Positions 1-64,000 of a DNA stretch of 64,000 nucleotides are shown piece after piece. The stretch spans positions 2,553 to 66,552 of the forward strand of contig JAFGDO010000002.1 of assembly GCA_016932045.1 (NCBI GenBank), in the 5' to 3' direction. The notes under the pieces were generated by a model. The model searched no databases. It saw only the letters and a program-made list of their open reading frames with translations, and had not been told where the DNA came from. The position numbers and the translations under genes are program-made. Positions within the stretch are counted from its first letter, which is position 1, and each line of letters starts with the position of its first letter. Source of the DNA: Candidatus Dojkabacteria bacterium. Lineage in GTDB: Bacteria > Patescibacteriota > Dojkabacteria > JAHIVN01.

Positions 1-2
1 GT

Positions 3-1388
3 GAAAAGAAAGCCTATCTAGTTACTGATTTTGTCGAGATATATAAGCAGATCAAAAAAGGTGCTACTGTGATCAATTATTCTGTTGGCTTTTCACATGT
101 CGGTCCACAGTACAAAAAGGCAAATGATATGTACCGTATGCTTCTTTCAAAGATAGCAAGTGATAATCCTAAAGTTCTTTTTGTTGCAGCTGCCGGCAAT
201 GAGGGAGATGAGGGAGTTCAGTTAGATGGCACAAATTATTCTATGGGTGGAATTAGCCTTCCGAATGTAATCACTGTAGGGGGACTTGATAATAGTGGCG
301 ATACCTATGAATATTCAAATACAGCAACAGGAAATGGTGAAGTTACTCTTGCCGCGTGCGCAACTGAAGTCCCGGTAGGTTACAACGAAGATGGAACAGT
401 CGCAACGAATACTGGAACAAGTTTTGCGACTCCGCAGGTTACTTCTGCAGCAGCTATTCTTCGATCAATTAATCCGGATTTGAGTGCAAAAGAGATCAAA
501 GATATATTAGTTGCGACGGCAGCTTCGAGTATTACAAATAAGGAGATATCTTCGGAAGAGAAGGCAGTTGAAGCTGGTATCGGCGGAAAAGTTCTTCAGA
601 TTGATAAGGCGGTTTTGAAAGTTCTGAAGGAGCTCCCAGACGATAAAAGACCTGCAAATTTAGATGAAGAATTTCTTGATAAGGTAACCTACATTAATGC
701 TACTGCTACTGTCAGAGAAGGTGATGCTTTGACATACGATATTGTTGCAGAAATTGAGGCAGTAAGGCCGGGAGGAACTGAAGTCAAGATTGAGCTTCAA
801 GGTGCCGGACAAGTTACTGGTGAGTCTATAAAAAGGATCGATAAACCCGGGACGCTTTCTTGGAGCTTTGGATTCTTCAAAGAAGGCGACGAAGCAACTC
901 TTGTGATTACCCGTCTTGATACTCAAGCTTGTGTGCGGCTCTTTCTAAAAGCTATTCCGGAATACACGGGTCAGGCTGTTATACCGCTACCGGATATGGG
1001 TATGGGAGGTGCTGTTCCGAAGATTACACTGGATGCAAAAGTTGAGATCCTTCCGAATGGTGAAGTATCTCTTGAGTTTATAGGTCAAGGAGAATTCAGT
1101 GTTACTGATTCTGGGTATACTCATGTCGCTAATTATGACATGAAGATAACTGCAATTGGGATACTTAATGAGCAAAATAAGATAGATGCTACAGGAACAT
1201 ATACTTTTGATTATGTTGTGACGCTGGATCCGCAAGTGGCAGCTTTCCTTGGAATGAGTACAATCCCAGGGGTTACAACAGGGGACGTGCAGGTTGTAGG
1301 TGAAAGATCAGGAAATACAGTTACGGGGACTATCATATTTGACTCAAATCCTGCGACAACAGGTACATTTACTGCACAGGCAAGTTAG
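3..1388 (+). CDS. Subtilisin-like serine peptidase (S8 family), 5'-partial; catalytic Asn/Ser region plus C-terminal beta-rich extension
   Basis: Frame 3 is open from window start. The ORF contains the oxyanion-hole block VLFVAAAGNEGDEG and the catalytic-Ser block GTSFATPQVTSAAAIL typical of subtilases. The upstream Asp/His motifs lie outside the window. Confidence 0.7.
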   Translation, partial: EKKAYLVTDFVEIYKQIKKGATVINYSVGFSHVGPQYKKANDMYRMLLSKIASDNPKVLFVAAAGNEGDEGVQLDGTNYSMGGISLPNVITVGGLDNSGDTYEYSNTATGNGEVTLAACATEVPVGYNEDGTVATNTGTSFATPQVTSAAAILRSINPDLSAKEIKDILVATAASSITNKEISSEEKAVEAGIGGKVLQIDKAVLKVLKELPDDKRPANLDEEFLDKVTYINATATVREGDALTYDIVAEIEAVRPGGTEVKIELQGAGQVTGESIKRIDKPGTLSWSFGFFKEGDEATLVITRLDTQACVRLFLKAIPEYTGQAVIPLPDMGMGGAVPKITLDAKVEILPNGEVSLEFIGQGEFSVTDSGYTHVANYDMKITAIGILNEQNKIDATGTYTFDYVVTLDPQVAAFLGMSTIPGVTTGDVQVVGERSGNTVTGTIIFDSNPATTGTFTAQAS

Positions 1389-1398
1389 GACGTGAGAT

Positions 1399-2394
1399 TT
1401 AGGTCATATCCATAAGTTCACGAAGCTGTTGCTCATAGAATTCTCTTTTTAGCTTCATTCTATGTACCTGTGGTAATTCAGCTCTTTGTAATACTCTATG
1501 CTTTCCTATGCGTGTATCAGAATTATAAGCCATAAAAACAAGAGGAACTTGGTCAAAAGTTCTCAGTAAATAATTTGTAAAGCTAACTAGTAGCTGGTTT
1601 GGAGGTAAAAGCTCTCTTCCTCTACTTGGTCTGTGTTCGATAAATACCAGAAATGAAGCGTTCTGATCAGTTTCTTGAATTTTTCCTATCTCTTGCAACA
1701 GTTCCTTCCCATTGTAAATGCGACCTCCCACACCTCCTGTTTCAAGAATTTCTGCTCTCAAACCTTCTTGATCAAGCGGGATGGTTGCCAGCATGAATGG
1801 CATAGTCAGCTCAAGTTGCAAGAGTCGGAGTGCAACTTGCCGTTGGAAGAATGATGCTTCAGGTGAAGTGTAGATATTGAATGGCGAGAGAATATCCGAA
1901 GGCATGAAAGGCATCGACTCACCATTTGGCAGCCTGCGTGCAACAGCGGCAAGTACGGCAGGAAGAGTTGTATGATTCACTACTATAATCTTTCCTCCTT
2001 CTGGAAATGTTTCAATACCATTAGTTCTTTCACCGGACATGCGTGATAAAACTGTGCGAAGGTCAGGGGAAGAAAATCTTGAAGAATCCCAATTTCCACT
2101 AAGTGCAGCACGGGCTGTTGCGAATGTGAGTCCGGGCTTAAGCATTAATGCGGGTGCTGCTCTTAGTAAGCTTCCAACAATATATGGAAGTTCGTCTTTA
2201 AAGCCTGTTGTTATAACATGATTGTTGTTTGGTGCTTCTGCTTCTGGCATACGAACCAAATTATATTCCAAACATGGCTTTATGGGAAGCTTTTTATAAT
2301 ATTCAATTAAGAATGAAAAATTAACAATTAACAATGAAGCAATGCCTTCAGCTATCTTACTATTTACACATTTTACTGATTTTCTATAAAGCAT
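1399..2394 (-). CDS. Hypothetical protein (331 aa), atypical composition, overlaps the upstream gene by 11 nt
   Basis: Long ORF on the minus strand. Ala/Arg/Leu-rich protein with noticeably higher local GC than neighbours (about 42-46% in hand-counted samples). No family recognised. Confidence 0.4.
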   Translation of the reverse strand: MLYRKSVKCVNSKIAEGIASLLIVNFSFLIEYYKKLPIKPCLEYNLVRMPEAEAPNNNHVITTGFKDELPYIVGSLLRAAPALMLKPGLTFATARAALSGNWDSSRFSSPDLRTVLSRMSGERTNGIETFPEGGKIIVVNHTTLPAVLAAVARRLPNGESMPFMPSDILSPFNIYTSPEASFFQRQVALRLLQLELTMPFMLATIPLDQEGLRAEILETGGVGGRIYNGKELLQEIGKIQETDQNASFLVFIEHRPSRGRELLPPNQLLVSFTNYLLRTFDQVPLVFMAYNSDTRIGKHRVLQRAELPQVHRMKLKREFYEQQLRELMDMT

Positions 2395-3415
2395 CCAACC
2401 CTCTTAGCAGAGAGCCGACTCTATCCCAACCTCCCCCCTGATCAATGGTTTGGTAGACGGAAGTTCCAATTTTCACTGCAAAATTATTTGCTTCAAAATC
2501 TTTTTCTACTTGTGGATCAAAGTATCCGCTTCCGACATCATCACTCCAGAACCGTAAAGAGGAAAACGGTCGAAAAGTTGTTCTAAGTTCGTATCCGACA
2601 CTTGCAGCATTGGAAATTTTCATTGCTCTTTCTACGGGACTTTCCTTCCCACGTATTAAAAGTCCCACAAAACGTGGAATCTCCCGGCTTTTTTCTGGAA
2701 AGTATTTTGAGAGGTATAGATATTCAATTATAAGAAACATGTGATTGGTGATATGCCATGTTCTGTCTACTCTCCCAAGTACAGGTGATATCTTACTTGC
2801 AAACTGAGTCCAGAAGAAAGTTCCAAAACCTTGTAATTTTTGTCGAGTTGGTACTTGGTACTGAAAAAGTTCTTCTACTTCTTTGAACGTTAGCCACTTA
2901 TCACTTATAAGCATTGCCATAGCTATTGTCGATATATGAAGAACTTCCTCGGCTAACATTTCTTGCGGTAAGTCTGGAAAAGTTGCCTGAAGCGACGAGG
3001 CTACGGTATCTCCTACCTCTACCCATAACGAGCCAAGTTGATATGGAGATTCTGCTTCAAGAATTTTTATAAAAAATTCTGAGGTAATATCTGTAACAAA
3101 GGGTTGTAGAGATAGCTCTTTTAAAAAAGGTATATGTCCATGGTTGAATCCTAAAAAGGGCATTTTTGCAGCTTGTTCAAGAAATGCAGGAGCATACTTT
3201 CCATTTTCTGAAACTTCAGTAGGACTAGTAAAGCGTGGTGAATCCAAAAGGTACAGCACTCCTCCAGAGAGTAAACCAACTCCCGCTGATGCTATGGCGG
3301 CTAACTGTCTAACAGCAGGTTTAGCTGCCAAGCTTAGTGCTGCTTTCAGAACATCGCGTCTCGAAAGCGTTGGTATCGATTGTTCATCTGTTTCCATTGA
3401 TATTGACGTATACAA
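2384..3415 (-). CDS. Hypothetical exported protein with twin-arginine-like signal peptide (343 aa)
   Basis: N-terminus SRRDVLKAALSLAAKPA resembles a Tat signal (S-R-R-x-hydrophobic). Co-directional with, and overlapping, the 1399..2394 ORF. GC elevated. Confidence 0.4.
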   Translation of the reverse strand: MYTSISMETDEQSIPTLSRRDVLKAALSLAAKPAVRQLAAIASAGVGLLSGGVLYLLDSPRFTSPTEVSENGKYAPAFLEQAAKMPFLGFNHGHIPFLKELSLQPFVTDITSEFFIKILEAESPYQLGSLWVEVGDTVASSLQATFPDLPQEMLAEEVLHISTIAMAMLISDKWLTFKEVEELFQYQVPTRQKLQGFGTFFWTQFASKISPVLGRVDRTWHITNHMFLIIEYLYLSKYFPEKSREIPRFVGLLIRGKESPVERAMKISNAASVGYELRTTFRPFSSLRFWSDDVGSGYFDPQVEKDFEANNFAVKIGTSVYQTIDQGGGWDRVGSLLRGLDAL

Positions 3416-3562
3416 TTTATCCAGTTAGGAAAGAAGCAGGTTTTGAAACAAGGTTGATGACTTTTATTTAAATCCTTATAATAGATATTGTGAAGTAACT
3501 TGTGATAGTTAAGATATAACTCTTATATAAAATATTTGTTTCATTTTTTTTGATTATTAACT

Positions 3563-3910
3563 ATGAACAAAGAAGTTACAGAATATATAAAAAAGCAAAA
3601 ATCTCCTCAGAAGGAGATTTCACTAAAACTTAGGAAGATTATATTAAAGACCTTTCCAGATATTAAAGAGGAGATGAAGAATGGTGTTCCTTGGTATGAG
3701 GGGAAGTATTATATTGCTGCTCTTAGAGACTCAGTAAATTTAGGCTTTTCGGTACTAGGACTTACAAAGAAGGAACAGAAGCTTTTTAAGGGAAATGGTA
3801 AATATATGAGACATAGAAAATTCAGATCAATGGGTGAACTTGATGAGGATGAAATTGTAAAACTACTGAAAATAGCAAAGAAAAGTTATTGCGACGAAAA
3901 ATGCTTATAA
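3563..3910 (+). CDS. Small DUF1801/YdhG-like protein
   Basis: 115-aa ORF whose pattern (KNGVPWYE...Y) resembles the DUF1801 family. Weak. Confidence 0.35.
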   Translation: MNKEVTEYIKKQKSPQKEISLKLRKIILKTFPDIKEEMKNGVPWYEGKYYIAALRDSVNLGFSVLGLTKKEQKLFKGNGKYMRHRKFRSMGELDEDEIVKLLKIAKKSYCDEKCL

Positions 3911-3928
3911 TGGACTAGATTTTAAGAT

Positions 3929-4366
3929 CTATTTGGAAGCAGTTATTAATTCGAGTGATTTCATAAACATTCTCTGTATATCGGGGAACTCGACCATTTG
4001 AAAGACCTTTCTCTTTTCTACCCACTTTGTTTCAATGATTTCATTTCTAAGCCTTGGTTTCGTCTTAGGATGCACTTTAACCAAAAAGAGGTGAGTAATG
4101 CCGGTTTTCCCCATTCGATTAGGTTTTTCTTGGCCATATGTAAACTCATTTTTTATGGGCGTTTTAATCATCAGATACTGATCAGGTCCCAGGCCGATCT
4201 CCTCTCTCAGTTCCCTCATCAGTGTGCTTTCTATTGTTTCGTCCTCAATTTCACGTGCACCTCCAGGAAACGTCCAGAATCCGTTTCGGTGTTTTAGAAG
4301 TAGAAACTTGCCGGTATTTGTGGAATATGTGATACCAAGAACACCATAGATAACTTCGCTTGCCAT
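3929..4366 (-). CDS. NUDIX hydrolase
   Basis: Nudix box GGAREIEDETIESTLMRELREEIGL matches the GX5EX7REUXEEXGU consensus. Confidence 0.75.
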   Translation of the reverse strand: MASEVIYGVLGITYSTNTGKFLLLKHRNGFWTFPGGAREIEDETIESTLMRELREEIGLGPDQYLMIKTPIKNEFTYGQEKPNRMGKTGITHLFLVKVHPKTKPRLRNEIIETKWVEKRKVFQMVEFPDIQRMFMKSLELITASK

Positions 4367-4511
4367 AGTTTTTAGTTGTAATAATTAATTGTGCAGAAAT
4401 TTTTAATCCTTCGATGTTGCTCGGGATTGAAATCGAGACACGACTGCATTATTAGTTGCTATAAAAAAGATCGATATGCTAAAACTGAACTTGACCATTG
4501 TAGAATTTCTT

Positions 4512-5345
4512 TCATGAATACGGAATTCCGAGAATTGTCTTTTTTATCATCCATTTGATTTCTTCAATTTTATCTACTGCTGCCTTTTCACCTATTTCAA
4601 TAATTCTTGTTTCTCCCAAGAATTTAAACATGGGTACATCTGGTACCCTTGGTTCGATAACTATTTCTGCTTCTTTGATATTGTATTTGGCAATATTGTA
4701 TCCCATTATATCCAGTGCAGCACTTACTATAGAAGAAACCGGTAACTTATCATCTTTACCTTCCTTATCTTTCGGGGGAAAGTGTTTCCAATTCAGACTT
4801 ACTGCGATGACCCTTTGAGCTCCCATATCTTTTACTGCCTTTACAGGTACCTGCTCAACCACACCCCCGTCAATTAGAAATCTTTTCCTTTTTTTGAAAG
4901 GAGAAAAAACACCCGGAACAGAACAACTTGTACGTATGGCTTCTGCCAGATTTCCGGTGTCTATGTAAACAGTTTCACCTGTGACTACATCAGCAGCAAC
5001 TGCCCGAAATGGAATCTTAGTATCTTCAACATTAATTTTACCAACCTGCTCTTTAATGAAATTTATGGCTTTACCTCCTTTAAATAAACCTGATACCAAA
5101 CTTGGATCAGAAAAAGCCCGAAGATAATCCTTGTAGCTTACGTTTTGTGCTAGCTCTTCTAATTCTCTGACGTTTTTCTTTGCAGCATACATACCACCAA
5201 TTAGAGCTCCTGCACTTGTTCCTGCTATAAAGTCTATTGGAATTTTATTCCGTTCTAAGACTTTTATGACTCCCAGGTGGGCAAGTCCACGCGCACCTCC
5301 GCCTCCAAGCGCTAATCCTATTTTACTTCTTCCGAAAAGCTTCAT
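4512..5345 (-). CDS. Patatin-like phospholipase
   Basis: Gly-rich oxyanion motif GLALGGGGARGLAHLGV, the GTSAG nucleophile elbow (GxSxG) and a DGG motif. Confidence 0.8.
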   Translation of the reverse strand: MKLFGRSKIGLALGGGGARGLAHLGVIKVLERNKIPIDFIAGTSAGALIGGMYAAKKNVRELEELAQNVSYKDYLRAFSDPSLVSGLFKGGKAINFIKEQVGKINVEDTKIPFRAVAADVVTGETVYIDTGNLAEAIRTSCSVPGVFSPFKKRKRFLIDGGVVEQVPVKAVKDMGAQRVIAVSLNWKHFPPKDKEGKDDKLPVSSIVSAALDIMGYNIAKYNIKEAEIVIEPRVPDVPMFKFLGETRIIEIGEKAAVDKIEEIKWMIKKTILGIPYS

Positions 5346-5435
5346 GGCAATAATATATAGGATTTTTTTAATATGGGCAAATATTTGTGATAGAATAATA
5401 TTCTATACTGTGTGATTTTTGATTTCAAGCTCCTG

Positions 5436-6121
5436 GTTCCAATCTCTGGTTAGTGGTTCCAATCTCCGGTTGGAACCAGTCTGACACAGATAGAAAACTT
5501 AAATGAAGACCAGCAGGGTTCTAGGCAGAACCTGGAACCAGATAAAGATAAAAAATTCTTAATATGCCAACTCTTAGAATCCACAAATACAATGAAAGCA
5601 AGACACATTTCTTTACCCTTAGGGTAGTTGAATGGATAAATATATTTACCGAACGAGCTTATACGCAAATAATTATCGAGAGTCTTAAATTCTGTCGGAA
5701 AGAAAAGGGGTTGCTTCTGCATGCCTATGTTATTATGCCGAACCATTTACACATTCTTGCTTCTGCTCAGAATAAGAATTTATCTTCAATTATAAGGGAC
5801 TTTAAAAGTTTTGCTTCTTATAAAATACTTGCATCATGATCATAGAAGATACATCCTTCGTTTAATTTATAAGTCATTCTTTAAGAGAAATGGACAAAAA
5901 TTTCAGATCTGGCATAGTGAGAATTAATCTGTACCTATTTATGCTGAAGATCTATATCGACAAAAGTTAAATTACATACACGAAAATCCTGTTAGGAAGG
6001 AGTATGTAGCAAGGCCGGAGGATTGGCTTTATTCATCAGCAAGAAACTATTATAATGATGACGATACTATTATAATAGTCGATAAGATATGAGTCCTGGT
6101 TCGAATTTCTAGTTGGAACCA
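5436..6121 (+). mobile_element. Degraded IS200/IS605-family (Y1/RayT-like transposase) element with flanking hairpins
   Basis: Left hairpin GGTTCCAAtctccgTTGGAACC (about 5449-5472). Right imperfect hairpin CTGGTTCGAAtttctagTTGGAACCAG (about 6093-6120). The internal ORF has the HAYVIMPNHLHIL and NPVRKEYVARPEDWLYSSARNY motifs in different frames. Confidence 0.55.
5564..6090 (+). pseudogene. Frameshifted and stop-interrupted IS200-like Y1 transposase (tnpA/RayT-like)
   Basis: HxH-type motif (MPNHLHIL) in frame 2 ending at a stop at 5839. The C-terminal motif ENPVRKEYVARPEDWLYSSARNY is in frame 3 (about 5952-6090). The middle segment GQKFQIWHSEN* is in yet another frame. Confidence 0.6.
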
Positions 6122-6211
6122 GAAAAGGGAAGGAAACATTTAGTCATTGATTTTGCCCGAACTGTATGTTAAATAATATTCGTTTGATTAGTTAAATTAG
6201 TATATATTCGT

Positions 6212-7660
6212 ATGTCATATTCTCCGGTAATCGGCCTCGAGGTCCACATACAGTCAAAGACAGAATCTAAAATGTTCTGTTCGTGTCCAACTGATTATTT
6301 TGGCAAGGATCCGAATACTTGTACTTGTCCCACTTGTCTTGGACTACCTGGTGCCCTTCCGACTATAAACCAATCAGGACTCGATCAATGCATTAAACTA
6401 GCTCTTGCCTTGCACTGCAAGATTAATAGTGTAACCAAGTTCGATCGCAAGAACTATTTTTATCCGGATCTTCCCAAGGGCTATCAGATCTCACAATTTG
6501 ATTTACCGGTTGGATACGAAGGGTATCTGGAGATAGATGTGGACGGTGATTCAAGACGCGTAAGAATTACCCGCGTTCATCAGGAAGAGGATACAGGAAA
6601 GTCAATACATGAAGACCAAGCGACTCTTTTAGACTTCAATAAATCAGGTGTTCCTCTTATTGAAGTTGTGTCTGAACCGGATTTTACTGAGGTAGGGGAA
6701 GTTACAGAATATGCGAAGGAGCTTAAAAGAATTGTCCGGTATCTTGGCGTATCAGATGCAAATATGGAAAAAGGACAGATGCGTTTCGAACTAAATATAA
6801 GCATGAAAGAGGATGGGACAAAGGGACTGCCTGATTACAAAGTTGAAGTAAAAAATATTGGCTCAGTTTCTGTCTTGGAAAAGGTGATAAATTTTGAGAC
6901 TCGAAGACAGACTAAATTACTTGAAGCAGGTGAAAAACCAAAGCAGGAGACAAGAGGGCTTAAAGATATGACAGGAGAAACTGTCTCCCAGAGATTTAAA
7001 GAAGGAAGCTCTGACTATAGATACTTCCCAGAACCGGATTTGCCTCCAATTGAAATAGGGGATGACTGGATGAATGAACTTAGCGGACAGGTTCCGGAAC
7101 TGCCTCGTGACAGAAAAGTAAGGTTCATGAGAGATTATGGACTTGAGCAGGATGTTGCAGGGATAATTACTGAGGTGAAGTCGAGAGCGGATTGGTTTGA
7201 GGAAGCAGTTAGGGAGCAACCAAAAGAAGTAGCAAAGGAAATTGCTAAATGGTTAGTTGGAGATCTAATGTCCCTGCTACGTAAATATAAAAAGAAATTG
7301 ACCGAATTTAACAACTTTTATTTAATTGAATTGGTGAGTTTGTTAACGGATAAAAAGATATCAGGGTCTGTAGCTAAAGAAGTATTGGAGCTTCCTTTTA
7401 AAGTAAAAACGTACTGGGTTGATGGTGTCATGCCCAGTGACATTGTCAAAGAAAAAGGACTAGAGCAAGTAAGCGATGAATCAGAAGTTGAAAAAGTTGT
7501 CGATCAGGTGATAAAGGAAAATTCCGGTCCAGTAGAAGATTATAGAGGCGGAAAAGAAAATGCGCTTCAGTTTCTTGTTGGCCAGGTGATGAGACAGACA
7601 AAAGGGAAGGCAAATCCGAAGGTGGCTGATAAGCTACTAAGGGAGAAGTTAAAAACATAG
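6212..7660 (+). CDS. gatB: Asp-tRNA(Asn)/Glu-tRNA(Gln) amidotransferase subunit B
   Basis: N-terminus VIGLEVHIQSKTESKMFCSCPTDYFG and overall length (482 aa) match GatB, with the C-terminal YqeY-like region. Confidence 0.9.
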   Translation: MSYSPVIGLEVHIQSKTESKMFCSCPTDYFGKDPNTCTCPTCLGLPGALPTINQSGLDQCIKLALALHCKINSVTKFDRKNYFYPDLPKGYQISQFDLPVGYEGYLEIDVDGDSRRVRITRVHQEEDTGKSIHEDQATLLDFNKSGVPLIEVVSEPDFTEVGEVTEYAKELKRIVRYLGVSDANMEKGQMRFELNISMKEDGTKGLPDYKVEVKNIGSVSVLEKVINFETRRQTKLLEAGEKPKQETRGLKDMTGETVSQRFKEGSSDYRYFPEPDLPPIEIGDDWMNELSGQVPELPRDRKVRFMRDYGLEQDVAGIITEVKSRADWFEEAVREQPKEVAKEIAKWLVGDLMSLLRKYKKKLTEFNNFYLIELVSLLTDKKISGSVAKEVLELPFKVKTYWVDGVMPSDIVKEKGLEQVSDESEVEKVVDQVIKENSGPVEDYRGGKENALQFLVGQVMRQTKGKANPKVADKLLREKLKT

Positions 7661-7703
7661 ATAACTGCATACTGAGGGTCGAAATTTAAGTTTATTATTA
7701 TTT

Positions 7704-7925
7704 ATGGAAATTAAGAAGGGAATTTACAAACATTACAAAGGGAATAGGTATAGGGTTTTGGGTGTTGCAAAGCACAGCGAGACACTTGAAGACCTGGTCG
7801 TATATGAGGCTTTATATGAGAACGAATTATCAAAGCTATGGGTACGGCCTATCAGTATGTTTTTTGAAGAAGTAGAGTGGGATGGTAAAAAGGTGCCGAG
7901 GTTTAAGTTAGTGAGTCCGGAGTAA
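7704..7925 (+). CDS. DUF1653-family small protein
   Basis: GIYKHYKGNRYRVLGVAKHSETLEDLVVYEALY...LWVRP matches the DUF1653 pattern. Confidence 0.55.
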   Translation: MEIKKGIYKHYKGNRYRVLGVAKHSETLEDLVVYEALYENELSKLWVRPISMFFEEVEWDGKKVPRFKLVSPE

Positions 7926-8023
7926 AAACTAAATTACAGAGACAGAATTTTTAGGTAAACAGCAATAGGATAAGATGAAGATGGAATTCCTATTTGTAAA
8001 ATTTTTAAAAATCAACTTTCATA

Positions 8024-8362
8024 ATGAAAAAGTATTACCATAAAAAACTGATCCGGGATAAAATTCCTGAACTTATTCAGAAAACCGGCGGAAGTTTTGA
8101 GACCAAGGTTTTAAGCATAATTGAGTTTGAGAAGGAACTAAAAAAGAAATTAATTGAAGAATCCCAAGAAATAGTTGAGGCTAGTCCGGAAAGAATGCTC
8201 AACGAGCTGGCAGATGTATTGGAACTAATTAAATCAATAGGAGTTCATTATGGCATAAAGTTCAGAGATATCGAAAAGTATCAGCTGAAAAAGAATAAGG
8301 AGAGAGGGGGATTTTTGAAGAGATTATTTCTCATCTGGTCTACTGGAAAATCCGGCCAGTAA
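8024..8362 (+). CDS. MazG-like nucleoside triphosphate pyrophosphohydrolase (small, house-cleaning type)
   Basis: LIRDKIPE...E...ELADVLELI helix pair resembles the MazG/HisE superfamily. Confidence 0.45.
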   Translation: MKKYYHKKLIRDKIPELIQKTGGSFETKVLSIIEFEKELKKKLIEESQEIVEASPERMLNELADVLELIKSIGVHYGIKFRDIEKYQLKKNKERGGFLKRLFLIWSTGKSGQ

Positions 8363-8426
8363 ATTGCCATTAAAATGTTCTCTAAAATGTTTTATAATAG
8401 AAATAATATTTTTTATCTGCAAACCT

Positions 8427-9290
8427 ATGTTTAGAGATAAGTTTAATCCCAAGTTTTTCAAAGCTTTAGCAGGATTCGGCTGTATTGTGCTATTCCTGAT
8501 ATTTTTTATCCCATCGTTTTTTGTTGTGGTTGATGCCGGTGAAGTCGGGGTTTATTCTCTGTTTGGAAAGGTAAGCGATGATCCTTTATACCCGGGATTC
8601 AACTTTAAGATTCCTTTTGCAAAGGTGATAAGGATGACTACTCGCACTCAGGATTATACTATGACGAGTGTAGACGAAGATAGTGAATATCTCACATCAA
8701 CTTCAGGTTCCAATGATGCCATTGAGTCGCGTGCTTCTGATGGTGCACTCATATGGCTTGATATTACTGTACTTTATCATCTTGATGCTACAAAAGCTCC
8801 AGAGATATACAAGAACTTAGGCATTGATTATACAGAAAAATTAGTAAGACCTACGATTAGAAGTTCTATTCGGGGGGTAGTTGCGAACTACACTGTAACT
8901 GAGATTTATTCAACCAAACGTGATGAAATTCAATCAAAACTTCTTGAGGGAATGAAAGAGGATCTGGAAACAAGAGGTATACAGGTGGAAGAAGTATTAC
9001 TGCGGAAAGTGAACTTATCTCAAACACTTTCAGCCAGTATCGAGCAAAAGCTTGCAGCACAGCAGGAAGCAGAGAAGTATGACTTTGTGCTTGAAAAAGA
9101 GGAGAAGGAAGCAGAGAGAAAAAGGATTGAAGCTGAGGGGCAAAGAGATGCTCAGCAAATCATTACGCAAAGTCTATCAAATAGTTACCTATACTATCTA
9201 TATATTCAGAACTTAAAAGAGAATCAATCAACTATTTATGTGCCGATAAATCCAGATAATGGTATGCCGCTGTTTAAGGAGTTACAGTAG
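8427..9290 (+). CDS. SPFH/band-7 (prohibitin/HflC-like) membrane protein; an alternative upstream start at 8364 is possible
   Basis: TM segment followed by GEVGVYSLFGKV...LDITVLYHL...VANYTVTEIYSTKRDEI...EEVLLRKVNL and an AQQEAE coiled-coil tail, typical of SPFH. Confidence 0.7.
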   Translation: MFRDKFNPKFFKALAGFGCIVLFLIFFIPSFFVVVDAGEVGVYSLFGKVSDDPLYPGFNFKIPFAKVIRMTTRTQDYTMTSVDEDSEYLTSTSGSNDAIESRASDGALIWLDITVLYHLDATKAPEIYKNLGIDYTEKLVRPTIRSSIRGVVANYTVTEIYSTKRDEIQSKLLEGMKEDLETRGIQVEEVLLRKVNLSQTLSASIEQKLAAQQEAEKYDFVLEKEEKEAERKRIEAEGQRDAQQIITQSLSNSYLYYLYIQNLKENQSTIYVPINPDNGMPLFKELQ

Positions 9291-9340
9291 CAACAAGTTT
9301 GATTTACTTTTATAGAATGTAACATATTAGCATTTGACTT

Positions 9341-9670
9341 ATGGCAGAGGAAAAGAAAGTAAAGCCAGAGCAAAGGGTTAAGGCAGAGATTCGTCGAGCA
9401 GTAAGGGAAGTAAAGGATACTTTTGCTTCAACAGCCTCGCTTATCATTTCTGCTTTAACTTTGGTTGCCGGTCTTGCCTGGAATGATGTTGCAAAAGCTT
9501 ATTTTTCAAAGCTAAAGGAGCACTTGAGTGGATGGGGTGAGACAGTAGGTCTTTTTTTGTACGCACTGGTTGTAACAATTATTGCGGTTGTGATTATTCA
9601 TAGACTCAGGCAGATACAAAAGGTGGTCGGCGGTAAATCTATAAAAAAAACTCCGGGTAAGATTAAATAA
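9341..9670 (+). CDS. Small membrane protein (109 aa), unknown function
   Basis: Charged N-terminus followed by two hydrophobic segments. No family confidently recognised. Confidence 0.4.
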   Translation: MAEEKKVKPEQRVKAEIRRAVREVKDTFASTASLIISALTLVAGLAWNDVAKAYFSKLKEHLSGWGETVGLFLYALVVTIIAVVIIHRLRQIQKVVGGKSIKKTPGKIK

Positions 9671-9711
9671 GTCATTCGTTTAACAATTACAATATTTTTA
9701 ATATCCAGTAA

Positions 9712-10182
9712 ATGAAGAAGATAAGTCTAAAGATTAATTCTTTAGGAAAAACAAGTAGACTAGCTTCCCAAATAGCTGCTAATCTTAAAGGTGGTGAAGT
9801 TATCTGTCTGGTTGGTGAGCTTGGAGTGGGAAAAACTCATTTTGTAAAGTTTTTTGCCGAGGCTTTAGGAGTTGGAATCGAGGAAGTAATTAGTCCTACT
9901 TTTGTCTATTGGAAAAAGCATGTAGGCAACAAATTTAAACTGAATCATTTCGATTTTTACAGGATAACCGATGAAAACGAGGTGGAAAGCACAGGTCTTA
10001 CAGATGCATTTGGTGAAAAGGATGCTGTTACAATCATTGAGTGGGCCGATAGAGTAACGCCGCATCTTCCCCATGATAGACTTGAGATACGCATGATGTA
10101 TCTTGGGCGTATCGAGAGACAAATTGATATCGAGGTAATTGGCGACAAGTATGACTATCTCCTTGACAACATTAATGTATAG
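9712..10182 (+). CDS. tsaE: tRNA threonylcarbamoyladenosine biosynthesis protein TsaE (YjeE)
   Basis: P-loop GELGVGKTHFVK and VISPTFVY are typical of TsaE. Confidence 0.8.
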   Translation: MKKISLKINSLGKTSRLASQIAANLKGGEVICLVGELGVGKTHFVKFFAEALGVGIEEVISPTFVYWKKHVGNKFKLNHFDFYRITDENEVESTGLTDAFGEKDAVTIIEWADRVTPHLPHDRLEIRMMYLGRIERQIDIEVIGDKYDYLLDNINV

Positions 10183-10272
10183 TTATTTTCCATTTATTTA
10201 AAATCCGATTTAGAAACGCAGGTAGAGTTTAATTGTGGAACTAGTATATTTATTGAAAATATCTTTTTTGAT

Positions 10273-11295
10273 ATGGATATTCCGGTAAAAATCAAAAGTA
10301 TTCTAAATGATACACAAGAAATTCTGATAATAGTGTCAAGGCCAATTGATAATGATTGTATAGCAAGCGGGATAGGTCTAAAAAAACATTTTGAGAGAAA
10401 GGGGAAAAATGTTACGCTCATCTCACCAACTGTGTTACCCTCTTTTGTTGAGTCTTTTCCGCTTCATGAATTAGTTGAAGTACTAGATACAAGGGTTATG
10501 AGCTTCGAGAATTTTGATCTCATAATAGCTGTTGATGGGGGGAACACAAAGCAATTTGCCGAGGTTCAGCAAGATTCAGATTTCAATTTTGGTGGTAACA
10601 AAAATGTTCTAAATATTGACCATCATCTTGGAAATACTCATTTTGCAAAATACGAAATCTGGGATCCTTCTGTTTCTTCTACAACGGAACTTGTACTTTC
10701 AAAGATAATTGATATTAGAGAAATATCTAAGGACGAAGCAACCTTACTGTATGCAGGAATAGTTGGCGATACCGGAAACTTTAACTATGGATTTAGCAAA
10801 CAAACTCTCGAGTTTGCTGCACAGCTTTTTGCTAAGGGTGCAGATTTCAATCTGATTCTGAATGAGTATTTTTATAAGAATAAAGAAGAGCATTTTGATA
10901 TACTTGCCTGGATGATTCAAAACACGAGATACAACTTTGAGCTCGGATATTCTTATGTAATTCTGGAGTACGAAAGACTTGAAAAGAAATTCGATTGGGA
11001 TTATGAGGAGATAAAAGGCGGTATTCGGCTGTATGAGAATTACTTTTCCAGGGCTATAGAGGGCATGAATATCGGAATGGTAATCAAGGTAAAGAGGAAT
11101 AAGATAGATATTTCCATGAGAGGGAAGCAGAAGGTGAATAGAATTCCACTGCCTGAAATTGGAAAGGCTATGAACTGTGAAGTTGGGGGACACTTTAACT
11201 CTTCAGGTTTTAGTATCCAAGCAGACACTTCTGATTTTATAAATAGGATTGAACAAGTTATAAAAGATCTAAATGAAAAATATAAGAAGTCATGA
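10273..11295 (+). CDS. DHH/DHHA1 phosphoesterase (NrnA-like oligoribonuclease/pAp phosphatase)
   Basis: IIAVDGGN, NIDHHLGN (DHH motif) and GIVGDTGNF (DHHA1 GGH-like motif). Confidence 0.75.
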   Translation: MDIPVKIKSILNDTQEILIIVSRPIDNDCIASGIGLKKHFERKGKNVTLISPTVLPSFVESFPLHELVEVLDTRVMSFENFDLIIAVDGGNTKQFAEVQQDSDFNFGGNKNVLNIDHHLGNTHFAKYEIWDPSVSSTTELVLSKIIDIREISKDEATLLYAGIVGDTGNFNYGFSKQTLEFAAQLFAKGADFNLILNEYFYKNKEEHFDILAWMIQNTRYNFELGYSYVILEYERLEKKFDWDYEEIKGGIRLYENYFSRAIEGMNIGMVIKVKRNKIDISMRGKQKVNRIPLPEIGKAMNCEVGGHFNSSGFSIQADTSDFINRIEQVIKDLNEKYKKS

Positions 11296-12014
11296 AATAT
11301 ATCCTTGGAATACAAACTGCTGAGCTGCCTAACGAAGTTGCGCTACTTGAGTTTTCTAAGTCAAAAGTAGAAATCCCCAGAAAGTTTACTAAAAAAATAA
11401 GTACAGGGGGACAGACAATTGAAGAGTTAGGTGATTCAGTGAAAAAAATATTGGCTGAAGCTGGTATTGAACCAGAAGAAGTTGATCTAGTTTGTGTTTG
11501 TCTTGGTCCCGGTTCTTATACCGGTACAAGAGGAGGAGTAGCTTTTGCTAAAGGATACTGTCAATTTAGGGGAATTCCTCTTATTGGTGTATCTGCTTTT
11601 GAAGTTCTTGAGGAAAGTATAAAAACTATAAAAGGCATCGGAAATGTAGTTTTCATGTTGGATGCGAAAAATGAAAGAGTATTTGCTTTAAAATCAGACA
11701 GAAAATCTTTTGGGAAGATTCGGATGGACCAAGTTCGCGTGGATTCAATTGAGAATATATTGACCCCAACTAAGGAAAGAACACTTTTCCTAGGATCGGG
11801 AGCGGCTGCATATCGAGGTATTATTAATGAAGAAATTAAAAATAGAGCTGCTTTTGTTCCTGCAAAGTCGAATATCCTGAGAGCTGTAAACGTGGCAGCC
11901 AGAGGCTTAAAAAGCTATCAAAAGAATTCTTCTATATATTCAAAGGATTACTTGTTAAATATCAAACCTCTTTATATACTACCTCCCAACATTACAAAAG
12001 CGAAGAGTAAGTAG
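11292..12014 (+). CDS. tsaB: tRNA threonylcarbamoyladenosine biosynthesis protein TsaB (YeaZ)
   Basis: MKYILGIQTA...VCVCLGPGSYTGTRGGVAFAKGY...IPLIGVSAFEVL. Its ATGA start overlaps the upstream stop. Confidence 0.75.
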   Translation: MKYILGIQTAELPNEVALLEFSKSKVEIPRKFTKKISTGGQTIEELGDSVKKILAEAGIEPEEVDLVCVCLGPGSYTGTRGGVAFAKGYCQFRGIPLIGVSAFEVLEESIKTIKGIGNVVFMLDAKNERVFALKSDRKSFGKIRMDQVRVDSIENILTPTKERTLFLGSGAAAYRGIINEEIKNRAAFVPAKSNILRAVNVAARGLKSYQKNSSIYSKDYLLNIKPLYILPPNITKAKSK

Positions 12015-12023
12015 GAACTAAAT

Positions 12024-13784
12024 ATGAGTAAAAATTGGAAAATTCTTCCCAAAATCACAAAAAAGGCCTCAAAACAACTAGATAGCTATCCTACTATTAT
12101 TCAGCAACTCTTATACAATAGGGGCATCCTGAGTAAAGATGAGGCGCAAGAGTTCCTTGATCCGGATTTTGTTCAGTTTCATGATTTTTCTAAAATTTAT
12201 AACATTAAAAGCGCGGCAAAGATCATATTAGGTCTTATAGAACAAAAAAAGAAGATCTTTATCCATGGGGACTTTGATGTTGACGGTATTTGTTCAACGT
12301 CAATACTTTGGGATTTCTTGTATCGCGGACTTGAGGCGGATGTTCTTCCATATGTGCCAAGTAGATTTGATGAGGGATATGGCATGAGTGAGGAATCATT
12401 AACAAATATTGCAAAGCAGGGGGGAGAAGTAGTCATTACTGTTGATTGCGGCATAAAGGATGACGAGCTTATAGCTAGATGGAAGAAGAAAGGCCTTGAG
12501 TTTATAGTTACTGATCATCACGAACTGAAAAAAAAGAGCACGAGTAGAAAGGGTGGAAAAACTTTTGAAAAAGTAGTTCTTCCTGATATGGCTTTAACCA
12601 TTGTACATCCGGAGCATCCGAAGAGCAGTTATCCATTTACAAAAATCTCTGGCGCTGCAGTTGTATGGAAGTTGGTTTGCACTATTACAAAGAAGGCGGC
12701 TATTGATTTTGAGCCCGATAATTATCTGGACCTTGTGGCGCTTTCCACAGTATGCGATGTCATGCCTTTAACTGACGAGAATAGATCAATTCTTAAAGTC
12801 GGCCTTCGACAGATACAGGGGCTTCAGAAAGGTCAGGCTCAAGTGGATAGAGTTGGGCTTAAACGATTGATTTATGATGCTGGTTTAGATCCTTCAGGTA
12901 TTGATGCATATCACTTAGGATTTATCATAGGACCCCGTCTCAATGCGGCGGGCAGGCTGGATCACGCCATTGATGCTATTCGTTTACTTACAACAAAGAA
13001 ATTTGATCAAGCTAGGGAAATTTCAGAAAAGCTAAACTCACTAAATCAGAAAAGGCAAAGAATTCAGGAAGATATATACAAGAATGCTTTGAAGCAAATT
13101 GAGGAGTATGGTTTTGAGAGTAAGTTGTATTTTGTATGGGGTGAAGATTGGGCAGAGGGAGTCATAGGTATCGTTGCAGGTAAAATTTGCGAAACCTATC
13201 ATCGGCCAGTACTTGTGGCGACAAGGAAAGGAAAAATTTTTACCGGTTCAGCAAGAAGTATTGATCAGTTTAATATTGTTGATGCGATTAATTCTCAATC
13301 TGATCTTTTAGACAGGTTTGGTGGGCATCCTTTGGCTGCAGGATTTACAGTAAAAGCCGAGAATATTGAGCAATTTAGAGATAATCTTCTTGAGATTGCT
13401 GATAGAGAACTGTCGGATGGGGATACAGAAAAAGAAGACATAGCTGACTATGAAATTGAACTTAATGATATAAACCTTGAGCTATTGGGTTGGCTAGGAA
13501 AGTTCTCGCCATTTGGTTTTGGTAATCCTAAACCTCGCTTTATCTTGAGGAAAGCTAAGGTTACTGAGGCCAGATTAGTTGGTGCAGCAAAGAATCACCT
13601 ATTACTCGCATTTCTTAATGAAGATACGGGCGAATATTTGAAAGGTATAGGCTTCGGGTTAGGAGAAGACTTTAAGGAAATAAAACCTGGTGATAGAATA
13701 GACCTATTGTTTACGCTGGAAATAGATGATTGGAATGGTGGCGAGAAGATACAATTGAATGTCAAGGATATTGAAAAGATATAA
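12024..13784 (+). CDS. recJ: Single-stranded-DNA-specific exonuclease RecJ
   Basis: DHH-family motifs IHGDFDVDGICS, ITVDCGI and FIVTDHHE, plus a C-terminal OB-like region. 586 aa. Confidence 0.85.
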   Translation: MSKNWKILPKITKKASKQLDSYPTIIQQLLYNRGILSKDEAQEFLDPDFVQFHDFSKIYNIKSAAKIILGLIEQKKKIFIHGDFDVDGICSTSILWDFLYRGLEADVLPYVPSRFDEGYGMSEESLTNIAKQGGEVVITVDCGIKDDELIARWKKKGLEFIVTDHHELKKKSTSRKGGKTFEKVVLPDMALTIVHPEHPKSSYPFTKISGAAVVWKLVCTITKKAAIDFEPDNYLDLVALSTVCDVMPLTDENRSILKVGLRQIQGLQKGQAQVDRVGLKRLIYDAGLDPSGIDAYHLGFIIGPRLNAAGRLDHAIDAIRLLTTKKFDQAREISEKLNSLNQKRQRIQEDIYKNALKQIEEYGFESKLYFVWGEDWAEGVIGIVAGKICETYHRPVLVATRKGKIFTGSARSIDQFNIVDAINSQSDLLDRFGGHPLAAGFTVKAENIEQFRDNLLEIADRELSDGDTEKEDIADYEIELNDINLELLGWLGKFSPFGFGNPKPRFILRKAKVTEARLVGAAKNHLLLAFLNEDTGEYLKGIGFGLGEDFKEIKPGDRIDLLFTLEIDDWNGGEKIQLNVKDIEKI

Positions 13785-13858
13785 GGTGTAAGGTAAAAGG
13801 GGAAAGGGGGAAAGATCTATATGACATGGAAATTTTTAATTACCGAATTATATAAATT

Positions 13859-14617
13859 ATGAAAGAGTTATCAAAAATTGCAAACTGGATTTTTAAGAAT
13901 ATCACCCTTATCTTTGGTGTGGTTATTATTGGCATGGATTTAATTGCACTTGGTGCTCCAATTCTTGCACATTTGGGTTTCACAACTATTGCACACTGGA
14001 TTTATGTGATATATGGATATTTGTGCCATCAGCGTCCGTGGCGTTCTATTCATTTTTTTGACTATCAGGTAGCTTGGTGTACACGCGATACGTTTATCTA
14101 TATTTCAATGGCGCTCTCCGCTTTTTTTATTGTAATGTTCAAGATCAGGAAAGTTAAGTGGTATATACCGCTTCTGGCGCTTATCCCGTTTGCTCTTGAC
14201 GGAACGATTCAACTAATTGCAGAGCTGGATGGTGTTCTGAATGACAAGGAAGCATTTTTCTATGCAAGTACAAACTTTATGAGGATGCTGACAGGCAGTG
14301 TATTTGGAGCTGGTGCCGGACTTTGGCTATTTAGTATGCTTGACGGGACGATAGAGGAGGAGCTGAGCGAACAGCCAATAGCGAAGAGCCAACAGCCGAT
14401 AGCTGATAGAAGATATAAAGCAATTAAAGATAGATCGGGAAAGAATATTCTGTATTATCTGGTAATTTTGTTGATTTGCCTTATTACTTATCTTGGGTTT
14501 GTTCAAATTTGGAATATTACCTCGGATAAATACAAACCCTCGGGGCTGCTTGATCACAAAAGATATTTCCCCGGATACAATTATGAAGACGTTGGCAGAG
14601 CGGGACACGGGGGGTGA
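13859..14617 (+). CDS. DUF2085-family membrane protein
   Basis: Conserved CHQRPWRS motif after the first TM helix, plus further TM segments. Confidence 0.5.
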   Translation: MKELSKIANWIFKNITLIFGVVIIGMDLIALGAPILAHLGFTTIAHWIYVIYGYLCHQRPWRSIHFFDYQVAWCTRDTFIYISMALSAFFIVMFKIRKVKWYIPLLALIPFALDGTIQLIAELDGVLNDKEAFFYASTNFMRMLTGSVFGAGAGLWLFSMLDGTIEEELSEQPIAKSQQPIADRRYKAIKDRSGKNILYYLVILLICLITYLGFVQIWNITSDKYKPSGLLDHKRYFPGYNYEDVGRAGHGG

Positions 14618-14750
14618 AATTTCCAATCTGCAATAAGCAATCTACAGTTTTCAATTAATAATTCGGGTTAGAGGCAGAAAGTAGGAGAGATAAGACAGCA
14701 ATCAAATCATTCAACTATCTGGCCATCCAACTATCTAGCTATGTAGTTTT

Positions 14751-15029
14751 TTATAATAACTTTTCCTGTCTTGCTGGCAGCTTAAGTGGCTTATCGCTAT
14801 CTACTGCAAGAAGCTTATTCTTGTCTTTATATCCCCTCATTATTCTAATATTGCTTTTATGAATATCGAGTTCCTTAGAAAGGAAATTTATGAGCTCTTT
14901 ATTGGCCTTCCCCTTTTGGGCTGGAGCTCTAATCTTGATCTTCAAAGTATTTTCTTGCCAGCCTACTATTTTGTTACATGAGGAACTTGGAGTTACTTTA
15001 ATCTTTATAATCATATGAAAAATAGGCAA
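14751..15029 (-). CDS. DUF167/YggU-family protein
   Basis: KGKANKELINFLSKELDIHKSNIRIMRGYKDKNKLLAV matches the YggU (DUF167) pattern. Immediately downstream of glyA. Confidence 0.55.
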   Translation of the reverse strand: MPIFHMIIKIKVTPSSSCNKIVGWQENTLKIKIRAPAQKGKANKELINFLSKELDIHKSNIRIMRGYKDKNKLLAVDSDKPLKLPARQEKLL

Positions 15030-16331
15030 TTATTTCGGCAATGGGAACTTTGAACAAAGATATTTCACTTCCTTCTTCACTTTTGGTATTTCTGGAATTG
15101 AAGCTAACTGATCCTCGAAATCTTCAAAGCTAAGATCTGAGTAAGGAATAGCGGCCTCGATAACCTCGTTTATCCACTTTGCAATTTGAACCATTTCCTT
15201 TTCCTTCATTCCTCTTGTTGTAACCGTCGGAGTACCAAGTCTTATTCCTGAAGGTTTAAAAGGGGAAGAAGTTTCACCAGGCACAGTATTCTTGTTTAGT
15301 GTTATTCCGGCAAATTTTAGTGCTCTTGCCGCATACATCCCATTGATTTCCTTACTGCGAAGATCAACAAGAATTAAATGTTTTTCAGTGCCCTTTGAAA
15401 CGACATCAAATCCGTACTTTACTAGTTCCTGGGCAAGTTTTTTTGCATTTCTGACTATCTGCTCTACATATTGCTTAAATTTTTTACTTTTTGCTTCTTT
15501 TAAACAAACAGCAATTGCAGCAATATTATTATTAAAGGGCCCCCCCTGCATTCCGGGAAAGACCGATCTGTCGATTTGTTCTGATGATTCTTCCTTTGAG
15601 AATATAAGCGCGCCTCTTGGACCTCTAAGTGTCTTATGAGTTGTCATGGTTACAATATCGGCATAAGGAAAAGGCGACTTGTTCACTCCTCCAGCAACAA
15701 GTCCTGCTTCGTGTGCTATATCAGCAAGATAAAATGCTTTAACTTTTCTAGCAATTTTGGAGAGTCGAGAGTGATTTATTTCAGCCGGATAAGCAGTACC
15801 CCCCGAAATCAGTATCTTTGGTTTTTCTTTAAGAACCTTTTTCTCAACCTCGTCGTAGTCAAATTTTCCTGTCTTAGGATCAACAAAATAGTAGGCGACA
15901 TTATAAATCTTTGAACTCAAGGTAATCTTTTTGTTCTTGTATTTCCATCCATGAGACAGGTGTCCACCGTCAAAAAGATACATTCCCATTATTTTATCGC
16001 CGGGTTTTAGAAGTGCATTGTACACAGCTAGATTTGCTATTGAGCCTGCATATGCCTGAACATTCACATGCCACTTTTTGCTTAGACCAAAAGCCTCCAG
16101 AGCTCTTTTTTTACAAAGTGCTTCGATTTCATCGACGATCTCATTCCCTTCATAATATCTTTTTGAAATCTGACCTTCGCTATATTTGTGTGTAAAGACC
16201 GAGCCCAAAGCCTCACGAACAGCTTCTGAAGAAAAATTCTCAGATGGAATGAGTTGTAATTCTCCATTTTGACGTTTAAATTCTTTACGAATTAAGTTTG
16301 ATATTTTGGGGTCACTCTTTGTTAGTTTCAT
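15030..16331 (-). CDS. glyA: Serine hydroxymethyltransferase
   Basis: LIPSENFSSEAVREALGSVFTHKYSEG and VTMTTHKTLRGPRGALI (PLP-Lys region) match SHMT. Confidence 0.9.
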   Translation of the reverse strand: MKLTKSDPKISNLIRKEFKRQNGELQLIPSENFSSEAVREALGSVFTHKYSEGQISKRYYEGNEIVDEIEALCKKRALEAFGLSKKWHVNVQAYAGSIANLAVYNALLKPGDKIMGMYLFDGGHLSHGWKYKNKKITLSSKIYNVAYYFVDPKTGKFDYDEVEKKVLKEKPKILISGGTAYPAEINHSRLSKIARKVKAFYLADIAHEAGLVAGGVNKSPFPYADIVTMTTHKTLRGPRGALIFSKEESSEQIDRSVFPGMQGGPFNNNIAAIAVCLKEAKSKKFKQYVEQIVRNAKKLAQELVKYGFDVVSKGTEKHLILVDLRSKEINGMYAARALKFAGITLNKNTVPGETSSPFKPSGIRLGTPTVTTRGMKEKEMVQIAKWINEVIEAAIPYSDLSFEDFEDQLASIPEIPKVKKEVKYLCSKFPLPK

Positions 16332-17145
16332 ATATTTTTACAAGATTCTCAAGTAAACAAACTACTGTTAATGGTCCAACTCCCCCTGGAACAGGACTTA
16401 TTGCTCCGGCTTTTTTAGAGACATTTTCAAAATCAACATCACCAACTGTTTTGCCCTTGACTTTTGTTATTCCTGCATCAATCACGATTGCTTTGTCTTT
16501 TACCATCTCTTCTACTACAAGGTTAGCTTTTCCGACTGCACTTACAATTATATCTGCTTCTTTTGTAAAAGAGGAGAGGTCTTTTGTAAATTCGTTGCAC
16601 ACATTAACAGTTGCTCCTTTTCCTAAAAGATAAGTTGAGAGAGGTTTCCCAATAAGGTTTGAGTCATTAATTATGGTTACAACTTTAGACTTAAGCCTTA
16701 CCTTGAGTTCATTCAGAATTGAGATGATAGCCTCAACAGTTGCTGGGCGGAGAGCTCCTTTTACATTCTTTATTGATCGGCCTAAGTTTGTTGATGTCAA
16801 TCCATCAACGTCTTTTGCAGGATCTATAAAGTCAAGTACGTTTTCTTCAACAAGGTCTTTTCTGATGGGTAGCTGGAAAAAATAACCAGTGCAATTTGGA
16901 TTAAAGTTTAAGTTGTTGCATGTTGCTCTTATGATTTCATGAAAGATATCTTTTTTAAATTCGTGTATATTAACTTTTATTCCTAGACTTTCGGCAGCTA
17001 CTCTTTTGTTCCGGATAAAAATATCTGAAGCGGTGCTTTTTCCTATATATAGTATATCTAGCTGTATTTTAGAGCCGTTTTTTTTGACCTTTTGTTTTAA
17101 CTGACTAAGTTTTTTCTTTGCTAGTTTGTCACCTTTAATTACCAT
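16312..17145 (-). CDS. folD: Bifunctional methylenetetrahydrofolate dehydrogenase/cyclohydrolase
   Basis: ASDIFIRNKRVAAESLGIK and PVPGGVGPLTVVCLLENL match FolD. Overlaps glyA by 20 nt. Confidence 0.85.
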   Translation of the reverse strand: MVIKGDKLAKKKLSQLKQKVKKNGSKIQLDILYIGKSTASDIFIRNKRVAAESLGIKVNIHEFKKDIFHEIIRATCNNLNFNPNCTGYFFQLPIRKDLVEENVLDFIDPAKDVDGLTSTNLGRSIKNVKGALRPATVEAIISILNELKVRLKSKVVTIINDSNLIGKPLSTYLLGKGATVNVCNEFTKDLSSFTKEADIIVSAVGKANLVVEEMVKDKAIVIDAGITKVKGKTVGDVDFENVSKKAGAISPVPGGVGPLTVVCLLENLVKIYETNKE

Positions 17146-17291
17146 TATAGGCTTGAATAAAATTTTAGAATGTTGTAGTATCTCTTAAATAAGATCCGAT
17201 CTTTAAGACCGAATAAAGAAAATAGATTGATTATATTGAATTTTAACTCATATTTTGTCCTTTTTCAAAAATAAATTATTAACTTCGCCTT

Positions 17292-18752
17292 ATGCAGAAG
17301 CTCAGTCTAACGTTTAGAGGGAAAACTTTCAGAGAGTTTACGTCAACTAGGCAGATGATTGTATATTTCTTGGATCTTTTAATAAAACTTACCATCATAA
17401 CATTCTTTTGTGTTATGGGGATTGAGTATACCTTGATTGATGCAGAAAGCCCGGAACTTGTGAGATTTGTTTTTATTTATCTAGTTGCCATTTTGGTTTG
17501 GGGTTTGATCTTGATCAAGTCATTGGTGCAGGGCAGAAAAGTTTTTGGGAAAACACAGTTAGATATATATTTTATGGGGATTTTGACATTCTCACTTATT
17601 TCAGTATTATTATCAGAATATAGAACAGAAGGAGTTTTCGGATCTTTTGGAACTTGGTCTTACAGTATCATCACACTGCTTAGTATTTCAATTATCTACT
17701 ATGTTACTGTTCTTCTTTTTAAGTATCTCCGCGGTCTCAAGTGGTTGAGTGTAACATTTTTACTCTCAATTTTGTTGCCGGCTGTTTATTATGTTGTTTC
17801 AATTATAAGAGATGAGGAAACCAGCAACCTAGATTTTTTGAGGTATGCGGTTTTAGGTATTCCAATGACAATAGGTGTTCTATTTGTCTTCCGAAAAATT
17901 TGGCTAAAGATCATCACATTTATAGCTTTACTTCTAAATCTATTCCTTATTGCTTATTATTCGAATTTTCTTACAGGAGCGATGTTTGTTTTAAGTATTG
18001 GAGTCTTGACATTATTTGTGCTTTTTTACTTCTCCTTTTGGATCAAGAACGGAAATACAATAATTTCTTTTGCTCGTGCTCTTTTGGGCAAACTATTTAA
18101 TTTTTCAAATTTAAAGAACCTTGTAAAAGAGAGAAAAAGAGAATCCCTGATTTTCCTGATGGTTATACTCATGGCGCTGTGGATTTTAGGATTTACGTCA
18201 TTCAGCTTAAGGTATTTTAATCAGGATATTGGGCCTTATATCGCTGATTGGTTTAGAGAGGATTTCGAAAAATTTGAGGGAGTCAGAATGTGGATTATTG
18301 GAAAAAACGATCTTTCAACAGAATTCTCATCTTTTGAATCGATGAACATCCTGGCTAATTATGGCTTGGTTACTTTTTTGATATTTCTTTCATTTATGAT
18401 CTATGGAATATATCTATCAGGTAAGATGACTTTAAAGCTTCTATATAAGGGAAGTTTCAGGAACATTGTTTTGCTCTCAAGTATTTTTGTGACCATTGTG
18501 ACAATTCTTACTAGTTTTCTTGTCGCGAGAATGACGCCAATGGTCTATATGTTGCTTCTATTTGTATCAAGTATGGTGGCAGTGATCTATGATCTTTTAA
18601 ACGGCGGAGAAACCTACTCTTTGGAAGTTTTCGAGGACAAGCTTAGCGGTAAGGAGAAGATTATAAAAATAGTGCTATCAATTGTCATTTTTGGTACTGT
18701 TATTTTGGGCTTTGTCGGTATACTAACAGGGCTGGATAAAGGGATATTTTAG
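17292..18752 (+). CDS. Polytopic membrane protein (about 12 TM), possibly O-antigen-ligase/polymerase-like
   Basis: 486-aa ORF consisting almost entirely of hydrophobic helices. No catalytic motif recognised. Lies upstream of the surface-protein cluster. Confidence 0.4.
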   Translation: MQKLSLTFRGKTFREFTSTRQMIVYFLDLLIKLTIITFFCVMGIEYTLIDAESPELVRFVFIYLVAILVWGLILIKSLVQGRKVFGKTQLDIYFMGILTFSLISVLLSEYRTEGVFGSFGTWSYSIITLLSISIIYYVTVLLFKYLRGLKWLSVTFLLSILLPAVYYVVSIIRDEETSNLDFLRYAVLGIPMTIGVLFVFRKIWLKIITFIALLLNLFLIAYYSNFLTGAMFVLSIGVLTLFVLFYFSFWIKNGNTIISFARALLGKLFNFSNLKNLVKERKRESLIFLMVILMALWILGFTSFSLRYFNQDIGPYIADWFREDFEKFEGVRMWIIGKNDLSTEFSSFESMNILANYGLVTFLIFLSFMIYGIYLSGKMTLKLLYKGSFRNIVLLSSIFVTIVTILTSFLVARMTPMVYMLLLFVSSMVAVIYDLLNGGETYSLEVFEDKLSGKEKIIKIVLSIVIFGTVILGFVGILTGLDKGIF

Positions 18753-18929
18753 AAGCTCACTGCTCAAGTTGTTTATGTAGAATCCTCATGTACTTCTATA
18801 TACATTTCCATTTGTCTGTTGGAACTTGTTTCAAGGTTCCCTTTTTTATTTCCCGATAGATAATATAAAGATTTTTTGTTAAGAAATAATTTTTATGTTA
18901 TATTTTTATAACGTTAATATATTCTTCAA

Positions 18930-21674
18930 ATGAAAAAATCAAGAGTTTGGATTCTGTTGCTTTTTATTTTCCTAGTAGGTCTCGGCGGAGCCGCTGTATG
19001 GATCGGCTGGCGTCTTCAACAGGAAGAAGAAGTTATTCCACAGGAAAGCGAAGCTGCAGCAGGTGACCATCAATGTATAGGTTACAATAACAATCCAGAT
19101 GATTGGGGGCATGTTGATTTTTGTTTATCTGGTACGAGTACTGCTTGTAATGAAGCACAGGCAGAATACTATGCAGGGAAAGGTTGCAGAGGATGTTGTT
19201 CAAAGATGATCCCTTGTACTAAACAACAAGTTGATTATGACAATGATTACAAAGTAGTCGTATACGGTCCTAATCCTGGTGGAGGAGAGTGGTGTAGGGA
19301 GTATCTACCGGGAGATGATGGGAGTCGGAAGTGTGGACGAGACACGCCTGATCCTGATACTTGGGACTGGACAAATTGTACTGTGTGCGATGATGTCCAA
19401 GCGGAATGGGATTTTGATTCGCAGCCCGGGAAAGTTGTTTTAAGAATTACAAGTGCAGCTATGCACGATATGGACAATATAAATAGCTCACATAATCAAG
19501 ATGATGTGCCAGCGATAATGTCAAAGCAAAGAATGAGAGTCGAAATAAATAGATATGACGCAGGGGGCAATGTCATAGGTTCAGCACAGAATATCTCAGG
19601 ACAATTAGAGTTCTTACCAGATAATTGTTCTTTAACCTATAAACTTGGGAAAAGTAACGCTGGTTGCAACTATGGGAGAGACTGTGCTATTGATCCGAAC
19701 GATCTTTGTTGTGATGGAAATGGCCCGCGATGGGGAACGTGGAATGGGGGCTATAGGTGTAATTTATCAAATACTAGAGAATACACCTTCGATGTTGATC
19801 GCAACGCAGATAGTTATGGATATACTTTCTATGTAGAGGGTTTTAGTCCATTTACCAACTCACAGTGGAAGACGGCTGATACTTGCAAGGGGTTTGTGGA
19901 TGCACCTGAGCAGTTTAATTGCGGAGATCCCTGTACAAATCCTCAGGGATCTTGTGATGACGGGAGTAATTGTATTGATCTTAGAGATATTATTCCAGCA
20001 GGAGAAGAAGCTTGTGATGGATATGTGTGTTGTGTAGGAGATGATTTCATTGATGAATTTGGTAATGTGAATTGTCCTTTCAGCGAACATGTAGCTAGTG
20101 GATGTAGATGTCTTGAAACTATTCAGTGTGACAGTATGTCCTCACCTCAGGCAGTTGGAGATACTATCACGGTGCAGCAGGAGGGTGATACATTCGTGAT
20201 TACAGTACAGGGAACAGATGGTGATGGAACGATCAGACAGATCTCCATATGTTCAGCTGTTGCAAATCAGCCAGATGAGTATTATCGGAGGGGACTAGAG
20301 GTATGGAATTGTGAGGAAACTCAATCTGCTGATAATACTTTTACAATTACTCGAACTTATGCATCATTAGTCGACGGTCAGGGTGATGATGATGTTTTAA
20401 ATCCTGATGGACTGGATATTAGTGCAAACAGCATAGTGTTCGCAGCTAATTTATGGGATGAGCCGGATAGAAGTATATTTTGCTCATCAAATCCAGGCTA
20501 TGGCGATACATCTCATGGTATTTTATATGGGAATTATTGTTCTCAGGATCCTGCCGCTTGTGACCTGTGTAACTTAGGAACAAATAGCTGTAGGATGATT
20601 TTACAACTGGCAGAAGAAGAGTGCGATTGTACTTCGATCCAGAGAAGTCCTAGTGGTGATACGATTGCCCCAGGAAGTAATGTATGGGTTCAAGTTACTG
20701 ATTCTTGTGAGATAGGCTATAGTGAAGTCGAATGGTTTTGGAGCGAAGGAGAAACTGGTACGCCTCAGCAGACGAACTTCAGTGATAGGATACCTGGGCC
20801 AAGTGATGATCCTGAGCTGAACCATAGCGTGATTTTTTCCGTTCCCGTAACAGCAAGCGGGACAATATGCATTTGGGCACGAACTCAAGGTGAGGATGAT
20901 CCTGATTGCCGGGATTGTTTTAATATTGGAGGCGAAGAGGAACCAGCTTACGCAGCAGTAAAGACGAGCGAGATGGTATGTATAAATAATAATAGTGCAG
21001 CAAGGATAACATATAGAATTCATGTAAGGAATATATCAGGAGTAGTAGGTACAATTGATTATGTAGAAGACACATATGATTCAAGGATACAAACAAGCTG
21101 GGTAAGCGGTATAAGCCCGCTTCCATATGAGCACACAGGAAACGTGATAAGGTGGGATAATAATGATACTGGATATGTCCTGCAGCCAAATGATGGTGCA
21201 GCTGGTGGAGCAGATGAGATAGAGTTCAGCTATATAGTGACAGTACCATCAGAATATTTTGGCACGTGGGAGGGAGGAGTATTTGTACCGTATCAGTATA
21301 GGAATCATGCTGTCGTCAAGCCGAGAGACGAGGAACCCATAGAACTGGCAACAGTAGTAAGTATTCAATGTGCCGTCGGTACAGGTATTTTTAGCAGTGC
21401 AGTGAAGGATATGTTAATTGGTCTAATACTTATTCTGCTTGGATTGACTATGATAAGGATACATGAAAGTACCTATAAATACCTTATACCAATAGAATAT
21501 GCATATAAAGAGAGTGTTATAGGTCTGAAAAATGGTGTAAATATGGTTAGAACTGAATGCAAAGCTGTACTAGATAAGTGTAAAACGTTTGTGTTTGAGA
21601 GGTTTAAGCTTACAAGCAAAGAAAGATTTGAACGTAAAATTGTAAGAAGAGCAGAAAAGAAAAAAGGGACCTAG
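18930..21674 (+). CDS. Giant Cys-rich surface protein (914 aa) with N-terminal signal-anchor, DUF11-like C-terminal module, C-terminal TM helix and basic cytoplasmic tail
   Basis: N-terminus MKKSRVWILLLFIFLVGLGGAAVWIGWRL. More than 60 Cys in the ectodomain. C-terminal TYRIHVRNISG...DYVEDTYD resembles the DUF11 conserved repeat. Then a TM helix IGLILILLGLTMI and the tail ...SKERFERKIVRRAEKKKGT. Confidence 0.6.
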   Translation: MKKSRVWILLLFIFLVGLGGAAVWIGWRLQQEEEVIPQESEAAAGDHQCIGYNNNPDDWGHVDFCLSGTSTACNEAQAEYYAGKGCRGCCSKMIPCTKQQVDYDNDYKVVVYGPNPGGGEWCREYLPGDDGSRKCGRDTPDPDTWDWTNCTVCDDVQAEWDFDSQPGKVVLRITSAAMHDMDNINSSHNQDDVPAIMSKQRMRVEINRYDAGGNVIGSAQNISGQLEFLPDNCSLTYKLGKSNAGCNYGRDCAIDPNDLCCDGNGPRWGTWNGGYRCNLSNTREYTFDVDRNADSYGYTFYVEGFSPFTNSQWKTADTCKGFVDAPEQFNCGDPCTNPQGSCDDGSNCIDLRDIIPAGEEACDGYVCCVGDDFIDEFGNVNCPFSEHVASGCRCLETIQCDSMSSPQAVGDTITVQQEGDTFVITVQGTDGDGTIRQISICSAVANQPDEYYRRGLEVWNCEETQSADNTFTITRTYASLVDGQGDDDVLNPDGLDISANSIVFAANLWDEPDRSIFCSSNPGYGDTSHGILYGNYCSQDPAACDLCNLGTNSCRMILQLAEEECDCTSIQRSPSGDTIAPGSNVWVQVTDSCEIGYSEVEWFWSEGETGTPQQTNFSDRIPGPSDDPELNHSVIFSVPVTASGTICIWARTQGEDDPDCRDCFNIGGEEEPAYAAVKTSEMVCINNNSAARITYRIHVRNISGVVGTIDYVEDTYDSRIQTSWVSGISPLPYEHTGNVIRWDNNDTGYVLQPNDGAAGGADEIEFSYIVTVPSEYFGTWEGGVFVPYQYRNHAVVKPRDEEPIELATVVSIQCAVGTGIFSSAVKDMLIGLILILLGLTMIRIHESTYKYLIPIEYAYKESVIGLKNGVNMVRTECKAVLDKCKTFVFERFKLTSKERFERKIVRRAEKKKGT

Positions 21675-21775
21675 TTGTTATTTCCTCACAAGGCAAATTG
21701 ATCATCTATGCACTTTTTTTCTGACGCATCTTATGTTATATTATCGGCATAGTAAATATTCGTATATTTTCTACG

Positions 21776-22903
21776 ATGAAGAGATCTAGAATTATCATGC
21801 TGGTTATCCTTTTTATAACCCTTATACTTGGTGGAGTAGCGATATGGCTGGGCTTGAGACTCGGGAAAGAAGAGGAAGTAACTCCAGAGGAAAGTGAGGC
21901 TGCATCAGAAGAGGTAACTAATGCTGATACGCTTAAAACTCAGGCGCAAAGAGAAGAATTTAACAGAAAATGGCAGACGTTTATTGCAGATGAAACTAAA
22001 ACTTGGAGGGACTATGTTGAATATGCAATGGGGGAAGGAGCTAGATACGAATGCACAAGAGTTATAATGAGTAATGTGGGAGCTGAAAGCCTCTATGGCT
22101 GTGATTTAAATGCGCTATTTGTTATTTATGATTTGCCAACCTATATTTCTACTCAGCCGATTGGTCCTCAGGATCCGAATTTAAATGCAGTACTTAATGA
22201 ACTGATAACTGACTCGGGTCTTCTGCAGAAAGCTGCTGAGATGGATATAATTACATTAGATGAGACATTTTTCAATTCCCCATCAAAAGATATGTTTGAA
22301 AGGTTTAGTAAGGTAGAAACTGCAAGGGTAGCCATAGGTGATCAGTTTGTGAAGCGTGTTGATTTTGAGGCGGTTGTAATTTACTTTCACAATGAATATG
22401 ATCCACAAATTCCTCTTGAGCAGGCGAAAGAAGCGGCAAAGACAAAGATGGATATTCTCTACGGGCGACTGGAGACAGGTGAAATCACGATGAGACAGGC
22501 AGGAGAAGAAATCATAAATGATAATATTCAAGGTGATACTACTGGAGTATCTCTGACTCAACTTGATCGATTGTACAAAGAGAATGCTTATATAGAAGTT
22601 ATAGGTCATGAGTTTGGGGAGAGAATTTTTAAAGATGAGGTTTATGATGAGGAGCTGCGAAGTCTTGGCGAAGGTCAGATGAGTACAGTAAGACTCTGCA
22701 AGGATTATAAATTTACCCCGGAGGAGTTATTTGAGGCAAATGGTGAGACTACTGAATTTCCACTAGTTGATAGCTGCTATATAATTTTTAAAGTAAATAA
22801 AATAACTTTTGGGCTGGGAAGAGAGTTTTCAGGAGATACATTGGAGGAGGTAGAAGATAGTATACAAGATAATTACGACCAAGCAGTGGACTATAATCTA
22901 TGA
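21776..22903 (+). CDS. Membrane-anchored/exported protein (375 aa) sharing the N-terminal anchor module of the 914-aa protein
   Basis: N-terminus MKRSRIIMLVILFITLILGGVAIWLGLRLGKEEEVTPEESEAA is paralogous to residues 1-45 of the 18930 gene. The rest is acidic and soluble. Confidence 0.5.
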   Translation: MKRSRIIMLVILFITLILGGVAIWLGLRLGKEEEVTPEESEAASEEVTNADTLKTQAQREEFNRKWQTFIADETKTWRDYVEYAMGEGARYECTRVIMSNVGAESLYGCDLNALFVIYDLPTYISTQPIGPQDPNLNAVLNELITDSGLLQKAAEMDIITLDETFFNSPSKDMFERFSKVETARVAIGDQFVKRVDFEAVVIYFHNEYDPQIPLEQAKEAAKTKMDILYGRLETGEITMRQAGEEIINDNIQGDTTGVSLTQLDRLYKENAYIEVIGHEFGERIFKDEVYDEELRSLGEGQMSTVRLCKDYKFTPEELFEANGETTEFPLVDSCYIIFKVNKITFGLGREFSGDTLEEVEDSIQDNYDQAVDYNL

Positions 22904-25446
22904 ATCATTTAAAAAATAAAACAATTTGTTTCATCTTTTTGTGTTTAGGAATTCTTGTATTCTCGTTTTTTCTTGTTATAAAGCCGAGTCCTGTATCTGC
23001 CGGTTCTGTACTTGATCATGAGTTTTATATAGAGATACCTACAGGTCGAAGAGTACCATTACAAGGAGCTTCGGTACATTCTGTAGGAGTTGATAATTAT
23101 GGTCAATGGGGGAATAAAGACTACATTACACGTTCAAATTATTGCGGTTATGGTAGTGCTGCAGGAGGAGCCCACTGCAGGACAAAAGCATCTTGCGATC
23201 ATTGGGGATATCATGCTCCATTTCTTCCAAAAAGTTACAATAGTGCATCAGACGTCTATACGCCAAGAGCGGATGTATATGGGTGGTGCGGGAATTTAGA
23301 TGCATCACATGCGCATTTCTATAATGGTCAAACGATGACACAGCGATTCCCTTGGTTTCCCTTTGAAAATGGGAATCCAAGAGGTTCGAGTACTTCATAT
23401 TGGACTGCTGAGATAGTTTCGCAGCAGAATAATAAGCTTCAATTATGGGGTAAAGCTCAGCCGGATGACCATGAAGCACGTAAAGCGACTGATGATTGCA
23501 GAAGAACGGACGAACGGGAAACTATATTGCAGGAATGGGGTAGATTAGACGATTTCCCGAACAAAGCTTCTTGGAAGCAGGGAGAGATTGTTTACGATGG
23601 AGTCGGAGGGAATGCTCTTCATGGAACCGTAAGATGGATTCTTCATGAAACACAGACTGTGTCAGACCTCAAGATAAGTGGCAAGGTTTATTGCCAAGAT
23701 GATGGAGATCCTACTCCTTATCCTGTTAATGGTGCAACTGTTTCTATATATAAAGATGGTGTGAAAGAAACTGTAGATGTTGCAACGAATGAAAGTGGAA
23801 ACTTTTCATATGATGCAAGATCATATGAGGGAGGTTTTGCTGTCAGATTTAAGAATTTACCAAGTGGGACTTTAAGAACCGGACTACCATATGATCAGAT
23901 GGTTGGTCCAACAGCTGTAAATTGTGCTAGTGGCGTTGTAACGGGTTGTCAAGAAGGTTCTCCTCCGGGAAGTTTCTGTGGGACGAACAATTTATCTTAT
24001 GAGTATTGCGGTCTTGGTAGTGGCAATCATTCAGGATTTGATTTCAGATATACTAATTGTTCAGCAGGATTGGTTTGTGAAAATTTGGCTTCAGATATTG
24101 ATCTTACCTCTATTAGCGAAGATGACTTAAGGGCGGAAGATATGGAAATTGCTATATCTGCAGAGATGAATGCAAATAATGTATCTGTAAGTTCAACTGG
24201 TGCCTATACTTATTACACAAACATCCCGGGTGCCTATTTCGCTGGTGATCCTGCTAATACTGGAAGCTATACAGATGGTCCAAATACGACAATTACAATT
24301 CCGGCAGGTACAAGTATTAGCGATGAAGACTACTTTGTCAGTGTAGTTATCCAGGGTAGCATAGGTTCAACTAATTATGCTTCTGGCTGCTATTCGACTG
24401 GAAATTGTGTACAAGGAGGTGAGAATTGTATTTTAGCATTTCAGCCTACAGCAGGAACGTGTGATTGCAGGAGTATGTCAGTTAGTCCTGATCCAACTAC
24501 AGTAAATCCTGTTGCTGGTTCAAATATTGTCTACCAGATAAATATTGCCGATACGAATGGAGTCCCGTGTAATGTAGAGGACAGTGAAATAAATTGGGAA
24601 GTATATGAGGGTAGTCCGACACTTGAAGTTATCGAGAGAGGTCCAACAACTGTTCCCGGGAATCCCGGACCGACTCACTATATTATATACAGAATTCCCG
24701 ATGGAGTTCCCGAAGGAACCCAGTATTGTGTCCGTGCCGAAGTGGATAATTTTGGAGTAAGAGAAGCGTGTAATGCTTGTTTTACGACAGGTACTGACGA
24801 GGTGCCTCTATTTGTTGCAGTAAAGACAAGTGAAGTTGTTTGTATTAATAACAATACAGCAGCACGAATTACTTATCGTATAAGAGTAAGAAATATATCG
24901 GGAATGGAGGGGATAATTGATTATGTTGAGGACACCTATGATTCAAGGATACAAACTAGTTGGGTGAGCAGTATTAGTCCGACTCCCTATGATCATACGG
25001 GGAATGTAATTAGGTGGGATAATAATGATACCGGATACACATTACAACCAAATGACGGAACTACGGGTGGAGCGGATGAGATGGAGTTCAGTTATATTGT
25101 GACAGTACCATCAGAATATTTTGGTACGTGGGAAGGTGGGGTATTTGTACCGTATCAATATAGGAATCATGCTATCGTCAAGCCAAGAGACCAAGGTCAG
25201 ATTGAACTCAGTACTGTTGTACAAATTCAATGTGCGGGTGTTACTACCGGTATTTTTGACAAAGCATTGACAAGTGTTTTGATAGGACTATTACTAGTTA
25301 TGTTTGGAGGAGTATTGCTAAAAGCTGATAGTTATGTTTATAGGTTCGTGCCTCAATTCAATTCTTATATTAAAAAAGTTATTCCTAGCAGGAAAGAAAG
25401 ATTTGAGAAAAAAGCGATAAAGAGAGTAGATGAGGGGGAGAAGTAG
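22900..25446 (+). CDS. Giant Cys-rich surface protein paralog (848 aa), signal peptide plus DUF11-like C-terminal module plus TM plus basic tail
   Basis: The C-terminal roughly 150 aa are about 85% identical at protein level to the 914-aa protein (VKTSEVVCINNNTAARITYRIRVRNISG...FGTWEGGVFVPYQYRNHAIVKPRD). TM helix LIGLLLVMFGGVLL and tail ...PSRKERFEKKAIKRVDEGEK. Confidence 0.6.
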   Translation: MNHLKNKTICFIFLCLGILVFSFFLVIKPSPVSAGSVLDHEFYIEIPTGRRVPLQGASVHSVGVDNYGQWGNKDYITRSNYCGYGSAAGGAHCRTKASCDHWGYHAPFLPKSYNSASDVYTPRADVYGWCGNLDASHAHFYNGQTMTQRFPWFPFENGNPRGSSTSYWTAEIVSQQNNKLQLWGKAQPDDHEARKATDDCRRTDERETILQEWGRLDDFPNKASWKQGEIVYDGVGGNALHGTVRWILHETQTVSDLKISGKVYCQDDGDPTPYPVNGATVSIYKDGVKETVDVATNESGNFSYDARSYEGGFAVRFKNLPSGTLRTGLPYDQMVGPTAVNCASGVVTGCQEGSPPGSFCGTNNLSYEYCGLGSGNHSGFDFRYTNCSAGLVCENLASDIDLTSISEDDLRAEDMEIAISAEMNANNVSVSSTGAYTYYTNIPGAYFAGDPANTGSYTDGPNTTITIPAGTSISDEDYFVSVVIQGSIGSTNYASGCYSTGNCVQGGENCILAFQPTAGTCDCRSMSVSPDPTTVNPVAGSNIVYQINIADTNGVPCNVEDSEINWEVYEGSPTLEVIERGPTTVPGNPGPTHYIIYRIPDGVPEGTQYCVRAEVDNFGVREACNACFTTGTDEVPLFVAVKTSEVVCINNNTAARITYRIRVRNISGMEGIIDYVEDTYDSRIQTSWVSSISPTPYDHTGNVIRWDNNDTGYTLQPNDGTTGGADEMEFSYIVTVPSEYFGTWEGGVFVPYQYRNHAIVKPRDQGQIELSTVVQIQCAGVTTGIFDKALTSVLIGLLLVMFGGVLLKADSYVYRFVPQFNSYIKKVIPSRKERFEKKAIKRVDEGEK

Positions 25447-25646
25447 ATACTGTCTGTATTCTTTATAGAATAGTTCTCCTTGAATTCCTAAAATAATAGA
25501 GTGTCTTTTCCAATTGCAACATATTGTTGATTGAATTCTATGGTTATCATGGAGGATAGAAGGTAAGTGACACTTCGGCAAGCTCAGTGTCATCCTTCTT
25601 CAAGATAGAGTGTTTTAGGCAAGCTTGTCCTGAGCTTGTCGAAGGA

Positions 25647-25718
25647 TGAGGGCGAGAGGACTCGAACCTCCAACCTAACGGTTAAGAGCCGTTTGCTCTA
25701 CCATTGAGCTACGCCCCC
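25647..25718 (-). tRNA. tRNA-Lys (anticodon CUU)
   Basis: The reverse complement folds as a cloverleaf. Acceptor GGGGGCG/CGCCCUC (one G-U). D arm GCUC-AAUGGU-AGAGC. Anticodon stem AACGG/CCGUU with loop CUCUUAA. T arm GGAGG-UUCGAGU-CCUCU. Discriminator A. CCA not encoded. Confidence 0.8.
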
Positions 25719-25785
25719 GATTTAAATGTACTTTTAATTATATAGTAACTTCCCTTTTTGCTCTACTCCCGCTTCTCCCGCATAG

Positions 25786-25876
25786 CAAGATAAGAGCCGT
25801 TTGCTCTACAATTGTCCGCCCTAGGCGCCTGCCTGTCGGCAGACAGGGATCAGCCTTGGGCAGAAGCTACGCCCCC
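25786..25876 (-). pseudogene. tRNA-Lys 5'-half remnant (acceptor/D-arm/anticodon 5' side) interrupted by a 49-nt hairpin element
   Basis: Minus sense reads GGGGGCGUAGCUU, then a 49-nt insert, then CAAUUGUAGAGCAAACGGCUCUUAUC. This copies the first roughly 38 nt of the adjacent tRNA-Lys, but the 3' half is absent. Confidence 0.6.
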
Positions 25877-26026
25877 ATACTATGCTAAAGCTTCATATGG
25901 TAAACCTAAGCCTCTACTTTCATGATCAATAATCAATTTTCAATTAGAAATGAATAATTTTAGATTAGTAATTATTCACTCAGTAACGTAATAAGAGAGC
26001 AAGTATATCACAACTCCTTTAATTTC

Positions 26027-26100
26027 TGCACCTGAGAGGATTCGAACCCCTAACCCCTCGTTCCGAAGACGAGTGCTCTATCCAGTTGAGCTACAGGTGC
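26027..26100 (-). tRNA. tRNA-Arg (anticodon UCG)
   Basis: Acceptor GCACCUG/CAGGUGC. D arm GCUC-AACUGGAU-AGAGC. Anticodon stem CUCGU/ACGAG with loop CUUCGGA. T arm AGGGG-UUCGAAU-CCUCU. Discriminator A. Confidence 0.8.
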
Positions 26101-26321
26101 AATACAACACCACTATCCATAGATTATATTTAAATGTGACCTCAAACTCAAGAAAAGGAGCTTTAAAAAAGAGGTCTCATAGGATATGGTGGTGTAAAAT
26201 TAAGTTGTATTTTCGACAAAAAATTCTGAGCAAAGTTGACATCATCCATATAAACTGCGATATTATATAGATACACAAATAATTCTTATTTTTTTAAAAT
26301 TTAAGTTTTGAATTTTGCTTT

Positions 26322-27773
26322 ATGAAGAATTATTTTAGAGAAATATGGGGAGTTCTTACGAAAGCCTCGTATGCGGAAAATGTAAGCAATCAGAGACATT
26401 CGCGTTTGCTGGCAACTTTGTTAACACTTGTCATTCCTGTAGGACTCGTTCTAACAGTATTTCCTGGATTGACGCTTTATGGTAGTACAATGGAGATTAT
26501 TGTATCTCTAATTGTACTTGTGTCGTCATTTTTGTTGGTTTTAGGATACATTCTTAGTACCTCAGTTAGGCATTCTCAGATTACTATCGCAGTAATAGGG
26601 CTGTGTTCCTTTGTCATCATAAGTGCAGCTTTGGTTGATATAAATCTTCTTCCTTTTCTTGTCGTACCGTTACTTCTTAGTGCTATATTCCTTTCGGCTA
26701 AGGTGACTATCATACTGATGTTTCTAAATCTTGTCGGAGTCCTTCTAGTGCCAACATATATCTTAGGAGGAACTATAAGTACAAAGATATTCTGGGTTTT
26801 TAGCTTCTTATTGGTAGCATCTTTCTTATTACTCAATATTATCCGTTATAGAACACGTCTCGAACAAAGCCATAGACAGCTCATGACTGAGGGGAAAAGA
26901 CAGTTTACATCAGTTGCTCAGAAGACAAAGGATGCAATTATTACTATTGATGCAATTGGTAAGGTTATCTCATTTAATAAAGCTGCAGAGGATATATTTA
27001 AGTACTTGAGCGAAGATATTCAGGGTTCACATATTTCAGAACTATGCCCCCAGATTCCTGAAAAGTTTCCTAAAGACCATACAATAAAAATTGAGGAAAG
27101 GGGAGAGATAAAAATTACCGATATTCTTGATAAAACGCTTGAGCTTAACGGAAAACGAAGGGACGGAGGGGTATTTCCGATAATGATCTCACTAGCATCT
27201 TGGAAGACTGAAGATGGCTTATTCTATACTGTGATAGTAAGAGATCTATCAGAAAAGAGAAAGATGGAGCAAGAAATAATTGTCGAAAAGGGTAAGGCAC
27301 AACTGTATCTTAGTGTGGCCGGTGTAATAATTGTAGTACTTGATAAGGATTTGAAGGTTGTCCTTATTAATGAGAGGGGAAGTGAGATACTGAAAATTGA
27401 ACCTAAATCTGCAGTAGGGAGTGAATGGGTGGGTAACTTTATTGCCGAAAGAGACAGGGGGAAAGTGGACTCTATTCTAAGGCAAATTTCAGAAGGAGCA
27501 GAAGGAGTACCGGATAAATTCGAGAGTGCGGTTGTCACAAGGGATCATCAGCTAAGAGATGTTTCTTGGCATATAGGAGTGTTAAGAGATGATCGGGACA
27601 ATGTTTCGGCTGTAGTTTTTTCAGGTGAAGACATTACTGAAAGAAAACTTATGGAGAAGAAATTAAAGGCAAGAAATAAGGAACTTGAAAAGTTAAATAA
27701 AGCTATGGTTGGAAGAGAGCTTAAAATGATTGATCTTAAAAGAAGGATCAAAGATTTAGAGGATAGGGGCTAA
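26322..27773 (+). CDS. Membrane sensor protein with multi-TM N-terminal domain, PAS domains and C-terminal coiled coil; no kinase or other output domain
   Basis: About 6 TM helices, then PAS-like segments (ITIDAIGKVISFNKAAEDIF...; VLDKDLKVVLINERGSEIL...) and a terminal KELEKLNKAMVGRELKMIDLKRRIKDLE coiled coil. Confidence 0.55.
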   Translation: MKNYFREIWGVLTKASYAENVSNQRHSRLLATLLTLVIPVGLVLTVFPGLTLYGSTMEIIVSLIVLVSSFLLVLGYILSTSVRHSQITIAVIGLCSFVIISAALVDINLLPFLVVPLLLSAIFLSAKVTIILMFLNLVGVLLVPTYILGGTISTKIFWVFSFLLVASFLLLNIIRYRTRLEQSHRQLMTEGKRQFTSVAQKTKDAIITIDAIGKVISFNKAAEDIFKYLSEDIQGSHISELCPQIPEKFPKDHTIKIEERGEIKITDILDKTLELNGKRRDGGVFPIMISLASWKTEDGLFYTVIVRDLSEKRKMEQEIIVEKGKAQLYLSVAGVIIVVLDKDLKVVLINERGSEILKIEPKSAVGSEWVGNFIAERDRGKVDSILRQISEGAEGVPDKFESAVVTRDHQLRDVSWHIGVLRDDRDNVSAVVFSGEDITERKLMEKKLKARNKELEKLNKAMVGRELKMIDLKRRIKDLEDRG

Positions 27774-27795
27774 TCTTATAATACTAAAGATCCTT

Positions 27796-28884
27796 CTAAG
27801 CTAGTGGAACCGTAAAGCTAAAAGTAGAACCTTTTCCAAAGATACTTTCAACTTTGATCTCACCTTTTGACTTTGTGATTATTTCCTTACAAAGATAAAG
27901 TCCAAGTCCTGTACCTTCAATATCTCTTGTTTCGTCACTTTCAACCCTTCCGAATTTTTGAAAAAGCTTTTTTAAATCTACTTTTTTGATACCTATGCCA
28001 GTATCTGTTATTGAAACTTTTGCGTGATTTTTCAATGTCTCGAGTTTTACAGTTATTTTCCCCTTTTCTTTATTGTATTTTGTTGCGTTGCTTAGAAGAT
28101 TTATAAGGACCTGTTTAATTCTTTGCTGATCTGCTAGTACAGTAACTTTGCCTGGGGGATCATAATTAATCGCGATGTTTTTTGTTTTAAAAACTGATTG
28201 CATTTCTTCTATTGTACTCTTTATTATTATATCTAGGTCAAAGTCAGCGGGTACAATTTTTATTGTTCCAGCTTCGATTCGTGCCACATTTAAAAGATCA
28301 TCTACTAATGTAATTAATCTTTCATTGGAAGATTGAATCTGCTGTAAATGACTATAGAGTTCCGGATTTATATGATCCTTACCCTCTTCTAGTGTAATTT
28401 CTAGTGCCCATTTTATCGCAGTGACAGGGGTTTTCAGTTCATGTGCAGCAATGAATACGAACTGATCTTTGAGCTTTTGTATTTCTTTTTCGTGTTTTAT
28501 TGCAAGTGAATGGGCCTTTTCAAGTTCTGCGGTTCTCTTTTTTACAAGCACCTCTAAATTTTCATAGAAGGCTTGAAGTTCAGTGGCTTCTTTTTCCCAC
28601 CCCTTCATTGCTTTATAAACAATATTAATTGCGATTAGAAAAGTAAGGAATGCGAAGATTACTGTATAGTACCATGGTAAACATATCATGTAGGCTGTTG
28701 ATACGATACCGAGAGAGTACATCCCAAATAACCAGCCAAACACCGTTGGTATAATTAATTTCCCGATAACTGTACCTTTGAGACTAGAATAGAATGAATA
28801 ACCTCTTTTTACTATAAGCACCGACATTAATATAAGAACTGGCCATCCTATGCCCAGTATTAAGTATTTAAGTATTTGTTCCAT
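27796..28884 (-). CDS. Sensor histidine kinase (membrane-bound)
   Basis: H-box FIAAHELKTPVTAI, N-box NLLSNATKYN, G1 DTGIGI and G2 GTGLGLYLCKEII. N-terminal TM helices. Confidence 0.8.
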   Translation of the reverse strand: MEQILKYLILGIGWPVLILMSVLIVKRGYSFYSSLKGTVIGKLIIPTVFGWLFGMYSLGIVSTAYMICLPWYYTVIFAFLTFLIAINIVYKAMKGWEKEATELQAFYENLEVLVKKRTAELEKAHSLAIKHEKEIQKLKDQFVFIAAHELKTPVTAIKWALEITLEEGKDHINPELYSHLQQIQSSNERLITLVDDLLNVARIEAGTIKIVPADFDLDIIIKSTIEEMQSVFKTKNIAINYDPPGKVTVLADQQRIKQVLINLLSNATKYNKEKGKITVKLETLKNHAKVSITDTGIGIKKVDLKKLFQKFGRVESDETRDIEGTGLGLYLCKEIITKSKGEIKVESIFGKGSTFSFTVPLA

Positions 28885-28904
28885 ACGGGTACCTTTATAT
28901 AATT

Positions 28905-29546
28905 TTATTTAGTATATTTCATCAGAAACTTCTGTGCCTTTGTTTTAGTAGAATTTCTCCTATTCTTTATTCTTTTCTTTACAAAGTTCAGCACTTTCTT
29001 CTTATTACTCTCTGATATTTGTTCAAAGAATCCGTCAAACGCAATAATTGCATCCCCTAGAATTATATTTTTACACTCACTTGTTTCCCATTTCCCGTTT
29101 TCTGTTTCTAGAAGAAGTTTAGTTATCTTATCCGTAAGTTCAGGTTTAGCTTGTACAATTTTTTCAAGACCACCGATAGTATTTGCAGTTGTTATCATGG
29201 TTTTATCTTGCATAAAGTTTGAGTATTTCTTAAATATCTTTTCGAATCTATTATCATTATCAACAGATGAAAGATTTGCAATTATGTAAATTGCGTTCCA
29301 CTTGAGAATCTTATTCTCACTATCAAGTAGATCTACAAAGAAGTTCCAGTGGGGATAGAGTAATTTGGGATTTTTATCGCTGATTATTCTCAGTATTTTA
29401 GCGCATCCAAATTTTACACGGGCCTTATTGAAAGTTACACCTTCCATGACTTCGGAAAGCAGCATCTTAGAACTTATTACCTTTTGAACTAATGTATCAG
29501 GCTTTTTCCCTTCTAAGAGCTGATTCCAGATTTCTTTCTTTTCCAT
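28905..29546 (-). CDS. Hypothetical alpha-helical (HEAT/ARM-like) protein
   Basis: 213-aa ORF that is helical and Lys-rich. No motif recognised. Confidence 0.35.
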   Translation of the reverse strand: MEKKEIWNQLLEGKKPDTLVQKVISSKMLLSEVMEGVTFNKARVKFGCAKILRIISDKNPKLLYPHWNFFVDLLDSENKILKWNAIYIIANLSSVDNDNRFEKIFKKYSNFMQDKTMITTANTIGGLEKIVQAKPELTDKITKLLLETENGKWETSECKNIILGDAIIAFDGFFEQISESNKKKVLNFVKKRIKNRRNSTKTKAQKFLMKYTK

Positions 29547-29688
29547 AAGTTTATTATGAAAACTTATTTCCAGTATCAGTATAACAGATTGTGGGACGGT
29601 TGGTTAGAGAGATAGAATCATTAGTCGAAGTTACAAACTATTTATAGCAACGTTAGAATTTAAAGAATTAATAATATCTGATAATTAA

Positions 29689-29868
29689 ATGTACGACATA
29701 ATCTTCTACAACTGTGTTGATCTACTGGAATCGATTGCAAACACTGTCGGGATGACGTATGAGGAAGTGAATGTCTGGGTATTTTGTATAATTTGGCCGA
29801 TCGTGTTTCTTATATTGGTTGTTATCGTGGTTTGTCAGTATGTTAAGATAAGAAAAAATTCTAAGTAG
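29689..29868 (+). CDS. Possible small membrane protein (59 aa), not in the ORF track (below 60 aa)
   Basis: ATG at 29689 opens MYDIIFYNCVDLLESIANTVGMTYEEVNVWVFCIIWPIVFLILVVIVVCQYVKIRKNSK, with one clear TM helix and a basic C-terminus. Sits in the intergenic gap before the VWA gene. Confidence 0.3.
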   Translation: MYDIIFYNCVDLLESIANTVGMTYEEVNVWVFCIIWPIVFLILVVIVVCQYVKIRKNSK

Positions 29869-29966
29869 GTATTTGAATACCAATTCCCTACAAAATTTTA
29901 GTGTTTACTTCGTTGTAACCTCTGATTCTTTATAATCTCATCAAATTTAATTCTTAACTACATAAA

Positions 29967-31451
29967 ATGAAGAAGAGAGTATATATCATTCTTCCAGTTA
30001 TCCTTCTGTTTGTGTTTATTTTTGGGGGTATAGCATCTTTGTTTGGTGAGCGAGTATTTGTTTCTATTTGGCGACGGATAAGGGGGCTTGCAAAAGATGT
30101 TCAGGCTGAACTTAAACCAACATCAAAAGTTTATACTGTCCAACAAGACGGGCTCACTTTCAGTGTGCAGTTGGGAAATGACGAAATTTCGGCTGTAAAC
30201 GGGAAAGCGTATATGCTTGTTACTCTTGAGGGAGAAGAACTGTTAGTTCAAACTCTTGAAGAAAGACCGCCACTTAACCTTGCAATTGTAATTGATAAGA
30301 GCGGATCTATGGATGGAGACAAGATTGAGTATGTAAAGAAAGCCGTCATAGAGGCACTAGGTAAGTTGAACGAAGGGGACAGTATTACAATTGTTACATA
30401 TAGCACTGACTTTCAAACAATCTATCGCTACTCTCCAAGACAAGACGCTTGTTTGGATGATTGGTATGTATCTTGTGAGTTTGATAGACAACAGCTTATA
30501 GAAGAAGTGAGCAGTATTACTAGTGGGGGCAGTACCTATCTGGAAGGTGGACTAAAAGAAGGGCTTAGGTGGGTGAATTTGGAAGCGGAACGTAGAGGTC
30601 AGGAAAATCGTGTCATTCTTCTTTCAGATGGTCTTGCAAATGTCGGAGAGTCCGATCCTTATGAACTTGCAAGTATAGTCGAAAAACTGGTTGGGGACTC
30701 AGTAACTGTTTCAACAATTGGCGTTGGAGCTGATTATGATGAGAAGCTTATGACTATGGTTGCAAAGTCTGGCCGAGGAAATTATTACTTTCTTGAGGAT
30801 CCGAAAGATGCTGAAAGAATTTTTACTCAGGAATTTGATACTGCGCTAACAACTCTGGCAAAAGATATACGTGTAAATTTTAATTTAAATGAGGAATTTG
30901 TTATTGCGAAAGGACTTGGATACGAATTTGATACAAGAGGATATTTTGAGCCGTATGATATCTATGCCGGCAGGAAAGTAACTTATCTCTTTGAGCTTAG
31001 TGCAGTTGATGCTGGAAGACTACAATCAGGGGAGATGATGCTTGCTGATCTGGAAATTGATTTTACAAGGACAACGGATAATAGTGTTGAGACTATTGAT
31101 GTGCCGATTAGCATAAATGTGATAAAATTTGGGTGTGACGCTCTAAAAGACGATATTGTGTATGATGAGTACATTCAGGCGCTTGTCTCTGATAAATTAT
31201 GGGTTGTGTACGAACAGTTAGATAAGTCTGATAACAGTGGTGCAAACTTAACTATCGACGAATTATTGAAAGAATTGAAGGTAGCCAATTCACGACTTAC
31301 AGGTAGGTATGACGAACAGATAAGGCAGCTCGAAGAGAAACAAGGATATATTACCGATCTGAAAGATGAGTATATTAATGACAGCGAAACAGGAAGGAAC
31401 TTTCAGAAATCGAATCAGCTAGAATCGTATGAAAAGAAGTACAATAAATAG
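29967..31451 (+). CDS. von Willebrand factor type A (VWA) domain protein, membrane-anchored
   Basis: N-terminal TM helix. MIDAS motif DKSGSMDGDKI, followed by T and D residues (GGSTYLEGGL; LLSDGLANVG) of a VWA fold. Confidence 0.75.
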   Translation: MKKRVYIILPVILLFVFIFGGIASLFGERVFVSIWRRIRGLAKDVQAELKPTSKVYTVQQDGLTFSVQLGNDEISAVNGKAYMLVTLEGEELLVQTLEERPPLNLAIVIDKSGSMDGDKIEYVKKAVIEALGKLNEGDSITIVTYSTDFQTIYRYSPRQDACLDDWYVSCEFDRQQLIEEVSSITSGGSTYLEGGLKEGLRWVNLEAERRGQENRVILLSDGLANVGESDPYELASIVEKLVGDSVTVSTIGVGADYDEKLMTMVAKSGRGNYYFLEDPKDAERIFTQEFDTALTTLAKDIRVNFNLNEEFVIAKGLGYEFDTRGYFEPYDIYAGRKVTYLFELSAVDAGRLQSGEMMLADLEIDFTRTTDNSVETIDVPISINVIKFGCDALKDDIVYDEYIQALVSDKLWVVYEQLDKSDNSGANLTIDELLKELKVANSRLTGRYDEQIRQLEEKQGYITDLKDEYINDSETGRNFQKSNQLESYEKKYNK

Positions 31452-31472
31452 CCCCAGATAGAAAATTAAAAA

Positions 31473-31504
31473 CTGAGAGCTAGAAGGTTCGCGCTAGCTC
31501 TCAG
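31473..31504 (+). terminator. Perfect 11-bp hairpin between the VWA gene and the response regulator (weak U-tract)
   Basis: CTGAGAGCTAG-aaggttcgcg-CTAGCTCTCAG. The downstream tract is only CTGTTCT, so it may act as an attenuator or terminator or as a processing/stability element. Confidence 0.35.
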
Positions 31505-31530
31505 CTGTTCTAAAATATAATTTCACTAAC

Positions 31531-32193
31531 TTGAACATACTAATAATTGAAGATAATAAGAAATTAGCAGAGAATATCAAAAGCGTACTTAAGAGTGAGA
31601 ATTACAATGTTGAGATAGCTTTGAAAGGAGAGGAAGGTTTGGAGAAAATTTTAACCGGTTCTTACAATCTCGTTATACTTGATCTTGCTCTTCCAGACAT
31701 AGATGGTATTGAAATTTGTAGAAGGTTGCGAAAAAAAGGTGTGAGGACTCCGATTCTTATGCTAACTGCAAGAATTGATCTCGAATCAAAAGTTGAGGGT
31801 CTTGATTGCGGAGCTGATGACTATATCACTAAGCCTTTTGATATGGAAGAATTATTGGCTCGTATAAGGGCGCTTCTTAGGCGTAATTCAAGGATGAAAT
31901 CCTCTACTATAACTATTAACGATTCTGTGCAAGTTGATCTGGCTGAAAAAAGTGTGAAAAAAGCCGGAAAAAAGATTAGGCTTTCACCGATGGAGATGCG
32001 TATAATTGAATTCTTACTGATAAATAGAAATAAAGTCAAGAATGCTTCGGAAATATACGAACATGTTTGGGGATGTCATGATTCTGATATCCTATTTTCA
32101 GATTCTTTAAAGGTTCATGTTTCAAGAATTAGGAAAAAGTTAGGTGGCAATACAATTAAAACTGTAGGAGGATTTGGATATTTAATTGAATAG
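31531..32193 (+). CDS. Response regulator, OmpR/PhoB family (receiver plus winged helix)
   Basis: TTG start. Receiver motifs ILIIEDN, DLALPDIDG and LMLTAR. C-terminal trans_reg_C-like LSPMEMRIIEFLL...VHVSRIRKKL...GYLI. Confidence 0.85.
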   Translation: MNILIIEDNKKLAENIKSVLKSENYNVEIALKGEEGLEKILTGSYNLVILDLALPDIDGIEICRRLRKKGVRTPILMLTARIDLESKVEGLDCGADDYITKPFDMEELLARIRALLRRNSRMKSSTITINDSVQVDLAEKSVKKAGKKIRLSPMEMRIIEFLLINRNKVKNASEIYEHVWGCHDSDILFSDSLKVHVSRIRKKLGGNTIKTVGGFGYLIE

Positions 32194-32196
32194 AAA

Positions 32197-33522
32197 ATGA
32201 ATATTTCCTTTAAAAAAACAAGAATAAAAATAGCACTGTTCTTTTCATTCTTTTCAAGCATCCTTCTCATCACAGCTACAATTCTTATGATCTTTCTGAT
32301 TGAATCTGAGCTTGAGAAACAAGCAATGAGTATGCTGGAAGATAGCCTTTCAACTGTAATCGAGGATTTTCAGGCAAATAGGCTTGAGGAGAAAGAGGTT
32401 AAGTTTCAAGCCAGTAATTTGATGCGGAGTAATGAGGAGGTTGAAAAGGATGTGCCCAATATTTACGATTCGCAAGAATTGCAAAAAAAGGATGTAGCTC
32501 TGGAGGAGAAAGAAGTAATGTCTAGTGAAATTCCGGAGGATTTCAAAGAGCTCCAGGAGAACAAAACTGTTTTTTCGAGAATTATTCTGGCTAACGGAGA
32601 TATAGCGTACTCTTCAGATCTTTTTGATTCATTCTATATAGATCCTCAAGATAAGGGATTTAAGAAGCATGTACAATATGGGACGTGTGTTTATTCCTAT
32701 ACTGCAGATGTTACAGATGGTGAAAATTCGGGAAGTATCGTTCAAGTTGCGCAGTATTGTGCTTTCACGATAAAGCAAAGAAATAATATTCTTAAGCTTA
32801 TGATTTTTGTTACACTGATTTCGTCATTTGCAACATTTCTTCTAGGGCTTTTAATAGCAAAGATCTTCATGAGGCCTTTGGAAAAGTCGGTCGAGCAAAC
32901 AAGGGCTTTTACACGAAATTGTTATCACGAACTATTAACACCTATTACTTTAGCTATGACTACTGCTGACGCTTCGACGAGATCGGGAAGGTATAAAGAT
33001 GGTTTGTTTTCTATAAAGGAAGATCTTGGGCAATGTAAAAGGGCACTAAATCTTTTGAGTTCAAATGCTCTCCGTGAACAGCTATCCTTGTCTTCAGAAA
33101 AAGCTGATGTAGCTGAGATTCTTGAGCAGGTAATAAGTGAGTGTAAAAAGAAGCATGATAGAAAAAGTGTAAGAATAGATGCAGGTGGTGAGAAAAAGAA
33201 GGTTTTCAAGAAAGGAAATACAACGGCAATGAAAATGATTTTTAAAAATCTTATTGATAATGCATTAAAGTATTCAAGAGAGAATTCTACTATTAATGTC
33301 ACTCTAAATAATAAAGAGTTTATGGTTGTAAATACTGTATATTCACCAAAAGATATAGACATTGAGAACTTCTTTAAAATGACTTACCGAGGGAAGAATG
33401 CACGCAGTGTTCAAGGGAATGGTATTGGACTGCTTCTTGTTGCTGAACTCGCTGAAGCTCATGGATGGAGTGTTAAGGCGCTGCTTGAAGGTAAAGAAGT
33501 GATTATTAGAGTAATTTGGTAA
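32197..33522 (+). CDS. Sensor histidine kinase (membrane-bound), cognate partner of the 31531 regulator
   Basis: H-box CYHELLTPITLA, N-box NLIDNALKYS and G2 GNGIGLLLVAELAEAHG. N-terminal TM. Confidence 0.75.
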   Translation: MNISFKKTRIKIALFFSFFSSILLITATILMIFLIESELEKQAMSMLEDSLSTVIEDFQANRLEEKEVKFQASNLMRSNEEVEKDVPNIYDSQELQKKDVALEEKEVMSSEIPEDFKELQENKTVFSRIILANGDIAYSSDLFDSFYIDPQDKGFKKHVQYGTCVYSYTADVTDGENSGSIVQVAQYCAFTIKQRNNILKLMIFVTLISSFATFLLGLLIAKIFMRPLEKSVEQTRAFTRNCYHELLTPITLAMTTADASTRSGRYKDGLFSIKEDLGQCKRALNLLSSNALREQLSLSSEKADVAEILEQVISECKKKHDRKSVRIDAGGEKKKVFKKGNTTAMKMIFKNLIDNALKYSRENSTINVTLNNKEFMVVNTVYSPKDIDIENFFKMTYRGKNARSVQGNGIGLLLVAELAEAHGWSVKALLEGKEVIIRVIW

Positions 33523-33575
33523 ATGGTTCAGGGGAAGGTCTTTTGAAGCGGAAATAGTATATCCGGAATGAAGAA

Positions 33576-35480
33576 TCAACTTAAGATATTTTTAGCTTTT
33601 CTGTTTTCTTTCTCGAGATAACAGTATATTGCAGTACAAACAAGTAAGGTAGCGATACCCAAAATTTGTACTGTGAGGGTGTTTTGTCCAGTTTCAGGCA
33701 GGTTAGGACTTAAGCCACCTGTACCGTACATAGCTTCTACTTTCCAATAGGAGATCCCTCCAAAGTTTACAATGCTTACATTTGGATCTGCTTCAGTTAA
33801 TGTAAAGTATCCTTCACATTCAGGTGTAACTTCTTCCAAAGTTTGAGCGAGTGGGCAAATTCCTACATAATCATCAATAGATCCTCTGGGGACAAAAAGA
33901 GCATGAACTCCTGTTCCACCTGCAATATCTTCAAATCCAGTAATCACTGATTTTTTTGTATCAACGTTCGTTTGCCCGGTTACATGAGTCCAGTCAGCAT
34001 CACTTGAGAGATCAACTTCTAGTTCAACAATTAGATGTCCATTCTCATCAGTTACTAATACTCTTTGTAATCCTCGTATTCCGTCTGCTGATCCGATCTC
34101 TATGTTATGACCGCCTGCGTCCATTACATTAAAGCCAGCTGGTAATTCTATCTGATAACCGAATAAACCTTTAAATAAAAGCATATCATAGTCAGAAGAT
34201 CCTGCACTAAGTCCTACCGTGATAAATGAATCAGAAGAAATCATTTGTAAAGCACTAAAGCCGTCATCTTCATCTCCTCCCGCGATGTTGGAGTAACTTG
34301 TATAACCTGTGGAGTAAAAGTTGGTGTCATTTGTGCCATCGCTGTTGAAAGAAAAAAGAGAAGCGTCCCAAGCAGTATCGTTAGGAGATGTATCCCCCGC
34401 AATAAAAATATTACCTGAATCTAATATCACAAGATCATTGCCTTCTGCGTTAAAGTTATAAGGCTCTTCGAAAAATGCAGCACCGTTCGTTCCAAACGAT
34501 GTATCGAGCGATCCGTTAGTGTTATATCGCAAAACAACAAGTTGTCGATTATTCCATATTTGTCTATACCCGGTGACAATGATTTTCCCGTCGGTTTGAA
34601 TCTCAACATCGTAACCGTCCATAAAATCATATCCTGAAAATTGTTTGTCATATCCATCTGTACTAAAGCTAGTATCAAGAGAACCATCGGTATTGTATCT
34701 CCATGTTGTCAATCCATCAGTACCGCTAAAAGCAGTAGTCCCAGTTACTACATATTTGCCATCTGTTTGAATAGCAATACCATATCCAATTCCAAATGTG
34801 TCTGCACCACAATCAAAAACTGCAATTCCATCTGAATCGAAACTAGAAACTAATGAACCATTCGAGTCATATTTCCATAGAGTCATGCCATCTGTTCCTT
34901 GATATAAATTGCTTTCACCGACGACAACTATCTCACCATCGTTTTCGACTTTTACATCATATCCATAAGACCATTGTTCAGAAGCATAGACAAAGCCTGT
35001 AGTTGCAAAAGAGGTATCTAGAGTACCATTGGTGTTGTATCTTAATACAATCATGTAGGTTATATCATCGTTTCTTATAACTGAGCCTGTAACAACAATT
35101 TTGCCGTCGGATTGGATATCTAAAGCGTGAGCTTCCTCCATATATCCGTCATAAAATGTAACAATGCCGTCTCCACTGAAAGTTGTATCCAACGTTCCAT
35201 CTGTATTAAATCTGTAAACTCTTAAAGAGTCAGTAGGTGGCCAGTCAGGCTCTGTTGTGTATCCGCATACGACGTATTTACCATCGCTTTGTATTGCAAC
35301 ATCTGTTGCATAATCCTCCATATCATCATAAGTTACGAAACCATCTCCTCCAAAAGAACTGTCAGGTATAATTACTTTTGCCCGTACCGGAAAATGAAAA
35401 AATAGTGAAACAGCGAGGATGAAAAGAAATACGAGAATCAACTTAATAATTGACATGTAATAGGTTTTATAAATATGCAT
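33576..35480 (-). CDS. Delta-60-repeat beta-propeller surface protein with signal peptide and C-terminal TM anchor
   Basis: Repeated YNTDGSLDTSFxxDG units (FNTDGTLDTTFSGDG, YNTNGTLDTSFATTG, YDSNGSLVSSFDSDG, YNTDGSLDTSFSTDG, YNTNGSLDTSFGTNG). C-terminal GIATLLVCTAIYCYL plus a basic tail. Confidence 0.65.
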   Translation of the reverse strand: MHIYKTYYMSIIKLILVFLFILAVSLFFHFPVRAKVIIPDSSFGGDGFVTYDDMEDYATDVAIQSDGKYVVCGYTTEPDWPPTDSLRVYRFNTDGTLDTTFSGDGIVTFYDGYMEEAHALDIQSDGKIVVTGSVIRNDDITYMIVLRYNTNGTLDTSFATTGFVYASEQWSYGYDVKVENDGEIVVVGESNLYQGTDGMTLWKYDSNGSLVSSFDSDGIAVFDCGADTFGIGYGIAIQTDGKYVVTGTTAFSGTDGLTTWRYNTDGSLDTSFSTDGYDKQFSGYDFMDGYDVEIQTDGKIIVTGYRQIWNNRQLVVLRYNTNGSLDTSFGTNGAAFFEEPYNFNAEGNDLVILDSGNIFIAGDTSPNDTAWDASLFSFNSDGTNDTNFYSTGYTSYSNIAGGDEDDGFSALQMISSDSFITVGLSAGSSDYDMLLFKGLFGYQIELPAGFNVMDAGGHNIEIGSADGIRGLQRVLVTDENGHLIVELEVDLSSDADWTHVTGQTNVDTKKSVITGFEDIAGGTGVHALFVPRGSIDDYVGICPLAQTLEEVTPECEGYFTLTEADPNVSIVNFGGISYWKVEAMYGTGGLSPNLPETGQNTLTVQILGIATLLVCTAIYCYLEKENRKAKNILS

Positions 35481-35632
35481 GTTAAGGCAGGAAATGTGTA
35501 AATTTTTCTAAAATATATATTAACAAAAAGCCTTAGAAAGTAAAGAGATAAGAAATATACACGTAAGCTGATAATTGCTAAAAAGTTGGATAAGTTCTAT
35601 TATATTTATAACTATTCTTTTAATTATCAGTT

Positions 35633-36094
35633 ATGAAAAAACTTTTATTTATTTGCGGTGTATTGATAACATGCTTTTATTTTGTAAGATTACCTGTTTT
35701 TTCAGCTCCGGCAGAATGGGGGATAGCAATTAATGATGAGGATGAAGAATGTGCGGGTTATTGGGCAGGGGACGAATTTGTCTCATATGGTCTTCCAGAA
35801 GGCTGGAAAGCTTATTATCCAGAATCTACCGGTGTGAATGCAGGGGTGATAGTAACCCCATATGGCAAGTGTGACTTCTATGAGGGAGAAGAAGAGTGTT
35901 GTGATTCTCTGGGATTAAAATATGTCTCTGAAAATATTGGAAAGACAAATGGTGAGGAGGACGAGCCATTGGGCGGGCTTATAAGTCCTTTTACAGCGCT
36001 TACTATTTGGGGTGTTTGCTGTTGCTTTGTCCTGCTTATCGTAATAGTAATAATTATCATACTTGTACTTATAGGTAGAAAGAAAAAAGTCTAA
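35633..36094 (+). CDS. Small Cys-rich exported protein with C-terminal TM anchor and RKKKV tail
   Basis: Signal-like N-terminus and an acidic Cys-containing ectodomain. C-terminal WGVCCCFVLLIVIVIIIILVLIGRKKKV. Confidence 0.4.
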   Translation: MKKLLFICGVLITCFYFVRLPVFSAPAEWGIAINDEDEECAGYWAGDEFVSYGLPEGWKAYYPESTGVNAGVIVTPYGKCDFYEGEEECCDSLGLKYVSENIGKTNGEEDEPLGGLISPFTALTIWGVCCCFVLLIVIVIIIILVLIGRKKKV

Positions 36095-36126
36095 AGTATT
36101 GATGTATTCTTGGAGCAAATATGAGG

Positions 36127-36942
36127 TTATTTTACTAAATCTCTTTTAAGGAAGATTACGCCGCTGACTATTGTACTGATTATTATTGTTCCCATAAACA
36201 CAATTACATTTAATCCTCCGATTACGGCATCAATCAATGCACTGTTGTAATCATAATAGTGGAATAATGACAAGTACTGAAGCCATTCTGCTGACTCATT
36301 GAACGCTGATGCAACATTAGCAGCATACATTAGGATTACAAGACCTGTTGTTAACATAGATGCGATACCCTTCCTTGATACTATGCATGAAAACATCATA
36401 CTTATGCTGAAAATGCTGAGTCCGAAGAGGAAACCTATAATTCCGATATAAAGGTTACTTTTAAGTGAAATATCAAAGTCGTACAGAACAGCAAATGGTA
36501 TGATAGAAAATACTGAAATTATTGTAAAAATTATTACCAATATGACCCCGGAGATATATTTACCTGCAAAAATCTGAAATCGAGATATAGGTTGAGACAA
36601 GAGGAATTCCATCGTGCTTTTTTCAATTTCTCCAGATATGAAATTGCTGCCTAATGAAATCACCAAAACAATGATGAGTAGAGGCCACATGATGCTATAG
36701 TGTTCTGTCGCCATAAATGATTCCATGGACCCGAAAATGTTACCAATTTTATCGATTTCGAGTCCTACAGCTTTGAAAAGTCCCTCTGGGTAGTGAGTAA
36801 ATAACTCCTTAAGTTCTTCCGATTCTTCTTGTACTGAAGGATAAAATGCACAGAACATCCAAATGAATAGAACCGCAATTAGACAATAGATAAGTAAGGT
36901 CTTTCCTTTAATCCAAATTGTTCTTTTAATTAGGGTGAACAT
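36127..36942 (-). CDS. ABC-2-type transporter permease
   Basis: Six predicted TM helices. Immediately downstream of the ABC ATPase gene. Confidence 0.6.
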   Translation of the reverse strand: MFTLIKRTIWIKGKTLLIYCLIAVLFIWMFCAFYPSVQEESEELKELFTHYPEGLFKAVGLEIDKIGNIFGSMESFMATEHYSIMWPLLIIVLVISLGSNFISGEIEKSTMEFLLSQPISRFQIFAGKYISGVILVIIFTIISVFSIIPFAVLYDFDISLKSNLYIGIIGFLFGLSIFSISMMFSCIVSRKGIASMLTTGLVILMYAANVASAFNESAEWLQYLSLFHYYDYNSALIDAVIGGLNVIVFMGTIIISTIVSGVIFLKRDLVK

Positions 36943-36945
36943 ATT

Positions 36946-37815
36946 CTATTTATAGAATTCTAAAAATATTTTTTCCAAATCAGCATGGCGAATCTCGATA
37001 TCTTTGAGGGGCATTGAGTTTAATTTTTTGAGTACAGGTCTTATATCGCCTTTTACGTTTAACATAAAACCATCTCCGAGATCTTTTGAAATTTTTATCC
37101 CGTTTTCTTGCAATTGTTTCTTTGTGGTTTGCTTTTCGAAGTAGACGTATACAGAGTAAAGCCGTTTCTTTTTAAGCTCTGAAATTTTCTCCTCTGTAAC
37201 TATTTTCCCATCTTTTAGTATCAGAACTCTATTACATATCCTTTCTACTTCTGGCAAGTTGTGCGAAGACATAAAGATAGTTGTACCTTTTTTAGCTTCA
37301 TCTGCTAGCACATCAAGTATGACATCCTGAAGAATGGGATCGAGTCCGGTAGTTGGTTCATCTAGTATCAGTACTTTTGGCTTGTGCATCATTGAAATTA
37401 TTAGTTCCAGCTTCTGCTTGTTGCCTGAAGATAGGTCTTCAACTTTCTTAGTAGTATCGAAATCTAATTTTTTTATTAGTTCATTTGGGAACTCAACATC
37501 ATTATGTAGACTCCTGACAAACTGTATATGTTCAACCCCTGTCCAGTTATCATAAAGATGAGTATCAGCCGGTATAAATCCAATATCTTTCTTTAAATTG
37601 CTAGCCTGTTCCTTTGAGTCTTTTCCAAGAATTTTAATTGATCCGAAGTCAGGACGGAGTATATCTATCATGCAGCGGATAGTTGTGGTTTTGCCGGCAC
37701 CATTCGGACCAAGAAACCCCAGGATCTCACCTTTTTGCACTTCAAATGAGATTCCGTCAACTGCCTTTGTCGGGCCGAAATACTTTTTTAAGTTTTGGAC
37801 TTTGATGATAGACAT
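36946..37815 (-). CDS. ABC transporter ATP-binding protein
   Basis: Walker A GPNGAGKTTT, signature LSSGNKQKL, Walker B VLILDEPTTGLD and an H-loop. Confidence 0.85.
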   Translation of the reverse strand: MSIIKVQNLKKYFGPTKAVDGISFEVQKGEILGFLGPNGAGKTTTIRCMIDILRPDFGSIKILGKDSKEQASNLKKDIGFIPADTHLYDNWTGVEHIQFVRSLHNDVEFPNELIKKLDFDTTKKVEDLSSGNKQKLELIISMMHKPKVLILDEPTTGLDPILQDVILDVLADEAKKGTTIFMSSHNLPEVERICNRVLILKDGKIVTEEKISELKKKRLYSVYVYFEKQTTKKQLQENGIKISKDLGDGFMLNVKGDIRPVLKKLNSMPLKDIEIRHADLEKIFLEFYK

Positions 37816-37902
37816 TATTTGTATTTCAAAGCTACAAGTATGTTAGCAAAGAAATGATTTTATTGTAAATAGCTCGAGTTATCTTAAGTTTATTTATCCT
37901 GT

Positions 37903-38499
37903 TTAAGATATGGCACGGAAACCGACAGTGGATTGATTATTACTTGATTCTTCAATTCGTATCTCTCTAATTATTGAAGGATGAATTGATAAACGAATTC
38001 CGGGGATTGTCCCAATTAAGTTTATATCCAGGTATGCAATTCTTGTTTGCCCCATGTCTAAGAACTTTTGTCTAGCTCCAGAAAGAGTTGCAGCACGCGA
38101 AGCGGATGTATTTACTCCCAGATCATCTTCCGGTGTTCTATCCGGAGGAATTATAATTTCTATCTGTGATGGGAGTTGATCAGCAGTTAGCCCAGTTTCC
38201 AAGTATCTTGTGCTAGCCACTAATACTTCTCTAAGACGACGAGTAAATTCCCAAGGCTCATCATACACAAGTTCTGCATATTTATTTGGATGCTCAAGTT
38301 CAGGCATCTCCTCGCCATTGGTAATCAGACTAACTGTTAAAACAAGAACTTGACCAGGCTCTAGTTGTCTTTGTAATTCTATGATAGATTCAATAGTCCG
38401 TTGATCGTTTTCTTTTGCTGCTTGTAAGGTCGTGTCAGCAGAGGAAGTCAACTCAGTGAAAGTGGCTCGATACTGACCAATTCTAAATTGTTCTGTCAT
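37903..38499 (-). CDS. Hypothetical protein (198 aa), compositionally atypical (Q/T/E-rich, few Lys)
   Basis: Long ORF. No recognisable family. GC somewhat above the local background. Confidence 0.35.
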   Translation of the reverse strand: MTEQFRIGQYRATFTELTSSADTTLQAAKENDQRTIESIIELQRQLEPGQVLVLTVSLITNGEEMPELEHPNKYAELVYDEPWEFTRRLREVLVASTRYLETGLTADQLPSQIEIIIPPDRTPEDDLGVNTSASRAATLSGARQKFLDMGQTRIAYLDINLIGTIPGIRLSIHPSIIREIRIEESSNNQSTVGFRAIS

Positions 38500-38726
38500 A
38501 ATAAGTAGATTATATCACTTTTCTATCTCTATGAAGGAGTGAATTCTTAGAAGAAAGCTTCCTTTATATAGAATTCCCAAAAAGGATCATCTAGAGTTAC
38601 TATTACTGGTCCAGGAACTTGTAATTGCGGCGGCAAAACATTATTGCATCAATCCATGAACGCCTTGTTCGTGTTGCCCTGTCTCTCTCATATAGGCAGA
38701 AATAAAATGGAAATTAGGTTAAAATC

Positions 38727-39200
38727 TCAAGTTAAGGCCTTTCGATCCCTTAAAGATGGTTCAGAAACAGCTTCGTTTACTTCTCTCATTATTGCTTGTC
38801 TTTGTTCTACTGGCATTTTATGTTGGAATGTAGGGATAACCATTGCGATGAACATTAGATTTCCATTATCATTTGCAAGTATGATCCCAAATTTATAGGG
38901 AACGTTGTATTTATCGTAAACTGCTGAGTGCTCTTGCTCGTGTTGATATGCTTTTATAGCTCGCTCCTCACTAAATTCATGTTTATAAACGACATATATG
39001 ACTATTGGATCTGTAAAAGTGGAAAGACCAGGTATAGGATTAGGGATGGTTTCATGTCTATCATCAAATTCGGGTGAGCTTAATATGTCTAACCAACCTG
39101 AAACTGTTTGATAGTCACGAGCTTCACTCAGCGACTGTTGTTTTTCGCCTTGCCATTGAGCTAGTATAGCCTGCTCTGTTGTTTGATCTATTGTTTCCAT
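38727..39200 (-). CDS. Hypothetical protein (157 aa), compositionally atypical
   Basis: Long ORF co-directional with 37903..38499. No family recognised. Confidence 0.35.
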   Translation of the reverse strand: METIDQTTEQAILAQWQGEKQQSLSEARDYQTVSGWLDILSSPEFDDRHETIPNPIPGLSTFTDPIVIYVVYKHEFSEERAIKAYQHEQEHSAVYDKYNVPYKFGIILANDNGNLMFIAMVIPTFQHKMPVEQRQAIMREVNEAVSEPSLRDRKALT

Positions 39201-39299
39201 AGCTCTTTCTAGTAATTTAGGGTTAATTATAGCATATGAAATAGTTGCATCCAGAAATGTGTTTTAGTGAGTTATTGAGTAGTTTTAGTAGTTATTGTT

Positions 39300-39968
39300 T
39301 TGGCAATGCTAATTGGAGCAGGTTGTTTTGCAGTCTTTGTGCTTAGCCAAGATAAAGAGCAGGACAATTCTAGCGAAAGCCAGGTTGACACTCAGGATGA
39401 AGATAATGACCAAGACGATATTAAAGATGGTCAGGAGGATACTTCATCGGGTGATGAAGATGCTGATAAAGAGAATGAGGAAAATGTTTCAGAAATAGAT
39501 AACTATGAAGAATGGGCAACCTATGAAGCAGGAGGTCTCTCCTTTAGATATCCCAAGTCATGGGAAGTCGAAAGAAATGATTTTACAGGTGATAATTTTC
39601 AGGTAAGCTTTTCTGACTCTGAGGGGTATTCACTGAATCTTGTTTTTAATCCTCCAGCTGGTTCAGATTTTTGTATATATTCTGATAATTCGGAACAAAA
39701 AAGCGCTTTTCCCAATTATATCGAATACGACAACTTTATAGAATTTAAGAATGAGAAACATACGTTTAGAAGATCTTTGAGTATAGATAGAATGACTTAT
39801 GGTGTTTGTGAAAAGGTAGAGAATCAATACGAAGATTCTTTTAACAGTGCAGTCCTAGACTATGGGAATCAGCTCATTTGGGCAACTTATACATTGCCTA
39901 CAGTTAATGCGGATCAAGAGAAAGTTGATCTAATGGATCTTATACTTCTTTCTTCTACAAAGTTATAA
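39300..39968 (+). CDS. Exported protein with signal peptide and highly acidic low-complexity linker
   Basis: TTG start (alternative ATG at 39306). Hydrophobic N-terminus, then a D/E/Q-rich tract, then a globular C-terminal domain. Confidence 0.4.
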   Translation: MAMLIGAGCFAVFVLSQDKEQDNSSESQVDTQDEDNDQDDIKDGQEDTSSGDEDADKENEENVSEIDNYEEWATYEAGGLSFRYPKSWEVERNDFTGDNFQVSFSDSEGYSLNLVFNPPAGSDFCIYSDNSEQKSAFPNYIEYDNFIEFKNEKHTFRRSLSIDRMTYGVCEKVENQYEDSFNSAVLDYGNQLIWATYTLPTVNADQEKVDLMDLILLSSTKL

Positions 39969-39977
39969 GTGATTTGC

Positions 39978-40232
39978 TTACTTATCTGACTTATTGAGAA
40001 TTCTATCGGCTAAGAAAACTGCTCTGTGGATGAAAAGTCCTACTCCCCAGCCAATTGATCCGTAAAGCATAGGACCCCTATCCTTAAAACTGAAATCTAG
40101 TTTCCCATCATAGAAAACAGGAACGAAAAGAAGGATTAGGTTTACTACTGGAAAGATAGCTAGGTGTAAAAGGAATACCCTTAATGCCTTGCTTTTTCCT
40201 AATGCGTGTTTGGATGTTGTTTGATCGTTCAT
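39978..40232 (-). CDS. Small two-TM membrane protein (2TM-domain-like)
   Basis: 84-aa ORF with two hydrophobic helices and a basic C-terminus. Confidence 0.4.
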   Translation of the reverse strand: MNDQTTSKHALGKSKALRVFLLHLAIFPVVNLILLFVPVFYDGKLDFSFKDRGPMLYGSIGWGVGLFIHRAVFLADRILNKSDK

Positions 40233-40535
40233 TTATAAAGTAGAAAATAAATTAGATACTACCTATTAGGTAGTTGGGCAAATAAAGACATATTGGGGCT
40301 TTTAGTTGAAGAGTATGTCTTCCTATTACTAATTATTAAGAGAAACGAGCAATCTCGACGAGTGACTCATAGGGTAACAGATGAGTATATTTCCGTTTCA
40401 AGAATTTCTGCTATGATTAAAATGCTTAAAGGTAGTCTTACTATTTCGGTATACGAATAGAACCAGGAGATTTATTCGGGTATTTTACCTTCCTATCAAA
40501 TCTACTATGGGAATAAAAAAGTTATTTAGTAATAA

Positions 40536-40820
40536 CTAAGCATCCGAAAGAATAGCTTTGAGAAGCTTTTTTTCCTTAAGAGGACTAACCTCTACTCGAA
40601 TTGTTTTTCCATCAACTACTTTACCGTTAAGAATCCTCTTTGCATTTTCTATATCAGATTCATCACTCATGGTAATGAAAGCATTACCTAGTGATTCACC
40701 TGAAAGGTTCTTTATAATAGTAACATCTACAACTTTTCCAATACTGGAAAAAAGCGATCGAAGTTTCAATTCAGTAGTAGCCCATGAAAGGCTAGAAATA
40801 GCCAATTGACAATTGTCCAT
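40536..40820 (-). CDS. RNA-recognition-motif (RRM) RNA-binding protein
   Basis: RNP-2-like LSWATT and RNP-1-like GNAFITM blocks, ending GKTIRVE, consistent with an RRM fold. Confidence 0.55.
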   Translation of the reverse strand: MDNCQLAISSLSWATTELKLRSLFSSIGKVVDVTIIKNLSGESLGNAFITMSDESDIENAKRILNGKVVDGKTIRVEVSPLKEKKLLKAILSDA

Positions 40821-41457
40821 TTAACTAAATATAAAAATAAATAAATCAGAAGAATTAGAAAACTCTTGAAAATACCTTTTGGGGAATAACAAAGAGGTCG
40901 AAATTCATCTAACAAATATATTATAGCACATAACTTGGGAGATTACTAATTATGTCTTATCACAGGAAAGACTAGATATCTGTCTGAGATATAAGTTCCA
41001 GAAAACCCCCGTCTAGAAGTAACTCTGTAATTACAGTAACGGTGATACCTTTCTTTGCTGACTTGTAATCAACATATTCTTCACCCTTTGAAAAGCATGT
41101 GCCTTTGGTGGTATCAACTGCTTCACAGAAACTAAGTTTATTTTCCTTATCCTTAGTTAATACAAAGCTTTTAATTACTTTGTAGATATATTTTGTAATG
41201 ATTGTGATGAAAAAAAATAATTTATTGATAGAATAAGCTAATTTTTTTGATATAGCTTATAACAGCACATGATTGTATTATAGCATAAATACAAAAAGAA
41301 TATCGTACTAAAGATGAGTTCAAGAGACTAAAAATCAACATATTAGTTTTATATATGAATATGTGATACAATATCCTGTTCTTCGGAAGTGAACTAAGTA
41401 ATCTTCAAAACATTATTTAAGTAATTTCCCAATTTTAATTTTTATTTTCACAATACT

Positions 41458-41664
41458 ATGGCAACTGGAACAGTAAAGAATGTTACAGGCAAAGGATTCG
41501 GCTTCATCAGCCAAGAAGACTCAGATAAGGACATTTTCTACCATGAGAATTCCTTAGAAGGAGAATTAGCAGAAAGAAAACTGCAGGTTGGTGATAAGGT
41601 TACGTTTGATATTGAAGAAACCGAAAAAGGACCCAATGCTATAAACATCAAACTCGTAGAGTAA
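41458..41664 (+). CDS. cspA: Cold-shock protein (CspA family)
   Basis: GTVKNVTGKGFGFI (RNP1) and FYHENS; 68 aa. Preceded by a long AT-rich leader. Confidence 0.85.
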   Translation: MATGTVKNVTGKGFGFISQEDSDKDIFYHENSLEGELAERKLQVGDKVTFDIEETEKGPNAINIKLVE

Positions 41665-41936
41665 CTATTTGCTACTGGGTTGACTGTTTAAAGAGGCGGG
41701 TAGTAAGGTTTAGTGATTCTTTTTTGTCTTTTCGAAAGATGTTACTTCAAATAGGCAAATTCAAGAACATTGGAGCTTTCACTATTACTGTCTATAAAGA
41801 GTAGGAGGAGATAGATTTAGAAGCTATCCTTCCTACTTGTGGTCATTAACATTTAGTACGCAAGAGCGAAATCTATTTGTTAATGTGTTTCTTAACGGTG
41901 GTCGTTTAATTTAATCTAATTTAAGTAACAAAAATT

Positions 41937-42620
41937 ATGAGAAATTATAATAGAGATAGTAGATCTGGCAGCGGAAGATACTCTCAAGATAGAAAGCCTT
42001 CAATGTACAAAGCCATATGCGCCGAATGTGGGAGGAGTTGTGAGGTACCTTTTAAACCAAGAGGTGATAAGCCTGTTTACTGTAGTGAATGTTTCGAACA
42101 TCAATCAGGCGGCAGGTCAGAAAGATCAAGGGGAGGGGATTCAAGAAGACGAGATTACAAAGAGAAGAGAATGTATACTGCAACATGTGATGAATGCGGG
42201 ATTGAATGCAGAGTCCCGTTTAGGCCTACAGGGGGGAAACCGGTTTATTGTGATGCTTGTTTTAAAGGTGACAGTGGTACTAGTAAAAAGATCAGTGGTT
42301 TAGGTGATAGCAGCGGATTGCAGAAACAAATTGAAATTCTTAATTCTAAACTTGAAGTTATTATCCATTTGTTAGAGTCTTCTAGCGTAAGTAAGAAAAA
42401 CAACAGAGAAGAGGCAACTCAAGATGTAAAGAAACAAGAAGTGACGAAGAAACCTAGTAAAAGTGCTGTGAAGAAGAGTAAAACGAGAAAACCAGCCAAA
42501 GGCGGGTCTGCTTCTAGTGTAGGTACAAGTTCAAAGGTTAAAGGTAAAAAGACTACTAGAAGAAAAGCAGCTACGAAAAAAACTACAAAAAAGAAAGCAG
42601 TGAGCAAGAAGAAAAAATAG
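41937..42620 (+). CDS. Tandem CxxC-CxxC zinc-ribbon protein with Lys-rich histone-H1-like C-terminal tail
   Basis: Two repeats of C-x2-C-x3-C-x-VPF+P-x-G-x-KPVYC-x2-CF, then the tail KKTTRRKAATKKTTKKKAVSKKKK. Confidence 0.55.
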   Translation: MRNYNRDSRSGSGRYSQDRKPSMYKAICAECGRSCEVPFKPRGDKPVYCSECFEHQSGGRSERSRGGDSRRRDYKEKRMYTATCDECGIECRVPFRPTGGKPVYCDACFKGDSGTSKKISGLGDSSGLQKQIEILNSKLEVIIHLLESSSVSKKNNREEATQDVKKQEVTKKPSKSAVKKSKTRKPAKGGSASSVGTSSKVKGKKTTRRKAATKKTTKKKAVSKKKK

Positions 42621-42759
42621 ATAGCGGATATTATGAACAAGTGGAGTAGGGTACAAATGCTGGAATTGTCGGATGTTAAAAATGTGGCCAGTTGGAGTGA
42701 ACTGCAGAGTTTTTAAACAGGTAAAGTTTTATAATAGTAGTTTTGGGGACTTCCTAACC

Positions 42760-44634
42760 TCACAGTCCAAGTTGTCTTCTTGCATAATCACTTAATACCT
42801 TCCTTCTTGCCCATTTTCTTTGAGTATGAGAAAGGTATACTTTACGCAGTCTTAAAAAATGTGGAGTAACCTCCAACATCTCCTCATTTTCCAAAAAAGA
42901 AAATGCAAAATCTATCGTTATGGGGATTAGAGGTCTAAGAATAGACTGGGTGATTTCATCATGTCGTATTCTGTGAGCAGATTTATGCCTTTCCCTTGTC
43001 ACATCGACCTCCAAATCTTGTTCATATTTATGAATACCTATAATCATACCTTCATATACTAAAGTCTTGGGACCGGTAAATAAATCTCCTCTTTCTTGTA
43101 TAGAATTCAAAGAATAACCCAAGGCCGTACCACTTGTAGCAGAGATTAATACTCCATTCCTTTTTTTTACTTTCTTCCCTGAGTAGGGAACATACTTTAA
43201 AAAAGAACTTTGCATAACAGCCGAACCCTTGGTATCCCTCATCAATTTACTCCTAAGTCCCAAAATATCACGGGTTAATATTTTATAAGTAAATTTAGCT
43301 ATTCCATTTTCTGTTTCTAGGTTTTCTAGTTTGGCATTTCGTGAACTTAGTTGTGTCGTGATTGTACCAATATAATTATCCCCGACAGTAATCACTAACT
43401 CTTCAAGAGGTTCCATTCTTGTATTTTTCTCTATCTTATATACAACTTCCGGTTTCCTAATTTGAAACTCGTAGCCTTCTCTCCTCAAAGTTTCAATCAA
43501 AATTCCAAGCTGTAATTCTCCTCTTCCTGCGATATCAAATCCGCCCTTATCGTTTTTTTCTATCTTCAACGCAATGTTTACTTCTTTCTCTTCTAGAAGT
43601 CTTCGCTCTATTTGCTTCATTGTTACACATTTGCCGTCTTGCCCGACCAAAGGGGAAGTGTTTTCCTCTAGTGTAATCTTCATTGAGGGGGGAGTAATCT
43701 GAATATCTGATATTGGAGAAAGGTTACTTGGATCACACAAGGTCCAGCTGATATCTGCTGAGTCAATACCGGAAACAGCAGCTATTTCCCCGGCCTGAAC
43801 ACATTCTACATTAACCATATTCAAACCCTCTCTAACTCGTAGACATTTTACCGTTCCTGATTTTTTAGAATTACTGTCAGGAGAAACTAATTGAACAGAA
43901 TCTCCTATATTGATTGTGCCTTGTTTTACAGTGCCAACTATAAACCTTCCAAAATGCTCGTCATAATCAAGAGAACTTACCTGCATTTGAAACGGCTTAT
44001 CTGGATCACCATCCGGGACTGGGATTGAATTAATGATTTCATCCAGTAAGATTGTTATATCACCTTTTGTTTCTGAAACATTTGGGGGCAAATCCTTAAA
44101 CACCTTCCCCTCACGCCCAATTGCATAAAGGATCGGGAAATTTAATTGATCTTCGTCTTTTGCTATGGATAGAAAAAGATCGTTTATTTTGTCAAGTGTC
44201 TTCTTTGGATTTGCCAGTTTTTTATCGATCTTATTGATAACCACTATTATTTTTAAATTCATCTCAAAAGCTTTTCTTAATACAAACTTTGTCTGCACCA
44301 TAGGTCCTTCTTGTGCATCAACGATCAGTAAGCAGCCGTTAACCATATTTAGAATTCTCTCGACTTCTCCTCCGAAATCAGCATGACCAGGAGTATCAAT
44401 TATATTGATCTTATAGCCGTTGTATCTCACCGATGTGTTTTTCGCTTTAATTGTGATGCCTTTTTCTCTTTCCAGTTCAAATGAATCAAGTATCTGGCTT
44501 TTAGCCATTTCAATTTGATTTTCTCTAAAAACATGTGTTTGCTTTAAAAAAGCATCAATCAAAGTGGTTTTACCATGATCAACATGGGCAATAACAGCAA
44601 TATTCCTAATTTTGTCTTGTGTGACAATATCCAA
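42760..44634 (-). CDS. typA: Translational GTPase TypA/BipA
   Basis: G1 AHVDHGKTTL, G3 DTPGHADFGGEVER and NKID. 624 aa with an EF-G-like domain layout. Confidence 0.85.
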   Translation of the reverse strand: MDIVTQDKIRNIAVIAHVDHGKTTLIDAFLKQTHVFRENQIEMAKSQILDSFELEREKGITIKAKNTSVRYNGYKINIIDTPGHADFGGEVERILNMVNGCLLIVDAQEGPMVQTKFVLRKAFEMNLKIIVVINKIDKKLANPKKTLDKINDLFLSIAKDEDQLNFPILYAIGREGKVFKDLPPNVSETKGDITILLDEIINSIPVPDGDPDKPFQMQVSSLDYDEHFGRFIVGTVKQGTINIGDSVQLVSPDSNSKKSGTVKCLRVREGLNMVNVECVQAGEIAAVSGIDSADISWTLCDPSNLSPISDIQITPPSMKITLEENTSPLVGQDGKCVTMKQIERRLLEEKEVNIALKIEKNDKGGFDIAGRGELQLGILIETLRREGYEFQIRKPEVVYKIEKNTRMEPLEELVITVGDNYIGTITTQLSSRNAKLENLETENGIAKFTYKILTRDILGLRSKLMRDTKGSAVMQSSFLKYVPYSGKKVKKRNGVLISATSGTALGYSLNSIQERGDLFTGPKTLVYEGMIIGIHKYEQDLEVDVTRERHKSAHRIRHDEITQSILRPLIPITIDFAFSFLENEEMLEVTPHFLRLRKVYLSHTQRKWARRKVLSDYARRQLGL

Positions 44635-44804
44635 TGATAGATTTTCTAAATTAAAAAACCCAAAAAGGGGGAAATAAAAAAGTCTTGATGATTATACTGA
44701 TATTCCGGGCAATTATCAATATTAGTGGAATTATAGCTGATCCTAAATGGCAGTGCGAATATGCTCCCGAGTAGACCTAATTCCAACTTATGAATTCTTC
44801 TTAT

Positions 44805-45932
44805 TTAGCAATATCCTCTGCTTCCATAATTCACCTTTGTATAAATTGCAGTATACATCTTGTTTGCATCTGCCTTAGTTAAGGTCTTTGAGAGATGCCT
44901 TAGTGTTATTCTAACTAAAACATTCTTCTGATCATCACTGCAACCCAACCTATCTTTAGCAACCTTTGGTAAATCTCTATACTCTATCTCATCCAGCACT
45001 TTTACACTTTCAAGGATATCTTCTTGTTTACCGAGGGCATTTCTTATGTCATCATTTATATCCTCTTCTACGTAACCTCTTGGTACACAGTAAGACATAT
45101 CGCGGCTGATAGAAGGCTGATCAGAGACTTCCCTGTACTTTTCTAGATTCTGCATTTGCTCGGCAATACGAGTATTATCCGACCTTATATAACGGATATC
45201 ATCCATGTCCTTCTTTGTCATTACCAATCTATCAAGACCCATTCCCATTGCCCAACCTGAGTATATATCAGGATCAAGTCCTGCGTTATTTAATATCTCA
45301 TCATTTATCAATCCTGATTCAAGAATTTCAATGTCCCGGTCATCTTTTACTACATTAACTTCAACTCCCTTTCTCGTATATGGATGGGGCATATCTACAA
45401 TTCGTTCTTTCCAGCCGGGAGCCGCAAGTGTGATGATACCTCGAATAACCTTCATCAAATCGTCTTGGGATATATGTGTCTTGCCTCCTTTTACAACTCG
45501 CCATACATCAAGCTGATGACAAACGCCAAGGTGAATCTTATCTGTAATATCTCTTCTGTAGACAAGTCCAGGTAGCATAATAACAACATCTTTCCATTCA
45601 GGATCTTTTGAAAGTTTCTTGAGAATATCCAGCATCTTTGCTGATGTATGAGTTCTAAGCATTCTTTTCTTATCCACATAATGGGTATAGGTTGAGGACC
45701 TGCTAGTGTTGTCTTTTGGAATCAATAGCTTGTCATAGTTATCTTCGATGTTTACAATCGGATTCAGCCGGTAAACTAGGACTTCGCTATCTGGATGATG
45801 CTTTTTCATGTACTCCCTGATTTCAAGATACAACAGCTTAATTGCATGATCCTTTTTGCATTTTGTTAGATCTTTAATTTCTAGATACTTCTTCAGTTCT
45901 GCCTTTTTTATTGGTTTGATATGAATATTCAT
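44805..45932 (-). CDS. Monomeric phenylalanyl-tRNA-synthetase-like protein: PheS-type class II catalytic core fused to a C-terminal FDX-ACB anticodon-binding domain
   Basis: Motif 2 YRRDITDKIHLGVCHQLDV (PheS pattern [FY]RRDxxDxTHxxxFHQxEG). Motif 3 GWAMGMGLDRLVM. C-terminal YREVSDQPSISRDMSYCVP...VLDEIEYRD...KNVLVRITLRHLSKTLTKADAN follows the FDX-ACB pattern. Confidence 0.65.
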   Translation of the reverse strand: MNIHIKPIKKAELKKYLEIKDLTKCKKDHAIKLLYLEIREYMKKHHPDSEVLVYRLNPIVNIEDNYDKLLIPKDNTSRSSTYTHYVDKKRMLRTHTSAKMLDILKKLSKDPEWKDVVIMLPGLVYRRDITDKIHLGVCHQLDVWRVVKGGKTHISQDDLMKVIRGIITLAAPGWKERIVDMPHPYTRKGVEVNVVKDDRDIEILESGLINDEILNNAGLDPDIYSGWAMGMGLDRLVMTKKDMDDIRYIRSDNTRIAEQMQNLEKYREVSDQPSISRDMSYCVPRGYVEEDINDDIRNALGKQEDILESVKVLDEIEYRDLPKVAKDRLGCSDDQKNVLVRITLRHLSKTLTKADANKMYTAIYTKVNYGSRGYC

Positions 45933-46264
45933 AGTAGTAAATAGTTAAAAGTAATATGAAATGAATGAAAATGTGTAGTAATAATTTGTGTGAAATGAGT
46001 ATTATCGCCGGTTAAACGGCGAAGAAGTTGGAAAAAGACTGAGAAGAATCAACAGACGTAGCAATAATTACCTCTTTCTTATGAAGCTTTTGAACAAGTA
46101 TTTCTATCTGTTTACTTCTTTTCATAACAAAGAGATTATACCTTAGAATAGATGGTAAATTCAATAAATTCTATATAGTTGTTGGGAGGAAATAATACTC
46201 AAGGATCTTAGTATAAATGAAATCCTTATTACTTCCTATGTATATGTGTGTTTAAAGTAGTATT

Positions 46265-46297
46265 ACAAAAGAAGGTCTTTCCCAGGAAAGACCTTCT
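46265..46297 (-). terminator. Rho-independent terminator downstream of the repeat-protein gene
   Basis: Minus-sense GAAGGUCUUUCC-CUG-GGAAAGACCUUC (12-bp perfect stem) followed by UUUUGU. Confidence 0.55.
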
Positions 46298-46317
46298 CAT
46301 AATCAATACAAGGAAAT

Positions 46318-46878
46318 TTACTTTGAGCCTTTTATCGCGGTTTCAATCACATCTTTTGGTAATGCGGCTGCTGTGAGTAATGCATTTCTTACAGCTTTTC
46401 CAGCTTCTTCACCAACACCATCAGCTGCTTTGATGACTCCGCTAACAGCAGCACCTGCAGCATCTGAGGTACTTACGCCTACATCTTTTGCTCCATCAAT
46501 TGCCCCTTGCACTATTTCAACTGCCATTTCTTCAAGATTGGATCCGATCTTAGCACCACTTGATAGTGCACTTTCGGCAGCACTTGTAATTGCATTCATA
46601 ACATCACCACCCGCATCAGAGACACCTTTTATAACGCTAGATAATGTACCCTTCACAGCATCTACAATTGATACTCCAACCTGGCTTGCTCCTTCTATTG
46701 CACCTTTTGTAACATTCACAACTGCATCCATTGCGCCTTGTGCAGTAGCACCGACATCTGAAAGAGCTCCGGTCAATTGATTTTTAACAGCATCACGAAT
46801 AGCTGTTAGTACATCATCTGCTCCTTTAATTGCAGCTACAACCGCATCCTTTGTCTCGGTTATTAGTGTATCGAACAT
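46318..46878 (-). CDS. Hendecad (11-residue) repeat protein, Ala/Val/Gly-rich, about 16 tandem 11-mers (LEA/apolipoprotein-like periodicity)
   Basis: Units such as TKDAVVAAIKG, ADDVLTAIRDA, VVNVTKGAIEG, VKGTLSSVIKG and AVEIVQGAIDG have conserved positions 1, 4/5, 8 and 11. No signal peptide. Confidence 0.5.
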   Translation of the reverse strand: MFDTLITETKDAVVAAIKGADDVLTAIRDAVKNQLTGALSDVGATAQGAMDAVVNVTKGAIEGASQVGVSIVDAVKGTLSSVIKGVSDAGGDVMNAITSAAESALSSGAKIGSNLEEMAVEIVQGAIDGAKDVGVSTSDAAGAAVSGVIKAADGVGEEAGKAVRNALLTAAALPKDVIETAIKGSK

Positions 46879-47194
46879 ATATAAAAATTAAAAAGTAAAA
46901 TAAATTAATTCATGGTAGCTTATTTTTTTATGTAGTACAAGTATATAAGGATTAGGTCGCATTAACATTGAATACTTTTTTTGTATGGGGGTTTCAACCT
47001 CAAGTGAGTTCTGAGCTTGGTGAGGGATGAATACTTGTGGGCAGTTATTGGACTCGTTCGCCTGCCTTGTCGTAGCTTCGCGAAGACAGGCAAAACTTCA
47101 GTTAGTCAAATATTTACTAGAGGGTAAGGTACTGTCAAAGACTTTTTATTCGTCCTATCAAGTAGATAATATGCAATGCTTTGAATATAGATTA

Positions 47195-47599
47195 CTAGTG
47201 AACCTGATACTTCTTTGATATTCTGAGGATAAAAATATCAATCCCAACTCCAAATAAAGTTCCTAAAAAGTACATAGGATAATCAAGGATATCAAAAGTA
47301 CTTCCCAATATTGGAACACCAAAATATTGAAGAGTTTCAACAATGAAACCAATCAGAAAAACTCCAATAGCGAAAGTAATTTTTAATTGTTTCTTGTATT
47401 TTACGAAAGATTGAGGAAGTGAATAAAGATTGAATGTAAGTAATAGAAATAGGTAACAAGGAAGCAAAATATCTACAAGAAATGAATTTATGAAAATAGA
47501 ATTTGGGGCAAAGTATGAGGGTCCTAATATGTGGAGAGCGAGTAAAACAAGAAGCATAAGAACAATTATAACTATCCTTATTGTTTTTTCCTTTTTCAT
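47195..47599 (-). CDS. Small polytopic membrane protein (134 aa)
   Basis: Four hydrophobic helices. No family assigned. Confidence 0.4.
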   Translation of the reverse strand: MKKEKTIRIVIIVLMLLVLLALHILGPSYFAPNSIFINSFLVDILLPCYLFLLLTFNLYSLPQSFVKYKKQLKITFAIGVFLIGFIVETLQYFGVPILGSTFDILDYPMYFLGTLFGVGIDIFILRISKKYQVH

Positions 47600-47776
47600 T
47601 TTTTCTACCTGTTTATAACCGTTAAGCTCTATCTCTAGGGGTTAATTTGAAATTGTAACACAGAAAAGCCTTGGGACAAAATGATTTTTAGTCCCTTTTT
47701 GACAAAATCTCAAGCCCTTGGGTCAGTGGGATGAGATTTAGAACCAATACGGTTTTTAAAAGAAATAATAAGGAGA

Positions 47777-49342
47777 TTAGACTTGATTATCTTTTTGATC
47801 GGTATCTTCCTGGCTCTTCTGCTTATTTACATCTTCAACCTCATGAAAGACTTCAACCATTCCGATGATCTCCCATCTATGAATAATTGGAGTTACTGTT
47901 ACCCGAACAGAGATTTTTTTGTTATCTTTATTAATATAGTAATAATTGCTTGTGCTCGATTTGTATGTCCGCCTATCCCATGAAATTTTCCTTCCTGGGA
48001 TCAAAAGCAATGGACGTATTCTTGCCTTATGACTAATTTCTCTTCCTTCTGTATCCTGCATTGGTACGACCTTGCTCAATCGCCTTCCTTTTATTTCGTG
48101 TAACTTCCATCCAAGTATCCTCTCAAAAACCTCATTTACTAACAAGATCCAACCATTTTTATCAGTTATAATTAATCCATCTCCAATAGCTAAAAGCACT
48201 GCTTGTTGTTTAGCTCTTTCCTCTTCAATATCTGCTGTTGCTTGAATTACTTTTCTGTAGTAATTCTTTATCTCCTCTTCATGATACTTACGCTCAGTTA
48301 TATCTCGACCGATGCAAATAATACCATGCAAGTCACCTTTCTTGTCTTTTATAGTAGTGCATGACAGTGATATTGGAATATTCCTCCCGGACTTTGAGAA
48401 GAATGCTGTTTCTTCGTCAGTAATAATATTCCCCTTTAGTAGTTTTGGAATTGTTGTATTTTTGAAAACTGTGTCTGCATAATCTTCCTTTGCAAATATA
48501 CGAAAAACATTTTGTCCTAACAATTCTTCTTCTTTAAACCCAAGAGTATTTTCAACAGCTTTATTTATCCCAGCTATCTTGAAATCCTTTGTTAGAATTA
48601 ATAATAAATCAGACATTGCAGTAGTAATTGTTTCAGCTGCAGTGATAGGATTTAAATAGAGCGAATCATACTTTACCATCCCTATAGAAATGAATATACC
48701 TAAAACTGTATGACCAAACAATCTCGGAATCTGAATACCAAAGTATAAAAGTGCATCAAATATAAATTCTAAGATGGCAGCAAAAATTATACCGCCTATA
48801 ACGAATTTTACTTGTTTTCTTTTAACTGGACTTTTTGCTTTAAAATGAGAACTAATAATAAGAAACAAGCTTATTAACCCAAATGTACCCATTACAAAAC
48901 CAGCAATTATAGATATGAAATGATGGGCATAGAAAATTTTCCATGTTAAACTCCAACTTCCAACTTGACGTATAATTTCACCACTTAGCAAACCAGTCGG
49001 TATATCAATAAGTGTGAATATTACTGTAGGTAGATATATGATCACATAGGATACTTTTTTCTTTAAGAAATCATGCTGCTCTGTGAAAAGAAGAACAAAA
49101 TGAAATAGGAGACTCACACTAAATAACATTCCAGGAATATAAAGTCTTCCGTAAATTCTAGCTCTGCCAATACTTTCAGCAAGCAAGATATTTAAATCAA
49201 TAAAATCCAAATAAGCTGCACTTAGAAAGTACAACACGAGAAGAATAATGGCTTTATTCTTTGGATTCTTATAAAAAACAACCAGAGCTAATACAAGACA
49301 TGAAAAGAGATTAACTAGATCTTGTATTATATAAGTATTCAT
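47777..49342 (-). CDS. Membrane sensor with 6-7 TM N-terminal domain and two PAS domains, no output domain
   Basis: N-terminal polytopic region. PAS-like blocks (LLILTKDFKIAGINKAVENTLGFKEEELLGQNVFRIF...; DGLIITDKNGWILLVNEVFERILGWKLHEIKGRRL...). Confidence 0.55.
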   Translation of the reverse strand: MNTYIIQDLVNLFSCLVLALVVFYKNPKNKAIILLVLYFLSAAYLDFIDLNILLAESIGRARIYGRLYIPGMLFSVSLLFHFVLLFTEQHDFLKKKVSYVIIYLPTVIFTLIDIPTGLLSGEIIRQVGSWSLTWKIFYAHHFISIIAGFVMGTFGLISLFLIISSHFKAKSPVKRKQVKFVIGGIIFAAILEFIFDALLYFGIQIPRLFGHTVLGIFISIGMVKYDSLYLNPITAAETITTAMSDLLLILTKDFKIAGINKAVENTLGFKEEELLGQNVFRIFAKEDYADTVFKNTTIPKLLKGNIITDEETAFFSKSGRNIPISLSCTTIKDKKGDLHGIICIGRDITERKYHEEEIKNYYRKVIQATADIEEERAKQQAVLLAIGDGLIITDKNGWILLVNEVFERILGWKLHEIKGRRLSKVVPMQDTEGREISHKARIRPLLLIPGRKISWDRRTYKSSTSNYYYINKDNKKISVRVTVTPIIHRWEIIGMVEVFHEVEDVNKQKSQEDTDQKDNQV

Positions 49343-49597
49343 AATCTGTAGGATTTATAGAAAATCTTTATAAGTATATTAGATTATCATGTATATTGCC
49401 AGTATATTATTATGGTTCAAAATGACATATTTTTTGTAGAGATCGGAGAGAACCATTCGAAAGCTATGCAAAACTTGATGGGGACATTTGGATGTGGTGG
49501 TGGAAAGGATTTAGGAACAGTTAACACTTAATTATTGAAAACAAATTCAATATTTTGATCAATCTTCTTAAACAAAAAAACATCTGTGAATTTATAA

Positions 49598-49873
49598 TCA
49601 CTTTCTCAAATCACGTAATTCCTTTAACACTTCAATGCGCATGCCTATATCTCCATGTTCTTTATCATAAGAAAATTCTTCTAATAAAGAGCAGGGGAGT
49701 TCTGAACAGTATGAACAATCTTCTAAACCTTTCTTTTTAACACAGGAAGCCAAACGACAAGATCCATGGAATGGTTTACCATCTGTCTCCTTACAGCCAC
49801 CACAATTATTTGGCACCCGCCACTTACACACCTGACAATCAAGTCCACACATTCCCATTTTGAATTTTTTCAT
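49598..49873 (-). CDS. Cys-rich small protein (DUF3795-like)
   Basis: CGLDCQVCKW...CGGCKE...HGSC...CSYCSELPC pattern, about 12 Cys in 91 aa. Confidence 0.45.
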   Translation of the reverse strand: MKKFKMGMCGLDCQVCKWRVPNNCGGCKETDGKPFHGSCRLASCVKKKGLEDCSYCSELPCSLLEEFSYDKEHGDIGMRIEVLKELRDLRK

Positions 49874-49987
49874 AGTAACTCCTTTGTTTCTTTTTGGTAG
49901 TGCATTATTACTTATTATACATTAATTCAAAGAGTGTTTGCGAAAAGTGAATCATGAGGTAGAAGAGAGGTGAAATCTGGAATCGTT

Positions 49988-50524
49988 TTACAACTTATAC
50001 TCTAGGTGAATATCATTGGGTTCGAGCTTATATAGTTCCTTATTAATATCTTTCGCAAGTGTGCAGCCCATGTGTTTGTAGAAGTCTACTGTATTCATAT
50101 TTTCTGTAGCCGATACATATAGTTTTTTTGCGCCAAGTCGTCTTGCTTCTTTTGCAGCTATTCTAAAAAGTTTTCCGCCAAGCCCCTTTTTTCTGTATGT
50201 ACGGCCTATGTGGAGGAATTTCAGTTGAAGTGTGTCTTCATTCTTTCCTATGAACTTTTGATCAAGTATGACTACAGCTATCATTTTTTGTCCGACAAAT
50301 CCTCCTAAAAAGTAACCTCCTCTATCAAAGCAGTTAGTAAGTATTGGTTGGTATTTTTCGACTTCGCCTGGTGGCCAGCCTTTTGCTTCAAAATTAACTT
50401 TCTTGAGTTTAATACCTTCATCAATGTTAACATAGACAGAGTCAACAGATTCACTGCGATCTATATCAGTCCAGATTTGTGGAAGATCGGCTTTTTTCAA
50501 TTTTCGAAACATTATATTATCCAT
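49988..50524 (-). CDS. GNAT-family N-acetyltransferase (start trimmed so as not to overlap tRNA-His)
   Basis: Motif A RKKGLGGKLFRIAAKEARRLG. The track ORF extends to 50671 across the tRNA-His gene, so the start is taken at MDNIMFRKL (50524). Confidence 0.7.
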   Translation of the reverse strand: MDNIMFRKLKKADLPQIWTDIDRSESVDSVYVNIDEGIKLKKVNFEAKGWPPGEVEKYQPILTNCFDRGGYFLGGFVGQKMIAVVILDQKFIGKNEDTLQLKFLHIGRTYRKKGLGGKLFRIAAKEARRLGAKKLYVSATENMNTVDFYKHMGCTLAKDINKELYKLEPNDIHLEYKL

Positions 50525-50592
50525 GATCGGGGTTATTATACATTGTTTTTTGATACAGATCGATTGTAAAGAGGATTGTGGAAGGGGATAGA

Positions 50593-50669
50593 TGGGGTGG
50601 TCGGTGGGATTTGAACCCACGACAGCTCGCTCCACAGGCGAGTGCTCTACCAACTGAGCTACGACCACC
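50593..50669 (-). tRNA. tRNA-His (anticodon GUG) with encoded G-1 and CCA
   Basis: G-1 plus acceptor GUGGUCG/CGACCAC. D arm GCUC-AGUUGGU-AGAGC. Anticodon stem CUCGC/GCGAG with loop CUGUGGA. T arm GUGGG-UUCAAAU-CCCAC. Discriminator C, then CCA. Confidence 0.85.
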
Positions 50670-50967
50670 ATACTTCACAAAATTTCACTTTGTTCAATTT
50701 GTTTTGTATGGTAAACCACAAAATCACTGAACAATTAAAATTTTGATTGAAGTATGAGTGTCTTACGAAGTTTTAACAGAGTAAGACACCATACAGTACA
50801 ATATTATACCTGATTATTAACTCTCCTGGAAAGTATATTTGAAGAGCATTGGTTATAATTTGGAAATTATATCCCGTAGAAGATTCGCTGCGCTTATCTC
50901 CACGGGATTATATATCTCTACGATTTTTCTGCTCCCACTAAGCGGGATTGAAAAATCTAGAGCTATA

Positions 50968-50994
50968 TAAAAAAGACTCTATCATTATAGAGTC
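50968..50994 (-). terminator. Rho-independent terminator downstream of the tRNA-Arg(UCU) transcription unit
   Basis: Minus-sense AGACUCUAU-AAUG-AUAGAGUCU followed by UUUUUU. Confidence 0.45.
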
Positions 50995-51123
50995 TGGGGC
51001 AGTGGCATATATAAAATAACATTTCTTTCGCCTAATTGCAAGATTATTTGGGCGTGTCAGCACGTTGACTATGTGGCTGCTAATATACTATTAGAGCAAA
51101 AAATTGGTTCATTGGATATTAAA

Positions 51124-51263
51124 GCAAAGTGCGCTCGACAGGACTCGCCTGTCCGCCTTGGGCGGAAACCTGTAAACCTGCTTTTGTCTGAGATAGCAAA
51201 GTGCGCTCGACAGGACTCGCCTGTCCGCCTTGGGCGGAAACCTGTAAACCTGCTCTTATCTGA
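51124..51263 (-). repeat. Two tandem 70-nt direct repeats, each a copy of the tRNA-Arg(UCU) 3' end (acceptor and T-arm 3' strands) carrying a 20-nt hairpin insertion
   Basis: Units gcaaagtgcgctcgacaggactcgCCTGTCCGCCTTGGGCGGAAacctgtaaacctgct... occur at 51124-51193 and 51194-51263, and the genuine tRNA starts at 51264 in the same phase. The units differ at 3 positions. Confidence 0.75.
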
Positions 51264-51273
51264 GATAGCAAAG

Positions 51274-51346
51274 TGCGCTCGACAGGACTCGAACCTGTAA
51301 CCTACTGCTTAGAAGGCAGTTGCTCTATCCATTGAGCTACGAGCGC
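51274..51346 (-). tRNA. tRNA-Arg (anticodon UCU)
   Basis: Acceptor GCGCUCG/CGAGCGC. D arm GCUC-AAUGGAU-AGAGC. Anticodon stem ACUGC/GCAGU with loop CUUCUAA. T arm ACAGG-UUCGAGU-CCUGU. Discriminator A. Confidence 0.8.
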
Positions 51347-51360
51347 ACTTTGCTTTGTCA

Positions 51361-51486
51361 AAACAAGAAAGGCAGTTGCTCCCGTGTCCCGTAAATTGAG
51401 CGTTAGCAAAATTCTACGGGATATCCAATTGTCAGCCCAAGGCTGCCTGTCCTGGTCTAAGCATGCCAGGGATGAGCCTAGGGCTC
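51361..51486 (-). repeat. tRNA-Arg 5'-half-like remnant plus 55-nt structured hairpin element (homologous to the insert in the tRNA-Lys remnant)
   Basis: Minus sense reads GAGCCCUAGGCUCAUCCCUGG...CCAGGACAGGCAGCCUUGGGCUGA-CAAUUG, then a diverged GGGAGCAACUGCCUUUCUU that resembles the tRNA-Arg D-stem/anticodon stem. Confidence 0.5.
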
Positions 51487-51629
51487 AAGCAATCGGCATA
51501 CACTATCTAACTCTATGATTATAATAAAAATATATGATAAACTCAATTATTATAGAGATTACTGGCGCTTAAATTGTATAATTGGATGAAAAAGATTAAA
51601 ATTAGTATATTCTTTTTTCAGAAAAGCTT

Positions 51630-52793
51630 ATGAATCAATTACTTCCAGCGACAAAGGAATATTTCAAAAAGGTCTATGAAAGTATTATAGGGTCGGTGAA
51701 GAAAAATAGAGATGTTCATCTGATTGGTCTGCGTGAGTCTGGAAAGACCTACGTGATGAAGATGCTTGCTCTTTCAAAGCAAGGGGTATCCTTCAGGAAA
51801 TTATATCCAAGGGTAGAGGTCTTCTTTATTGATCAAGATCTTGTTGGGGAGGAGGAATTTGTATGGCTGCAGCTTGCTAAGCAGATGGACATCGAGTCTT
51901 CAGAAAATATTTCCGTACTTTTCCACAAGATTCTATCTTATGTCGATGATAAGACAAGGAATAAGGGATACACTTTAGTTCTAATTCTAAATCAGCTACT
52001 CACGTGGCGATCATTATCCTCAGATCTGATAGATAAGCTTCTTAAGATAAAAACTATTTTTTCAGAGAAGGTTAAATTTGTGATTATCTCAAATGCCTTC
52101 GAAGATTATTCGTCAAGTCAGGATTATCTAGACACATTATCAATTCTCAATTTTAAAAGGATTTGGTTTCCGATTCTTTCCTTAGAAGATACCAAAAAGC
52201 AAATAGCTGAAAATAGAGTAAAAGCGGGAAAAAGTATTAAAGAAATAGAGAGTGAAAGCTATTTTGAGATAATTTTTAGACTAAGCGGGGGGATTCCCGG
52301 GATAACGAAGAAGTTGATGTCGGTCCCATTAAAAGGCATTGAAGGTGGACCTGAGGATCTGCTTAAGAATAAATCTATTATTCAGCAGCTGTTATTTACG
52401 TTAAAAGGTATAGATTTTAAGTATCTTGATTTACTCAAAAAAGGTAAATACAGCGAAGAATTATATAAATCAGGATTGACCGATAGGAAAGGGAGAATCA
52501 AGAGCTCGCTTATAATGAATTTTCTAGAAAACTTCGACTATAAAACGATGCTTAGGCAAAAAGCTATTCCGGAGCAATTATTATCGGTTCAGGAGAAAAA
52601 GGTATATGATCTTTTGAAGAAAAATAAAGGCGAAACTGTTGCAAGAGAGGAAATTGCTCAAGTTATGTGGGGAGAAGAATATACTCAGAAGTACTCAGAT
52701 TGGGCTATTGATTCATTAATAAAAAGAATTAGACAGAAGATTCCTACAGTCAAGATAGTAACCCAAAAAGGTAAGGGTTATGTTTTTAAATAG
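51630..52793 (+). CDS. P-loop NTPase fused to C-terminal OmpR/PhoB-type winged-helix DNA-binding domain
   Basis: Walker A HLIGLRESGKTYVMKML and a candidate Walker B VFFIDQD. C-terminal ...AREEIAQVMWGEEYTQKYSDWAIDSLIKRIRQKIP...KGKGYVFK follows the trans_reg_C pattern. GC about 34%. Confidence 0.55.
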   Translation: MNQLLPATKEYFKKVYESIIGSVKKNRDVHLIGLRESGKTYVMKMLALSKQGVSFRKLYPRVEVFFIDQDLVGEEEFVWLQLAKQMDIESSENISVLFHKILSYVDDKTRNKGYTLVLILNQLLTWRSLSSDLIDKLLKIKTIFSEKVKFVIISNAFEDYSSSQDYLDTLSILNFKRIWFPILSLEDTKKQIAENRVKAGKSIKEIESESYFEIIFRLSGGIPGITKKLMSVPLKGIEGGPEDLLKNKSIIQQLLFTLKGIDFKYLDLLKKGKYSEELYKSGLTDRKGRIKSSLIMNFLENFDYKTMLRQKAIPEQLLSVQEKKVYDLLKKNKGETVAREEIAQVMWGEEYTQKYSDWAIDSLIKRIRQKIPTVKIVTQKGKGYVFK

Positions 52794-52805
52794 TGCAAGA
52801 TTAAG

Positions 52806-54884
52806 ATGACCGAAGAAAAGCCACAAAGAGATCCTGAAACCGACTATTTCCTTAAATCCTACGCAAAGCGTCTGCAAGTAAGCGCAGAAAGACAAGAGAC
52901 TGTTGTCTTTCTGCCAGAATTAGCTTTGCCCGAAGTTCGAGAAGGGCTCGATGCCCTCTTTGGTAGTGAAGCAGTATACGAAATTTCCGAAACTACAGGT
53001 GAAACTTCTGAATATGACTCATCAACTACATACGTTGGAGTAGGGGATACAGTTGATTCGACTGAGCGAATTGAGCAAGCTCTAGGAGATTCTGCTGTAG
53101 GGCATTTGCCTGATGAAGAGAGAAGGGCTATTGCCGAGCAATCTCGAAGGCTACAACTCTTTTTCCATGATTGTTTAAGTACTGATCCTCAAGCAATTCG
53201 AGCCGTTCTTAAAGAGAATCCCAATATGGATGTTGAGGCAAGAAAGTATTACTACAGAATGTATCTACTTCGGGTTGTTATTGATCACATAATTGGGGAG
53301 TATAGAGCCAGGGGGTGGGATACAGATGAAGCCTACTTACCACTAGGATTTGTATACGGCAGTGCAGCAGAAAAGACACCTGAGGGAACTGAGATAATTG
53401 AACTCAAGGCAGATAATGTGCCTTGTCCAGCTAGACGTCTTGTAAGACCAACAAGTGATATTGACGTCTGTGTACCAATGAGTATTGGCCGGGTTAAAGA
53501 TTCTTTAGAGCTTAGAAGAAAACTAGAAAAAGCCAGGGATGTCTTGGATGGTACAACTTTATATGACGAAGTAATGACTGGGGTAACTGAATCATTTGAA
53601 AGACATGGGATGCAAGCGGCTCATCGCTTTGCAAATGCACGAGAATTTGCAAGAGGAACACTAAGTATGCGAGAGATTTCAGATCATTCTCTACTGGGGC
53701 TTGTGATCTATATGGCAAGAAGGGTGATCGGTTATAAATTCGTACACGAAGTATCTTATAAAAATGTAAGACATCCAATTATTGATATTACGACCCCGGA
53801 ACATAATCTTACTAAAAGTACATTGTACAATCCACATGAGTTTGCTCGAGCGGTTTCAACAGACGCCTTTTCTTTTACAGACGGTGAGAGCAGGGTAGGG
53901 TTTCTCCTGGGAGTTCGTTTTATCGCAGGTAGACCAATTGCTGTGGGGGACATTGTTGCACTACAGCATAGAAGCGCCGAGTCCCAAAAAGCGGGGCCTT
54001 TAAAACCAAGGGAAATTTTCTTTGAAAGGCTTTATGCTTCTTACTCGGATATCAAAGCTGTTGCTTACTCGTTCATGCGTAGAATACTAGCTATGGACGA
54101 TGAAGTCATCGGAACAAATCTTAGAGATTTAATCCACCCGCGACTCTTATTCCTCATGGGCAGTCAGGTTCTAAAGCTTGATGTTTGTACAGAAAGGTTT
54201 GCTTTTTCAAGACTTGCTGCTTATGCTGAACCCTATAATAAGGAGCACATTGATTATTTTTTACATCACTTCCTTAGGGTTTTAAGTAGTATTGCATTAA
54301 GGATTATTTCTCAAGATAAAGCTGCAAGAGCTATCAAATTAGAGGAGATGGATTTAAGTGAAATTTATAATCTCTTATCTCTTGGAACTCGAAGGGCTCT
54401 TGCTATGTATTTACAGATGCTAGAGGTTATGGGAATTCATCACATGTGGAACGTTTTGGCAAGGAACCTAATTCTTGCTGGAAGAGTTGAGGTGTGTCAG
54501 GGTGACCTATCGACCAGACAGCACTATGAAATTCTTGCCTACCCAGAGACTCTGGGTGAGGTTGGTATTGCGTCTGAACTGCTTGAGGGCTCCGATCAGT
54601 TATTTCCAAGTGTTTTTACAGCTACACGTGATACACAGAGCGATTTGCCTACAATTAACATCTTGCAGTTACTAAGCAGGCCGAAGATAGATGAGATAGA
54701 AGCTCAAGTAGAAGAGCATTATGCAGAGCAAAAGCAAGATACACGTTTCCGTCAGAGGTTTGCTTCGGTTTTACTAAGTATTTTGCATGAGAATCCCTAT
54801 TTGTGGAATGGTGTGGCTGATCTGCTTCAGCTACCAGGACAACTCAGACAGATGCTAAAACACACACTAAGAATCTCCCGTTAA
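52806..54884 (+). CDS. Orphan 692-aa protein, compositionally foreign (GC about 44%), with a possible polymerase-beta-type nucleotidyltransferase motif
   Basis: Starts 12 nt after the ATPase-wHTH gene. Contains LGFVYGSAAEK...(about 30 aa)...PTSDIDVCVP (a GS...DhDh-like arrangement with an unusually long spacer), then a Leu-rich helical C-terminal half. No other motif recognised. Confidence 0.4.
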   Translation: MTEEKPQRDPETDYFLKSYAKRLQVSAERQETVVFLPELALPEVREGLDALFGSEAVYEISETTGETSEYDSSTTYVGVGDTVDSTERIEQALGDSAVGHLPDEERRAIAEQSRRLQLFFHDCLSTDPQAIRAVLKENPNMDVEARKYYYRMYLLRVVIDHIIGEYRARGWDTDEAYLPLGFVYGSAAEKTPEGTEIIELKADNVPCPARRLVRPTSDIDVCVPMSIGRVKDSLELRRKLEKARDVLDGTTLYDEVMTGVTESFERHGMQAAHRFANAREFARGTLSMREISDHSLLGLVIYMARRVIGYKFVHEVSYKNVRHPIIDITTPEHNLTKSTLYNPHEFARAVSTDAFSFTDGESRVGFLLGVRFIAGRPIAVGDIVALQHRSAESQKAGPLKPREIFFERLYASYSDIKAVAYSFMRRILAMDDEVIGTNLRDLIHPRLLFLMGSQVLKLDVCTERFAFSRLAAYAEPYNKEHIDYFLHHFLRVLSSIALRIISQDKAARAIKLEEMDLSEIYNLLSLGTRRALAMYLQMLEVMGIHHMWNVLARNLILAGRVEVCQGDLSTRQHYEILAYPETLGEVGIASELLEGSDQLFPSVFTATRDTQSDLPTINILQLLSRPKIDEIEAQVEEHYAEQKQDTRFRQRFASVLLSILHENPYLWNGVADLLQLPGQLRQMLKHTLRISR

Positions 54885-54997
54885 ACTTTCCTATCACTTA
54901 ATTCTCTGTCAGATTCTGTCAGAGTCACTGCCAAGCAAATCCATTTTTTATATAGTATGATTCACCTTACTTATATAATCATTTTATATATACGACT

Positions 54998-55243
54998 ATG
55001 ACAAATGAAGGTCCAACTATAATTGAAGGTGAACTTGTAGATGCTCGACGTGCAGGAGGAGCGATATATAAACACAGTGAGCGAGTTTCGACAGATCAGG
55101 CACAAGCAATAGCAGGACTTAGAGCTCCTGTAGCTTGTACTGATATTACCAGATACACATCCGAAGCAGCAAGAGCACTTTTTGCTCAAGGAAGACTGTC
55201 TCAGGCTGAAATAGCAGCTCTAAGAAGCGCGGGTAAACTTTAA
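54998..55243 (+). CDS. Hypothetical Ala-rich 81-aa protein with its own AT-rich upstream region
   Basis: ORF with similarly elevated GC. No SD-like sequence. Function unknown. Confidence 0.3.
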   Translation: MTNEGPTIIEGELVDARRAGGAIYKHSERVSTDQAQAIAGLRAPVACTDITRYTSEAARALFAQGRLSQAEIAALRSAGKL

Positions 55244-55267
55244 TAATTAATATTTTATCTAATTAAT

Positions 55268-55603
55268 ATGGACAAGAAGAAAAAGATTCTTATTGCCGTT
55301 GCAGTTGTTCTTCTTGCATGTCCTTTGTTTGGATATGGAGCAGCAAAGCTTTTCCTTCTACCAGCTAGCCCAAATAAGGTTTGTCAGCATATGTGGGATT
55401 TAACAGAAAAAGAATTGAAAGATATAGTTGGTGAAGAAGAGGCAAAGAAAATGCTGGAAGAGGAGATGGGCAGTATTGATGAATGTGTAAAAGATGAGAA
55501 GAAAAGACGAGAGAATTCAACAAAAGGCATGTTAGAAATCAAGAAGGAAGCAGATTGCATCCTTGATGCAAAAAGCTTAGAGGATTTAGAAAAGTGTGAT
55601 TAA
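55268..55603 (+). CDS. Small exported protein or lipoprotein (signal peptide with Cys near the cleavage region)
   Basis: MDKKKKILIAVAVVLLACPLFGYGAAK, then a charged helical region. Confidence 0.4.
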   Translation: MDKKKKILIAVAVVLLACPLFGYGAAKLFLLPASPNKVCQHMWDLTEKELKDIVGEEEAKKMLEEEMGSIDECVKDEKKRRENSTKGMLEIKKEADCILDAKSLEDLEKCD

Positions 55604-55687
55604 ATAAATTGATGCCTCGTGCTGGAAGTAAAATCCAGTGCGAGGCCACACTCAATTTGCTTAAGATAGAACTATTCAAAAGGGGGT

Positions 55688-55726
55688 AACAAGAGAGTAG
55701 CTAGTCTACTCTCTTGTTTTATTTGG
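55688..55726 (+). terminator. Rho-independent terminator after the 55268 gene (preceded by a second hairpin at 55614-55646)
   Basis: AACAAGAGAGTAG-ctagt-CTACTCTCTTGTT (13-bp perfect stem) followed by TTATTTGG. Confidence 0.6.
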
Positions 55727-55913
55727 CGTATAAAATGGTGCACTTTTTGATTCCTCTTGAATACAAAACTTAACTATGTATTGTAATAAAAAAGAAATTA
55801 CTCTAGAATGATTAAAACAGCTCTTTGCTATCAGGATGAATATTATCAAAGATAGCAAATCTATAACAACCATCTTTAAGACGTAATATATTTTAATTTT
55901 TATTTTTATCTAC

Positions 55914-56123
55914 ATGGAACAGAAACAACCACAGTCCAAGATGACTATGGCACTTGTATGTTTCTTCCTAGGCAGTTTCGGTGTTCACCGCCTGATGATG
56001 GGCTATTCGAATTGGTGGCTCATGCTTGTCACATTCGGAGGCTTTGGGCTATGGACGCTGTATGACTTTGTCATGATACTCACAGGTAAAATGACAATGG
56101 CCGATGGTACAGCCTTAGCCTAA
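55914..56123 (+). CDS. TM2-domain membrane protein
   Basis: LGSFGVHRLMMGYSNWWLMLVTFGGFGLWTLYDFVMIL matches the TM2 domain pattern (GxxGxHRFYxG...GGxGIWxLxD). Confidence 0.55.
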   Translation: MEQKQPQSKMTMALVCFFLGSFGVHRLMMGYSNWWLMLVTFGGFGLWTLYDFVMILTGKMTMADGTALA

Positions 56124-56182
56124 ATAGTTTAACATAGACTAAAACTAGTGCAGGACATATAACCCCTGCACTAGAATAGAGT

Positions 56183-57523
56183 CTATCTAACCTGCTTGCT
56201 GACTAAACTTGGCCAGCTATAGTCCAGAAACGGCTTATTCTTGCCTTGGTCTAGAATCCTTTCTACTGCATTCATGAATTCCTGCATATTTCCCTCTGCT
56301 TGTAGTTCTTTCAGCCCAATTACAAAAGAGAATGGGATAAGATCTTCTTTTGCTTGTTTTACTCTCTTCCCAACACTTAAATCACGATCATCAATATCTA
56401 GCCGAACAGCTTTCTGTTTTAAATTCTTTTGTATTGCAATGCAGTGTCTCAGGTACTTCCTTCCAAGCGGTATTAATCTGATTTGTATGGGATATAACCA
56501 CAAAGGGAAGCACTCTTCAAAGTTATCAAAGAGCATGTACAAGAATCGATCTATCCCGCCTGGTACAGCAGCATGGATTATAACCGGATGATGAACCTTA
56601 TTTTGTTTGTCAATGTACTCAATACCAAGTCTATGGGCGTTCCCTACATCTATTTGAATGCATCCTATTTCTCTTGACTGTCCAAGTCTATCCATGATCT
56701 TGTAATCAACATTGATTATCCAATACCGGTCTTTTTCATCTTTGTTAATCTCAACAAGAATATCTCTTTTCCCATCTTTTGCCATTTTAACGATAGAATT
56801 CTCATACTTTTCAAAGTCTGATTCTGATCCTATCTCAGCTATAACTTCGTATTTTCTATTTACCTCTTTTGCAGCTTGCAGAATCTGTCTTTCAATTCTT
56901 GGATACCATTCAAATGCTTCATTCACACTCTTAAAATAAGGGTGAAGATCAGGCATAAAGAATCTCCTTAGGCGGTAAAAGAGCATACATTCTCCACTTT
57001 GTTCATGTCTGTAGCAATCCGATATAGAAAAATGAGCAATTGGCAAGTCTTTGTAGCTAAGTTTGTATTTGCCTGCCAGGTTGAATTGAGGGTAACTTGC
57101 ATCATAACTCATGACCACTTCTTTCTTTCCAGACTTAAATCTGAACAACCTATCACCATAGAGTTTTGCATATGCCTCTACAACCGGATAAGACATATCA
57201 AAGACATTTGACCCTCTTACCTCATAGATTGGGAAGCCTATTTCAACAACGAGCTGTCTTGCATATTCCTTCAGCAACCTCATAACGAGCCATGCTTTGT
57301 AATCATACTGCATAAAGCCTATATCTGCATTCGGTTCCCAATTAAATCCGAGCTTATCTGCATGTTTCAAGTATTCTGATTTCTGTCTGGAACCGATACT
57401 CATCCCAAAGGCCTCCTTCTCAACAAATTTTCGGAAGTTCTTTGAGGGTTTTTGATTCTTCAAGAATTCTTTTGGATCAAAAATTTTCCCTCTTCTATTT
57501 ATAACCAAGTAGTTGTTTTTCAT
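56183..57523 (-). CDS. Class IIa aminoacyl-tRNA synthetase, threonyl-tRNA-synthetase-like catalytic core plus anticodon-binding domain, lacking the N-terminal editing/TGS domains
   Basis: Motif 2 SDCYRHEQSGECMLFYRLRRFFMPDLHPYF aligns with ThrRS ([27 protein letters not shown]), including the Zn-ligand Cys and His. Motif 3 HHPVIIHAAVPGGIDRFLYML. C-terminal RLDIDDRDLSVGKRVKQAKEDLIPFSFVIG is an HGPT-type anticodon-binding domain. Confidence 0.6.
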   Translation of the reverse strand: MKNNYLVINRRGKIFDPKEFLKNQKPSKNFRKFVEKEAFGMSIGSRQKSEYLKHADKLGFNWEPNADIGFMQYDYKAWLVMRLLKEYARQLVVEIGFPIYEVRGSNVFDMSYPVVEAYAKLYGDRLFRFKSGKKEVVMSYDASYPQFNLAGKYKLSYKDLPIAHFSISDCYRHEQSGECMLFYRLRRFFMPDLHPYFKSVNEAFEWYPRIERQILQAAKEVNRKYEVIAEIGSESDFEKYENSIVKMAKDGKRDILVEINKDEKDRYWIINVDYKIMDRLGQSREIGCIQIDVGNAHRLGIEYIDKQNKVHHPVIIHAAVPGGIDRFLYMLFDNFEECFPLWLYPIQIRLIPLGRKYLRHCIAIQKNLKQKAVRLDIDDRDLSVGKRVKQAKEDLIPFSFVIGLKELQAEGNMQEFMNAVERILDQGKNKPFLDYSWPSLVSKQVR

Positions 57524-57607
57524 CTCAGTAGTGTAATAATTTAGGTAACAAAGTTATTACCTTCTCTTTACTGGCTTAAAAAGGGAATGTTTTACCGAAG
57601 ATAAGTA

Positions 57608-57632
57608 TAAAAAAAATCCCCGCCTTGGGGAT
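57608..57632 (-). promoter_or_regulatory. Intrinsic terminator/attenuator hairpin inside the 5' leader of the ThrRS-like gene
   Basis: Minus-sense AUCCCC-AAGGC-GGGGAU followed by UUUUUUUU, about 85 nt upstream of the start codon. A second hairpin GGUAA...UUACC overlaps the putative RBS region. Confidence 0.5.
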
Positions 57633-57794
57633 TATAATTTACAATCTAGCGTGCGTATAATGCCCAAAGCTTAAGCCTTGAGCGTTGCCGTTGCTAAATT
57701 GTGGCTACGGAGTATATATTTCATTACAAATGAATTATATCATAATAACCGTTTTGATCAAGGTTAAACCATTGATCAATGTGGATTTTAGAAT

Positions 57795-58895
57795 TTGGAA
57801 GTGGTTTCAAATTTTCAGTATAATAAAACGCATATGGGAAAAAGATTTGCGGGTACAATTTTTGTAGCTATAAACTTCCTTGTAAGTTGCTTTGTATTTT
57901 TAGGCAGTACATTTTTATTTGCGAAGAATTCGAATAAAAGCCTCGATTTCATAAATTTATCAACAGAACTTTCTATATCGAATTCTCCACAAGTTAGGAT
58001 AAAGAGTCTTCAGGACAATATTTCGCCTATTGTAAGATTAAAATCCGATACTTTTCGAACATCTGGATCTGATATAAATATTGACGTTTCAGTGAACGAA
58101 CCGCTTATCACTGGAGACTTTACCTACTTTAGTTTACAAGCAGATGGAGAGGCAGATCGAGGGTTATATAAAGTAACTTTAAATGAATTAAAAGAAGGTG
58201 AAAATGAAGTTGAGCTAGCCTTTTACGACCGGTTTGGAAATAGTACCAAGAAAAATATTACTGTTGAAAAAAGACAGATTTTAGGTGAAAGTACTATCAG
58301 AGGTGAGGTCATCTGGCTCGATGGAGATGACATCCTTGCTGTTATTGACAAGGAATTTGCCTTGCCCTCTGAATATTATCCGAAAGATCTTGTGTATATA
58401 GCAGAATATAGTATTCCGGCTGTTTATGGCAAATTTATGTTAAGAGAAGTAATTATTCAGGATTTATCTCAACTATTTGCAGATGCTAATGCAGCGCATG
58501 TAAACTTACTTGTGATGTCTGCATACAGATCTTATGATAAACAAAGATCTGTATACAACACTTGGCTTTCGGCAGCTGGTATTACGGAAGCAAATCGCGT
58601 AGCTGCTCTTCCGGGGCACAGTGAGCACCAGCTTGGGACTGCAATTGATTTTACAACTCCGGAGATCGGAAATTCTAATTATTTTGATAAAACAGCAGCT
58701 GGAAAATGGCTTGCAGAAAATGCTTATAAATATGGCTTTGTGTTGTCTTATCCTCAAGGTTCTGAAGAAATTACAGGATATAGGTATGAACCCTGGCATT
58801 ACAGGTATGTTGGAAAGGATGCAGCAATGGATATTCATTTGAGTGGGAAGTTGCCTATTGTCTACTTAAAGGAGATAAATAAAGTATACAATTAG
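57795..58895 (+). CDS. VanY-like D-alanyl-D-alanine carboxypeptidase (peptidase M15B) with N-terminal TM and extra domain
   Basis: LPGHSEHQLGTAIDF (SxHxxGxAxD) and EPWHYRYVG motifs. N-terminal hydrophobic helix. Confidence 0.75.
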   Translation: MEVVSNFQYNKTHMGKRFAGTIFVAINFLVSCFVFLGSTFLFAKNSNKSLDFINLSTELSISNSPQVRIKSLQDNISPIVRLKSDTFRTSGSDINIDVSVNEPLITGDFTYFSLQADGEADRGLYKVTLNELKEGENEVELAFYDRFGNSTKKNITVEKRQILGESTIRGEVIWLDGDDILAVIDKEFALPSEYYPKDLVYIAEYSIPAVYGKFMLREVIIQDLSQLFADANAAHVNLLVMSAYRSYDKQRSVYNTWLSAAGITEANRVAALPGHSEHQLGTAIDFTTPEIGNSNYFDKTAAGKWLAENAYKYGFVLSYPQGSEEITGYRYEPWHYRYVGKDAAMDIHLSGKLPIVYLKEINKVYN

Positions 58896-58926
58896 TAGTT
58901 TAGAAATTTTGTAGTGAGATAATTAC

Positions 58927-60108
58927 TTGATGAAAAAAATAGCTATTGATGCAACAACTTTAAGCGATCAGTACAAAGGTCGTGGAATAGGTACGTATAG
59001 TAAAAATCTTATAGAAGAGCTAATTAAAAATAGGGATTACGAATGGAATATAATCGGATTTGAAGATGTAAAGCCTCAATTTAAGAAAAAAAATATCAAT
59101 TTTTTCTCTCTTGGAGAAGTAAAACTTTCTACTCCAGCTAACATTCTATTCTTTACGAATAGAATGAGGCCTCTGATAAAGCAGATAAATCCAGATTTGT
59201 ATTTTGCCCCACATTTTGAAAGGGGTCTGCCTCTTGGACAATGTAAGGTGGGTGTTGCGGTACATGATGTCTCACCATATCTATACAATAAATATTCTGA
59301 AAAGGGGGAAATTATTAACTTTTTAAAAGGCTTATTCTACAAATATAATCTGCATAATGCTAAAAAAGCAGATATAATAATTACAATTTCTGAGTTCATT
59401 AAAAGTGAATTAGTAAAGGTTGGATTTAATCATGAAAAGATCCTTGTAACTGCTCTTGCTTTGTCAAAAGACTTTGATGTTGAGGCTATTAGAACAAACA
59501 GAGATCATGGAAAGACTTTGCGGAAGTATTCGGTTAAAAAGCCCTATCTATTCTATTATGGCGGACTAGAACCGAATAAGAATGTTAGCAAGTTATTATA
59601 CGCATTCAACCTCGTTAGAAAAGAAAAGGAAGTGAATCTCATAATTCTGGACAAGGCTTTGTATTTCAGAGGGAGTGAAATCGTGGCTGAAACTAGTCCG
59701 GCCTTAAAGGTTAAGAAGTTAATTGAGTCTTTGAACATAAGACGTTTTGTTATTCTACCAAGGTTTGTAGAGTGGGAAGACTTGCCGATTCTACATAATG
59801 AAGCGTTAGCTTTTGTCCATCTTTCAGCATATGAGGGATTTGGGCTTGCAGTTCTGGAAGCCTTGGCTGCAGGTTGTCCTGTCATTGCGGCAGATAGAAG
59901 CTGTTATCCTGAAGTATTTGGAGATGCTGCCTTGCTTGTTGATCCGGATAATATTGATTTGGTAGCAGACAGTATACTTAGGGTTATTAATGATAAAGAA
60001 TTACAACGGGAGTTAGCTGAAAAGGGGAGGGAGCAAGCAACGAAATATAGTTGGGAAGAATGTGGAAGAAAGACACTCGAAGCATTTGAAAGGACCTTGA
60101 GAAAGTAG
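58927..60108 (+). CDS. Glycosyltransferase family 4 (GT-B fold)
   Basis: C-terminal AYEGFGLAVLEALAAGCPVIAADRSCYPEVFGDAALLV matches the GT4 E-x7-E region. Confidence 0.8.
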   Translation: MMKKIAIDATTLSDQYKGRGIGTYSKNLIEELIKNRDYEWNIIGFEDVKPQFKKKNINFFSLGEVKLSTPANILFFTNRMRPLIKQINPDLYFAPHFERGLPLGQCKVGVAVHDVSPYLYNKYSEKGEIINFLKGLFYKYNLHNAKKADIIITISEFIKSELVKVGFNHEKILVTALALSKDFDVEAIRTNRDHGKTLRKYSVKKPYLFYYGGLEPNKNVSKLLYAFNLVRKEKEVNLIILDKALYFRGSEIVAETSPALKVKKLIESLNIRRFVILPRFVEWEDLPILHNEALAFVHLSAYEGFGLAVLEALAAGCPVIAADRSCYPEVFGDAALLVDPDNIDLVADSILRVINDKELQRELAEKGREQATKYSWEECGRKTLEAFERTLRK

Positions 60109-60254
60109 TGCGAAAGAGGGCATAGTTAAATTGTTATATGGTTGTATTGTTGGATAGTCGGATGGCTCGATGGTTGAGTGGCTGAAATCTAATATGCTTA
60201 AAAGCTACAAGCTAATAGCTATCACATTCTTAATTCTTAACTATTAATTGATTC

Positions 60255-61433
60255 ATGAAAATTGCTTACCTAATAAAATACTTCCACCCGATTTATGGAG
60301 GTGCTGAGAATTATATGCTGAACCTTGCTGTACTTGCTTCAAAAGAAGGCAATGAGGTTCATGTGTTCACAGGCGATAGAAAGGGTGATCAGAGGGCGGA
60401 GCAGAAGGAAGAAAACTATCATGGGGTTCATATTCACAGATACAAATTCCTTTTTAACTTTACAAATTACTTGTCATTTACTCCTGCATTACTTCCGGCT
60501 TTATTAAAGGAGAATTTTGATGTTATTCATGTATCAGGTTTCGGATTCATATGGCATGATTTTGTGTTGATTCTCAAAAGGTTTTTTTCAAATAAGACAA
60601 AATTCATAAATACTCCACACGGACCTTTTATGGCACTTGAAAGTTATAATTTTATTCGTAAAATTTTTAAATTCATTTATACTCAAATACAAAAGTTGTT
60701 CCTTAATTGGCTTTATGACATAGTATTGCAAGACAATACTTTCCAATGGAGATGGATTGTAAAGTATGGAATTAAGAAGGAGAAGATAAAATTTGTTTCT
60801 GTAGGGATAGATTCAAAAGTAATTACAAAAAAAGTTACTTCGGACCAGCTGGCTGATTTCCTTCACAAGTATGGTCTTAAAGATAAGTTCGTTATTTCCT
60901 CTTTGAACCGTTTAAGTAGGTATAAGGGTATTCAGCATATTATTGAGATTCTTCCGAGACTAGTAAAGATCCGACCGGATCTTTCACTTCTTATCATGGG
61001 CCGGGATGACGGATATTACCGTTCTCTTAAGGCCTTGGCAGAGAAGTTAAAAGTTCTAAGTTATATCACATTTATCATAGATATTCCGGAAGAAGAAAAG
61101 TATATAGCTTTGGAAGCATCGCAAGTCTTTGTTTTTTCAAGCGAATGGGAAGCTTTTGGCATAGTTTTACTGGAAGCTATGTCAAGAGGAAATGCACTAG
61201 TATCTACCCGAACAGAAGGAGGGAACTTTTTAGTAACAGAAGGGGTAAACGGTTATCTATATAGTTTTGCTGAGTTAGAGGAACTTTTCCGTGTTTTAGC
61301 TAAATTACTCAATGATCAGAACTTGGTTAGCAAGATGCACAAGGAAAATATAGAAAGAGTAAAAAAATACTCATGGGACGAGGTTTATCAGAATCGGTAT
61401 TCGCCCCTACTTAAGTCGCTTATGGACAAGTAA
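60255..61433 (+). CDS. Glycosyltransferase family 4 (GT-B fold)
   Basis: SEWEAFGIVLLEAMSRGNALVSTRTEGGNFLVTEGVNGYLY matches the GT4 signature. Confidence 0.75.
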   Translation: MKIAYLIKYFHPIYGGAENYMLNLAVLASKEGNEVHVFTGDRKGDQRAEQKEENYHGVHIHRYKFLFNFTNYLSFTPALLPALLKENFDVIHVSGFGFIWHDFVLILKRFFSNKTKFINTPHGPFMALESYNFIRKIFKFIYTQIQKLFLNWLYDIVLQDNTFQWRWIVKYGIKKEKIKFVSVGIDSKVITKKVTSDQLADFLHKYGLKDKFVISSLNRLSRYKGIQHIIEILPRLVKIRPDLSLLIMGRDDGYYRSLKALAEKLKVLSYITFIIDIPEEEKYIALEASQVFVFSSEWEAFGIVLLEAMSRGNALVSTRTEGGNFLVTEGVNGYLYSFAELEELFRVLAKLLNDQNLVSKMHKENIERVKKYSWDEVYQNRYSPLLKSLMDK

Positions 61434-61478
61434 TTCTGGTATAATTGTCAGAATTAAAAGCATTTCTAAATACAAAAA

Positions 61479-63161
61479 ATGAAGATGAGTAAGAAAGATA
61501 GATTCATCAAAAGACTTTTTGAGATTTACCCAGGGATTTTGGCTTGGACGGTTATTACAAGTCCTTTTTGGGGAGGGATACTATTCCCCGAGGTTATCGC
61601 TTACTTTGTTCTGGTTTTTAACGCTTTCTGGGTTTATAAGTCCCTTTCCTCTGTTCTCTTTTTTATCATTGGGTACTTTAAAATACGAGATGCTGAGAAT
61701 GCAGATTGGATGTCTAAGCTCAAACGCCTCGACAATATTGAAGCTGGAAAGAAAGAATTAGTTGTAGAAATTAACGAACTAGAGGATGTGAAATTCTCTG
61801 ACGATATTTTCAAGAAAAAACCATTCCAAAATATACCACTTTTTCTCAAAAAAATTCTTTTTAATATGCAGAAGCGCAAAACAGGAAGGCATTTAAGATC
61901 AGAGATAAAGGAACTTGAAAAAGTACAAAATGGGAATTTATTGAATTGGAAAGAGATCCACCAAGTGATTATAGTCCCATTTTGGGCTGAACCATATCCT
62001 GTTTTAAAAAGGAGTCTGGATAGACTTGTATCTCAAACTTTTCCAAAGTCGCAGATAAGTGTTGTTCTCGGAGCTGAAGAGAGATATCCTCCAGCATTTA
62101 AGCTTGCTAAAAGGCTACAGAAAGAATACAAGGACAAGTTTGAGAACCTTTGGATAAATAATCATGTACTAGCAGGTGAGGATATCATTGGAAAAGCTTC
62201 AAATATGGCGGATTGCGGTAAAGTTGCGAAAAGAAAGATAGAAGAACTAAAGTGGGATAAGAGTAAGATTATTGTTACAAGTTGTGATTGTGATACGCAA
62301 TTTGATAAGCAGTATTTAGCTTATCTTGCCTATCTTTTTGTTACCGATAAAGATAGATATACGCATTTCTATGCTGCTCCAATGCTTTACTATGCTAACT
62401 TTTGGAAGGTGCCGTTCTATAGCCGTGTTGCCAATACTCTGTTTTCAATCAACAATATCGCAACAGCAGCAAGAATTGATAAATTTATTCAGGTCTCATC
62501 ATACTCTTTTTCATGGAAGTTGCTTGAAGACATTAACTTTTGGTCAGTTGATATCATACCTGAGGATTTTCATATGTTTTTTAAGGCATTATTTGTACAC
62601 TATGATAAGGTTTTAACAAGACCGATTTTTCTTAGGAACCTGTCTGATGCTGCTGAATCTATTGGTCATGCTAGCACTATTAAAAATCAATATGAACAAG
62701 TAAAGAGATGGGCTTGGGGGGTAAGCGACCATGGCTGGATGATTATGAATCTACTTAGAGCTAAAAAGAAAACCTTCTATATGTTCTATCGGGTCTTTCA
62801 CACTATCTTTGACCATGTCACTTGGTCAGTAATCTCCTTTATCCTGATGTTTGGTGCAAATATACCAACATTAGTAAATAAGGATTTCTCCAGGACTGTC
62901 TTTGGCCAAAAGTTGCCGCAGGTTTCTTCGTTTATGTTGACTATTACAACCGCAACATTTATTTTTACAGTTATACTTGACTTCTTCATTAAACCACGAA
63001 GAAAAGAGAAGGTTAGCATACTCAAACTGATACTTGAACAGGTTCAGTGGATCACTTTTCCGGTTGTAAGTTTTATTTTCGGAGCTATTCCAGGCCTTGA
63101 TGCTCAAACGAGGCTTCTTTTCGGAAAGTACATGGAGTATCGCCTTACTGAAAAGCATTAG
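61479..63161 (+). CDS. Membrane-embedded GT2-like glycosyltransferase
   Basis: N-terminal TM helices, then a cytoplasmic domain with DxD-like TSCDCDTQF and EDFHM, and C-terminal TM helices. Its placement next to the GT4 genes supports the role. Family assignment is tentative. Confidence 0.45.
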   Translation: MKMSKKDRFIKRLFEIYPGILAWTVITSPFWGGILFPEVIAYFVLVFNAFWVYKSLSSVLFFIIGYFKIRDAENADWMSKLKRLDNIEAGKKELVVEINELEDVKFSDDIFKKKPFQNIPLFLKKILFNMQKRKTGRHLRSEIKELEKVQNGNLLNWKEIHQVIIVPFWAEPYPVLKRSLDRLVSQTFPKSQISVVLGAEERYPPAFKLAKRLQKEYKDKFENLWINNHVLAGEDIIGKASNMADCGKVAKRKIEELKWDKSKIIVTSCDCDTQFDKQYLAYLAYLFVTDKDRYTHFYAAPMLYYANFWKVPFYSRVANTLFSINNIATAARIDKFIQVSSYSFSWKLLEDINFWSVDIIPEDFHMFFKALFVHYDKVLTRPIFLRNLSDAAESIGHASTIKNQYEQVKRWAWGVSDHGWMIMNLLRAKKKTFYMFYRVFHTIFDHVTWSVISFILMFGANIPTLVNKDFSRTVFGQKLPQVSSFMLTITTATFIFTVILDFFIKPRRKEKVSILKLILEQVQWITFPVVSFIFGAIPGLDAQTRLLFGKYMEYRLTEKH

Positions 63162-63214
63162 TGATATAGATCGGTCTTAAGTTACTTATTTGTAGGTTAG
63201 GAAGGTGATGCTGC

Positions 63215-64000
63215 TTAATTTTCCTTATTCTTTCTATAGAAATTATATCCCTCAAATTCCTTTTCAAATGTATAGTTATGTTCTTCAAGAAACTTGATAA
63301 GTTCATTAGGATCCTGAGCCTGTTGATCTATGATGATGAGGGCAGGAGAGTTTTTTACCAAAGACGATTTAATCTCTCCCATATTTTCTTTTGCTTTGAA
63401 ACTCTGTATATGCTTGACGGGAGGATTTATATTTGCAAGTTGGTAAATCCATGGATTGTCTGTCCATATGTAAATATTTGGGGCCTCTTTAAGTGTTTGA
63501 GCAAGATAGGAGTTTAAACGGTAGGTTTTATACGCTTCACTGTCAAAATATTTAATGTAAGAAATTGTGTCAACTTTCCCCGCAGCATACTTTATAAAAT
63601 TTGCATAGTAACCAATAGGATCTAAACTCATCTTCAGTTTTTGACCAGAAGTAAATAGGTTTAGGCAAAATAGTGAAGAAAGGAGATAAATTGATAAGTT
63701 TTTTAGTTTTTCAAGGTATTGTCTTTGTGCGAAAGCTTTCCTGATGACAAGACTTGTCACTATAACCAACGGGGGTAAAACTTGTACGAGATAATGTAGA
63801 TAGGGTTTTTGATCAATCAGGGCTGAAAAAACAGAGAAGATTAACCAAAAAGAAAGGAGCAGGTATGCTTCAGAAATTTTCTTGTCAACAAATAGACGAA
63901 TTTTTATAAATGCTAATACTAGTAATAGTATTGTCCTTGTCCATATAGTATTTGGAAGAATGACAAAACCTAAAGAGTCGTTACTGGAATTTAATATTTC
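63215..64000 (-). CDS. Polytopic membrane protein, 5'-partial (continues beyond the window), possibly a GT-C (ArnT/PMT-like) glycosyltransferase
   Basis: The reading frame stays open upstream of the track's TTG start up to the window end, through hydrophobic helices (...LLLVLAFIKIRLFVDKK...LSFWLIFSVF...). The C-terminal region is soluble. Confidence 0.4.
   Translation of the reverse strand, partial: EILNSSNDSLGFVILPNTIWTRTILLLVLAFIKIRLFVDKKISEAYLLLSFWLIFSVFSALIDQKPYLHYLVQVLPPLVIVTSLVIRKAFAQRQYLEKLKNLSIYLLSSLFCLNLFTSGQKLKMSLDPIGYYANFIKYAAGKVDTISYIKYFDSEAYKTYRLNSYLAQTLKEAPNIYIWTDNPWIYQLANINPPVKHIQSFKAKENMGEIKSSLVKNSPALIIIDQQAQDPNELIKFLEEHNYTFEKEFEGYNFYRKNKEN

What the first reader, a model, noticed from the sequence alone, without database searches (positions are those of the whole stretch)
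18930..25446. Mosaic three-gene cluster of Cys-rich giant surface proteins with a conserved DUF11-like-TM-'KERFEKK' C-terminal cassette and a separately shared N-terminal anchor
Seen directly: the last roughly 200 aa of the 914-aa and 848-aa proteins are near-identical at protein level (VKTSE(M/V)VCINNN(S/T)AARITYRI(H/R)VRNISG...FGTWEGGVFVPYQYRNHA(V/I)VKPRD), whereas their DNA differs mostly at synonymous sites. That pattern indicates an old duplication kept under purifying selection. Both follow the module with a TM helix and a cytoplasmic tail sharing (S/R)KERFE(R/K)K(I/A)(V/I)(R/K)R. The 914-aa and the 375-aa middle gene share a different, N-terminal module (MK+SR...LGG(A/V)A(V/I)W(I/L)G(W/L)RL...EEEV(I/T)P(Q/E)ESEAA). 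The 848-aa protein instead has a classical signal peptide. So N- and C-terminal targeting cassettes are shuffled among paralogs. Conserved intracellular tail motifs suggest recognition by a sorting or anchoring machinery. The ectodomains have more than 60 Cys each, implying extensive disulfides (oxidising, extracellular) and adhesin-like or host/partner-contact function. Neither terminal motif is one I recognise (it is not LPXTG or PEP-CTERM).
Basis: partly seen in the sequence, partly recalled or inferred. Interest (0 to 1): 0.7.

Follow-up and report, generated by a model that had tools for sequence, protein, structure and literature searches.

The report
Candidate-phylum surface proteins with variant LPXTG-type anchor
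Two surface proteins of an uncultured Dojkabacteria (candidate phyla radiation) bacterium share a strongly conserved cross-linkable stalk domain and an unusual LPXTG-derived membrane anchor with a long conserved cytoplasmic tail. The gene between them is not a third adhesin but a PrsA/SurA-like folding helper, so this is a new variant of a known kind of surface-protein anchoring.

Summary
The three ORFs and the quoted motifs are real, but several descriptions are wrong. Cys counts are 46, 4 and 25, not more than 60 each. The 375-aa middle gene is a membrane-tethered protein with a SurA/PrsA-like fold, paired in 7 independent contigs with a downstream protein carrying the N-domain of the 848-aa protein.

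The shared C-terminal module is a divergent DUF11 ("CLIPPER", CnaA-like) domain with a conserved Lys-Asp-Asn isopeptide triad. The two copies are 86% identical in protein and 79% in DNA, with dN/dS about 0.06.

The module belongs to a Patescibacteria family of at least 178 cluster representatives. The family ends in [LIV]-P-x-T-G-[IL]-[FL]-D, a TM helix and a basic tail of about 40-70 aa ending in ..[KR]xFE[KR][KR]. So the cassette is LPXTG-derived. In the window's subclade the Pro is replaced (AVGTG, GVTTG).

The "N-terminal anchor" is also family-wide (TM-WR[LV]xQ-EEEV[AT]PE[DE]SEA).

Domain-by-domain nearest neighbours disagree. The DUF11 module was homogenised between the two paralogs, and the 848-aa protein is a chimera.

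Whether a sortase cleaves at T|G or the anchor is permanent is unresolved. No sortase was found in the window or in 22 related loci.

The parts
18876..18904 (+). Promoter-like site with an extended -10 element upstream of the 914-aa gene. It contains the 12-mer TTATGTTATATT (18893-18904).
   Evidence: The same exact 12-mer occurs only once more in the window, at 21731-21742 upstream of the 375-aa gene. A terminator-like hairpin at 18821-18840 closes the upstream gene.
18930..21674 (+). 914-aa surface protein (GenBank MBN2015289.1, annotated 'hypothetical protein'). Architecture: N-terminal anchor, Cys-rich ectodomain (46 Cys), Ig-like domain, DUF11/CLIPPER domain, AVGTG-IFS junction, TM helix, 69-aa basic tail.
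18930..19061 (+). N-terminal cassette of the 914-aa protein: MKKSR, a 22-residue hydrophobic segment ending WIGW, then RLQQEEEVIPQESEA|A.
   Evidence: The pattern is family-wide: TM, W-R-[LV]-x-Q, acidic stretch, then P at -6, a small residue at -3 and A at -1.
20622..20945 (+). Ig-like beta-sandwich domain (aa 565-672) that precedes the DUF11 module.
   Evidence: The AF2 model has pLDDT 85-93 here. The domain is 70% identical to P0001, P0007 and P0008 but only 30% identical to the 848-aa protein.
20955..21374 (+). Divergent DUF11/CLIPPER (CnaA-like) domain, aa 676-815. The predicted isopeptide triad is K678/D714/N792, and C684/C814 form a near-invariant Cys pair.
   Evidence: with PMC12617251.
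21372..21395 (+). Junction A-V-G-T-G-I-F-S. This position is [LIV]PxTG[IL][FL]D in the wider family.
21396..21464 (+). C-terminal TM helix (aa ~823-845).
   Evidence: Helix at model residues 298-320, and hydrophobicity read from the sequence.
21465..21671 (+). Basic cytoplasmic tail (aa 846-914). It carries the juxtamembrane motif R-x-H-x-x-TYKY-L-x-P and the terminal motif KERFERK (21618-21638).
21731..21742 (+). Second copy of TTATGTTATATT, 34 nt upstream of the 375-aa gene. It looks like a -10 element.
21776..22903 (+). 375-aa membrane-tethered protein with a SurA/PrsA-like fold (JW766_00455). It has the N-terminal cassette (aa 1-44) followed by a chaperone/parvulin-like body. Its stop codon overlaps the start codon of the next gene (ATGA).
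22900..25446 (+). 848-aa chimeric surface protein (MBN2015291.1). Architecture: cleavable signal peptide, conserved ~265-aa N-domain, a weak sub-threshold Pfam match to prealbumin-like families (CarboxypepD_reg, SdrD_B; aa 266-327), Ig-like domain, DUF11/CLIPPER domain, GVTTG-IFD junction, TM helix, 41-aa tail.
23002..23799 (+). N-domain of unknown function (aa ~35-300, motif ..DHxFYIxxPxG..). In other genomes this domain is always encoded directly downstream of the foldase-like gene.
   Evidence: It has no Pfam or PDB sequence match.
24817..25236 (+). DUF11/CLIPPER domain of the 848-aa protein (aa 640-779). The triad is K642/D678/N756.
25237..25260 (+). Junction G-V-T-T-G-I-F-D.
25264..25320 (+). 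C-terminal TM helix (aa ~789-807).
   Evidence: Read from the sequence, using the alignment.
25321..25443 (+). Basic cytoplasmic tail containing KERFEKK (25393-25413).

Best explanation
This is a surface-protein locus of a Candidatus Dojkabacteria (Patescibacteria/CPR) bacterium.

The two large genes encode disulfide-rich cell-surface proteins. Their variable outer domains sit on a conserved membrane-proximal anchoring cassette made of:
- an Ig-like domain;
- a divergent DUF11/CLIPPER domain that probably locks itself with an intramolecular Lys-Asn isopeptide bond (K678-N792, catalysed by D714) and a Cys684-Cys814 disulfide;
- an LPXTG-derived junction (family consensus [LIV]PxTG-[IL][FL]D; here AVGTG-IFS and GVTTG-IFD);
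- a TM helix;
- a 40-70 aa basic cytoplasmic tail ending in KERFE[KR]K.

I read the cassette as a variant sortase-type sorting signal. The protein is exported and held in the membrane by the TM helix and tail. It is then most likely cut between T and G and passed to the cell wall. The conserved G-IFD-TM-tail fragment acts as the retention and recognition element, and possibly as a signal left behind in the membrane.

The middle gene is a membrane-tethered protein with a SurA/PrsA-like fold that acts as a private foldase. It is translationally coupled to the 848-aa gene, whose N-domain is its conserved partner.

The 848-aa protein arose by fusion of that partner domain to the family cassette. 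Its DUF11 module was later homogenised with that of the 914-aa neighbour.

Shown: the architecture, the homologies, the conservation and the gene pairing. Inferred: formation of the isopeptide bond, sortase cleavage, the role of the tail and foldase activity.
For: Organism and annotation.

DUF11 membership:
- 44 of 75 family members hit PF01345, best E 9.4e-25.
- P0035 hits DUF11 at residues 522-613 with 47 bits against a cut-off of 24.6. That lies within the stretch matched by the window-derived profile.
- The AF2 model shows two beta-sandwich domains at pLDDT 85-95.

Isopeptide triad: K678 is conserved in 98/100 sequences, D714 in 99/100 and N792 in 100/100. They lie in the first, third and penultimate strands. 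This is the arrangement described for CnaA-like domains, and 9IFR has K715/D748/N806 (PMC12617251).

Junction logo over 121 members: P at -3 in 96, T at -1 in 107, D at +3 in 105; a median of 68 residues follow the TG.

Tail: the F-E pair lies about 10 aa from the C-terminus and the net charge is +6. E901 is conserved in 90/100 sequences.

Sortase use in this genome is implied by a canonical LPETG + TM + short basic tail on the delta-60/DUF5122 protein at 33576-35480. More than half of CPR genomes have a sortase, and the disulfide-forming MdbA/VKOR families are enriched in CPR (PMC6744442).

Foldase-like gene: the AF2 model has pLDDT 87, and the top 19 Foldseek PDB hits are all SurA, PrsA, PpiD, CBF2 or YacD. 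The pair 'foldase gene followed by N-domain gene' is found in the window, L009, L010, L011 (twice), L013, L016 and L017. The stop and start codons overlap.

Mosaicism.

A cleaved LPXTG C-peptide acting as a membrane signal has a precedent in Streptococcus gordonii, as cited in PMC11502775.
Against: - The two window proteins lack the Pro of LPXTG.
- The tail is several times longer than a classical sorting-signal tail, and residues after the presumed cut site are conserved. A transient signal does not require either feature.
- The NCBIfam LPXTG_anchor model (TIGR01167) does not match the window tails. It gives only sub-threshold scores for family members, and also for the canonical LPETG protein of the window.
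- No sortase was found in the 64-kb window or in 22 related loci. The methods were a TLxTC regex, phmmer with S. aureus SrtA recalled from memory, and precomputed Pfam lists.
- The window proteins do not hit Pfam DUF11 directly.
- The foldase assignment rests on fold similarity with modest scores (E 6e-4, TM 0.2-0.3). There is no Pfam hit and the hhalign comparison with PrsA is not significant.
- The 914-aa protein has a long hydrophobic N-terminal segment that may not be cleaved. A cell-wall-linked product would then stay doubly attached.
Confidence: 0.45

Rival explanations
1. The cassette is a permanent membrane anchor and the LPXTG-like junction is only a relic. The proteins stay as integral membrane proteins: the 914-aa protein with both ends in the cytoplasm, the 848-aa protein as type I. 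The conserved basic tail (YTYKY.. and KERFE[KR]K) binds a cytoplasmic or inner-leaflet partner. This would couple the surface protein to cell-internal structures, localisation or signalling.
For: - The tail has a median of 67 residues after the TG. It has conserved positions (F900 in 76/100, E901 in 90/100), and the motif sits a fixed ~10 aa from the C-terminus.
- The residues IFD after the would-be cut site are conserved.
- The Pro is lost in the window's subclade.
- There is no nearby sortase.
- The N-terminal hydrophobic segment is 22 residues long, which is anchor-like.
Against: - T818 is conserved in 98/100 sequences (G819 in 78/100 of that alignment), and Pro is at the LPXTG position in 79% of members. 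Both sit exactly at the boundary between ectodomain and TM. That is hard to explain without a sortase-type site.
- The three parts of a sorting signal are all present in the canonical order.
- A canonical LPETG substrate in the same window shows that the organism probably uses a sortase.
Confidence: 0.35
2. The N- and C-terminal motifs define a new sorting system unrelated to LPXTG, with its own dedicated exosortase-like machinery, and the cassettes are shuffled freely among three paralogous adhesins.
For: - No Pfam or NCBIfam sorting-domain model matches either end.
- Both motifs recur together: 62 of 114 full-length members have both.
- The 375-aa and 848-aa proteins each carry only one of the two.
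- The searched literature did not describe these motifs.
Against: - The junction is plainly LPXTG-like in most members.
- The middle gene is not an adhesin paralog.
- No candidate machinery gene is linked in the window or in 22 loci.
- The N-terminal motif fits an ordinary signal-peptidase site: P at -6, a small residue at -3 and A at -1.
Confidence: 0.12
3. The similarity of the two C-termini is a trivial by-product: a recent gene conversion, a recent tandem duplication or an assembly artefact.
For: The two DUF11 modules are each other's closest relatives (86% identity, against 76% or less to any other member). A second genome (L004) has a paralog pair with 88% aa identity and pS of only 0.38. 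Homogenisation between neighbours therefore does happen.
Against: - DNA identity is 79% and synonymous sites are saturated. pS is 0.66-0.71, as high as between genomes.
- The longest identical run is 26 nt.
- Both genes are intact, and both exist as separate GenBank proteins on a 134-kb contig.
Confidence: 0.03

Closest known systems
DUF11 / CLIPPER domain (Pfam PF01345): CnaA-like intramolecular isopeptide domain of fibrillar adhesin stalks (PMC12617251; PDB 9IFR)
   Different: The window copies are too divergent to hit the Pfam model directly. There is one membrane-proximal copy rather than tandem repeats. The domain carries an extra ~20-aa loop (..QPNDGAAGGADE..). It is flanked by a near-invariant Cys pair and is fused to a specific junction, TM helix and tail.
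Gram-positive cell-wall sorting signal (LPXTG, hydrophobic segment, basic tail) cut by sortases. This includes class E sortases, which accept LAXTG (own knowledge).
   Same: The order of parts and their position at the C-terminus are the same. The wider family has [LIV]PxTG in 79% of members and T at -1 in 88% of 121 members. The tail is positively charged. A canonical LPETG protein lies in the same window.
   Different: The window proteins have V, not P, at the second position of the pentapeptide (AVGTG, GVTTG). The residues after G (IFD) are conserved. The tail is 40-70 aa rather than about 5-10, and it has conserved motifs. TIGR01167 does not match. No sortase has been identified.
C-peptide signalling of sortase substrates: the membrane fragment left after LPXTG cleavage is sensed by a histidine kinase in Streptococcus gordonii (as cited in PMC11502775)
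   Same: It is a precedent for the post-cleavage TM-plus-tail fragment having a function of its own. That would explain conservation downstream of the cut site.
   Different: This is purely an analogy. No partner kinase has been identified. The histidine kinase and PAS genes downstream (26322-28884) are not shown to be linked.
PrsA (Firmicutes) and SurA/PpiD extracytoplasmic foldases, and private steric chaperones such as the lipase-specific foldase Lif (own knowledge)
   Same: The 375-aa protein has a predicted fold whose best PDB matches are all SurA, PrsA or PpiD family members. It is membrane-tethered and faces outward. It is encoded immediately upstream of, and overlapping, a conserved secreted partner.
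   Different: There is no sequence-level match: no Pfam hit and hhalign probability 0.2%. It is tethered by an N-terminal TM segment rather than a lipid. The parvulin catalytic residues are not clearly kept.
YSIRK-G/S signal peptide combined with LPXTG in staphylococcal and streptococcal surface proteins (own knowledge)
   Same: It combines a conserved, unusually long N-terminal export signal with a C-terminal sorting signal on the same proteins.
   Different: The motif differs (WR[LV]xQ..V[AT]PE[DE]SEA) and lies after, not before, the hydrophobic core. Neither cleavage nor a targeting role has been shown.

Membership tests
DUF11 / CLIPPER (PF01345) | Direct match of the Pfam HMM at or above the gathering score | tested here: not met
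   The 914-aa and 848-aa proteins have no DUF11 hit at E<=1 and no TIGR01451 hit.
DUF11 / CLIPPER (PF01345) | Homology to proteins that do pass the model, over the same region | tested here: met
   44 of 75 family members hit DUF11 (best E 9.4e-25). P0035 hits at residues 522-613 with 47 bits against a cut-off of 24.6. That lies inside the stretch matched by the window-derived profile at E 6.4e-18.
DUF11 / CLIPPER (PF01345) | CnaA-like Ig-type beta-sandwich fold resembling the solved CLIPPER domain | tested here: met
DUF11 / CLIPPER (PF01345) | Lys (first strand), catalytic Asp and Asn (penultimate strand) triad | tested here: met
   K678 is conserved in 98/100, D714 in 99/100 and N792 in 100/100 sequences. 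Strand positions come, and the reference pattern from PMC12617251. Bond formation itself cannot be tested with these tools.
Sortase substrate (LPXTG cell-wall sorting signal) | LPXTG (or LAXTG) pentapeptide at the C-terminal end of the ectodomain | tested here: not met
   The window proteins have AVGTG and GVTTG. The wider family meets the feature, with P at that position in 96 of 121 members and T in 107 of 121.
Sortase substrate (LPXTG cell-wall sorting signal) | Hydrophobic membrane-spanning segment directly after the motif | tested here: met
Sortase substrate (LPXTG cell-wall sorting signal) | Short, positively charged C-terminal tail | tested here: not met
   The tail is positively charged (net +6) but is 41 and 69 aa long here. 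The family median is 67 residues after the TG, and the tail carries conserved motifs.
Sortase substrate (LPXTG cell-wall sorting signal) | Match to NCBIfam TIGR01167 LPXTG_anchor | tested here: inconclusive
   The window tails give no hit. P0075 scores 13.2 bits and the window's own canonical LPETG protein 11.1 bits, both below the 15.9 cut-off. The model is therefore insensitive in this lineage.
Sortase substrate (LPXTG cell-wall sorting signal) | A sortase encoded in the genome | not testable with these tools
   Only 64 kb of the genome is available. There is no sortase in the window or in 22 loci. A canonical LPETG substrate in the window and the CPR-wide prevalence of sortases (PMC6744442) suggest that one exists.
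PrsA / SurA / PpiD foldases (for the 375-aa protein) | Sequence match to the SurA_N or Rotamase (parvulin) models | tested here: not met
   There is no Pfam or NCBIfam hit. No PDB sequence hit was found with the 36-sequence profile. hhalign against B. subtilis PrsA (sequence recalled from memory) gives probability 0.2%.
PrsA / SurA / PpiD foldases (for the 375-aa protein) | Chaperone-plus-parvulin fold | tested here: inconclusive
   The AF2 model has pLDDT 87. The Foldseek PDB top 19 hits all belong to this family, but with E 6e-4 to 0.3 and TM-scores of 0.2-0.3.
PrsA / SurA / PpiD foldases (for the 375-aa protein) | Extracytoplasmic location, tethered to the membrane | tested here: met
   It has a single N-terminal TM segment preceded by a basic MKRSR stretch, and the rest of the protein is predicted to lie outside. 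The tether is a TM segment, not the lipid anchor of PrsA.
Exosortase/archaeosortase-type C-terminal signals (PEP-CTERM, PGF-CTERM, GlyGly-CTERM and others) | Signature motif, TM helix and short Arg-rich cluster, with a match to the corresponding NCBIfam model | tested here: not met
   No such model matches the window proteins or 75 family members.

The most novel reading that the evidence does not exclude
The N-terminal TM-WR[LV]xQ..V[AT]PE[DE]SEA element and the C-terminal [LIV]PxTG-[IL][FL]D-TM-..FE[KR][KR] element together define a previously undescribed, Patescibacteria-specific protein-sorting class. Its members would be handled by a dedicated sortase or a cytoplasmic partner that reads the long conserved tail. 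After cleavage, the G-IFD-TM-tail fragment would persist as a functional membrane peptide, for example as feedback on surface-protein display. Such a system would mark the set of host-contact proteins of these episymbionts.
Probability: 0.2. Interest if true: 0.7.

Novelty: new variant of a known kind. Interest (0 to 1): 0.45.

Why it matters
Patescibacteria (CPR) bacteria live attached to other microbes, and how they display and anchor their host-contact proteins is largely unknown.

This locus gives a compact sequence signature shared by at least 178 protein clusters that are all annotated as hypothetical. The signature is a CLIPPER isopeptide stalk domain, a variant LPXTG junction, a TM helix and a conserved basic tail, plus a conserved N-terminal signal. 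It could be turned into HMMs to list the candidate surface proteome of these organisms.

The locus also yields directly testable predictions:
- cleavage at T|G;
- a K678-N792 isopeptide bond;
- a binding partner for the tail;
- a private PrsA-like foldase for a conserved secreted domain.

It also shows module-limited concerted evolution and domain fusion shaping these proteins.

If the anchor turns out to be an ordinary permanent TM tether, the finding is only a modest annotation improvement.

Tried and rejected
1. Direct Pfam and NCBIfam scans of the three proteins gave nothing useful.
2. PDB sequence searches found no relevant hit. The queries were the cassette profiles, the foldase profile (39), the 848-aa N-domain profile (93) and the 914-aa ectodomain (94).
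4. The third large homolog search, using the N-domain of the 848-aa protein, returned nothing. It did not even return the query protein, so this was a tool miss and is not evidence of absence.
5. The sortase hunt found nothing. It used a TLxTC regex, phmmer with S. aureus SrtA recalled from memory, and the Pfam lists of neighbouring genes. Two attempts to extend the window with its end genes failed because the exact products are not on record.
6. hhalign of the foldase family against B. subtilis PrsA was not significant.
7. I tested whether the N-terminal motif is a second sortase site. Five members have PETG there, but the loose pattern P.[TS]G is not enriched over background (7 observed against 4.3 expected). 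I dropped this as a claim.
8. The NCBIfam GVDTG_CTERM model surfaced once, but on an N-terminal TM segment at E 1.6, so it is spurious. A literature search for GVDTG found nothing relevant.
9. Recent gene conversion was rejected on DNA divergence.
10. The 486-aa polytopic membrane protein upstream, which is syntenic in L001, has no family match even at E<=5.

Full report
**What is there.** Three + strand ORFs occupy the stated coordinates: 18930-21674 (914 aa), 21776-22903 (375 aa) and 22900-25446 (848 aa). They are GenBank proteins MBN2015289.1, JW766_00455 and MBN2015291.1. All three are annotated 'hypothetical protein' and lie on a 134-kb contig of a Candidatus Dojkabacteria MAG. Related loci come from Dojkabacteria and other Patescibacteria MAGs. 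The first gene has its own promoter-like site with an extended -10 element, after a terminator-like hairpin. An exact 12-mer, TTATGTTATATT, occurs only twice in the window, upstream of the first and second genes. The second and third genes overlap by ATGA.

**Checking the observation.** The 914-aa and 848-aa proteins align over their last ~376 aa at 48% identity. Within that stretch a 140-aa core is 86% identical in protein but 79% in DNA. 64 of 89 differences fall at third codon positions, dN is 0.094, dS is about 1.6 and dN/dS is about 0.06. Synonymous sites are as saturated as between different genomes (pS 0.71). The similarity is therefore old and maintained by selection. The Cys counts are 46, 4 and 25, not more than 60 each. 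The 375-aa protein shares only a ~45-aa N-terminus with the 914-aa protein (51% aa identity, 63% nt identity).

**The conserved module is a DUF11/CLIPPER domain.**
- The window proteins do not hit Pfam DUF11 directly.
- A profile of the C-terminal half found 178 cluster representatives at E<=1e-3 among 1.84 billion proteins, 61 of them at E<=1e-10.
- 44 of 75 scanned members hit DUF11, with best E 9.4e-25. Where checked, the hit lies in the homologous region and above the curated cut-off.
- AlphaFold2 models residues 567-811 as two beta-sandwiches at pLDDT 85-95.
- DUF11 was recently shown to be a CnaA-like domain with a Lys-Asn isopeptide bond catalysed by Asp, K715/D748/N806 in 9IFR. The Lys sits in the first strand and the Asn in the penultimate strand (PMC12617251).
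- In this family K678, D714 and N792 are conserved in 98, 99 and 100 of 100 sequences. They sit in the first, third and penultimate strands.
- C684 and C814, at the two ends of the domain, are conserved in 99 and 98 of 100 sequences.

An isopeptide-locked, disulfide-stapled stalk domain explains the very low dN.

**The C-terminal cassette is LPXTG-derived.** I aligned the boundary between ectodomain and TM helix in 121 family members. The logo is [LIV] at -4, P at -3 (96/121), T at -1 (107/121), G, then [ILV], [FL] and D (105/121). A TM helix follows, and a median of 68 residues lie after the TG. The tail has net charge +6 and an F-E pair about 10 residues from the end, in the context [KR][KR]x[KR]FE[KR][KR][VL][VI]K. 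E901 is conserved in 90/100 sequences.

A syntenic locus from a related genome carries three tandem cassette-bearing genes downstream of recJ, a DUF2085 gene, glyA, folD and a 488-aa membrane protein gene. Two of them have junctions CLPPTGMFD and TLPPTGIMD; the third, split from an upstream N-anchor ORF, has LCLGTGFFD.

In the window's own subclade the Pro position is mostly Val: AVGTG, GVTTG, GVPTG, LVPTG.

The cassette differs from a classical sorting signal in three ways. The residues after G are conserved. The tail is several times longer. The tail carries conserved motifs. TIGR01167 does not match the window tails. It is also sub-threshold on the window's own canonical LPETG protein (33576-35480), so that test is uninformative.

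No sortase gene was found in the window or in 22 related loci. Sortases and disulfide-forming enzymes are nevertheless common in CPR (PMC6744442).

**The N-terminal element is family-wide.** Of 114 members with an intact N-terminus, 80 have a long hydrophobic segment followed by W-R-[LV]-x-Q, an acidic stretch and V-[AT]-P-E-[DE]-S-E-A. 62 have both the N-terminal and the C-terminal elements. The search pattern forced the final A and the small residue two positions before it. P at -6, a small residue at -3 and A at -1 look like a signal-peptidase I site. However, the site lies ~15 residues beyond a 22-residue hydrophobic core, so cleavage is uncertain.

**The middle gene.**
- The 375-aa protein has 40 homologs at 34-62% identity and no Pfam family.
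- Its AF2 model has pLDDT 87. The 19 best Foldseek matches in PDB are all SurA, PrsA, PpiD, CBF2 or YacD, at modest scores.
- Sequence-level tests are negative.
- Its orthologs are immediately followed, often with overlapping codons, by a gene whose first ~265 aa are homologous to the N-domain of the 848-aa protein. This holds in L009, L010, L011 (twice), L013, L016 and L017.
- Those partner proteins end differently. One ends in a canonical LPETG signal, and the others have no anchor.
- Only the window's 848-aa protein combines this N-domain with the DUF11 cassette.

I read the 375-aa protein as a membrane-tethered private foldase for that domain.

**Mosaic history.** Per-domain nearest neighbours disagree.

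| Region | 914-aa vs 848-aa identity | Nearest relatives |
|---|---|---|
| Ig-like domain | 30% | 914-aa protein: P0001, P0007, P0008 (70%) |
| DUF11 module | 86% | each other; next best 76% |
| Junction + TM | 40% | 848-aa protein: P0007 (70%) |

A second genome (L004) shows the same module-level similarity between neighbouring paralogs (88% aa identity, pS 0.38). This points to DUF11-limited homogenisation between tandem paralogs, or to coevolution with a shared partner, superimposed on a domain fusion. It is not a simple old duplication.

**Mechanism.** The firm conclusions are the architecture, the topology (basic ends inside, Cys-rich part outside) and membership of a Patescibacteria-specific family that occurs in tandem arrays. 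My preferred reading is a variant sortase-type signal cut at T|G, with the conserved G-IFD-TM-tail part acting as a recognition or retention element or as a residual membrane signal. There is a precedent for a signalling C-peptide (PMC11502775). I give this reading 0.45. The main rival is a permanent anchor whose tail binds a cytoplasmic partner, at 0.35. The data here cannot separate the two. The decisive tests are listed under next steps.

**Verdict.** It is best classed as a new variant of a known kind. It is of moderate interest, mainly as a handle on the surface proteome of CPR bacteria.

Noticed in passing
window 33576-35480 (-): A 634-aa delta-60/DUF5122 beta-propeller repeat protein ends in a canonical LPETG + TM + short basic tail. 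This genome therefore carries two distinct classes of LPXTG-type C-termini.
   Followed up: partly
window 17292-18752 (+); L001 6981-8447: A 486-aa polytopic membrane protein has no family match even at E<=5. It sits directly upstream of the surface-protein array in both the window and the syntenic locus L001 (folD, membrane protein, array). It may be functionally linked, for example in glycosylation or export.
   Followed up: partly
window 18893-18904 and 21731-21742 (+): The exact 12-mer TTATGTTATATT occurs only at these two places in 64 kb. Each copy lies ~26-45 nt upstream of a start codon (the 914-aa and 375-aa genes). It looks like a shared extended -10 promoter element.
   Followed up: partly
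window 25647-25718 (-) and 26026-26101 (-): tRNA-Lys(CTT) and tRNA-Arg(TCG) genes lie on the opposite strand immediately downstream of the 848-aa gene.
   Followed up: no
window 26322-28884 and 31531-33522: A cluster of signalling genes lies just downstream: a PAS-domain membrane protein, a histidine kinase, a response regulator and a second kinase-like protein. A secreted VWA-domain protein lies at 29967-31451. No link to the surface proteins was shown.
   Followed up: no
L004 ORFs 9284-10996 and 11067-13115 (DUF11 modules from 10328 and 12249): Two neighbouring paralogs in another Patescibacteria genome have DUF11 modules that are 88% identical with pS of only 0.38. This is a younger instance of the same module-level homogenisation.
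   Followed up: partly
P0007, P0008, P0020; L003 2637-5396; L004 11067-13115: In a few family members the N-terminal juxtamembrane motif ..PEESEA is replaced by IPETG, TPETG, LPETG or PPETG. This is intriguing as a possible second sortase-like site. However, the loose pattern is not enriched over background (7 observed against 4.3 expected).
   Followed up: partly
L011 (= L014), JGI contig Ga0180432_10000252: The pair of foldase-like gene and N-domain gene is tandemly duplicated. It sits in the middle of a type IV pilus gene cluster: T2SSE, T2SSF, prepilin peptidase and pilins upstream, and PilM downstream.
   Followed up: no
L009 13235-17125: Downstream of a Dojkabacteria foldase/surface-protein cluster lie two NPCBM-domain proteins. 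One has a weak hit to a PMT-type glycosyltransferase, which hints at glycosylation of surface proteins.
   Followed up: no
914-aa protein aa 843-860 and homologs (alignment A1): A second conserved tail element lies right after the TM helix: R-x-[HR]-x-Y-T-Y-K-Y-[LVM]-x-P. It is present in about half of the close family members. Its function is unknown.
   Followed up: no

What the first reader, a model, noticed from the sequence alone, without database searches (positions are those of the whole stretch)
25786..25876. A related roughly 50-nt structured hairpin element sits at the D-loop position of tRNA 5'-half remnants at two loci 25 kb apart (tRNA-Lys remnant here; tRNA-Arg remnant at 51361-51486)
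Seen directly. Upstream (in transcript sense) of intact tRNA-Lys there is a second copy of its first 13 nt (GGGGGCGUAGCUU). Then comes a 49-nt insert CUGCCCAAGGCUGAUCCCUGUCUGCCGACAGGCAGGCGCCUAGGGCGGA, then CAAUUG, then the D-stem/anticodon 5' strand copy. At the tRNA-Arg(UCU) locus, a similar insert GAGCCCUAGGCUCAUCCCUGG...CCAGGACAGGCAGCCUUGGGCUGA is again followed by CAAUUG and a diverged D-stem/anticodon-stem copy. The two inserts are same-orientation homologues. Both share the GCCC(A/U)AGGCU...AUCCCUG...CAGGC...CC(U/A)(A/U)GGGC frame and fold into the same long hairpin (outer 9-bp stem with one mismatch at the same position, inner CCUG(U/G)...CAGG hairpin). They could be a tiny mobile (MITE-like) hairpin that targets tRNA D-loops, remnants of a non-canonical tRNA intron, or a recombination-site family. 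A CCAAGGC-containing motif also occurs in the 20-nt insert of the tRNA-Arg 3' repeats and in the loop of the thrS-like leader terminator (57616-57632).
Basis: seen in the sequence. Interest (0 to 1): 0.6.

Follow-up and report, generated by a model that had tools for sequence, protein, structure and literature searches.

The report
Mobile mini-hairpins inside tRNA gene copies
The two ~50-base GC-rich hairpins are real copies of a tiny, apparently mobile palindromic DNA element found across many candidate-phyla-radiation (CPR) bacteria. It repeatedly lands at exactly the same spot (between bases 12 and 13) of leftover front-half copies of tRNA genes that sit just upstream of the working tRNA.

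Summary
The window comes from a Candidatus Dojkabacteria (CPR) genome. Upstream of tRNA-Lys(CUU) and tRNA-Arg(UCU) lie 5'-half copies of each tRNA. Each copy is interrupted between nt 12 and 13 (GCT^CAAT) by a 50/56-nt GC-rich element, "E".

E is not a private curiosity. Pattern scans and a covariance model found it at about 16 independent intergenic sites in at least six CPR lineages, at up to 96% identity and with unrelated flanks. Rfam has no such family.

E is modular: two 15-nt mini-hairpins (TCNNCC-NNN-GGNNGA) flank a 20-nt palindrome (CCTGCC..GGCAGG). Each module also occurs alone.

Orthologous pheS–tRNA-Arg(UCU) loci of one CPR clade show:
- empty sites;
- a mini-hairpin pair;
- full E, inverted, all at nt 12^13.

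There is no target duplication. One end abuts CAAT in 6 of 16 sites.

E is not an intron, because the interrupted copies lack 3' halves. The best reading is a nested miniature palindromic insertion element, resembling mitochondrial GC clusters, with a preference for the tRNA D-arm. No transposase was identified. Why every 5' copy carries a hairpin, and why the longer copies end in the anticodon loop, remains open.

The parts
25815..25864 (-). Element E, copy W1 (50 nt). It consists of mini-hairpin A (TCTGCC-CAA-GGCTGA), then the 20-nt palindrome B nested after the TC of the second unit (CCTGTCTGCCGACAGGCAGG), then the rest of mini-hairpin C (CGCC-TAG-GGCGGA).
   Evidence: sequence; model R1 scores 74 bits, though this copy is a training member; 48 of 50 bases identical to L014, a different MAG; fold -30.6 kcal/mol, z = -3.3.
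25865..25876 (-). Copy of tRNA-Lys nt 1-12 (GGGGGCGTAGCT), left flank of E.
   Evidence: 12 of 12 identical to the intact tRNA-Lys.
25791..25814 (-). Copy of tRNA-Lys nt 13-36 (CAATTGTAGAGCAAACGGCTCTTA), right flank of E. Homology stops in the anticodon loop.
   Evidence: 23 of 24 identical.
25647..25718 (-). Intact tRNA-Lys(CUU), 72 nt downstream of the end of the 5' copy.
   Evidence: ARAGORN. (Rfam tRNA, 72.8 bits).
51432..51487 (-). Element E, copy W2 (56 nt, diverged): TGAGCC-CTA-GGCTCA, then a B-like hairpin CCTGG..CCAGG with a 9-nt loop, then ..GCCTTGGGCTGA.
   Evidence: R1 scores 45.9 bits (training member). The same sequence is present in an independent Logan contig, L038 113-168.
51488..51497 (-). 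Diverged copy of the 5' end of tRNA-Arg (GCCGATTGCT), left flank of E. It lies about 20 nt downstream of a promoter-like site.
   Evidence: TTGAGT-17-TATAAT at 51546-51518 on the minus strand.
51365..51431 (-). Rest of the tRNA-Arg(UCU) 5' copy. CAATTGGATA (nt 13-21) is followed by a second, unrelated 38-nt hairpin insert at nt 21^22 (51421-51384), then GGGAGCAACTGCCTTTCTT (nt 22-~36).
   Evidence: GAGCAACTGCCTT is 13 of 13 identical to the tRNA. (fold).
51273..51346 (-). Intact tRNA-Arg(UCU).
   Evidence: (77.6 bits).
51123..51266 (-). Two 72-nt tandem units downstream of tRNA-Arg. Each is a 3'-half copy of the tRNA with a 19-nt insert in the T-loop (GGTT^CGAG). The insert starts with the 15-nt mini-hairpin TCCGCC-CAA-GGCGGA (51166-51152 and 51238-51224).
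   Evidence: D3: 2 copies, 97% identity. (R1: 15.7 bits, E = 0.006 each); the identical 15-mer occurs in L039 and L045.

Best explanation
**What it is.** E is a non-coding, GC-rich, nested miniature palindromic insertion element, that is, selfish mobile DNA. It is endemic to the AT-rich genomes of CPR/Patescibacteria.

**How it is built.** Smaller palindromic units also exist on their own:
- a 15-nt mini-hairpin of the form TCNNCC-NNN-GGNNGA, usually found as a head-to-tail pair;
- a 20-nt palindrome B (CCTGCCYNCCGGNRGGCAGG) nested inside the second unit.

**How it behaves.**
- The 50-nt composite spreads as one unit, in either orientation and without target-site duplication.
- It prefers a site next to 5'-CAAT.
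- The D-arm of many tRNA genes reads ..GCT^CAATGG.. or ..GTT^CAATGG.., so E lands between nt 12 and 13.
- Such insertions survive only in redundant 5' copies of a tRNA gene. These copies sit between the old promoter and a regenerated or replaced intact tRNA.
- E is probably transcribed as part of the pre-tRNA leader, where it forms stable hairpins.

**Shown:** family membership, modularity, insertion point, presence/absence in orthologous loci, and flank preference.

**Inferred:** mobility as DNA, lack of host function, and the order of events. The enzyme is unknown.
For: 1. **Dispersed family.** The strict pattern gave 11 loci in GTDB genomes and about 11 true loci in JGI metagenomes. These are Saccharibacteria, Paceibacterota, Uhrbacteria, Magasanikbacteria and Moraniibacteriota MAGs, and the window itself is Dojkabacteria. 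That makes about 16 independent sites with unrelated housekeeping neighbours. R1 scores run 55-80 bits.
2. **Conservation ignores phylogeny.** W1 matches L014 at 48 of 50 bases, and mean column identity is 79%. The 3' unit decays freely in L010, L016, L017 and L027. The second unit in L045 has three transitions that break its stem.
3. **Modularity.**
   - The same nt 12^13 site holds a 30-nt mini-hairpin pair in L039, L041 and L045, and the full inverted E in L016.
   - B occurs alone in L013, L018, L034 and L020, and at 60 sites in viral contigs.
   - A single mini-hairpin sits in the window's T-loop inserts.
   - Mini-hairpins number 32 in 254 kb against 0.12 in shuffles.
4. **Empty orthologous sites.** In L042 and L043 the conserved promoter abuts tRNA nt 1.
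5. **At least four independent hits at nt 12^13:** W1 Lys, W2 Arg, the second remnant of L016, and the pair shared by L039, L041 and L045.
6. **Flank bias.** TTG^/^CAA adjoins E at 8 of 16 sites and ATTG^/^CAAT at 6 of 16. One search computed P of about 1e-6 on 7 and 5 sites, because W2 was mis-set by 2 nt and missed.
7. **No match to any Rfam family**.
8. **Solitary copies** often sit 0-8 nt after a stop codon, or even supply the stop codon (L010, L012, L014, L020). This is typical of REP/MITE-like elements.
Against: - No transposase or recombinase was identified, and there is no target-site duplication.
- Copy number is very low: 2 in this 64-kb window and 3 strict copies in a 746-kb contig. 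That is unlike classical REP or MITE families.
- No empty-site comparison was obtained for a solitary (non-tRNA) copy, because the UDG relatives were not syntenic.
- All 10 upstream 5' tRNA copies found among 39 CPR tRNA loci carry a hairpin insert, and none is bare. This hints that insertion and duplication are coupled rather than sequential.
- Mini-hairpin stems differ between orthologous loci by compensatory changes. That could reflect selection for structure.
- The strict search pattern forced conservation of 23 positions, so family diversity is underestimated.
Confidence: 0.55

Rival explanations
1. Scar or site of a tRNA-gene replacement process. A double-strand break or site-specific recombination in the tRNA gene (for example by a homing endonuclease cutting at the anticodon loop) is repaired by inserting a new promoter plus tRNA copy. 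This leaves the old 5' half, and sometimes the 3' half, behind. The palindromes would be recombination sites or repair products at those junctions, not independent transposons.
For: - Six longer 5' copies end in or at the anticodon loop, about nt 35-39: W1, W2, L016-Arg, L016-Met, L041-Met and L099.
- W2 looks like an intact tRNA inserted into the anticodon loop of an older gene: 5' half, intact gene, then two 3' halves.
- In L016 and L045 the intact gene is a different allele from the remnant, and the remnant keeps the relatives' sequence.
- Homing-endonuclease genes lie in the same neighbourhoods: a LAGLIDADG ORF between tRNA-Met and tRNA-Asp in L016 only, and in L099 a GIY-YIG ORF directly after a 5' copy, followed by a copy carrying a group I intron.
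- Every 5' copy carries a hairpin.
Against: - 12 of 16 E sites have no tRNA-like sequence within 200 nt, so E also moves, or is placed, on its own.
- No endonuclease or integrase gene lies near either window locus.
- L047-Met and L047-Arg look like plain tandem duplications of promoter plus 5' part, with copy-number variation between strains.
- Identical 15-mers and 20-mers in distant lineages argue for a specific sequence family rather than repair products.
Confidence: 0.2
2. A functional structured leader. The hairpins, together with the tRNA-like 5' segment, are selected parts of the pre-tRNA transcript. They could act as processing or stability signals, or regulate maturation by competing with the real 5' half.
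For: - A promoter-like site lies directly upstream of the W2 remnant. In L039 and L041 the remnant occupies the place where the tRNA starts in the empty orthologues. The hairpins are therefore very probably in the leader RNA.
- Stems are kept through compensatory changes between orthologous mini-hairpins.
- GC-rich palindromes flanking mitochondrial tRNA genes in Neurospora were proposed as processing signals (Yin et al. 1981, listed in the references of PMC4478555; the proposal itself is from own knowledge).
Against: - Close relatives do without the hairpins entirely (L042, L043).
- Content, number and orientation of the hairpins differ among near relatives.
- Units decay (L045, L010, L016).
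- Most E copies are not next to tRNAs, and they occur in both orientations relative to neighbouring genes.
- Whole-element covariation is weak.
Confidence: 0.13
3. Remnant of a non-canonical tRNA intron at the D-loop position.
For: The insert interrupts tRNA-like sequence at a fixed position and forms a hairpin.
Against: - The interrupted copies lack the whole 3' half, and each has an intact uninterrupted gene beside it.
- There is no group I or group II signal in Rfam.
- Most family members are not in tRNA context.
- The insert occurs in both orientations.
Confidence: 0.02
4. Chance similarity of GC-rich low-complexity runs, or an assembly or adapter artefact.
For: The sequences are palindromic and GC-rich and contain several restriction sites. 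Logan contigs break inside both tRNAs.
Against: - Orthologous copies are present at the same genomic position in independent projects and assemblers, with substitutions between them: L014/L021, L020/L022, L013/L023/L031 and L015/L028/L034.
- The genome-contig scan returned 11 stretches, all with the full conserved element including the part not specified by the pattern. My own rough estimate of chance matches for that pattern was only a few.
- W2 is present in an independent Logan contig.
Confidence: 0.02

Closest known systems
GC clusters of yeast mitochondrial DNA (e.g. the 42-nt GC42 family; PMC4478555), and related double-hairpin and repetitive hairpin-forming elements of fungal and sponge mitochondria (Paquin et al. 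2000; PMC2800124)
   Same: - Short (30-50 nt) GC-rich palindromic hairpin elements scattered in the intergenic DNA of an AT-rich, compact genome.
- Presence/absence polymorphism between relatives.
- No encoded protein and an unknown mobilising enzyme.
- "Merger and shuffling" of palindromic modules into composites (PMC4478555, section 18), matching the nesting seen here.
   Different: - Those elements are in organelles and have tens to hundreds of copies.
- GC42 has an AG target that appears as two sets when the element is present (PMC4478555, section 17).
- Here the host is a bacterium, there are 1-3 strict copies per genome, no duplication occurs, the flank preference is CAAT, and there is a recurrent exact hit at tRNA nt 12^13.
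[quoted passage not shown]
   Same: Conserved GC-rich palindromes physically associated with tRNA genes in an AT-rich genome, and probably present in precursor transcripts.
   Different: Those palindromes flank complete tRNA genes. Here the palindromes interrupt partial tRNA copies at fixed internal positions (nt 12^13, 15^16, 21^22 and the T-loop).
REP elements and REPINs mobilised by RAYT transposases (PMC3116915; PMC3733652)
   Same: - Extragenic imperfect palindromes.
- A REPIN is two inverted units separated by a spacer that form one long hairpin, which parallels unit A + B + unit C in E.
- They are often found just after stop codons.
   Different: - REPs carry a GTAG or CGTC head (PMC3733652). 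E's ends are TCNGCC..GGCNGA.
- REPs are high-copy and confined to one genome lineage together with its RAYT gene. E is low-copy and nearly identical across CPR classes.
- No RAYT gene was seen, though this could not be searched genome-wide.
Small dispersed repeats (SDR, 21-27 nt) of Nostoc punctiforme (Elhai et al. 2008, Genome Res 18:1484; reference found in PMC3116915; the paper was not readable here, so the description is from memory)
   Same: Very small (about 20-nt) mobile repeats that nest within each other and within hairpin contexts, with no known enzyme.
   Different: SDRs are in cyanobacteria, have different sequences and are high-copy. No tRNA-position specificity is known to me.
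tRNA-linked repeats and partial tRNA copies next to tRNA genes (e.g. the 178-bp repeats after E. coli tyrT that contain the last 19 nt of the tRNA; attL/attR tRNA fragments left by integrases) — own knowledge
   Same: Direct repeats of part of a tRNA gene lie beside the intact gene. The 72-nt tandem units after tRNA-Arg here and the ~100-nt units after tRNA-Arg(CCG) in L013 are of this kind.
   Different: Known cases concern 3' ends and carry no inserted palindromes. Here 5' copies lie upstream, each with a hairpin in the D-arm, and there is no integrase and no island between the repeats.

Membership tests
MITE (miniature inverted-repeat transposable element) | Terminal inverted repeats | tested here: met
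   The ends TC(A/C/T)GCC... and ...GGC(T/G)GA are inverted copies of each other. The reverse strand of every copy also scores with model R1, at 12-28 bits.
MITE (miniature inverted-repeat transposable element) | Target-site duplication flanking the element | tested here: not met
   W1 is a clean 50-nt insertion into GTAGCT^CAAT when compared with the intact tRNA. No consistent direct repeat was found in the 16 flanks.
MITE (miniature inverted-repeat transposable element) | A related autonomous element with the same ends that encodes a transposase | not testable with these tools
   Only stretches of 8 kb or less around each copy could be read. Neighbours are housekeeping genes. The duplicated L011/L019 region is a paralogous segment, not an IS.
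REP / REPIN (RAYT-mobilised) | Conserved GTAG or CGTC tetranucleotide head next to the palindrome (PMC3733652) | tested here: not met
   The bases immediately adjoining the hairpin-A end vary, although 4 of 16 read ATTG. GTAG directly adjoins only L012.
REP / REPIN (RAYT-mobilised) | High copy number within one genome plus a RAYT gene | tested here: inconclusive
   There are 2 copies in 64 kb and 3 strict copies on a 746-kb contig. The presence of a RAYT gene could not be checked genome-wide.
IS200/IS605-type palindrome-associated elements | No target duplication, and insertion 3' of a fixed tetra- or pentanucleotide in one orientation | tested here: inconclusive
   - There is no duplication, so that part is met.
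- ATTG^ adjoins one end in 6 of 16 sites and TTG^ in 8 of 16, with P of about 1e-6.
- However, either end of E can be the adjoining one, and half of the sites lack the motif.
tRNA intron (bacterial group I, or archaeal bulge-helix-bulge) | Interrupts an otherwise complete tRNA gene and is removed to give a functional tRNA | tested here: not met
   The copies end in the anticodon loop and have no T-arm or 3' acceptor strand. ARAGORN and the Rfam tRNA model find only the neighbouring intact genes.
tRNA intron (bacterial group I, or archaeal bulge-helix-bulge) | Group I catalytic core | tested here: not met
   An Rfam E-value scan of 25720-25920 found only a spurious hit at 13 bits. As a positive control, the same tool finds a real group I intron in L099 at 86 bits.
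Integron attC site | R''/R' core sites (RYYYAAC ... GTTRRRY) bounding an imperfect palindrome | tested here: not met
   By inspection of alignment A2 and the flanks, the ends are TCNGCC/GGCNGA and no GTTRRRY is present.
Integrase att-site remnant at a tRNA gene | Direct repeat of a tRNA segment bounding an integrated element that carries, or once carried, an integrase | tested here: not met
   The repeats are separated by only 14-72 nt. No integrase-like ORF was found near either locus.
Any Rfam 15 RNA family | Score at or above the gathering threshold | tested here: not met
   Only four tRNAs in the window pass threshold, and nothing was found at the element with E up to 10.
Mitochondrial GC-cluster-like palindromic elements (a functional analogy, not a sequence family) | Short GC-rich palindrome in an AT-rich genome, insertion polymorphism between relatives, modular merging | tested here: met
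   - The element is 61-78% GC against 37% for the window.
- Orthologous loci are empty, hold a pair, or hold the full element.
- The modules occur separately.
- There is no sequence relationship, and the AG duplication reported for GC42 is absent.

The most novel reading that the evidence does not exclude
Hairpin insertion and tRNA-gene regeneration may be two halves of one previously undescribed process.

- Tiny palindromic units (15-20 nt) invade the loops of tRNA genes: the D-arm at nt 12^13, 15^16 and 21^22, the variable loop, and the T-loop.
- The gene is then rebuilt downstream from a duplicated or foreign template, possibly with help from homing endonucleases that cut at the anticodon loop.
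- This leaves stacked "fossil" 5' copies between the old promoter and the current gene.

That would amount to a dedicated tRNA-gene turnover system in CPR bacteria and their phages. Palindrome B would be a very broad-host-range mobile unit only 20 nt long.
Probability: 0.2. Interest if true: 0.85.

Novelty: new variant of a known kind. Interest (0 to 1): 0.62.

Why it matters
CPR/Patescibacteria have about 1-Mb genomes that are thought to be almost free of repeats and mobile DNA. Three aspects make this finding useful.

1. **A new element in an unexpected place.** A family of 15-50-nt nested palindromes is shared at more than 90% identity between CPR classes. It would be a new, extremely small kind of horizontally spreading bacterial element, the counterpart of mitochondrial GC clusters.

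2. **A very precise target.** The repeated hit at one phosphodiester bond of tRNA-like DNA (nt 12^13) gives a sharply defined target from which the unknown enzyme could be sought.

3. **A record of tRNA-gene turnover.** The layered 5' copies show that tRNA genes in these organisms are duplicated, and in at least two lineages swapped for a different allele, in situ. This affects tRNA annotation and assembly: contigs break here. It also affects ideas about how essential single-copy genes survive attack by mobile DNA.

Tried and rejected
- **Rfam.** The gathering scan of the window and an E-value scan of the element found no family.
- **Viral contigs, E core pattern.** Only a conserved phage coding sequence matched by chance.
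- **Viral contigs, mini-hairpin pair junction.** Four hits, all in GC-rich contigs with no second hairpin beside them. These were not pursued.
- **Whole-element covariation.** The sequence is too conserved to discriminate the three-hairpin fold from the long-hairpin fold.
- **Relatives of the window's own loci.** The neighbouring wHTH protein has no close homologue other than itself. Proteins at the window ends are not on record. Logan contigs stop inside the tRNAs.
- **Empty-site test for the solitary copy beside UDG (L013).** Relatives have murB-udg instead, so they are not syntenic.
- **Target-site duplications.** Not found for E. Around palindrome B there is only a weak excess of flanking direct repeats: 17% versus 4% with 7 nt or more.
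- **T-box in the thrS-like leader.** None was found by Rfam, and the hairpin there is terminator-like.
- **A transposase next to duplicated E copies (L011/L019).** The region is a paralogous segment with an ORF that has no Pfam hit.
- **Considered and dropped by inspection:** CRISPR or CAST homing spacers, TIGR arrays, integron attC sites, and sequencing-adapter artefacts.
Full report
**1. What is in the window**

The window has 37% GC. Its wHTH protein is named by NCBI as Candidatus Dojkabacteria, a CPR/Patescibacteria lineage. ARAGORN and Rfam find four tRNAs, all on the minus strand.

Lys locus, read on the minus strand:
- 25876-25865 is GGGGGCGTAGCT, which equals nt 1-12 of tRNA-Lys(CUU).
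- 25864-25815 is a 50-nt GC-rich insert, called E (copy W1).
- 25814-25791 is CAATTGTAGAGCAAACGGCTCTTA, which matches nt 13-36 at 23 of 24 positions.
- Unrelated AT-rich sequence follows. The intact tRNA-Lys lies at 25718-25647.
- Compared with the intact gene, this is a clean insertion between T12 and C13 (GTAGCT^CAAT) with no duplicated bases.

Arg(UCU) locus:
- A promoter-like TTGAGT-17-TATAAT site is followed by a diverged acceptor piece, GCCGATTGCT.
- A 56-nt E-like insert (copy W2, 51487-51432) follows, again between GCT and CAAT.
- CAATTGGATA comes next, then a second unrelated hairpin inserted at nt 21^22, then GGGAGCAACTGCCTT (13 of 13 identical to the tRNA).
- The intact tRNA follows.
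- After it come two 72-nt tandem units. Each is a 3'-half copy carrying the 15-nt hairpin TCCGCCCAAGGCGGA in its T-loop.

GCCCWAGGC occurs six times in the window against 0.31 expected, always in these structures.

**2. E is a family, and it is not confined to tRNAs**

- A strict pattern taken from the part shared by W1 and W2 was scanned over one genome per GTDB species. It returned 11 loci, all in CPR-type MAGs: Saccharibacteria, Paceibacterota, Uhrbacteria, Magasanikbacteria, Moraniibacteriota, two unclassified "bacterium" records, and one low-GC MAG labelled Gammaproteobacteria.
- The JGI metagenome scan returned 17 stretches, of which about 11 are true copies.
- The part of the element that the pattern did not specify (..RGGCGCCTNGGGCGGA) is conserved as well.
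- After removing orthologous duplicates there are about 16 independent insertion sites.
- Neighbours are ordinary genes: transketolase, infB, pheS, glycosyltransferases, UDG and an ABC ATPase.
- Several copies sit 0-8 nt after a stop codon, or supply the stop codon themselves.
- W1 differs from the L014 copy at only 2 of 50 positions.
- No Rfam family matches.
- A covariance model (R1) finds no further copy in the window except the two T-loop mini-hairpins, at 15.7 bits.
- In the other loci R1 finds a few partial copies that consist of the central hairpin alone.
- Only 4 of 16 sites (W1, W2, L016, L013/L031) have tRNA-derived sequence within 200 nt.

**3. Anatomy**

RNAalifold predicts two hairpins. 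Hairpin A is TCAGCC-CAA-GGCTGA. Hairpin B is CCTGCC-loop-GGCAGG, with one covarying pair and a loop of 4-16 nt.

The 3' part is an inverted, more degenerate copy of the hairpin-A unit. The whole element is therefore an imperfect palindrome that can also be drawn as one long hairpin. The three-hairpin fold pairs 94% of cells and the long-hairpin fold 87.5%. Neither shows much covariation, because the sequence itself is so conserved.

The modular nature became clear from orthologous loci (section 4):
- E equals [15-nt unit][15-nt unit], with the 20-nt palindrome B inserted after the TC of the second unit.
- The 15-nt unit has the format TCNNCC-NNN-GGNNGA. Thirty-two such hairpins occur in 254 kb of CPR sequence against 0.12 in shuffles.
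- Across variants, four of the six stem pairs change on both sides. Part of that set was selected by a regex that required complementarity, so this is supportive rather than decisive.

**4. Comparative series at one locus**

L016 (MAG WY5.bin86) carries E in inverted orientation, again exactly at nt 12^13 of a 5' copy of its own tRNA-Arg(UCU). PheS lies next to this locus, so its homologues were used to fetch the same locus from relatives.

| Locus | PheS identity | State |
|---|---|---|
| L042, L043 | 82% | Empty: the conserved promoter region abuts tRNA nt 1 |
| L041 | 89% | nt 1-12, TCTCCCTACGGGAGA + TCTGCCGAAGGCAGA, nt 13-21, 14-nt spacer, intact gene |
| L039 | 92% | nt 1-12, TCCGCCCAAGGCGGA + TCAGCCTCGGGCTGA, CAAT, 53-nt spacer, intact gene |
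| L045 | 76% | The same pair with a decayed second unit; the downstream intact tRNA is a different allele |
| L047 / L048 | 72% | Two / one tandem units: nt 1-15, two other GC hairpins, nt 16-25, 46-nt spacer |
| L016 | query | An old layer containing one of the L047-type hairpins (CTCCGAC..GTCGGAG), plus a newer layer with full E |

In L016 the newer remnant keeps the anticodon-stem sequence of the relatives, while the functional gene now has a different one.

The tRNA-Met next door behaves the same way:
- L039 and L042 are empty.
- L016 and L041 each have a 5' copy of their own, mutually different, tRNA-Met with a CCCGCCCG..CGGGCGGG hairpin at nt 21^22.
- L047 has a duplicated promoter plus nt 1-12, followed by a hairpin-rich insert.

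Among 39 distinct CPR tRNA loci in hand, ten have an upstream 5' copy. Eight were found by the automated scan and two diverged ones (W2, L045) by eye. Every one carries a hairpin insert.

**5. Target preference**

One end of E abuts TTG^/^CAA in 8 of 16 sites and ATTG^/^CAAT in 6 of 16. One search gives P of about 1e-6; that script missed W2 because its coordinate was set 2 nt off. Either end of E can be the adjoining one.

In the tRNA copies the CAA(T) is demonstrably tRNA sequence (C13 A14 A15 U16), so it is target rather than element. This explains why the D-arm can be hit. It does not by itself explain at least four independent hits on that one site, given the thousands of CAAT sites in intergenic DNA. 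A wider sequence or structural context is probably recognised, for example folded single-stranded tRNA-like DNA.

Other hairpins sit at nt 15^16, nt 21^22 and T-loop 55^56. These positions are also in or at the edge of cloverleaf loops.

**6. Palindrome B is much more widespread**

The pattern CCTGCCYNCCGGNRGGCAGG matched 52 viral-contig stretches, giving 60 distinct sites at 33-72% GC. Most are the perfect palindrome CCTGCCTGCCGGCAGGCAGG, which would not be expected if the four degenerate positions varied at random. There is no consistent target duplication.

Three of these sites are in tRNA sequence:
- L087 is a complete tRNA-Met with B as a long variable arm. ARAGORN calls a 92-nt tRNA.
- L073 has two B units at the T-stem/T-loop junction.
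- L099 has a tRNA 5' copy with B at nt 21^22. It breaks in the anticodon loop and runs straight into a GIY-YIG ORF. A second copy follows, interrupted by a bona fide group I intron (Rfam 86 bits) that contains an ORF with a sub-threshold HNH match.

**7. Interpretation**

The best-supported reading (confidence about 0.55) is that E is a nested miniature palindromic insertion element. It is a bacterial analogue of the GC clusters of yeast mitochondria, which are also about 40-nt GC-rich hairpins in AT-rich DNA, polymorphic between strains, modular, and without a known enzyme (PMC4478555).

Its D-arm location follows from a CAAT-adjacent target preference, plus the fact that only redundant tRNA copies can tolerate the insertion.

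Evidence favouring selfish DNA over function:
- units decay (L045, L010, L016);
- close relatives lack the element altogether;
- orientation varies.

What remains unexplained:
- No bare 5' copy was seen.
- Six longer 5' copies end within the anticodon loop.
- The intact gene is sometimes a different allele.
- W2 looks like an intact gene dropped into the anticodon loop of an older one.

These points, together with homing-endonuclease genes in the same neighbourhoods (a LAGLIDADG ORF in L016 only; GIY-YIG and an intron ORF in L099), keep a rival alive at about 0.2. In that rival, remnants arise from breaks or recombination at the anticodon loop, and the palindromes are part of that process.

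A functional-leader hypothesis (about 0.13) draws on the likely transcription of the hairpins and on stem-preserving differences between orthologues. An intron origin, or an artefact, is effectively excluded.

**8. Novelty**

The literature searches available here found no description of such elements in CPR bacteria, nor of palindromes inserted at fixed internal positions of partial tRNA copies.

The kind of element is known: REP/REPIN, MITEs, mitochondrial GC clusters and cyanobacterial SDRs. This instance differs in several ways:
- its size hierarchy (15, 20, 30 and 50 nt);
- near-identity across CPR classes;
- very low copy number;
- absence of target duplication;
- single-bond specificity in tRNA-like DNA.

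I therefore rate it a new variant of a known kind.

Noticed in passing
window 51123-51266 (minus strand): Two 72-nt tandem units lie directly after tRNA-Arg(UCU). Each is a 3'-half copy of the tRNA, from the anticodon loop to the discriminator base, with a 19-nt T-loop insert. Together with the upstream 5' copy, the locus reads as 5' half, intact tRNA, then two 3' halves, as if an intact gene sat inside the anticodon loop of an older one.
   Followed up: partly
window 51384-51421 (minus strand): A second, AT-richer 38-nt hairpin (TCCCGTAGAATT..AATTTACGGGA) is inserted at nt 21^22 of the Arg 5' copy. Unrelated GC hairpins occupy the same position in the tRNA-Met 5' copies of L016 and L041, and palindrome B occupies it in L099.
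   Followed up: partly
L016 200-345; L016 7576-7692 and the matching stretch in L039; L047 ~4640-4776: A conserved ~120-170-nt module lies downstream of several different tRNAs (Phe, Asp, Arg). It consists of:
- an inverted T-arm fragment;
- GGGAAAGGGG..GTTTTCCC;
- a GG(C/T)GGA..hairpin piece;
- at its end, a copy of the 3' end of whichever tRNA lies upstream.

It looks like a miniature integrative (CIME-like) element or a patchwork pseudo-tRNA. In L016-Phe it contains two mini-hairpins.
   Followed up: no
L013 2340-2590 (plus strand): Downstream of tRNA-Arg(CCG) are two ~101-nt tandem units, each ending in a copy of the tRNA 3' end. A third 3'-end copy carries palindrome B inside the acceptor strand (CCTGCCAAG|CCTGCCTGCCGGTAGGCAGG|GGCAC). 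The full E follows about 40 nt further on. The relative L031 has only a terminator hairpin and E.
   Followed up: partly
L053-L104 (viral contigs): The 20-nt palindrome CCTGCCTGCCGGCAGGCAGG occurs at 60 distinct sites in viral contigs of 33-72% GC, with several copies on some contigs (for example IMGVR_UViG_3300037242_000417). It often lies between short repeated motifs. I know of no description of it.
   Followed up: partly
L087 2239-2330: A complete tRNA-Met(CAU) on a 64%-GC viral contig carries palindrome B in its variable loop, giving a 92-nt class-II-like tRNA by ARAGORN. It may still be functional.
   Followed up: no
L099 478-1480: The region contains, in order:
- a tRNA 5' copy with B at nt 21^22, ending in the anticodon loop;
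- a GIY-YIG ORF (Pfam 2.9e-15);
- a second copy of the same 5' exon;
- a group I intron (Rfam 86 bits) containing an ORF with a sub-threshold HNH match;
- the 3' exon.

The contig also carries a recR-like gene (by eye), so it may be cellular rather than viral.
   Followed up: partly
L016 6784-7479: A free-standing LAGLIDADG endonuclease ORF lies between tRNA-Met and tRNA-Asp. It is absent from the orthologous spacer in L039 and L041. L042 has an NlpC/P60 gene there.
   Followed up: partly
L019 1212-1259; L016 4241-4267; L047 4299-4450: Another GC-hairpin family, CTCCGAC..GTCGGAG, is shared between a Saccharibacteria MAG and the L016/L047 clade. In L047 it is paired with AGCCGAC..GTCGGCT at nt 15^16 of tRNA-Arg 5' copies.
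   Followed up: no
window 26151-26123 and 51546-51518 (minus strand): Both tRNA transcription units have the same promoter-like hexamers, TTGAGT-17-TATAAT. tRNA-Arg(UCG), the Lys 5' copy and tRNA-Lys may form one operon.
   Followed up: no
window 20915-21214 vs 24777-25076: A 300-nt direct repeat at 73% identity links the adjacent 914-aa and 848-aa ORFs. Neither ORF has a Pfam hit, so they are probably paralogous surface proteins.
   Followed up: no
window 57616-57632 (minus strand): The hairpin TCCCC-AAGGC-GGGGA followed by T8 lies about 90 nt upstream of the short thrS-like gene. It looks like an attenuator or terminator, but Rfam finds no T-box. It is not a member of the E family according to model R1.
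   Followed up: partly
L001 and L038 (Logan contigs of SRR13394437): Independent contigs from this run stop inside tRNA-Lys and inside tRNA-Arg(UCU), at about window positions 25701 and 51320. This is consistent with the partial tRNA repeats breaking short-read assemblies.
   Followed up: no

What the first reader, a model, noticed from the sequence alone, without database searches (positions are those of the whole stretch)
44805..45932. Stand-alone 'mitochondrial-type' monomeric PheRS architecture (PheS catalytic core plus FDX-ACB anticodon-binding domain) in a bacterial context
Seen directly: the motif 2 and motif 3 blocks fit PheS alpha-subunit consensus very closely. The C-terminal 100 aa match the FDX-ACB (ferredoxin-fold anticodon-binding) pattern at three separate blocks (SRDMSYCVP; LDEIEYRD; TLTKADAN). 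From established knowledge, canonical bacterial PheRS is an (alpha-beta)2 enzyme in which FDX-ACB belongs to PheT. Fusion of FDX-ACB to the catalytic alpha core is the hallmark of monomeric organellar PheRS. No pheT is adjacent (typA lies downstream and an unrelated repeat protein upstream). A hairpin (46001-46020, minus leader) precedes it. Either this organism uses a minimal monomeric PheRS (interesting for reduced genomes) or this is a paralog with a non-canonical role.
Basis: partly seen in the sequence, partly recalled or inferred. Interest (0 to 1): 0.6.

Follow-up and report, generated by a model that had tools for sequence, protein, structure and literature searches.

The report
PheRS-like "mystery ligase" SrmL gene
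This gene encodes a one-piece relative of phenylalanyl-tRNA synthetase built like the mitochondrial enzyme, but it belongs to SrmL, a widespread bacterial family of unknown function whose substrate pocket and anticodon-contact residues are changed, so it is probably not the cell's ordinary Phe-tRNA synthetase.

Summary
ORF 44805-45932 (-) encodes a 375-aa protein with a class IIc PheS-type core fused to an FDX-ACB domain. Its predicted fold matches human mitochondrial PheRS (TM 0.72). No pheT lies nearby.

The protein is not an orphan. It passes NCBIfam NF051887, "PheS-related mystery ligase SrmL" (410.7 bits, cutoff 300), and fails both PheRS models. The window comes from a Candidatus Dojkabacteria MAG.

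SrmL occurs in thousands of protein clusters. These include Myxococcota, Longimicrobium, Gammaproteobacteria, an Azotobacter and a Glutamicibacter plasmid, a 635-kb phage, and a tight Saccharibacteria/Dojkabacteria clade. Its closest relatives outside the family are mitochondrial-type PheRS.

The ATP-binding arginines are kept. The Phe-clamping FPF motif is an invariant HPY, a Glu, a Trp and a Lys are newly invariant, and the four residues that read tRNAPhe G34 are replaced family-wide.

No conserved neighbour, partner tRNA or leader RNA was found.

Best reading: an accessory, horizontally mobile adenylate-forming ligase that acts on an RNA other than tRNAPhe. Its substrate is unknown.

I could not test whether canonical pheST exists elsewhere in this MAG. 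This is a new member of a catalogued but uncharacterised family.

The parts
44805..45932 (-). srmL coding sequence (375 aa), a PheS-related 'mystery ligase'
   Evidence: ORF list. NCBIfam NF051887 scores 410.7 bits against a cutoff of 300. The sequence is identical to NCBI hypothetical protein JW766_00565 from Candidatus Dojkabacteria.
45744..45932 (-). N-terminal region (residues 1-63) with the conserved YL..DLT....HA motif; aligns with the N-terminal segment of human mitochondrial PheRS
   Evidence: phmmer alignment to 5mgh_A, query residues 28-146. Invariant columns of alignment A1.
45153..45743 (-). Class IIc catalytic core (residues 64-260). Motif 2 is PGLVYRRD...HQLDVW (R126, D128, H134). 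Motif 3 is GWAMGMGLDR (A228, R235).
   Evidence: Pfam PF01409, E 6.8e-31. Column-by-column comparison with canonical, mito-type and SrmL groups.
45375..45386 (-). Family signature H183-P-Y185-T186. It replaces the FPF(T/V) phenyl-ring clamp of bacterial and mitochondrial PheRS.
   Evidence: His in 36 of 36 and Tyr in 35 of 36 aligned SrmL sequences, against Phe/Phe in canonical PheS. Role of Tth Phe258/Phe260 taken from PMC3275996.
44832..45125 (-). C-terminal ferredoxin-fold (FDX-ACB) domain, residues 270-367
   Evidence: Pfam PF03147, 35.9 bits against 31.1. The model shows beta-alpha-beta-(alpha)-beta-alpha with pLDDT 78-95. Whole-chain Foldseek match to 3cmq.
44931..44972 (-). SrmL-specific insert in the FDX-ACB domain (residues 321-334, LPKVAKDRLGCSDD; family consensus LPxxAxERLGxxxx, followed by the invariant QKN)
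   Evidence: Alignment of anticodon-binding domains. The insert is present in all SrmL sequences and absent from PheT B8 and mito-type domains. Predicted as an extra helix, residues 323-329.
46135..46164 (-). Promoter-like site (TTGAAT-18-TATAAT, 10 of 12 matches), about 200 nt upstream of the start codon
   Evidence: Consensus scan. This is only a consensus match. The number of such sites in the region is not above the shuffle expectation.
46001..46020 (-).
   Evidence: Sequence. Leader folding z-score -0.56. No Rfam match.

Best explanation
The gene encodes a member of the SrmL family (NCBIfam NF051887, 'PheS-related mystery ligase').

Shown:
- It is a single-chain class IIc aminoacyl-tRNA-synthetase homologue with the domain plan and predicted fold of mitochondrial PheRS.
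- It sits in a monophyletic, strongly conserved bacterial family.
- That family is distinct from both canonical PheS and mitochondrial-type PheRS.

Inferred mechanism:
- The motif 2 and motif 3 arginines and the surrounding class II scaffold are intact. The protein therefore most likely still uses ATP to form an acyl- or aminoacyl-adenylate.
- The phenylalanine clamp is remodelled. FPF becomes an invariant HPY, a Gly becomes an invariant Glu, and the F293- and F295-equivalent aromatics are replaced (L/W and M/L/S). The activated substrate is therefore probably not plain phenylalanine. A more polar, possibly aromatic, amino acid is a reasonable guess.
- The highly conserved FDX-ACB domain argues that the acceptor is an RNA, most likely a tRNA.
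- The four residues that read G34 of tRNAPhe are replaced family-wide (the window keeps only the Asp), and a conserved 10-12-residue insert is added. That RNA is therefore probably recognised differently from tRNAPhe(GAA).

The gene is an accessory and horizontally mobile one, not the housekeeping PheRS. The true substrate and acceptor remain unknown.
For: Family membership:
- NF051887 scores 410.7 bits (cutoff 300). pheS_mito scores 163.9 (below 258) and pheS scores 104 (below 237).
- Plasmid, proteobacterial, myxobacterial and Saccharibacteria homologues score 412-537 bits on the same model. FPFT-type proteins score 219-253, below the cutoff.

Fold:
- pLDDT 88.4.
- TM 0.72 to 3cmq/5mgv.

Phylogeny (NJ, 201 core columns, 200 bootstraps):
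- SrmL is monophyletic at 100%.
- The CPR clade has 100% support and is nested inside SrmL.
- The mito-type group is the nearest outgroup.

Active site:
- Kept: R126, D128, H134, R235, A228.
- Changed: F248(Ec) to H183 (36/36), F250 to Y185 (35/36), G271 to E205 (36/36), L212 to W144 (36/36), Y307 to K241 (36/36).
- Changed: adenine-stacking F206 to Pro, or to Cys/Ile/Val/Thr in the CPR clade (Cys138 in the window); 4 of 27 non-CPR members keep Phe and one has His.
- Changed: H149 to N, G, D or S.

Anticodon-binding domain:
- Human D364, F366, S375 and R414 are conserved in PheT B8 and mito-type domains. D364G abolishes activity (PMC7540514).
- In SrmL they correspond to Ser (Asp in the window), Thr (Ile in the window), invariant Asn337, and no conserved Arg.
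- A conserved insert is added.

Accessory and mobile character:
- Present in Saccharospirillum mangrovi, Cystobacter, Hyalangium, Anaeromyxobacter and Longimicrobium.
- On an Azotobacter plasmid between IS elements.
- On a Glutamicibacter plasmid beside cmx.
- Truncated between erm(X) and tet(65) on a C. diphtheriae plasmid.
- In a 635-kb phage.
- No conserved neighbourhood in 49 CPR loci or 9 other loci.
- Only 49 loci among 185,579 GTDB species genomes.

A hint of tRNA-level function: an AlaX-like trans-editing gene lies immediately downstream in three divergent Saccharibacteria loci.
Against: - No biochemical data exist for any family member. No paper mentioning SrmL was found in the library.
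- Replacing the two clamp phenylalanines does not by itself exclude Phe specificity. Cytosolic PheRS has Asn/Tyr at these positions and still binds Phe (PMC3275996).
- The window protein, unlike most of the family, keeps Gln140 and an Asp at the D364-equivalent position.
- Four of 27 non-CPR members keep the motif 2 Phe.
- No candidate partner tRNA was found near any locus.
- Residue equivalences rest on sequence alignment and strand register, not on a superposed structure.
- The presence of canonical pheS/pheT in this particular MAG was not verified.
Confidence: 0.55

Rival explanations
1. Auxiliary but genuine PheRS. SrmL charges tRNAPhe with phenylalanine as a second, monomeric, editing-free enzyme. 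It would be kept as a back-up or as a resistance copy, for example one insensitive to a PheRS inhibitor or to Phe analogues. That would explain why it travels on plasmids, in resistance islands and in a huge phage.
For: - The class II catalytic residues are kept, as is Ala228 (E. coli A294), the specificity-determining floor of the Phe pocket.
- The closest relatives outside the family are mitochondrial-type PheRS.
- The FDX-ACB domain is retained and conserved.
- Copies sit next to cmx, erm(X) and tet(65), and in a huge phage, a type of element I recall often carries aaRS genes.
- Cytosolic PheRS shows that Asn/Tyr can replace the FPF clamp.
Against: - All four G34-contact positions of the anticodon-binding domain are changed across the family (the window keeps only the Asp). 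In the human enzyme D364G alone kills activity.
- The aromatic residues at the F248, F293 and F295 equivalents are replaced in every aligned sequence (F293 is Trp in the CPR clade, as in mito-type enzymes), and the motif 2 F206 equivalent in all but 4 of 36. No compensating aromatic appears at the Val286/Phe438-equivalent position, which is Ile or Ala.
- It fails both curated PheRS models, and NCBI curators name it a mystery ligase.
- A resistance copy has no obvious reason to re-engineer anticodon recognition.
Confidence: 0.2
2. Sole, minimal PheRS of a reduced genome. The Dojkabacteria and Saccharibacteria lineages that carry SrmL have lost pheST and rely on this monomer.
For: - No pheS or pheT lies in the 64-kb window or in 663 kb of SrmL-bearing CPR loci.
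- The CPR clade is very strongly conserved, at about 60% identity between Dojkabacteria and Saccharibacteria.
- Its GC content is like that of its surroundings.
Against: - The same orthologous family, with the same signature residues, lives in multi-megabase Myxococcota and Gammaproteobacteria genomes and on dispensable plasmids. It cannot be the only PheRS there.
- Only 49 loci were found among all GTDB species. No record title is a named cultivated Saccharibacterium, so most CPR genomes lack it.
- Canonical PheT does exist in Patescibacteria.
- Some MAGs carry two copies.
- The G34-reading residues are not conserved.
Confidence: 0.05
3. Adenylate-forming ligase whose acceptor is not an RNA. 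It would work like EpmA/PoxA (a LysRS paralog that modifies EF-P) or the SerRS-like amino acid:carrier-protein ligases. The FDX-ACB domain would be re-used as a protein- or ligand-binding module.
For: - The G34-contact residues are lost and a new conserved insert appears in the FDX-ACB domain.
- No partner tRNA was found.
- Translation factors are sometimes nearby: typA adjacent in the window, and efp 8 kb away in S. mangrovi.
- There is precedent for aaRS paralogs with non-tRNA acceptors (from my own knowledge).
Against: - No neighbour, including typA and efp, is conserved across loci.
- No carrier-protein, NRPS or other biosynthetic partner is seen.
- The FDX-ACB beta-sheet motifs (RDxS, RITLR) that form the RNA-binding face stay highly conserved.
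- An AlaX-type tRNA-editing gene is adjacent in three loci, which points to tRNA chemistry.
Confidence: 0.12
4. Catalytically dead pseudo-synthetase with a regulatory or RNA-binding role only, comparable to HisZ-type aaRS paralogs.
For: - The motif 2 adenine-stacking Phe is lost in most members.
- The His of the HPxR motif is lost.
- In some Saccharibacteria members the Glu/Asp of HQxE is Gly.
Against: Motif 2 Arg126/Asp128/His134, motif 3 Gly-x-Gly-x-x-Arg235 and the TxT/S loop are invariant or nearly so across about 36 divergent sequences. So are new pocket residues (His183, Glu205). That pattern is typical of an active site under selection.
Confidence: 0.05

Closest known systems
NCBIfam NF051887, 'PheS-related mystery ligase SrmL' (equivalog model)
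   Same: The window protein matches the model end to end (residues 20-368 against model positions 2-347 of 349) at 410.7 bits, above the 300-bit cutoff. It shares every family-specific residue I could define: H183, Y185, E205, W144, K241, the QKN motif and the FDX-ACB insert.
   Different: The window protein belongs to the most divergent branch, the Saccharibacteria/Dojkabacteria clade.
- That clade scores about 410 bits, against 450-540 for other members.
- It has Trp227 where others have Leu.
- It has Asp200 where others have Trp.
- It has Cys/Ile/Val where others have Pro at the motif 2 Phe position.
- Part of the clade has HMLE instead of HQxD.

The family has a name but no known function.
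Mitochondrial phenylalanyl-tRNA synthetase (FARS2; TIGR00469; PDB 3CMQ, 3TUP)
   Same: - It has the same single-chain plan: an N-terminal segment, a class IIc core and a C-terminal FDX-ACB domain.
- It gives the best PDB sequence hit (E ~1e-27) and fold hit (TM 0.72).
- It is the nearest outgroup in the tree.
- It shares Arg/Lys at the position after the motif 2 Arg. The CPR clade also shares Trp before Ala228.
   Different: - It scores 163.9 on TIGR00469, below the cutoff of 258.
- The FPF clamp, the motif 2 Phe, the HPxR His and the Gly of LGxG are replaced.
- The G34-binding Asp364, Phe366, Ser375 and Arg414 are not conserved.
- It has an extra 10-12-residue insert in the anticodon-binding domain.
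- It lacks the roughly 60-residue segment that human PheRS has between the two aligned blocks.
Bacterial heterotetrameric PheRS (PheS TIGR00468 and PheT TIGR00472)
   Same: - The catalytic core is homologous to the PheS A1/A2 domains (E ~1e-20 to E. coli and S. haemolyticus chains).
- The C-terminal domain is homologous to the B8 domain of PheT.
   Different: - It lacks the N-terminal coiled coil of PheS.
- It has no beta subunit, so it has no B3/B4 editing site.
- It has none of the B1, B2, B5, B6 or B7 domains.
- It scores 104 bits on the PheS model, below the cutoff of 237.
- The pocket and anticodon-contact residues differ.
Other class IIc enzymes that changed specificity (PylRS, SepRS), and aaRS paralogs with non-canonical acceptors (EpmA/PoxA, GluQRS/YadB)
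   Same: - They set a precedent: a PheRS-type core can evolve a new amino-acid specificity, and free-standing aaRS paralogs can act on something other than the cognate tRNA 3' end (from my own knowledge).
- There is a weak PylS C-terminal match of 23.8 bits.
   Different: - There is no significant similarity beyond the shared class II core.
- No pyl or Sep pathway genes or suppressor tRNA lie nearby.
- This is an analogy only, not membership.

Membership tests
SrmL (NCBIfam NF051887) | Whole-protein HMM score at or above the curated equivalog cutoff of 300 bits | tested here: met
   410.7 bits, E 4.8e-123, residues 20-368 against model positions 2-347 of 349.
SrmL (NCBIfam NF051887) | Placement inside the monophyletic SrmL clade, apart from mito-type and canonical PheS | tested here: met
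   NJ tree on 201 core columns. SrmL bipartition 100% and CPR clade 100% of 200 bootstraps.
SrmL (NCBIfam NF051887) | Family-specific residues as defined here: H-P-Y-T, Glu in LExG, Trp after HQxD, Lys after motif 3, QKN, and the LPxxAxERLG insert | tested here: met
   H183, Y185, T186, E205, W144, K241, Q335-K336-N337 and insert residues 321-334 are all present.
Functional PheRS (any form) | Curated PheRS model score (TIGR00468 pheS, cutoff 237.45; TIGR00469 pheS_mito, cutoff 258.35) | tested here: not met
   104 bits and 163.9 bits respectively.
Functional PheRS (any form) | Class II ATP-binding residues: motif 2 Arg and motif 3 Arg | tested here: met
   R126 and R235 are invariant in all groups.
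Functional PheRS (bacterial or mitochondrial type) | Aromatic clamp for the phenyl ring (Tth Phe258/Phe260, equal to E. coli F248/F250) and the motif 2 adenine-stacking Phe (E. coli F206) | tested here: not met
   His183, Tyr185 and Cys138 in the window. His in 36/36 and Tyr in 35/36 across SrmL. Canonical PheS is Phe/Phe in 6/6, and mito-type is 15/17 and 13/17. Residue roles from PMC3275996. Cytosolic PheRS also departs from FPF, so this weakens the Phe-specificity claim but does not abolish it.
Functional PheRS (bacterial or mitochondrial type) | G34-recognition set of the FDX-ACB/B8 domain (human Asp364, Phe366, Ser375, Arg414) | tested here: not met
   The window has Asp314, Ile316, Asn337 and Arg372. 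The family consensus is Ser, Thr, Asn and no conserved Arg. PheT and mito-type domains conserve D-x-[YF], S and the C-terminal LR. Residue roles from PMC7540514.
Functional PheRS (housekeeping) | Being the only PheRS gene of the genome, or co-existing with pheST | not testable with these tools
   - Only the 64-kb window, and a 25-kb Logan contig lying within it, were reachable.
- The last protein search showed only that PheT exists in WS5 and other Patescibacteria, not in this MAG.
FDX-ACB (Pfam PF03147) domain | Pfam gathering score and a ferredoxin-like fold | tested here: met
   35.9 bits against 31.1. Predicted beta-alpha-beta-(alpha)-beta-alpha at pLDDT 78-95. Whole-chain structural match to 3cmq, including its anticodon-binding domain.
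Known anti-phage defence systems (PADLOC) | A match to any PADLOC model | tested here: not met
   No family matched at E <= 0.01 for SrmL or its two upstream neighbours.

The most novel reading that the evidence does not exclude
SrmL may be a fourth functional branch of class IIc synthetases, beside PheRS, SepRS and PylRS. It would be a monomeric enzyme that activates a non-phenylalanine substrate, possibly a polar or modified aromatic amino acid. It would attach that substrate to a tRNA or other RNA read through a re-engineered FDX-ACB domain.

This would give its hosts, which include ultra-small CPR bacteria, plasmids and a huge phage, an as yet unknown RNA-aminoacylation activity.

Because SrmL is the closest bacterial relative of the mitochondrial-type enzyme, it may also mark the bacterial lineage from which monomeric FARS2-type PheRS arose, or the reverse.
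Probability: 0.3. Interest if true: 0.85.

Novelty: new member of a known kind. Interest (0 to 1): 0.5.

Why it matters
A review in the library calls monomeric mitochondrial PheRS the only known monomeric aaRS containing the class II catalytic module (PMC3275996). This window shows that the same architecture exists in bacteria as a large, conserved and horizontally mobile family. The family's active site and RNA-reading surface have both been rebuilt, and no function is known for it.

Working out what SrmL ligates to what could have several consequences:
- It could reveal a new aminoacylation chemistry or a new translation-linked accessory function.
- It would bear on the origin of FARS2.
- It would stop such genes from being mis-annotated as 'PheS alpha chain' or counted as duplicated marker genes in CPR genome-quality estimates.

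For this window alone the result is more modest. The gene is a divergent CPR member of a family that NCBI curators have already flagged as a mystery.

Tried and rejected
1. Looking for canonical pheS/pheT in the same genome.
- The first genome-contig scan, with the single protein, found nothing.
- Look-ups of window-edge proteins, meant to walk along the 134-kb contig, failed because of start-codon mismatch.
- The look-up of SrmL itself returned only a 25-kb Logan contig lying inside the window.
- A metagenome scan with a canonical PheS alignment returned only close, non-CPR relatives.
- A viral-contig scan did the same.
- The last protein search, with the PheT of locus L139 (candidate division WS5), showed that PheT exists in Patescibacteria.

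2. Conserved gene neighbourhood as a clue to function. None was found across 49 CPR loci and 9 other loci. The typA adjacency is unique to the window.

3. A dedicated or suppressor tRNA next to srmL. None was found.

4. A T-box or other leader RNA. There is no Rfam match and no unusual folding.

5. A defence-system role. There is no PADLOC match.

6. Literature. No paper mentions SrmL or describes a bacterial mitochondrial-type PheRS paralog.

7. The idea that ORFs 21776-22903 (375 aa) and 22900-25446 (848 aa) are a hidden pheS-pheT pair. They have no NCBIfam match and no tblastn similarity to PheS or PheT.

8. The first Biopython bootstrap run timed out. It was replaced by a numpy NJ implementation.
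Full report
**What is there**

The window carries an ATG-started ORF of 375 codons at 44805-45932 on the minus strand, exactly as reported. Pfam finds the class II 'F' core (PF01409, residues 64-260, E 6.8e-31). It also finds the ferredoxin-fold anticodon-binding domain (PF03147, residues 270-367, 35.9 bits against a gathering score of 31.1).

The best PDB sequence matches are the human mitochondrial PheRS chains (E ~1e-27). Bacterial PheS chains follow at about 1e-20.

An AlphaFold2 model built on 26 homologues has mean pLDDT 88.4. Foldseek places it on 3cmq/5mgv with TM 0.72 over about 389 columns, which covers both domains. It matches the closed form (3cmq) better than the tRNA-bound open form (3tup, TM 0.59).

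typA lies downstream at 42760-44634. An Ala/Gly/Val-rich 186-aa ORF lies upstream at 46318-46878. That upstream gene is followed by a strong stem-loop plus T-run at about 46267-46296, read directly from the sequence.

The small hairpin at 46001-46020 exists. However, the leader folds no better than shuffles (z = -0.56), and it matches no Rfam family.

**It already has a family name**

NCBIfam scores the protein at 410.7 bits on NF051887, 'PheS-related mystery ligase SrmL'. This is an equivalog model with a cutoff of 300. The protein falls below the cutoffs of pheS_mito (163.9, cutoff 258) and pheS (104, cutoff 237).

The identical sequence is a 'hypothetical protein' (JW766_00565) of a Candidatus Dojkabacteria MAG, on a 134-kb contig. 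None of seven full-text searches found a paper describing the family.

**Distribution**

Close homologues, at about 60% identity, are abundant in Saccharibacteria and Dojkabacteria metagenome bins. A scan of one genome per GTDB species found 49 loci, almost all labelled Saccharibacteria, Saccharimonadales, Dojkabacteria or Patescibacteria.

An exhaustive HMMER search of 1.8 billion cluster representatives found 106 representatives below 1e-30. Many are full-length proteins of 360-420 aa at 30-45% identity.

A profile search then returned 2972 clusters below 1e-20. They include proteins that NCBI or UniRef name SrmL, from these organisms:
- Hyalangium gracile
- Anaeromyxobacter oryzisoli
- Kaarinaea lacus
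- Longimicrobium
- Saccharospirillum mangrovi (3.69-Mb chromosome)

The Cystobacter fuscus homologue in the same list is annotated as a PheS alpha chain, but it scores 537 bits on the SrmL model.

Full-length homologues also occur on mobile elements:
- On an Azotobacter chroococcum 308-kb plasmid, between IS630 and IS3 transposases.
- On a Glutamicibacter nicotianae plasmid, directly after the cmx chloramphenicol efflux gene.
- As a truncated copy between erm(X) and tet(65) on a Corynebacterium diphtheriae plasmid.
- In a 635-kb uncultured phage.

All the representatives I tested pass the SrmL cutoff at 412-537 bits. The family is therefore accessory and mobile. It coexists with the ordinary PheRS in organisms where that enzyme is certainly present. 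The universality of pheST in such bacteria is established knowledge and was not tested here.

**Relationship to PheRS**

I built a neighbour-joining tree on 201 catalytic-core columns. It included 36 SrmL sequences, 17 'mito-type' sequences and 6 canonical PheS. The results were as follows:
- SrmL is a single clade (100% of 200 bootstraps).
- The CPR sequences form a tight clade (100%) nested within SrmL.
- The mito-type proteins are the nearest outgroup.
- Mean distances are 1.55 from SrmL to mito-type, 1.69 from SrmL to canonical PheS, and 1.24 from mito-type to canonical PheS.
- The mito-type set is not resolved as monophyletic, so the direction of descent cannot be read from this tree.

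The mito-type set itself is mixed. It contains an insect FARS2-like protein. It also contains an Oligoflexia MAG protein and short metagenomic proteins, and giant-virus contigs carry similar ORFs. The PheS-core plus FDX-ACB fusion is therefore not restricted to organelles.

**Active site**

I aligned the groups against E. coli PheS. Its T251 and A294 positions were verified on the K-12 sequence. The comparison shows which residues SrmL keeps:
- The motif 2 Arg, Asp and His (R126, D128, H134).
- The T-x-T/S loop.
- Motif 3 G-x-G-x-x-R (R235).
- The pocket-floor Ala (A228, equal to E. coli A294).

It also shows what SrmL replaces at positions that are invariant in both canonical and mito-type enzymes:
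- F248 becomes H183 (36/36).
- F250 becomes Y185 (35/36).
- G271 becomes E205 (36/36).
- L212 becomes W144 (36/36).
- Y307 becomes K241 (36/36).
- F295 becomes Met, Leu or Ser.
- F293 becomes Leu, or Trp in the CPR clade.
- The adenine-stacking F206 becomes Pro, or Cys/Ile/Val/Thr in the CPR clade (Cys138 in the window). Four of 27 non-CPR members keep Phe and one has His.
- The His of the HPxR motif becomes N, G, D or S.

In Thermus PheRS the two Phe of FPF clamp the substrate ring edge-to-face (PMC3275996). That review also notes that cytosolic PheRS uses Asn/Tyr plus a compensating Phe at the Val286 position. SrmL has Ile or Ala at that position, so no such compensation is visible.

The pattern is an intact adenylation scaffold with a pocket that has become more polar and less aromatic.

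**Anticodon-binding domain**

Human mitochondrial PheRS reads G34 with Asp364, Phe366 (Tyr731 in Thermus beta), Ser375 and Arg414. D364G abolishes charging (PMC7540514).

I confirmed the numbering on the 3cmq construct and aligned several groups. These were eight PheT C-termini from metagenome loci, E. coli PheT, the mito-type proteins and SrmL.
- PheT and mito-type domains conserve D-x-[YF], the Ser, and the C-terminal L-R.
- SrmL has Ser (Asp in the window and its nearest relatives), Thr (Ile in the window), an invariant Asn (QKN), and no conserved C-terminal Arg.
- SrmL also has a conserved 10-12-residue insert, LPxxAxERLG. The model predicts it as an extra helix.

The register is fixed by ungapped beta-strands on both sides. 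The rest of the domain is highly conserved.

The domain is therefore under selection, most plausibly still for RNA binding, but not for the tRNAPhe G34 contacts known from PheRS.

**Context**

No gene is conserved next to srmL. This holds for the 49 CPR loci and for nine loci from other phyla. Several of those loci look like accessory or mobile regions. No tRNA gene recurs nearby, and no suppressor-type tRNA is seen. PADLOC finds nothing.

Two weak leads emerged.
- An AlaX-like trans-editing gene (tRNA-synt_2c C-end plus tRNA_SAD) lies 28-105 bp downstream on the same strand in three Saccharibacteria loci. The SrmLs of one of them (L027) and the other two share only 62% identity (L029 and L035 share 76%). 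A fourth locus has one 3 kb away.
- A Replic_Relax gene abuts srmL in L011, L014 and L020 and lies two genes away in L029; the first three SrmLs are 91-92% identical, so this may be a single lineage.

**What could not be done**

The decisive check is whether pheS and pheT exist elsewhere in this MAG. I could not do it.
- The window and 663 kb of CPR loci contain none. That is a small sample of those genomes.
- All routes to the rest of the genome failed or were capped.
- One search shows only that canonical PheT, including an odd ~945-aa form with an NlpC/P60 insert, is present in WS5 and other Patescibacteria.

**Verdict**

The protein is a CPR-branch member of the SrmL family. It is an accessory class IIc ligase that most likely still makes an adenylate and still binds an RNA. 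It has lost the hallmarks of phenylalanine clamping and of tRNAPhe G34 recognition.

My probability estimates are:
- About 0.55 for that mechanistic reading.
- About 0.2 for a genuine auxiliary PheRS.
- About 0.05 for a sole minimal PheRS.
- About 0.12 for a non-RNA acceptor.
- About 0.05 for a dead pseudo-enzyme.

It is a new member of a catalogued but functionally unknown family. The family, rather than this locus, is where the interest lies.

Noticed in passing
L027:11216-11956, L029:4392-5129, L035:11144-11869 (also L048:6846-7574): An AlaX-like trans-editing protein (Pfam tRNA-synt_2c C-end plus tRNA_SAD) lies 28-105 bp downstream of srmL on the same strand in three Saccharibacteria loci. 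SrmL identity is 62% between L027 and the other two (76% between L029 and L035). A fourth locus has one 3 kb away. This is more than I would expect by chance for a single-copy gene.
   Followed up: partly
L057 (Glutamicibacter plasmid NZ_CP142605, 7983-9101); L059 (C. diphtheriae plasmid OV884290, ~6001-6630); L056 (Azotobacter plasmid NZ_CP066311, 7989-9101): SrmL homologues (38% identity, HPYT signature, 515-524 bits on NF051887) sit in resistance or mobile regions of plasmids. One lies directly after a cmx chloramphenicol efflux gene. A truncated copy lies between erm(X) and tet(65). A third lies between IS630 and IS3 transposases.
   Followed up: partly
L058 (uncultured phage LR745206.1, 634,780 bp; ORF ~8001-9077 of the locus): A huge phage encodes a full-length SrmL homologue with an HYYT signature. 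It groups with metagenomic protein P0124.
   Followed up: partly
L158-L163 (IMG/VR giant-virus and other viral contigs); P0260 (Oligoflexia MAG); P0244: FPFT-type single-chain PheRS-like proteins of about 345-415 aa occur outside eukaryotes, in a bacterial MAG and on giant-virus contigs. This is the true mitochondrial type, and some pass the TIGR00469 cutoff. Monomeric PheRS is therefore not strictly organellar.
   Followed up: partly
P0427, P0429, P0445 and about 30 others: A group of PheT beta subunits of about 945 aa carries an inserted NlpC/P60 (PF00877) domain. One of them is labelled 'Patescibacteria group bacterium'.
   Followed up: no
L011, L014, L020 (gene at +1, opposite strand), L029 (+2): A Replic_Relax (PF13814) family gene, typical of plasmids and mobile elements, abuts srmL in L011, L014 and L020 and lies two genes away in L029. 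The first three SrmLs are 91-92% identical.
   Followed up: partly
L014 and L019 (same MAG, CAZTOK01); L023 and L024 (same MAG, CAYQBK01): Two separate srmL-bearing contigs occur within single MAGs. This means either real duplicates or mixed strains in the bins.
   Followed up: no
window 41937-42620 (+): A 227-aa protein has two CxxC-x17-CxxC zinc-ribbon repeats (TIGR04272, 115.9 bits) and a long Lys/Ser/Thr-rich tail. It converges on typA.
   Followed up: no
window 46318-46878 (-): A 186-aa Ala/Gly/Val/Asp-rich repeat protein has no NCBIfam, Pfam or PADLOC match. It shows only weak similarity to phage tape-measure repeats (PHROG E ~1e-8). It is followed by a strong terminator-like hairpin at about 46267-46296.
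   Followed up: partly
window 18930-25446 (+): Three consecutive large ORFs (914, 375 and 848 aa) have no NCBIfam match at E <= 1e-12. The last two overlap by 4 bp. They looked like a possible pheS-pheT pair by size, but they are unrelated to PheS or PheT by tblastn.
   Followed up: partly
window 56183-57523 (-): A 446-aa class II aaRS (tRNA-synt_2b plus HGTP_anticodon) is present. Its amino-acid specificity was not determined.
   Followed up: no
L053 (Anaeromyxobacter oryzisoli), 9249-10739: An Amidase-family (PF01425, GatA-like) gene starts 34 bp after srmL on the same strand. This was seen in only one locus.
   Followed up: no
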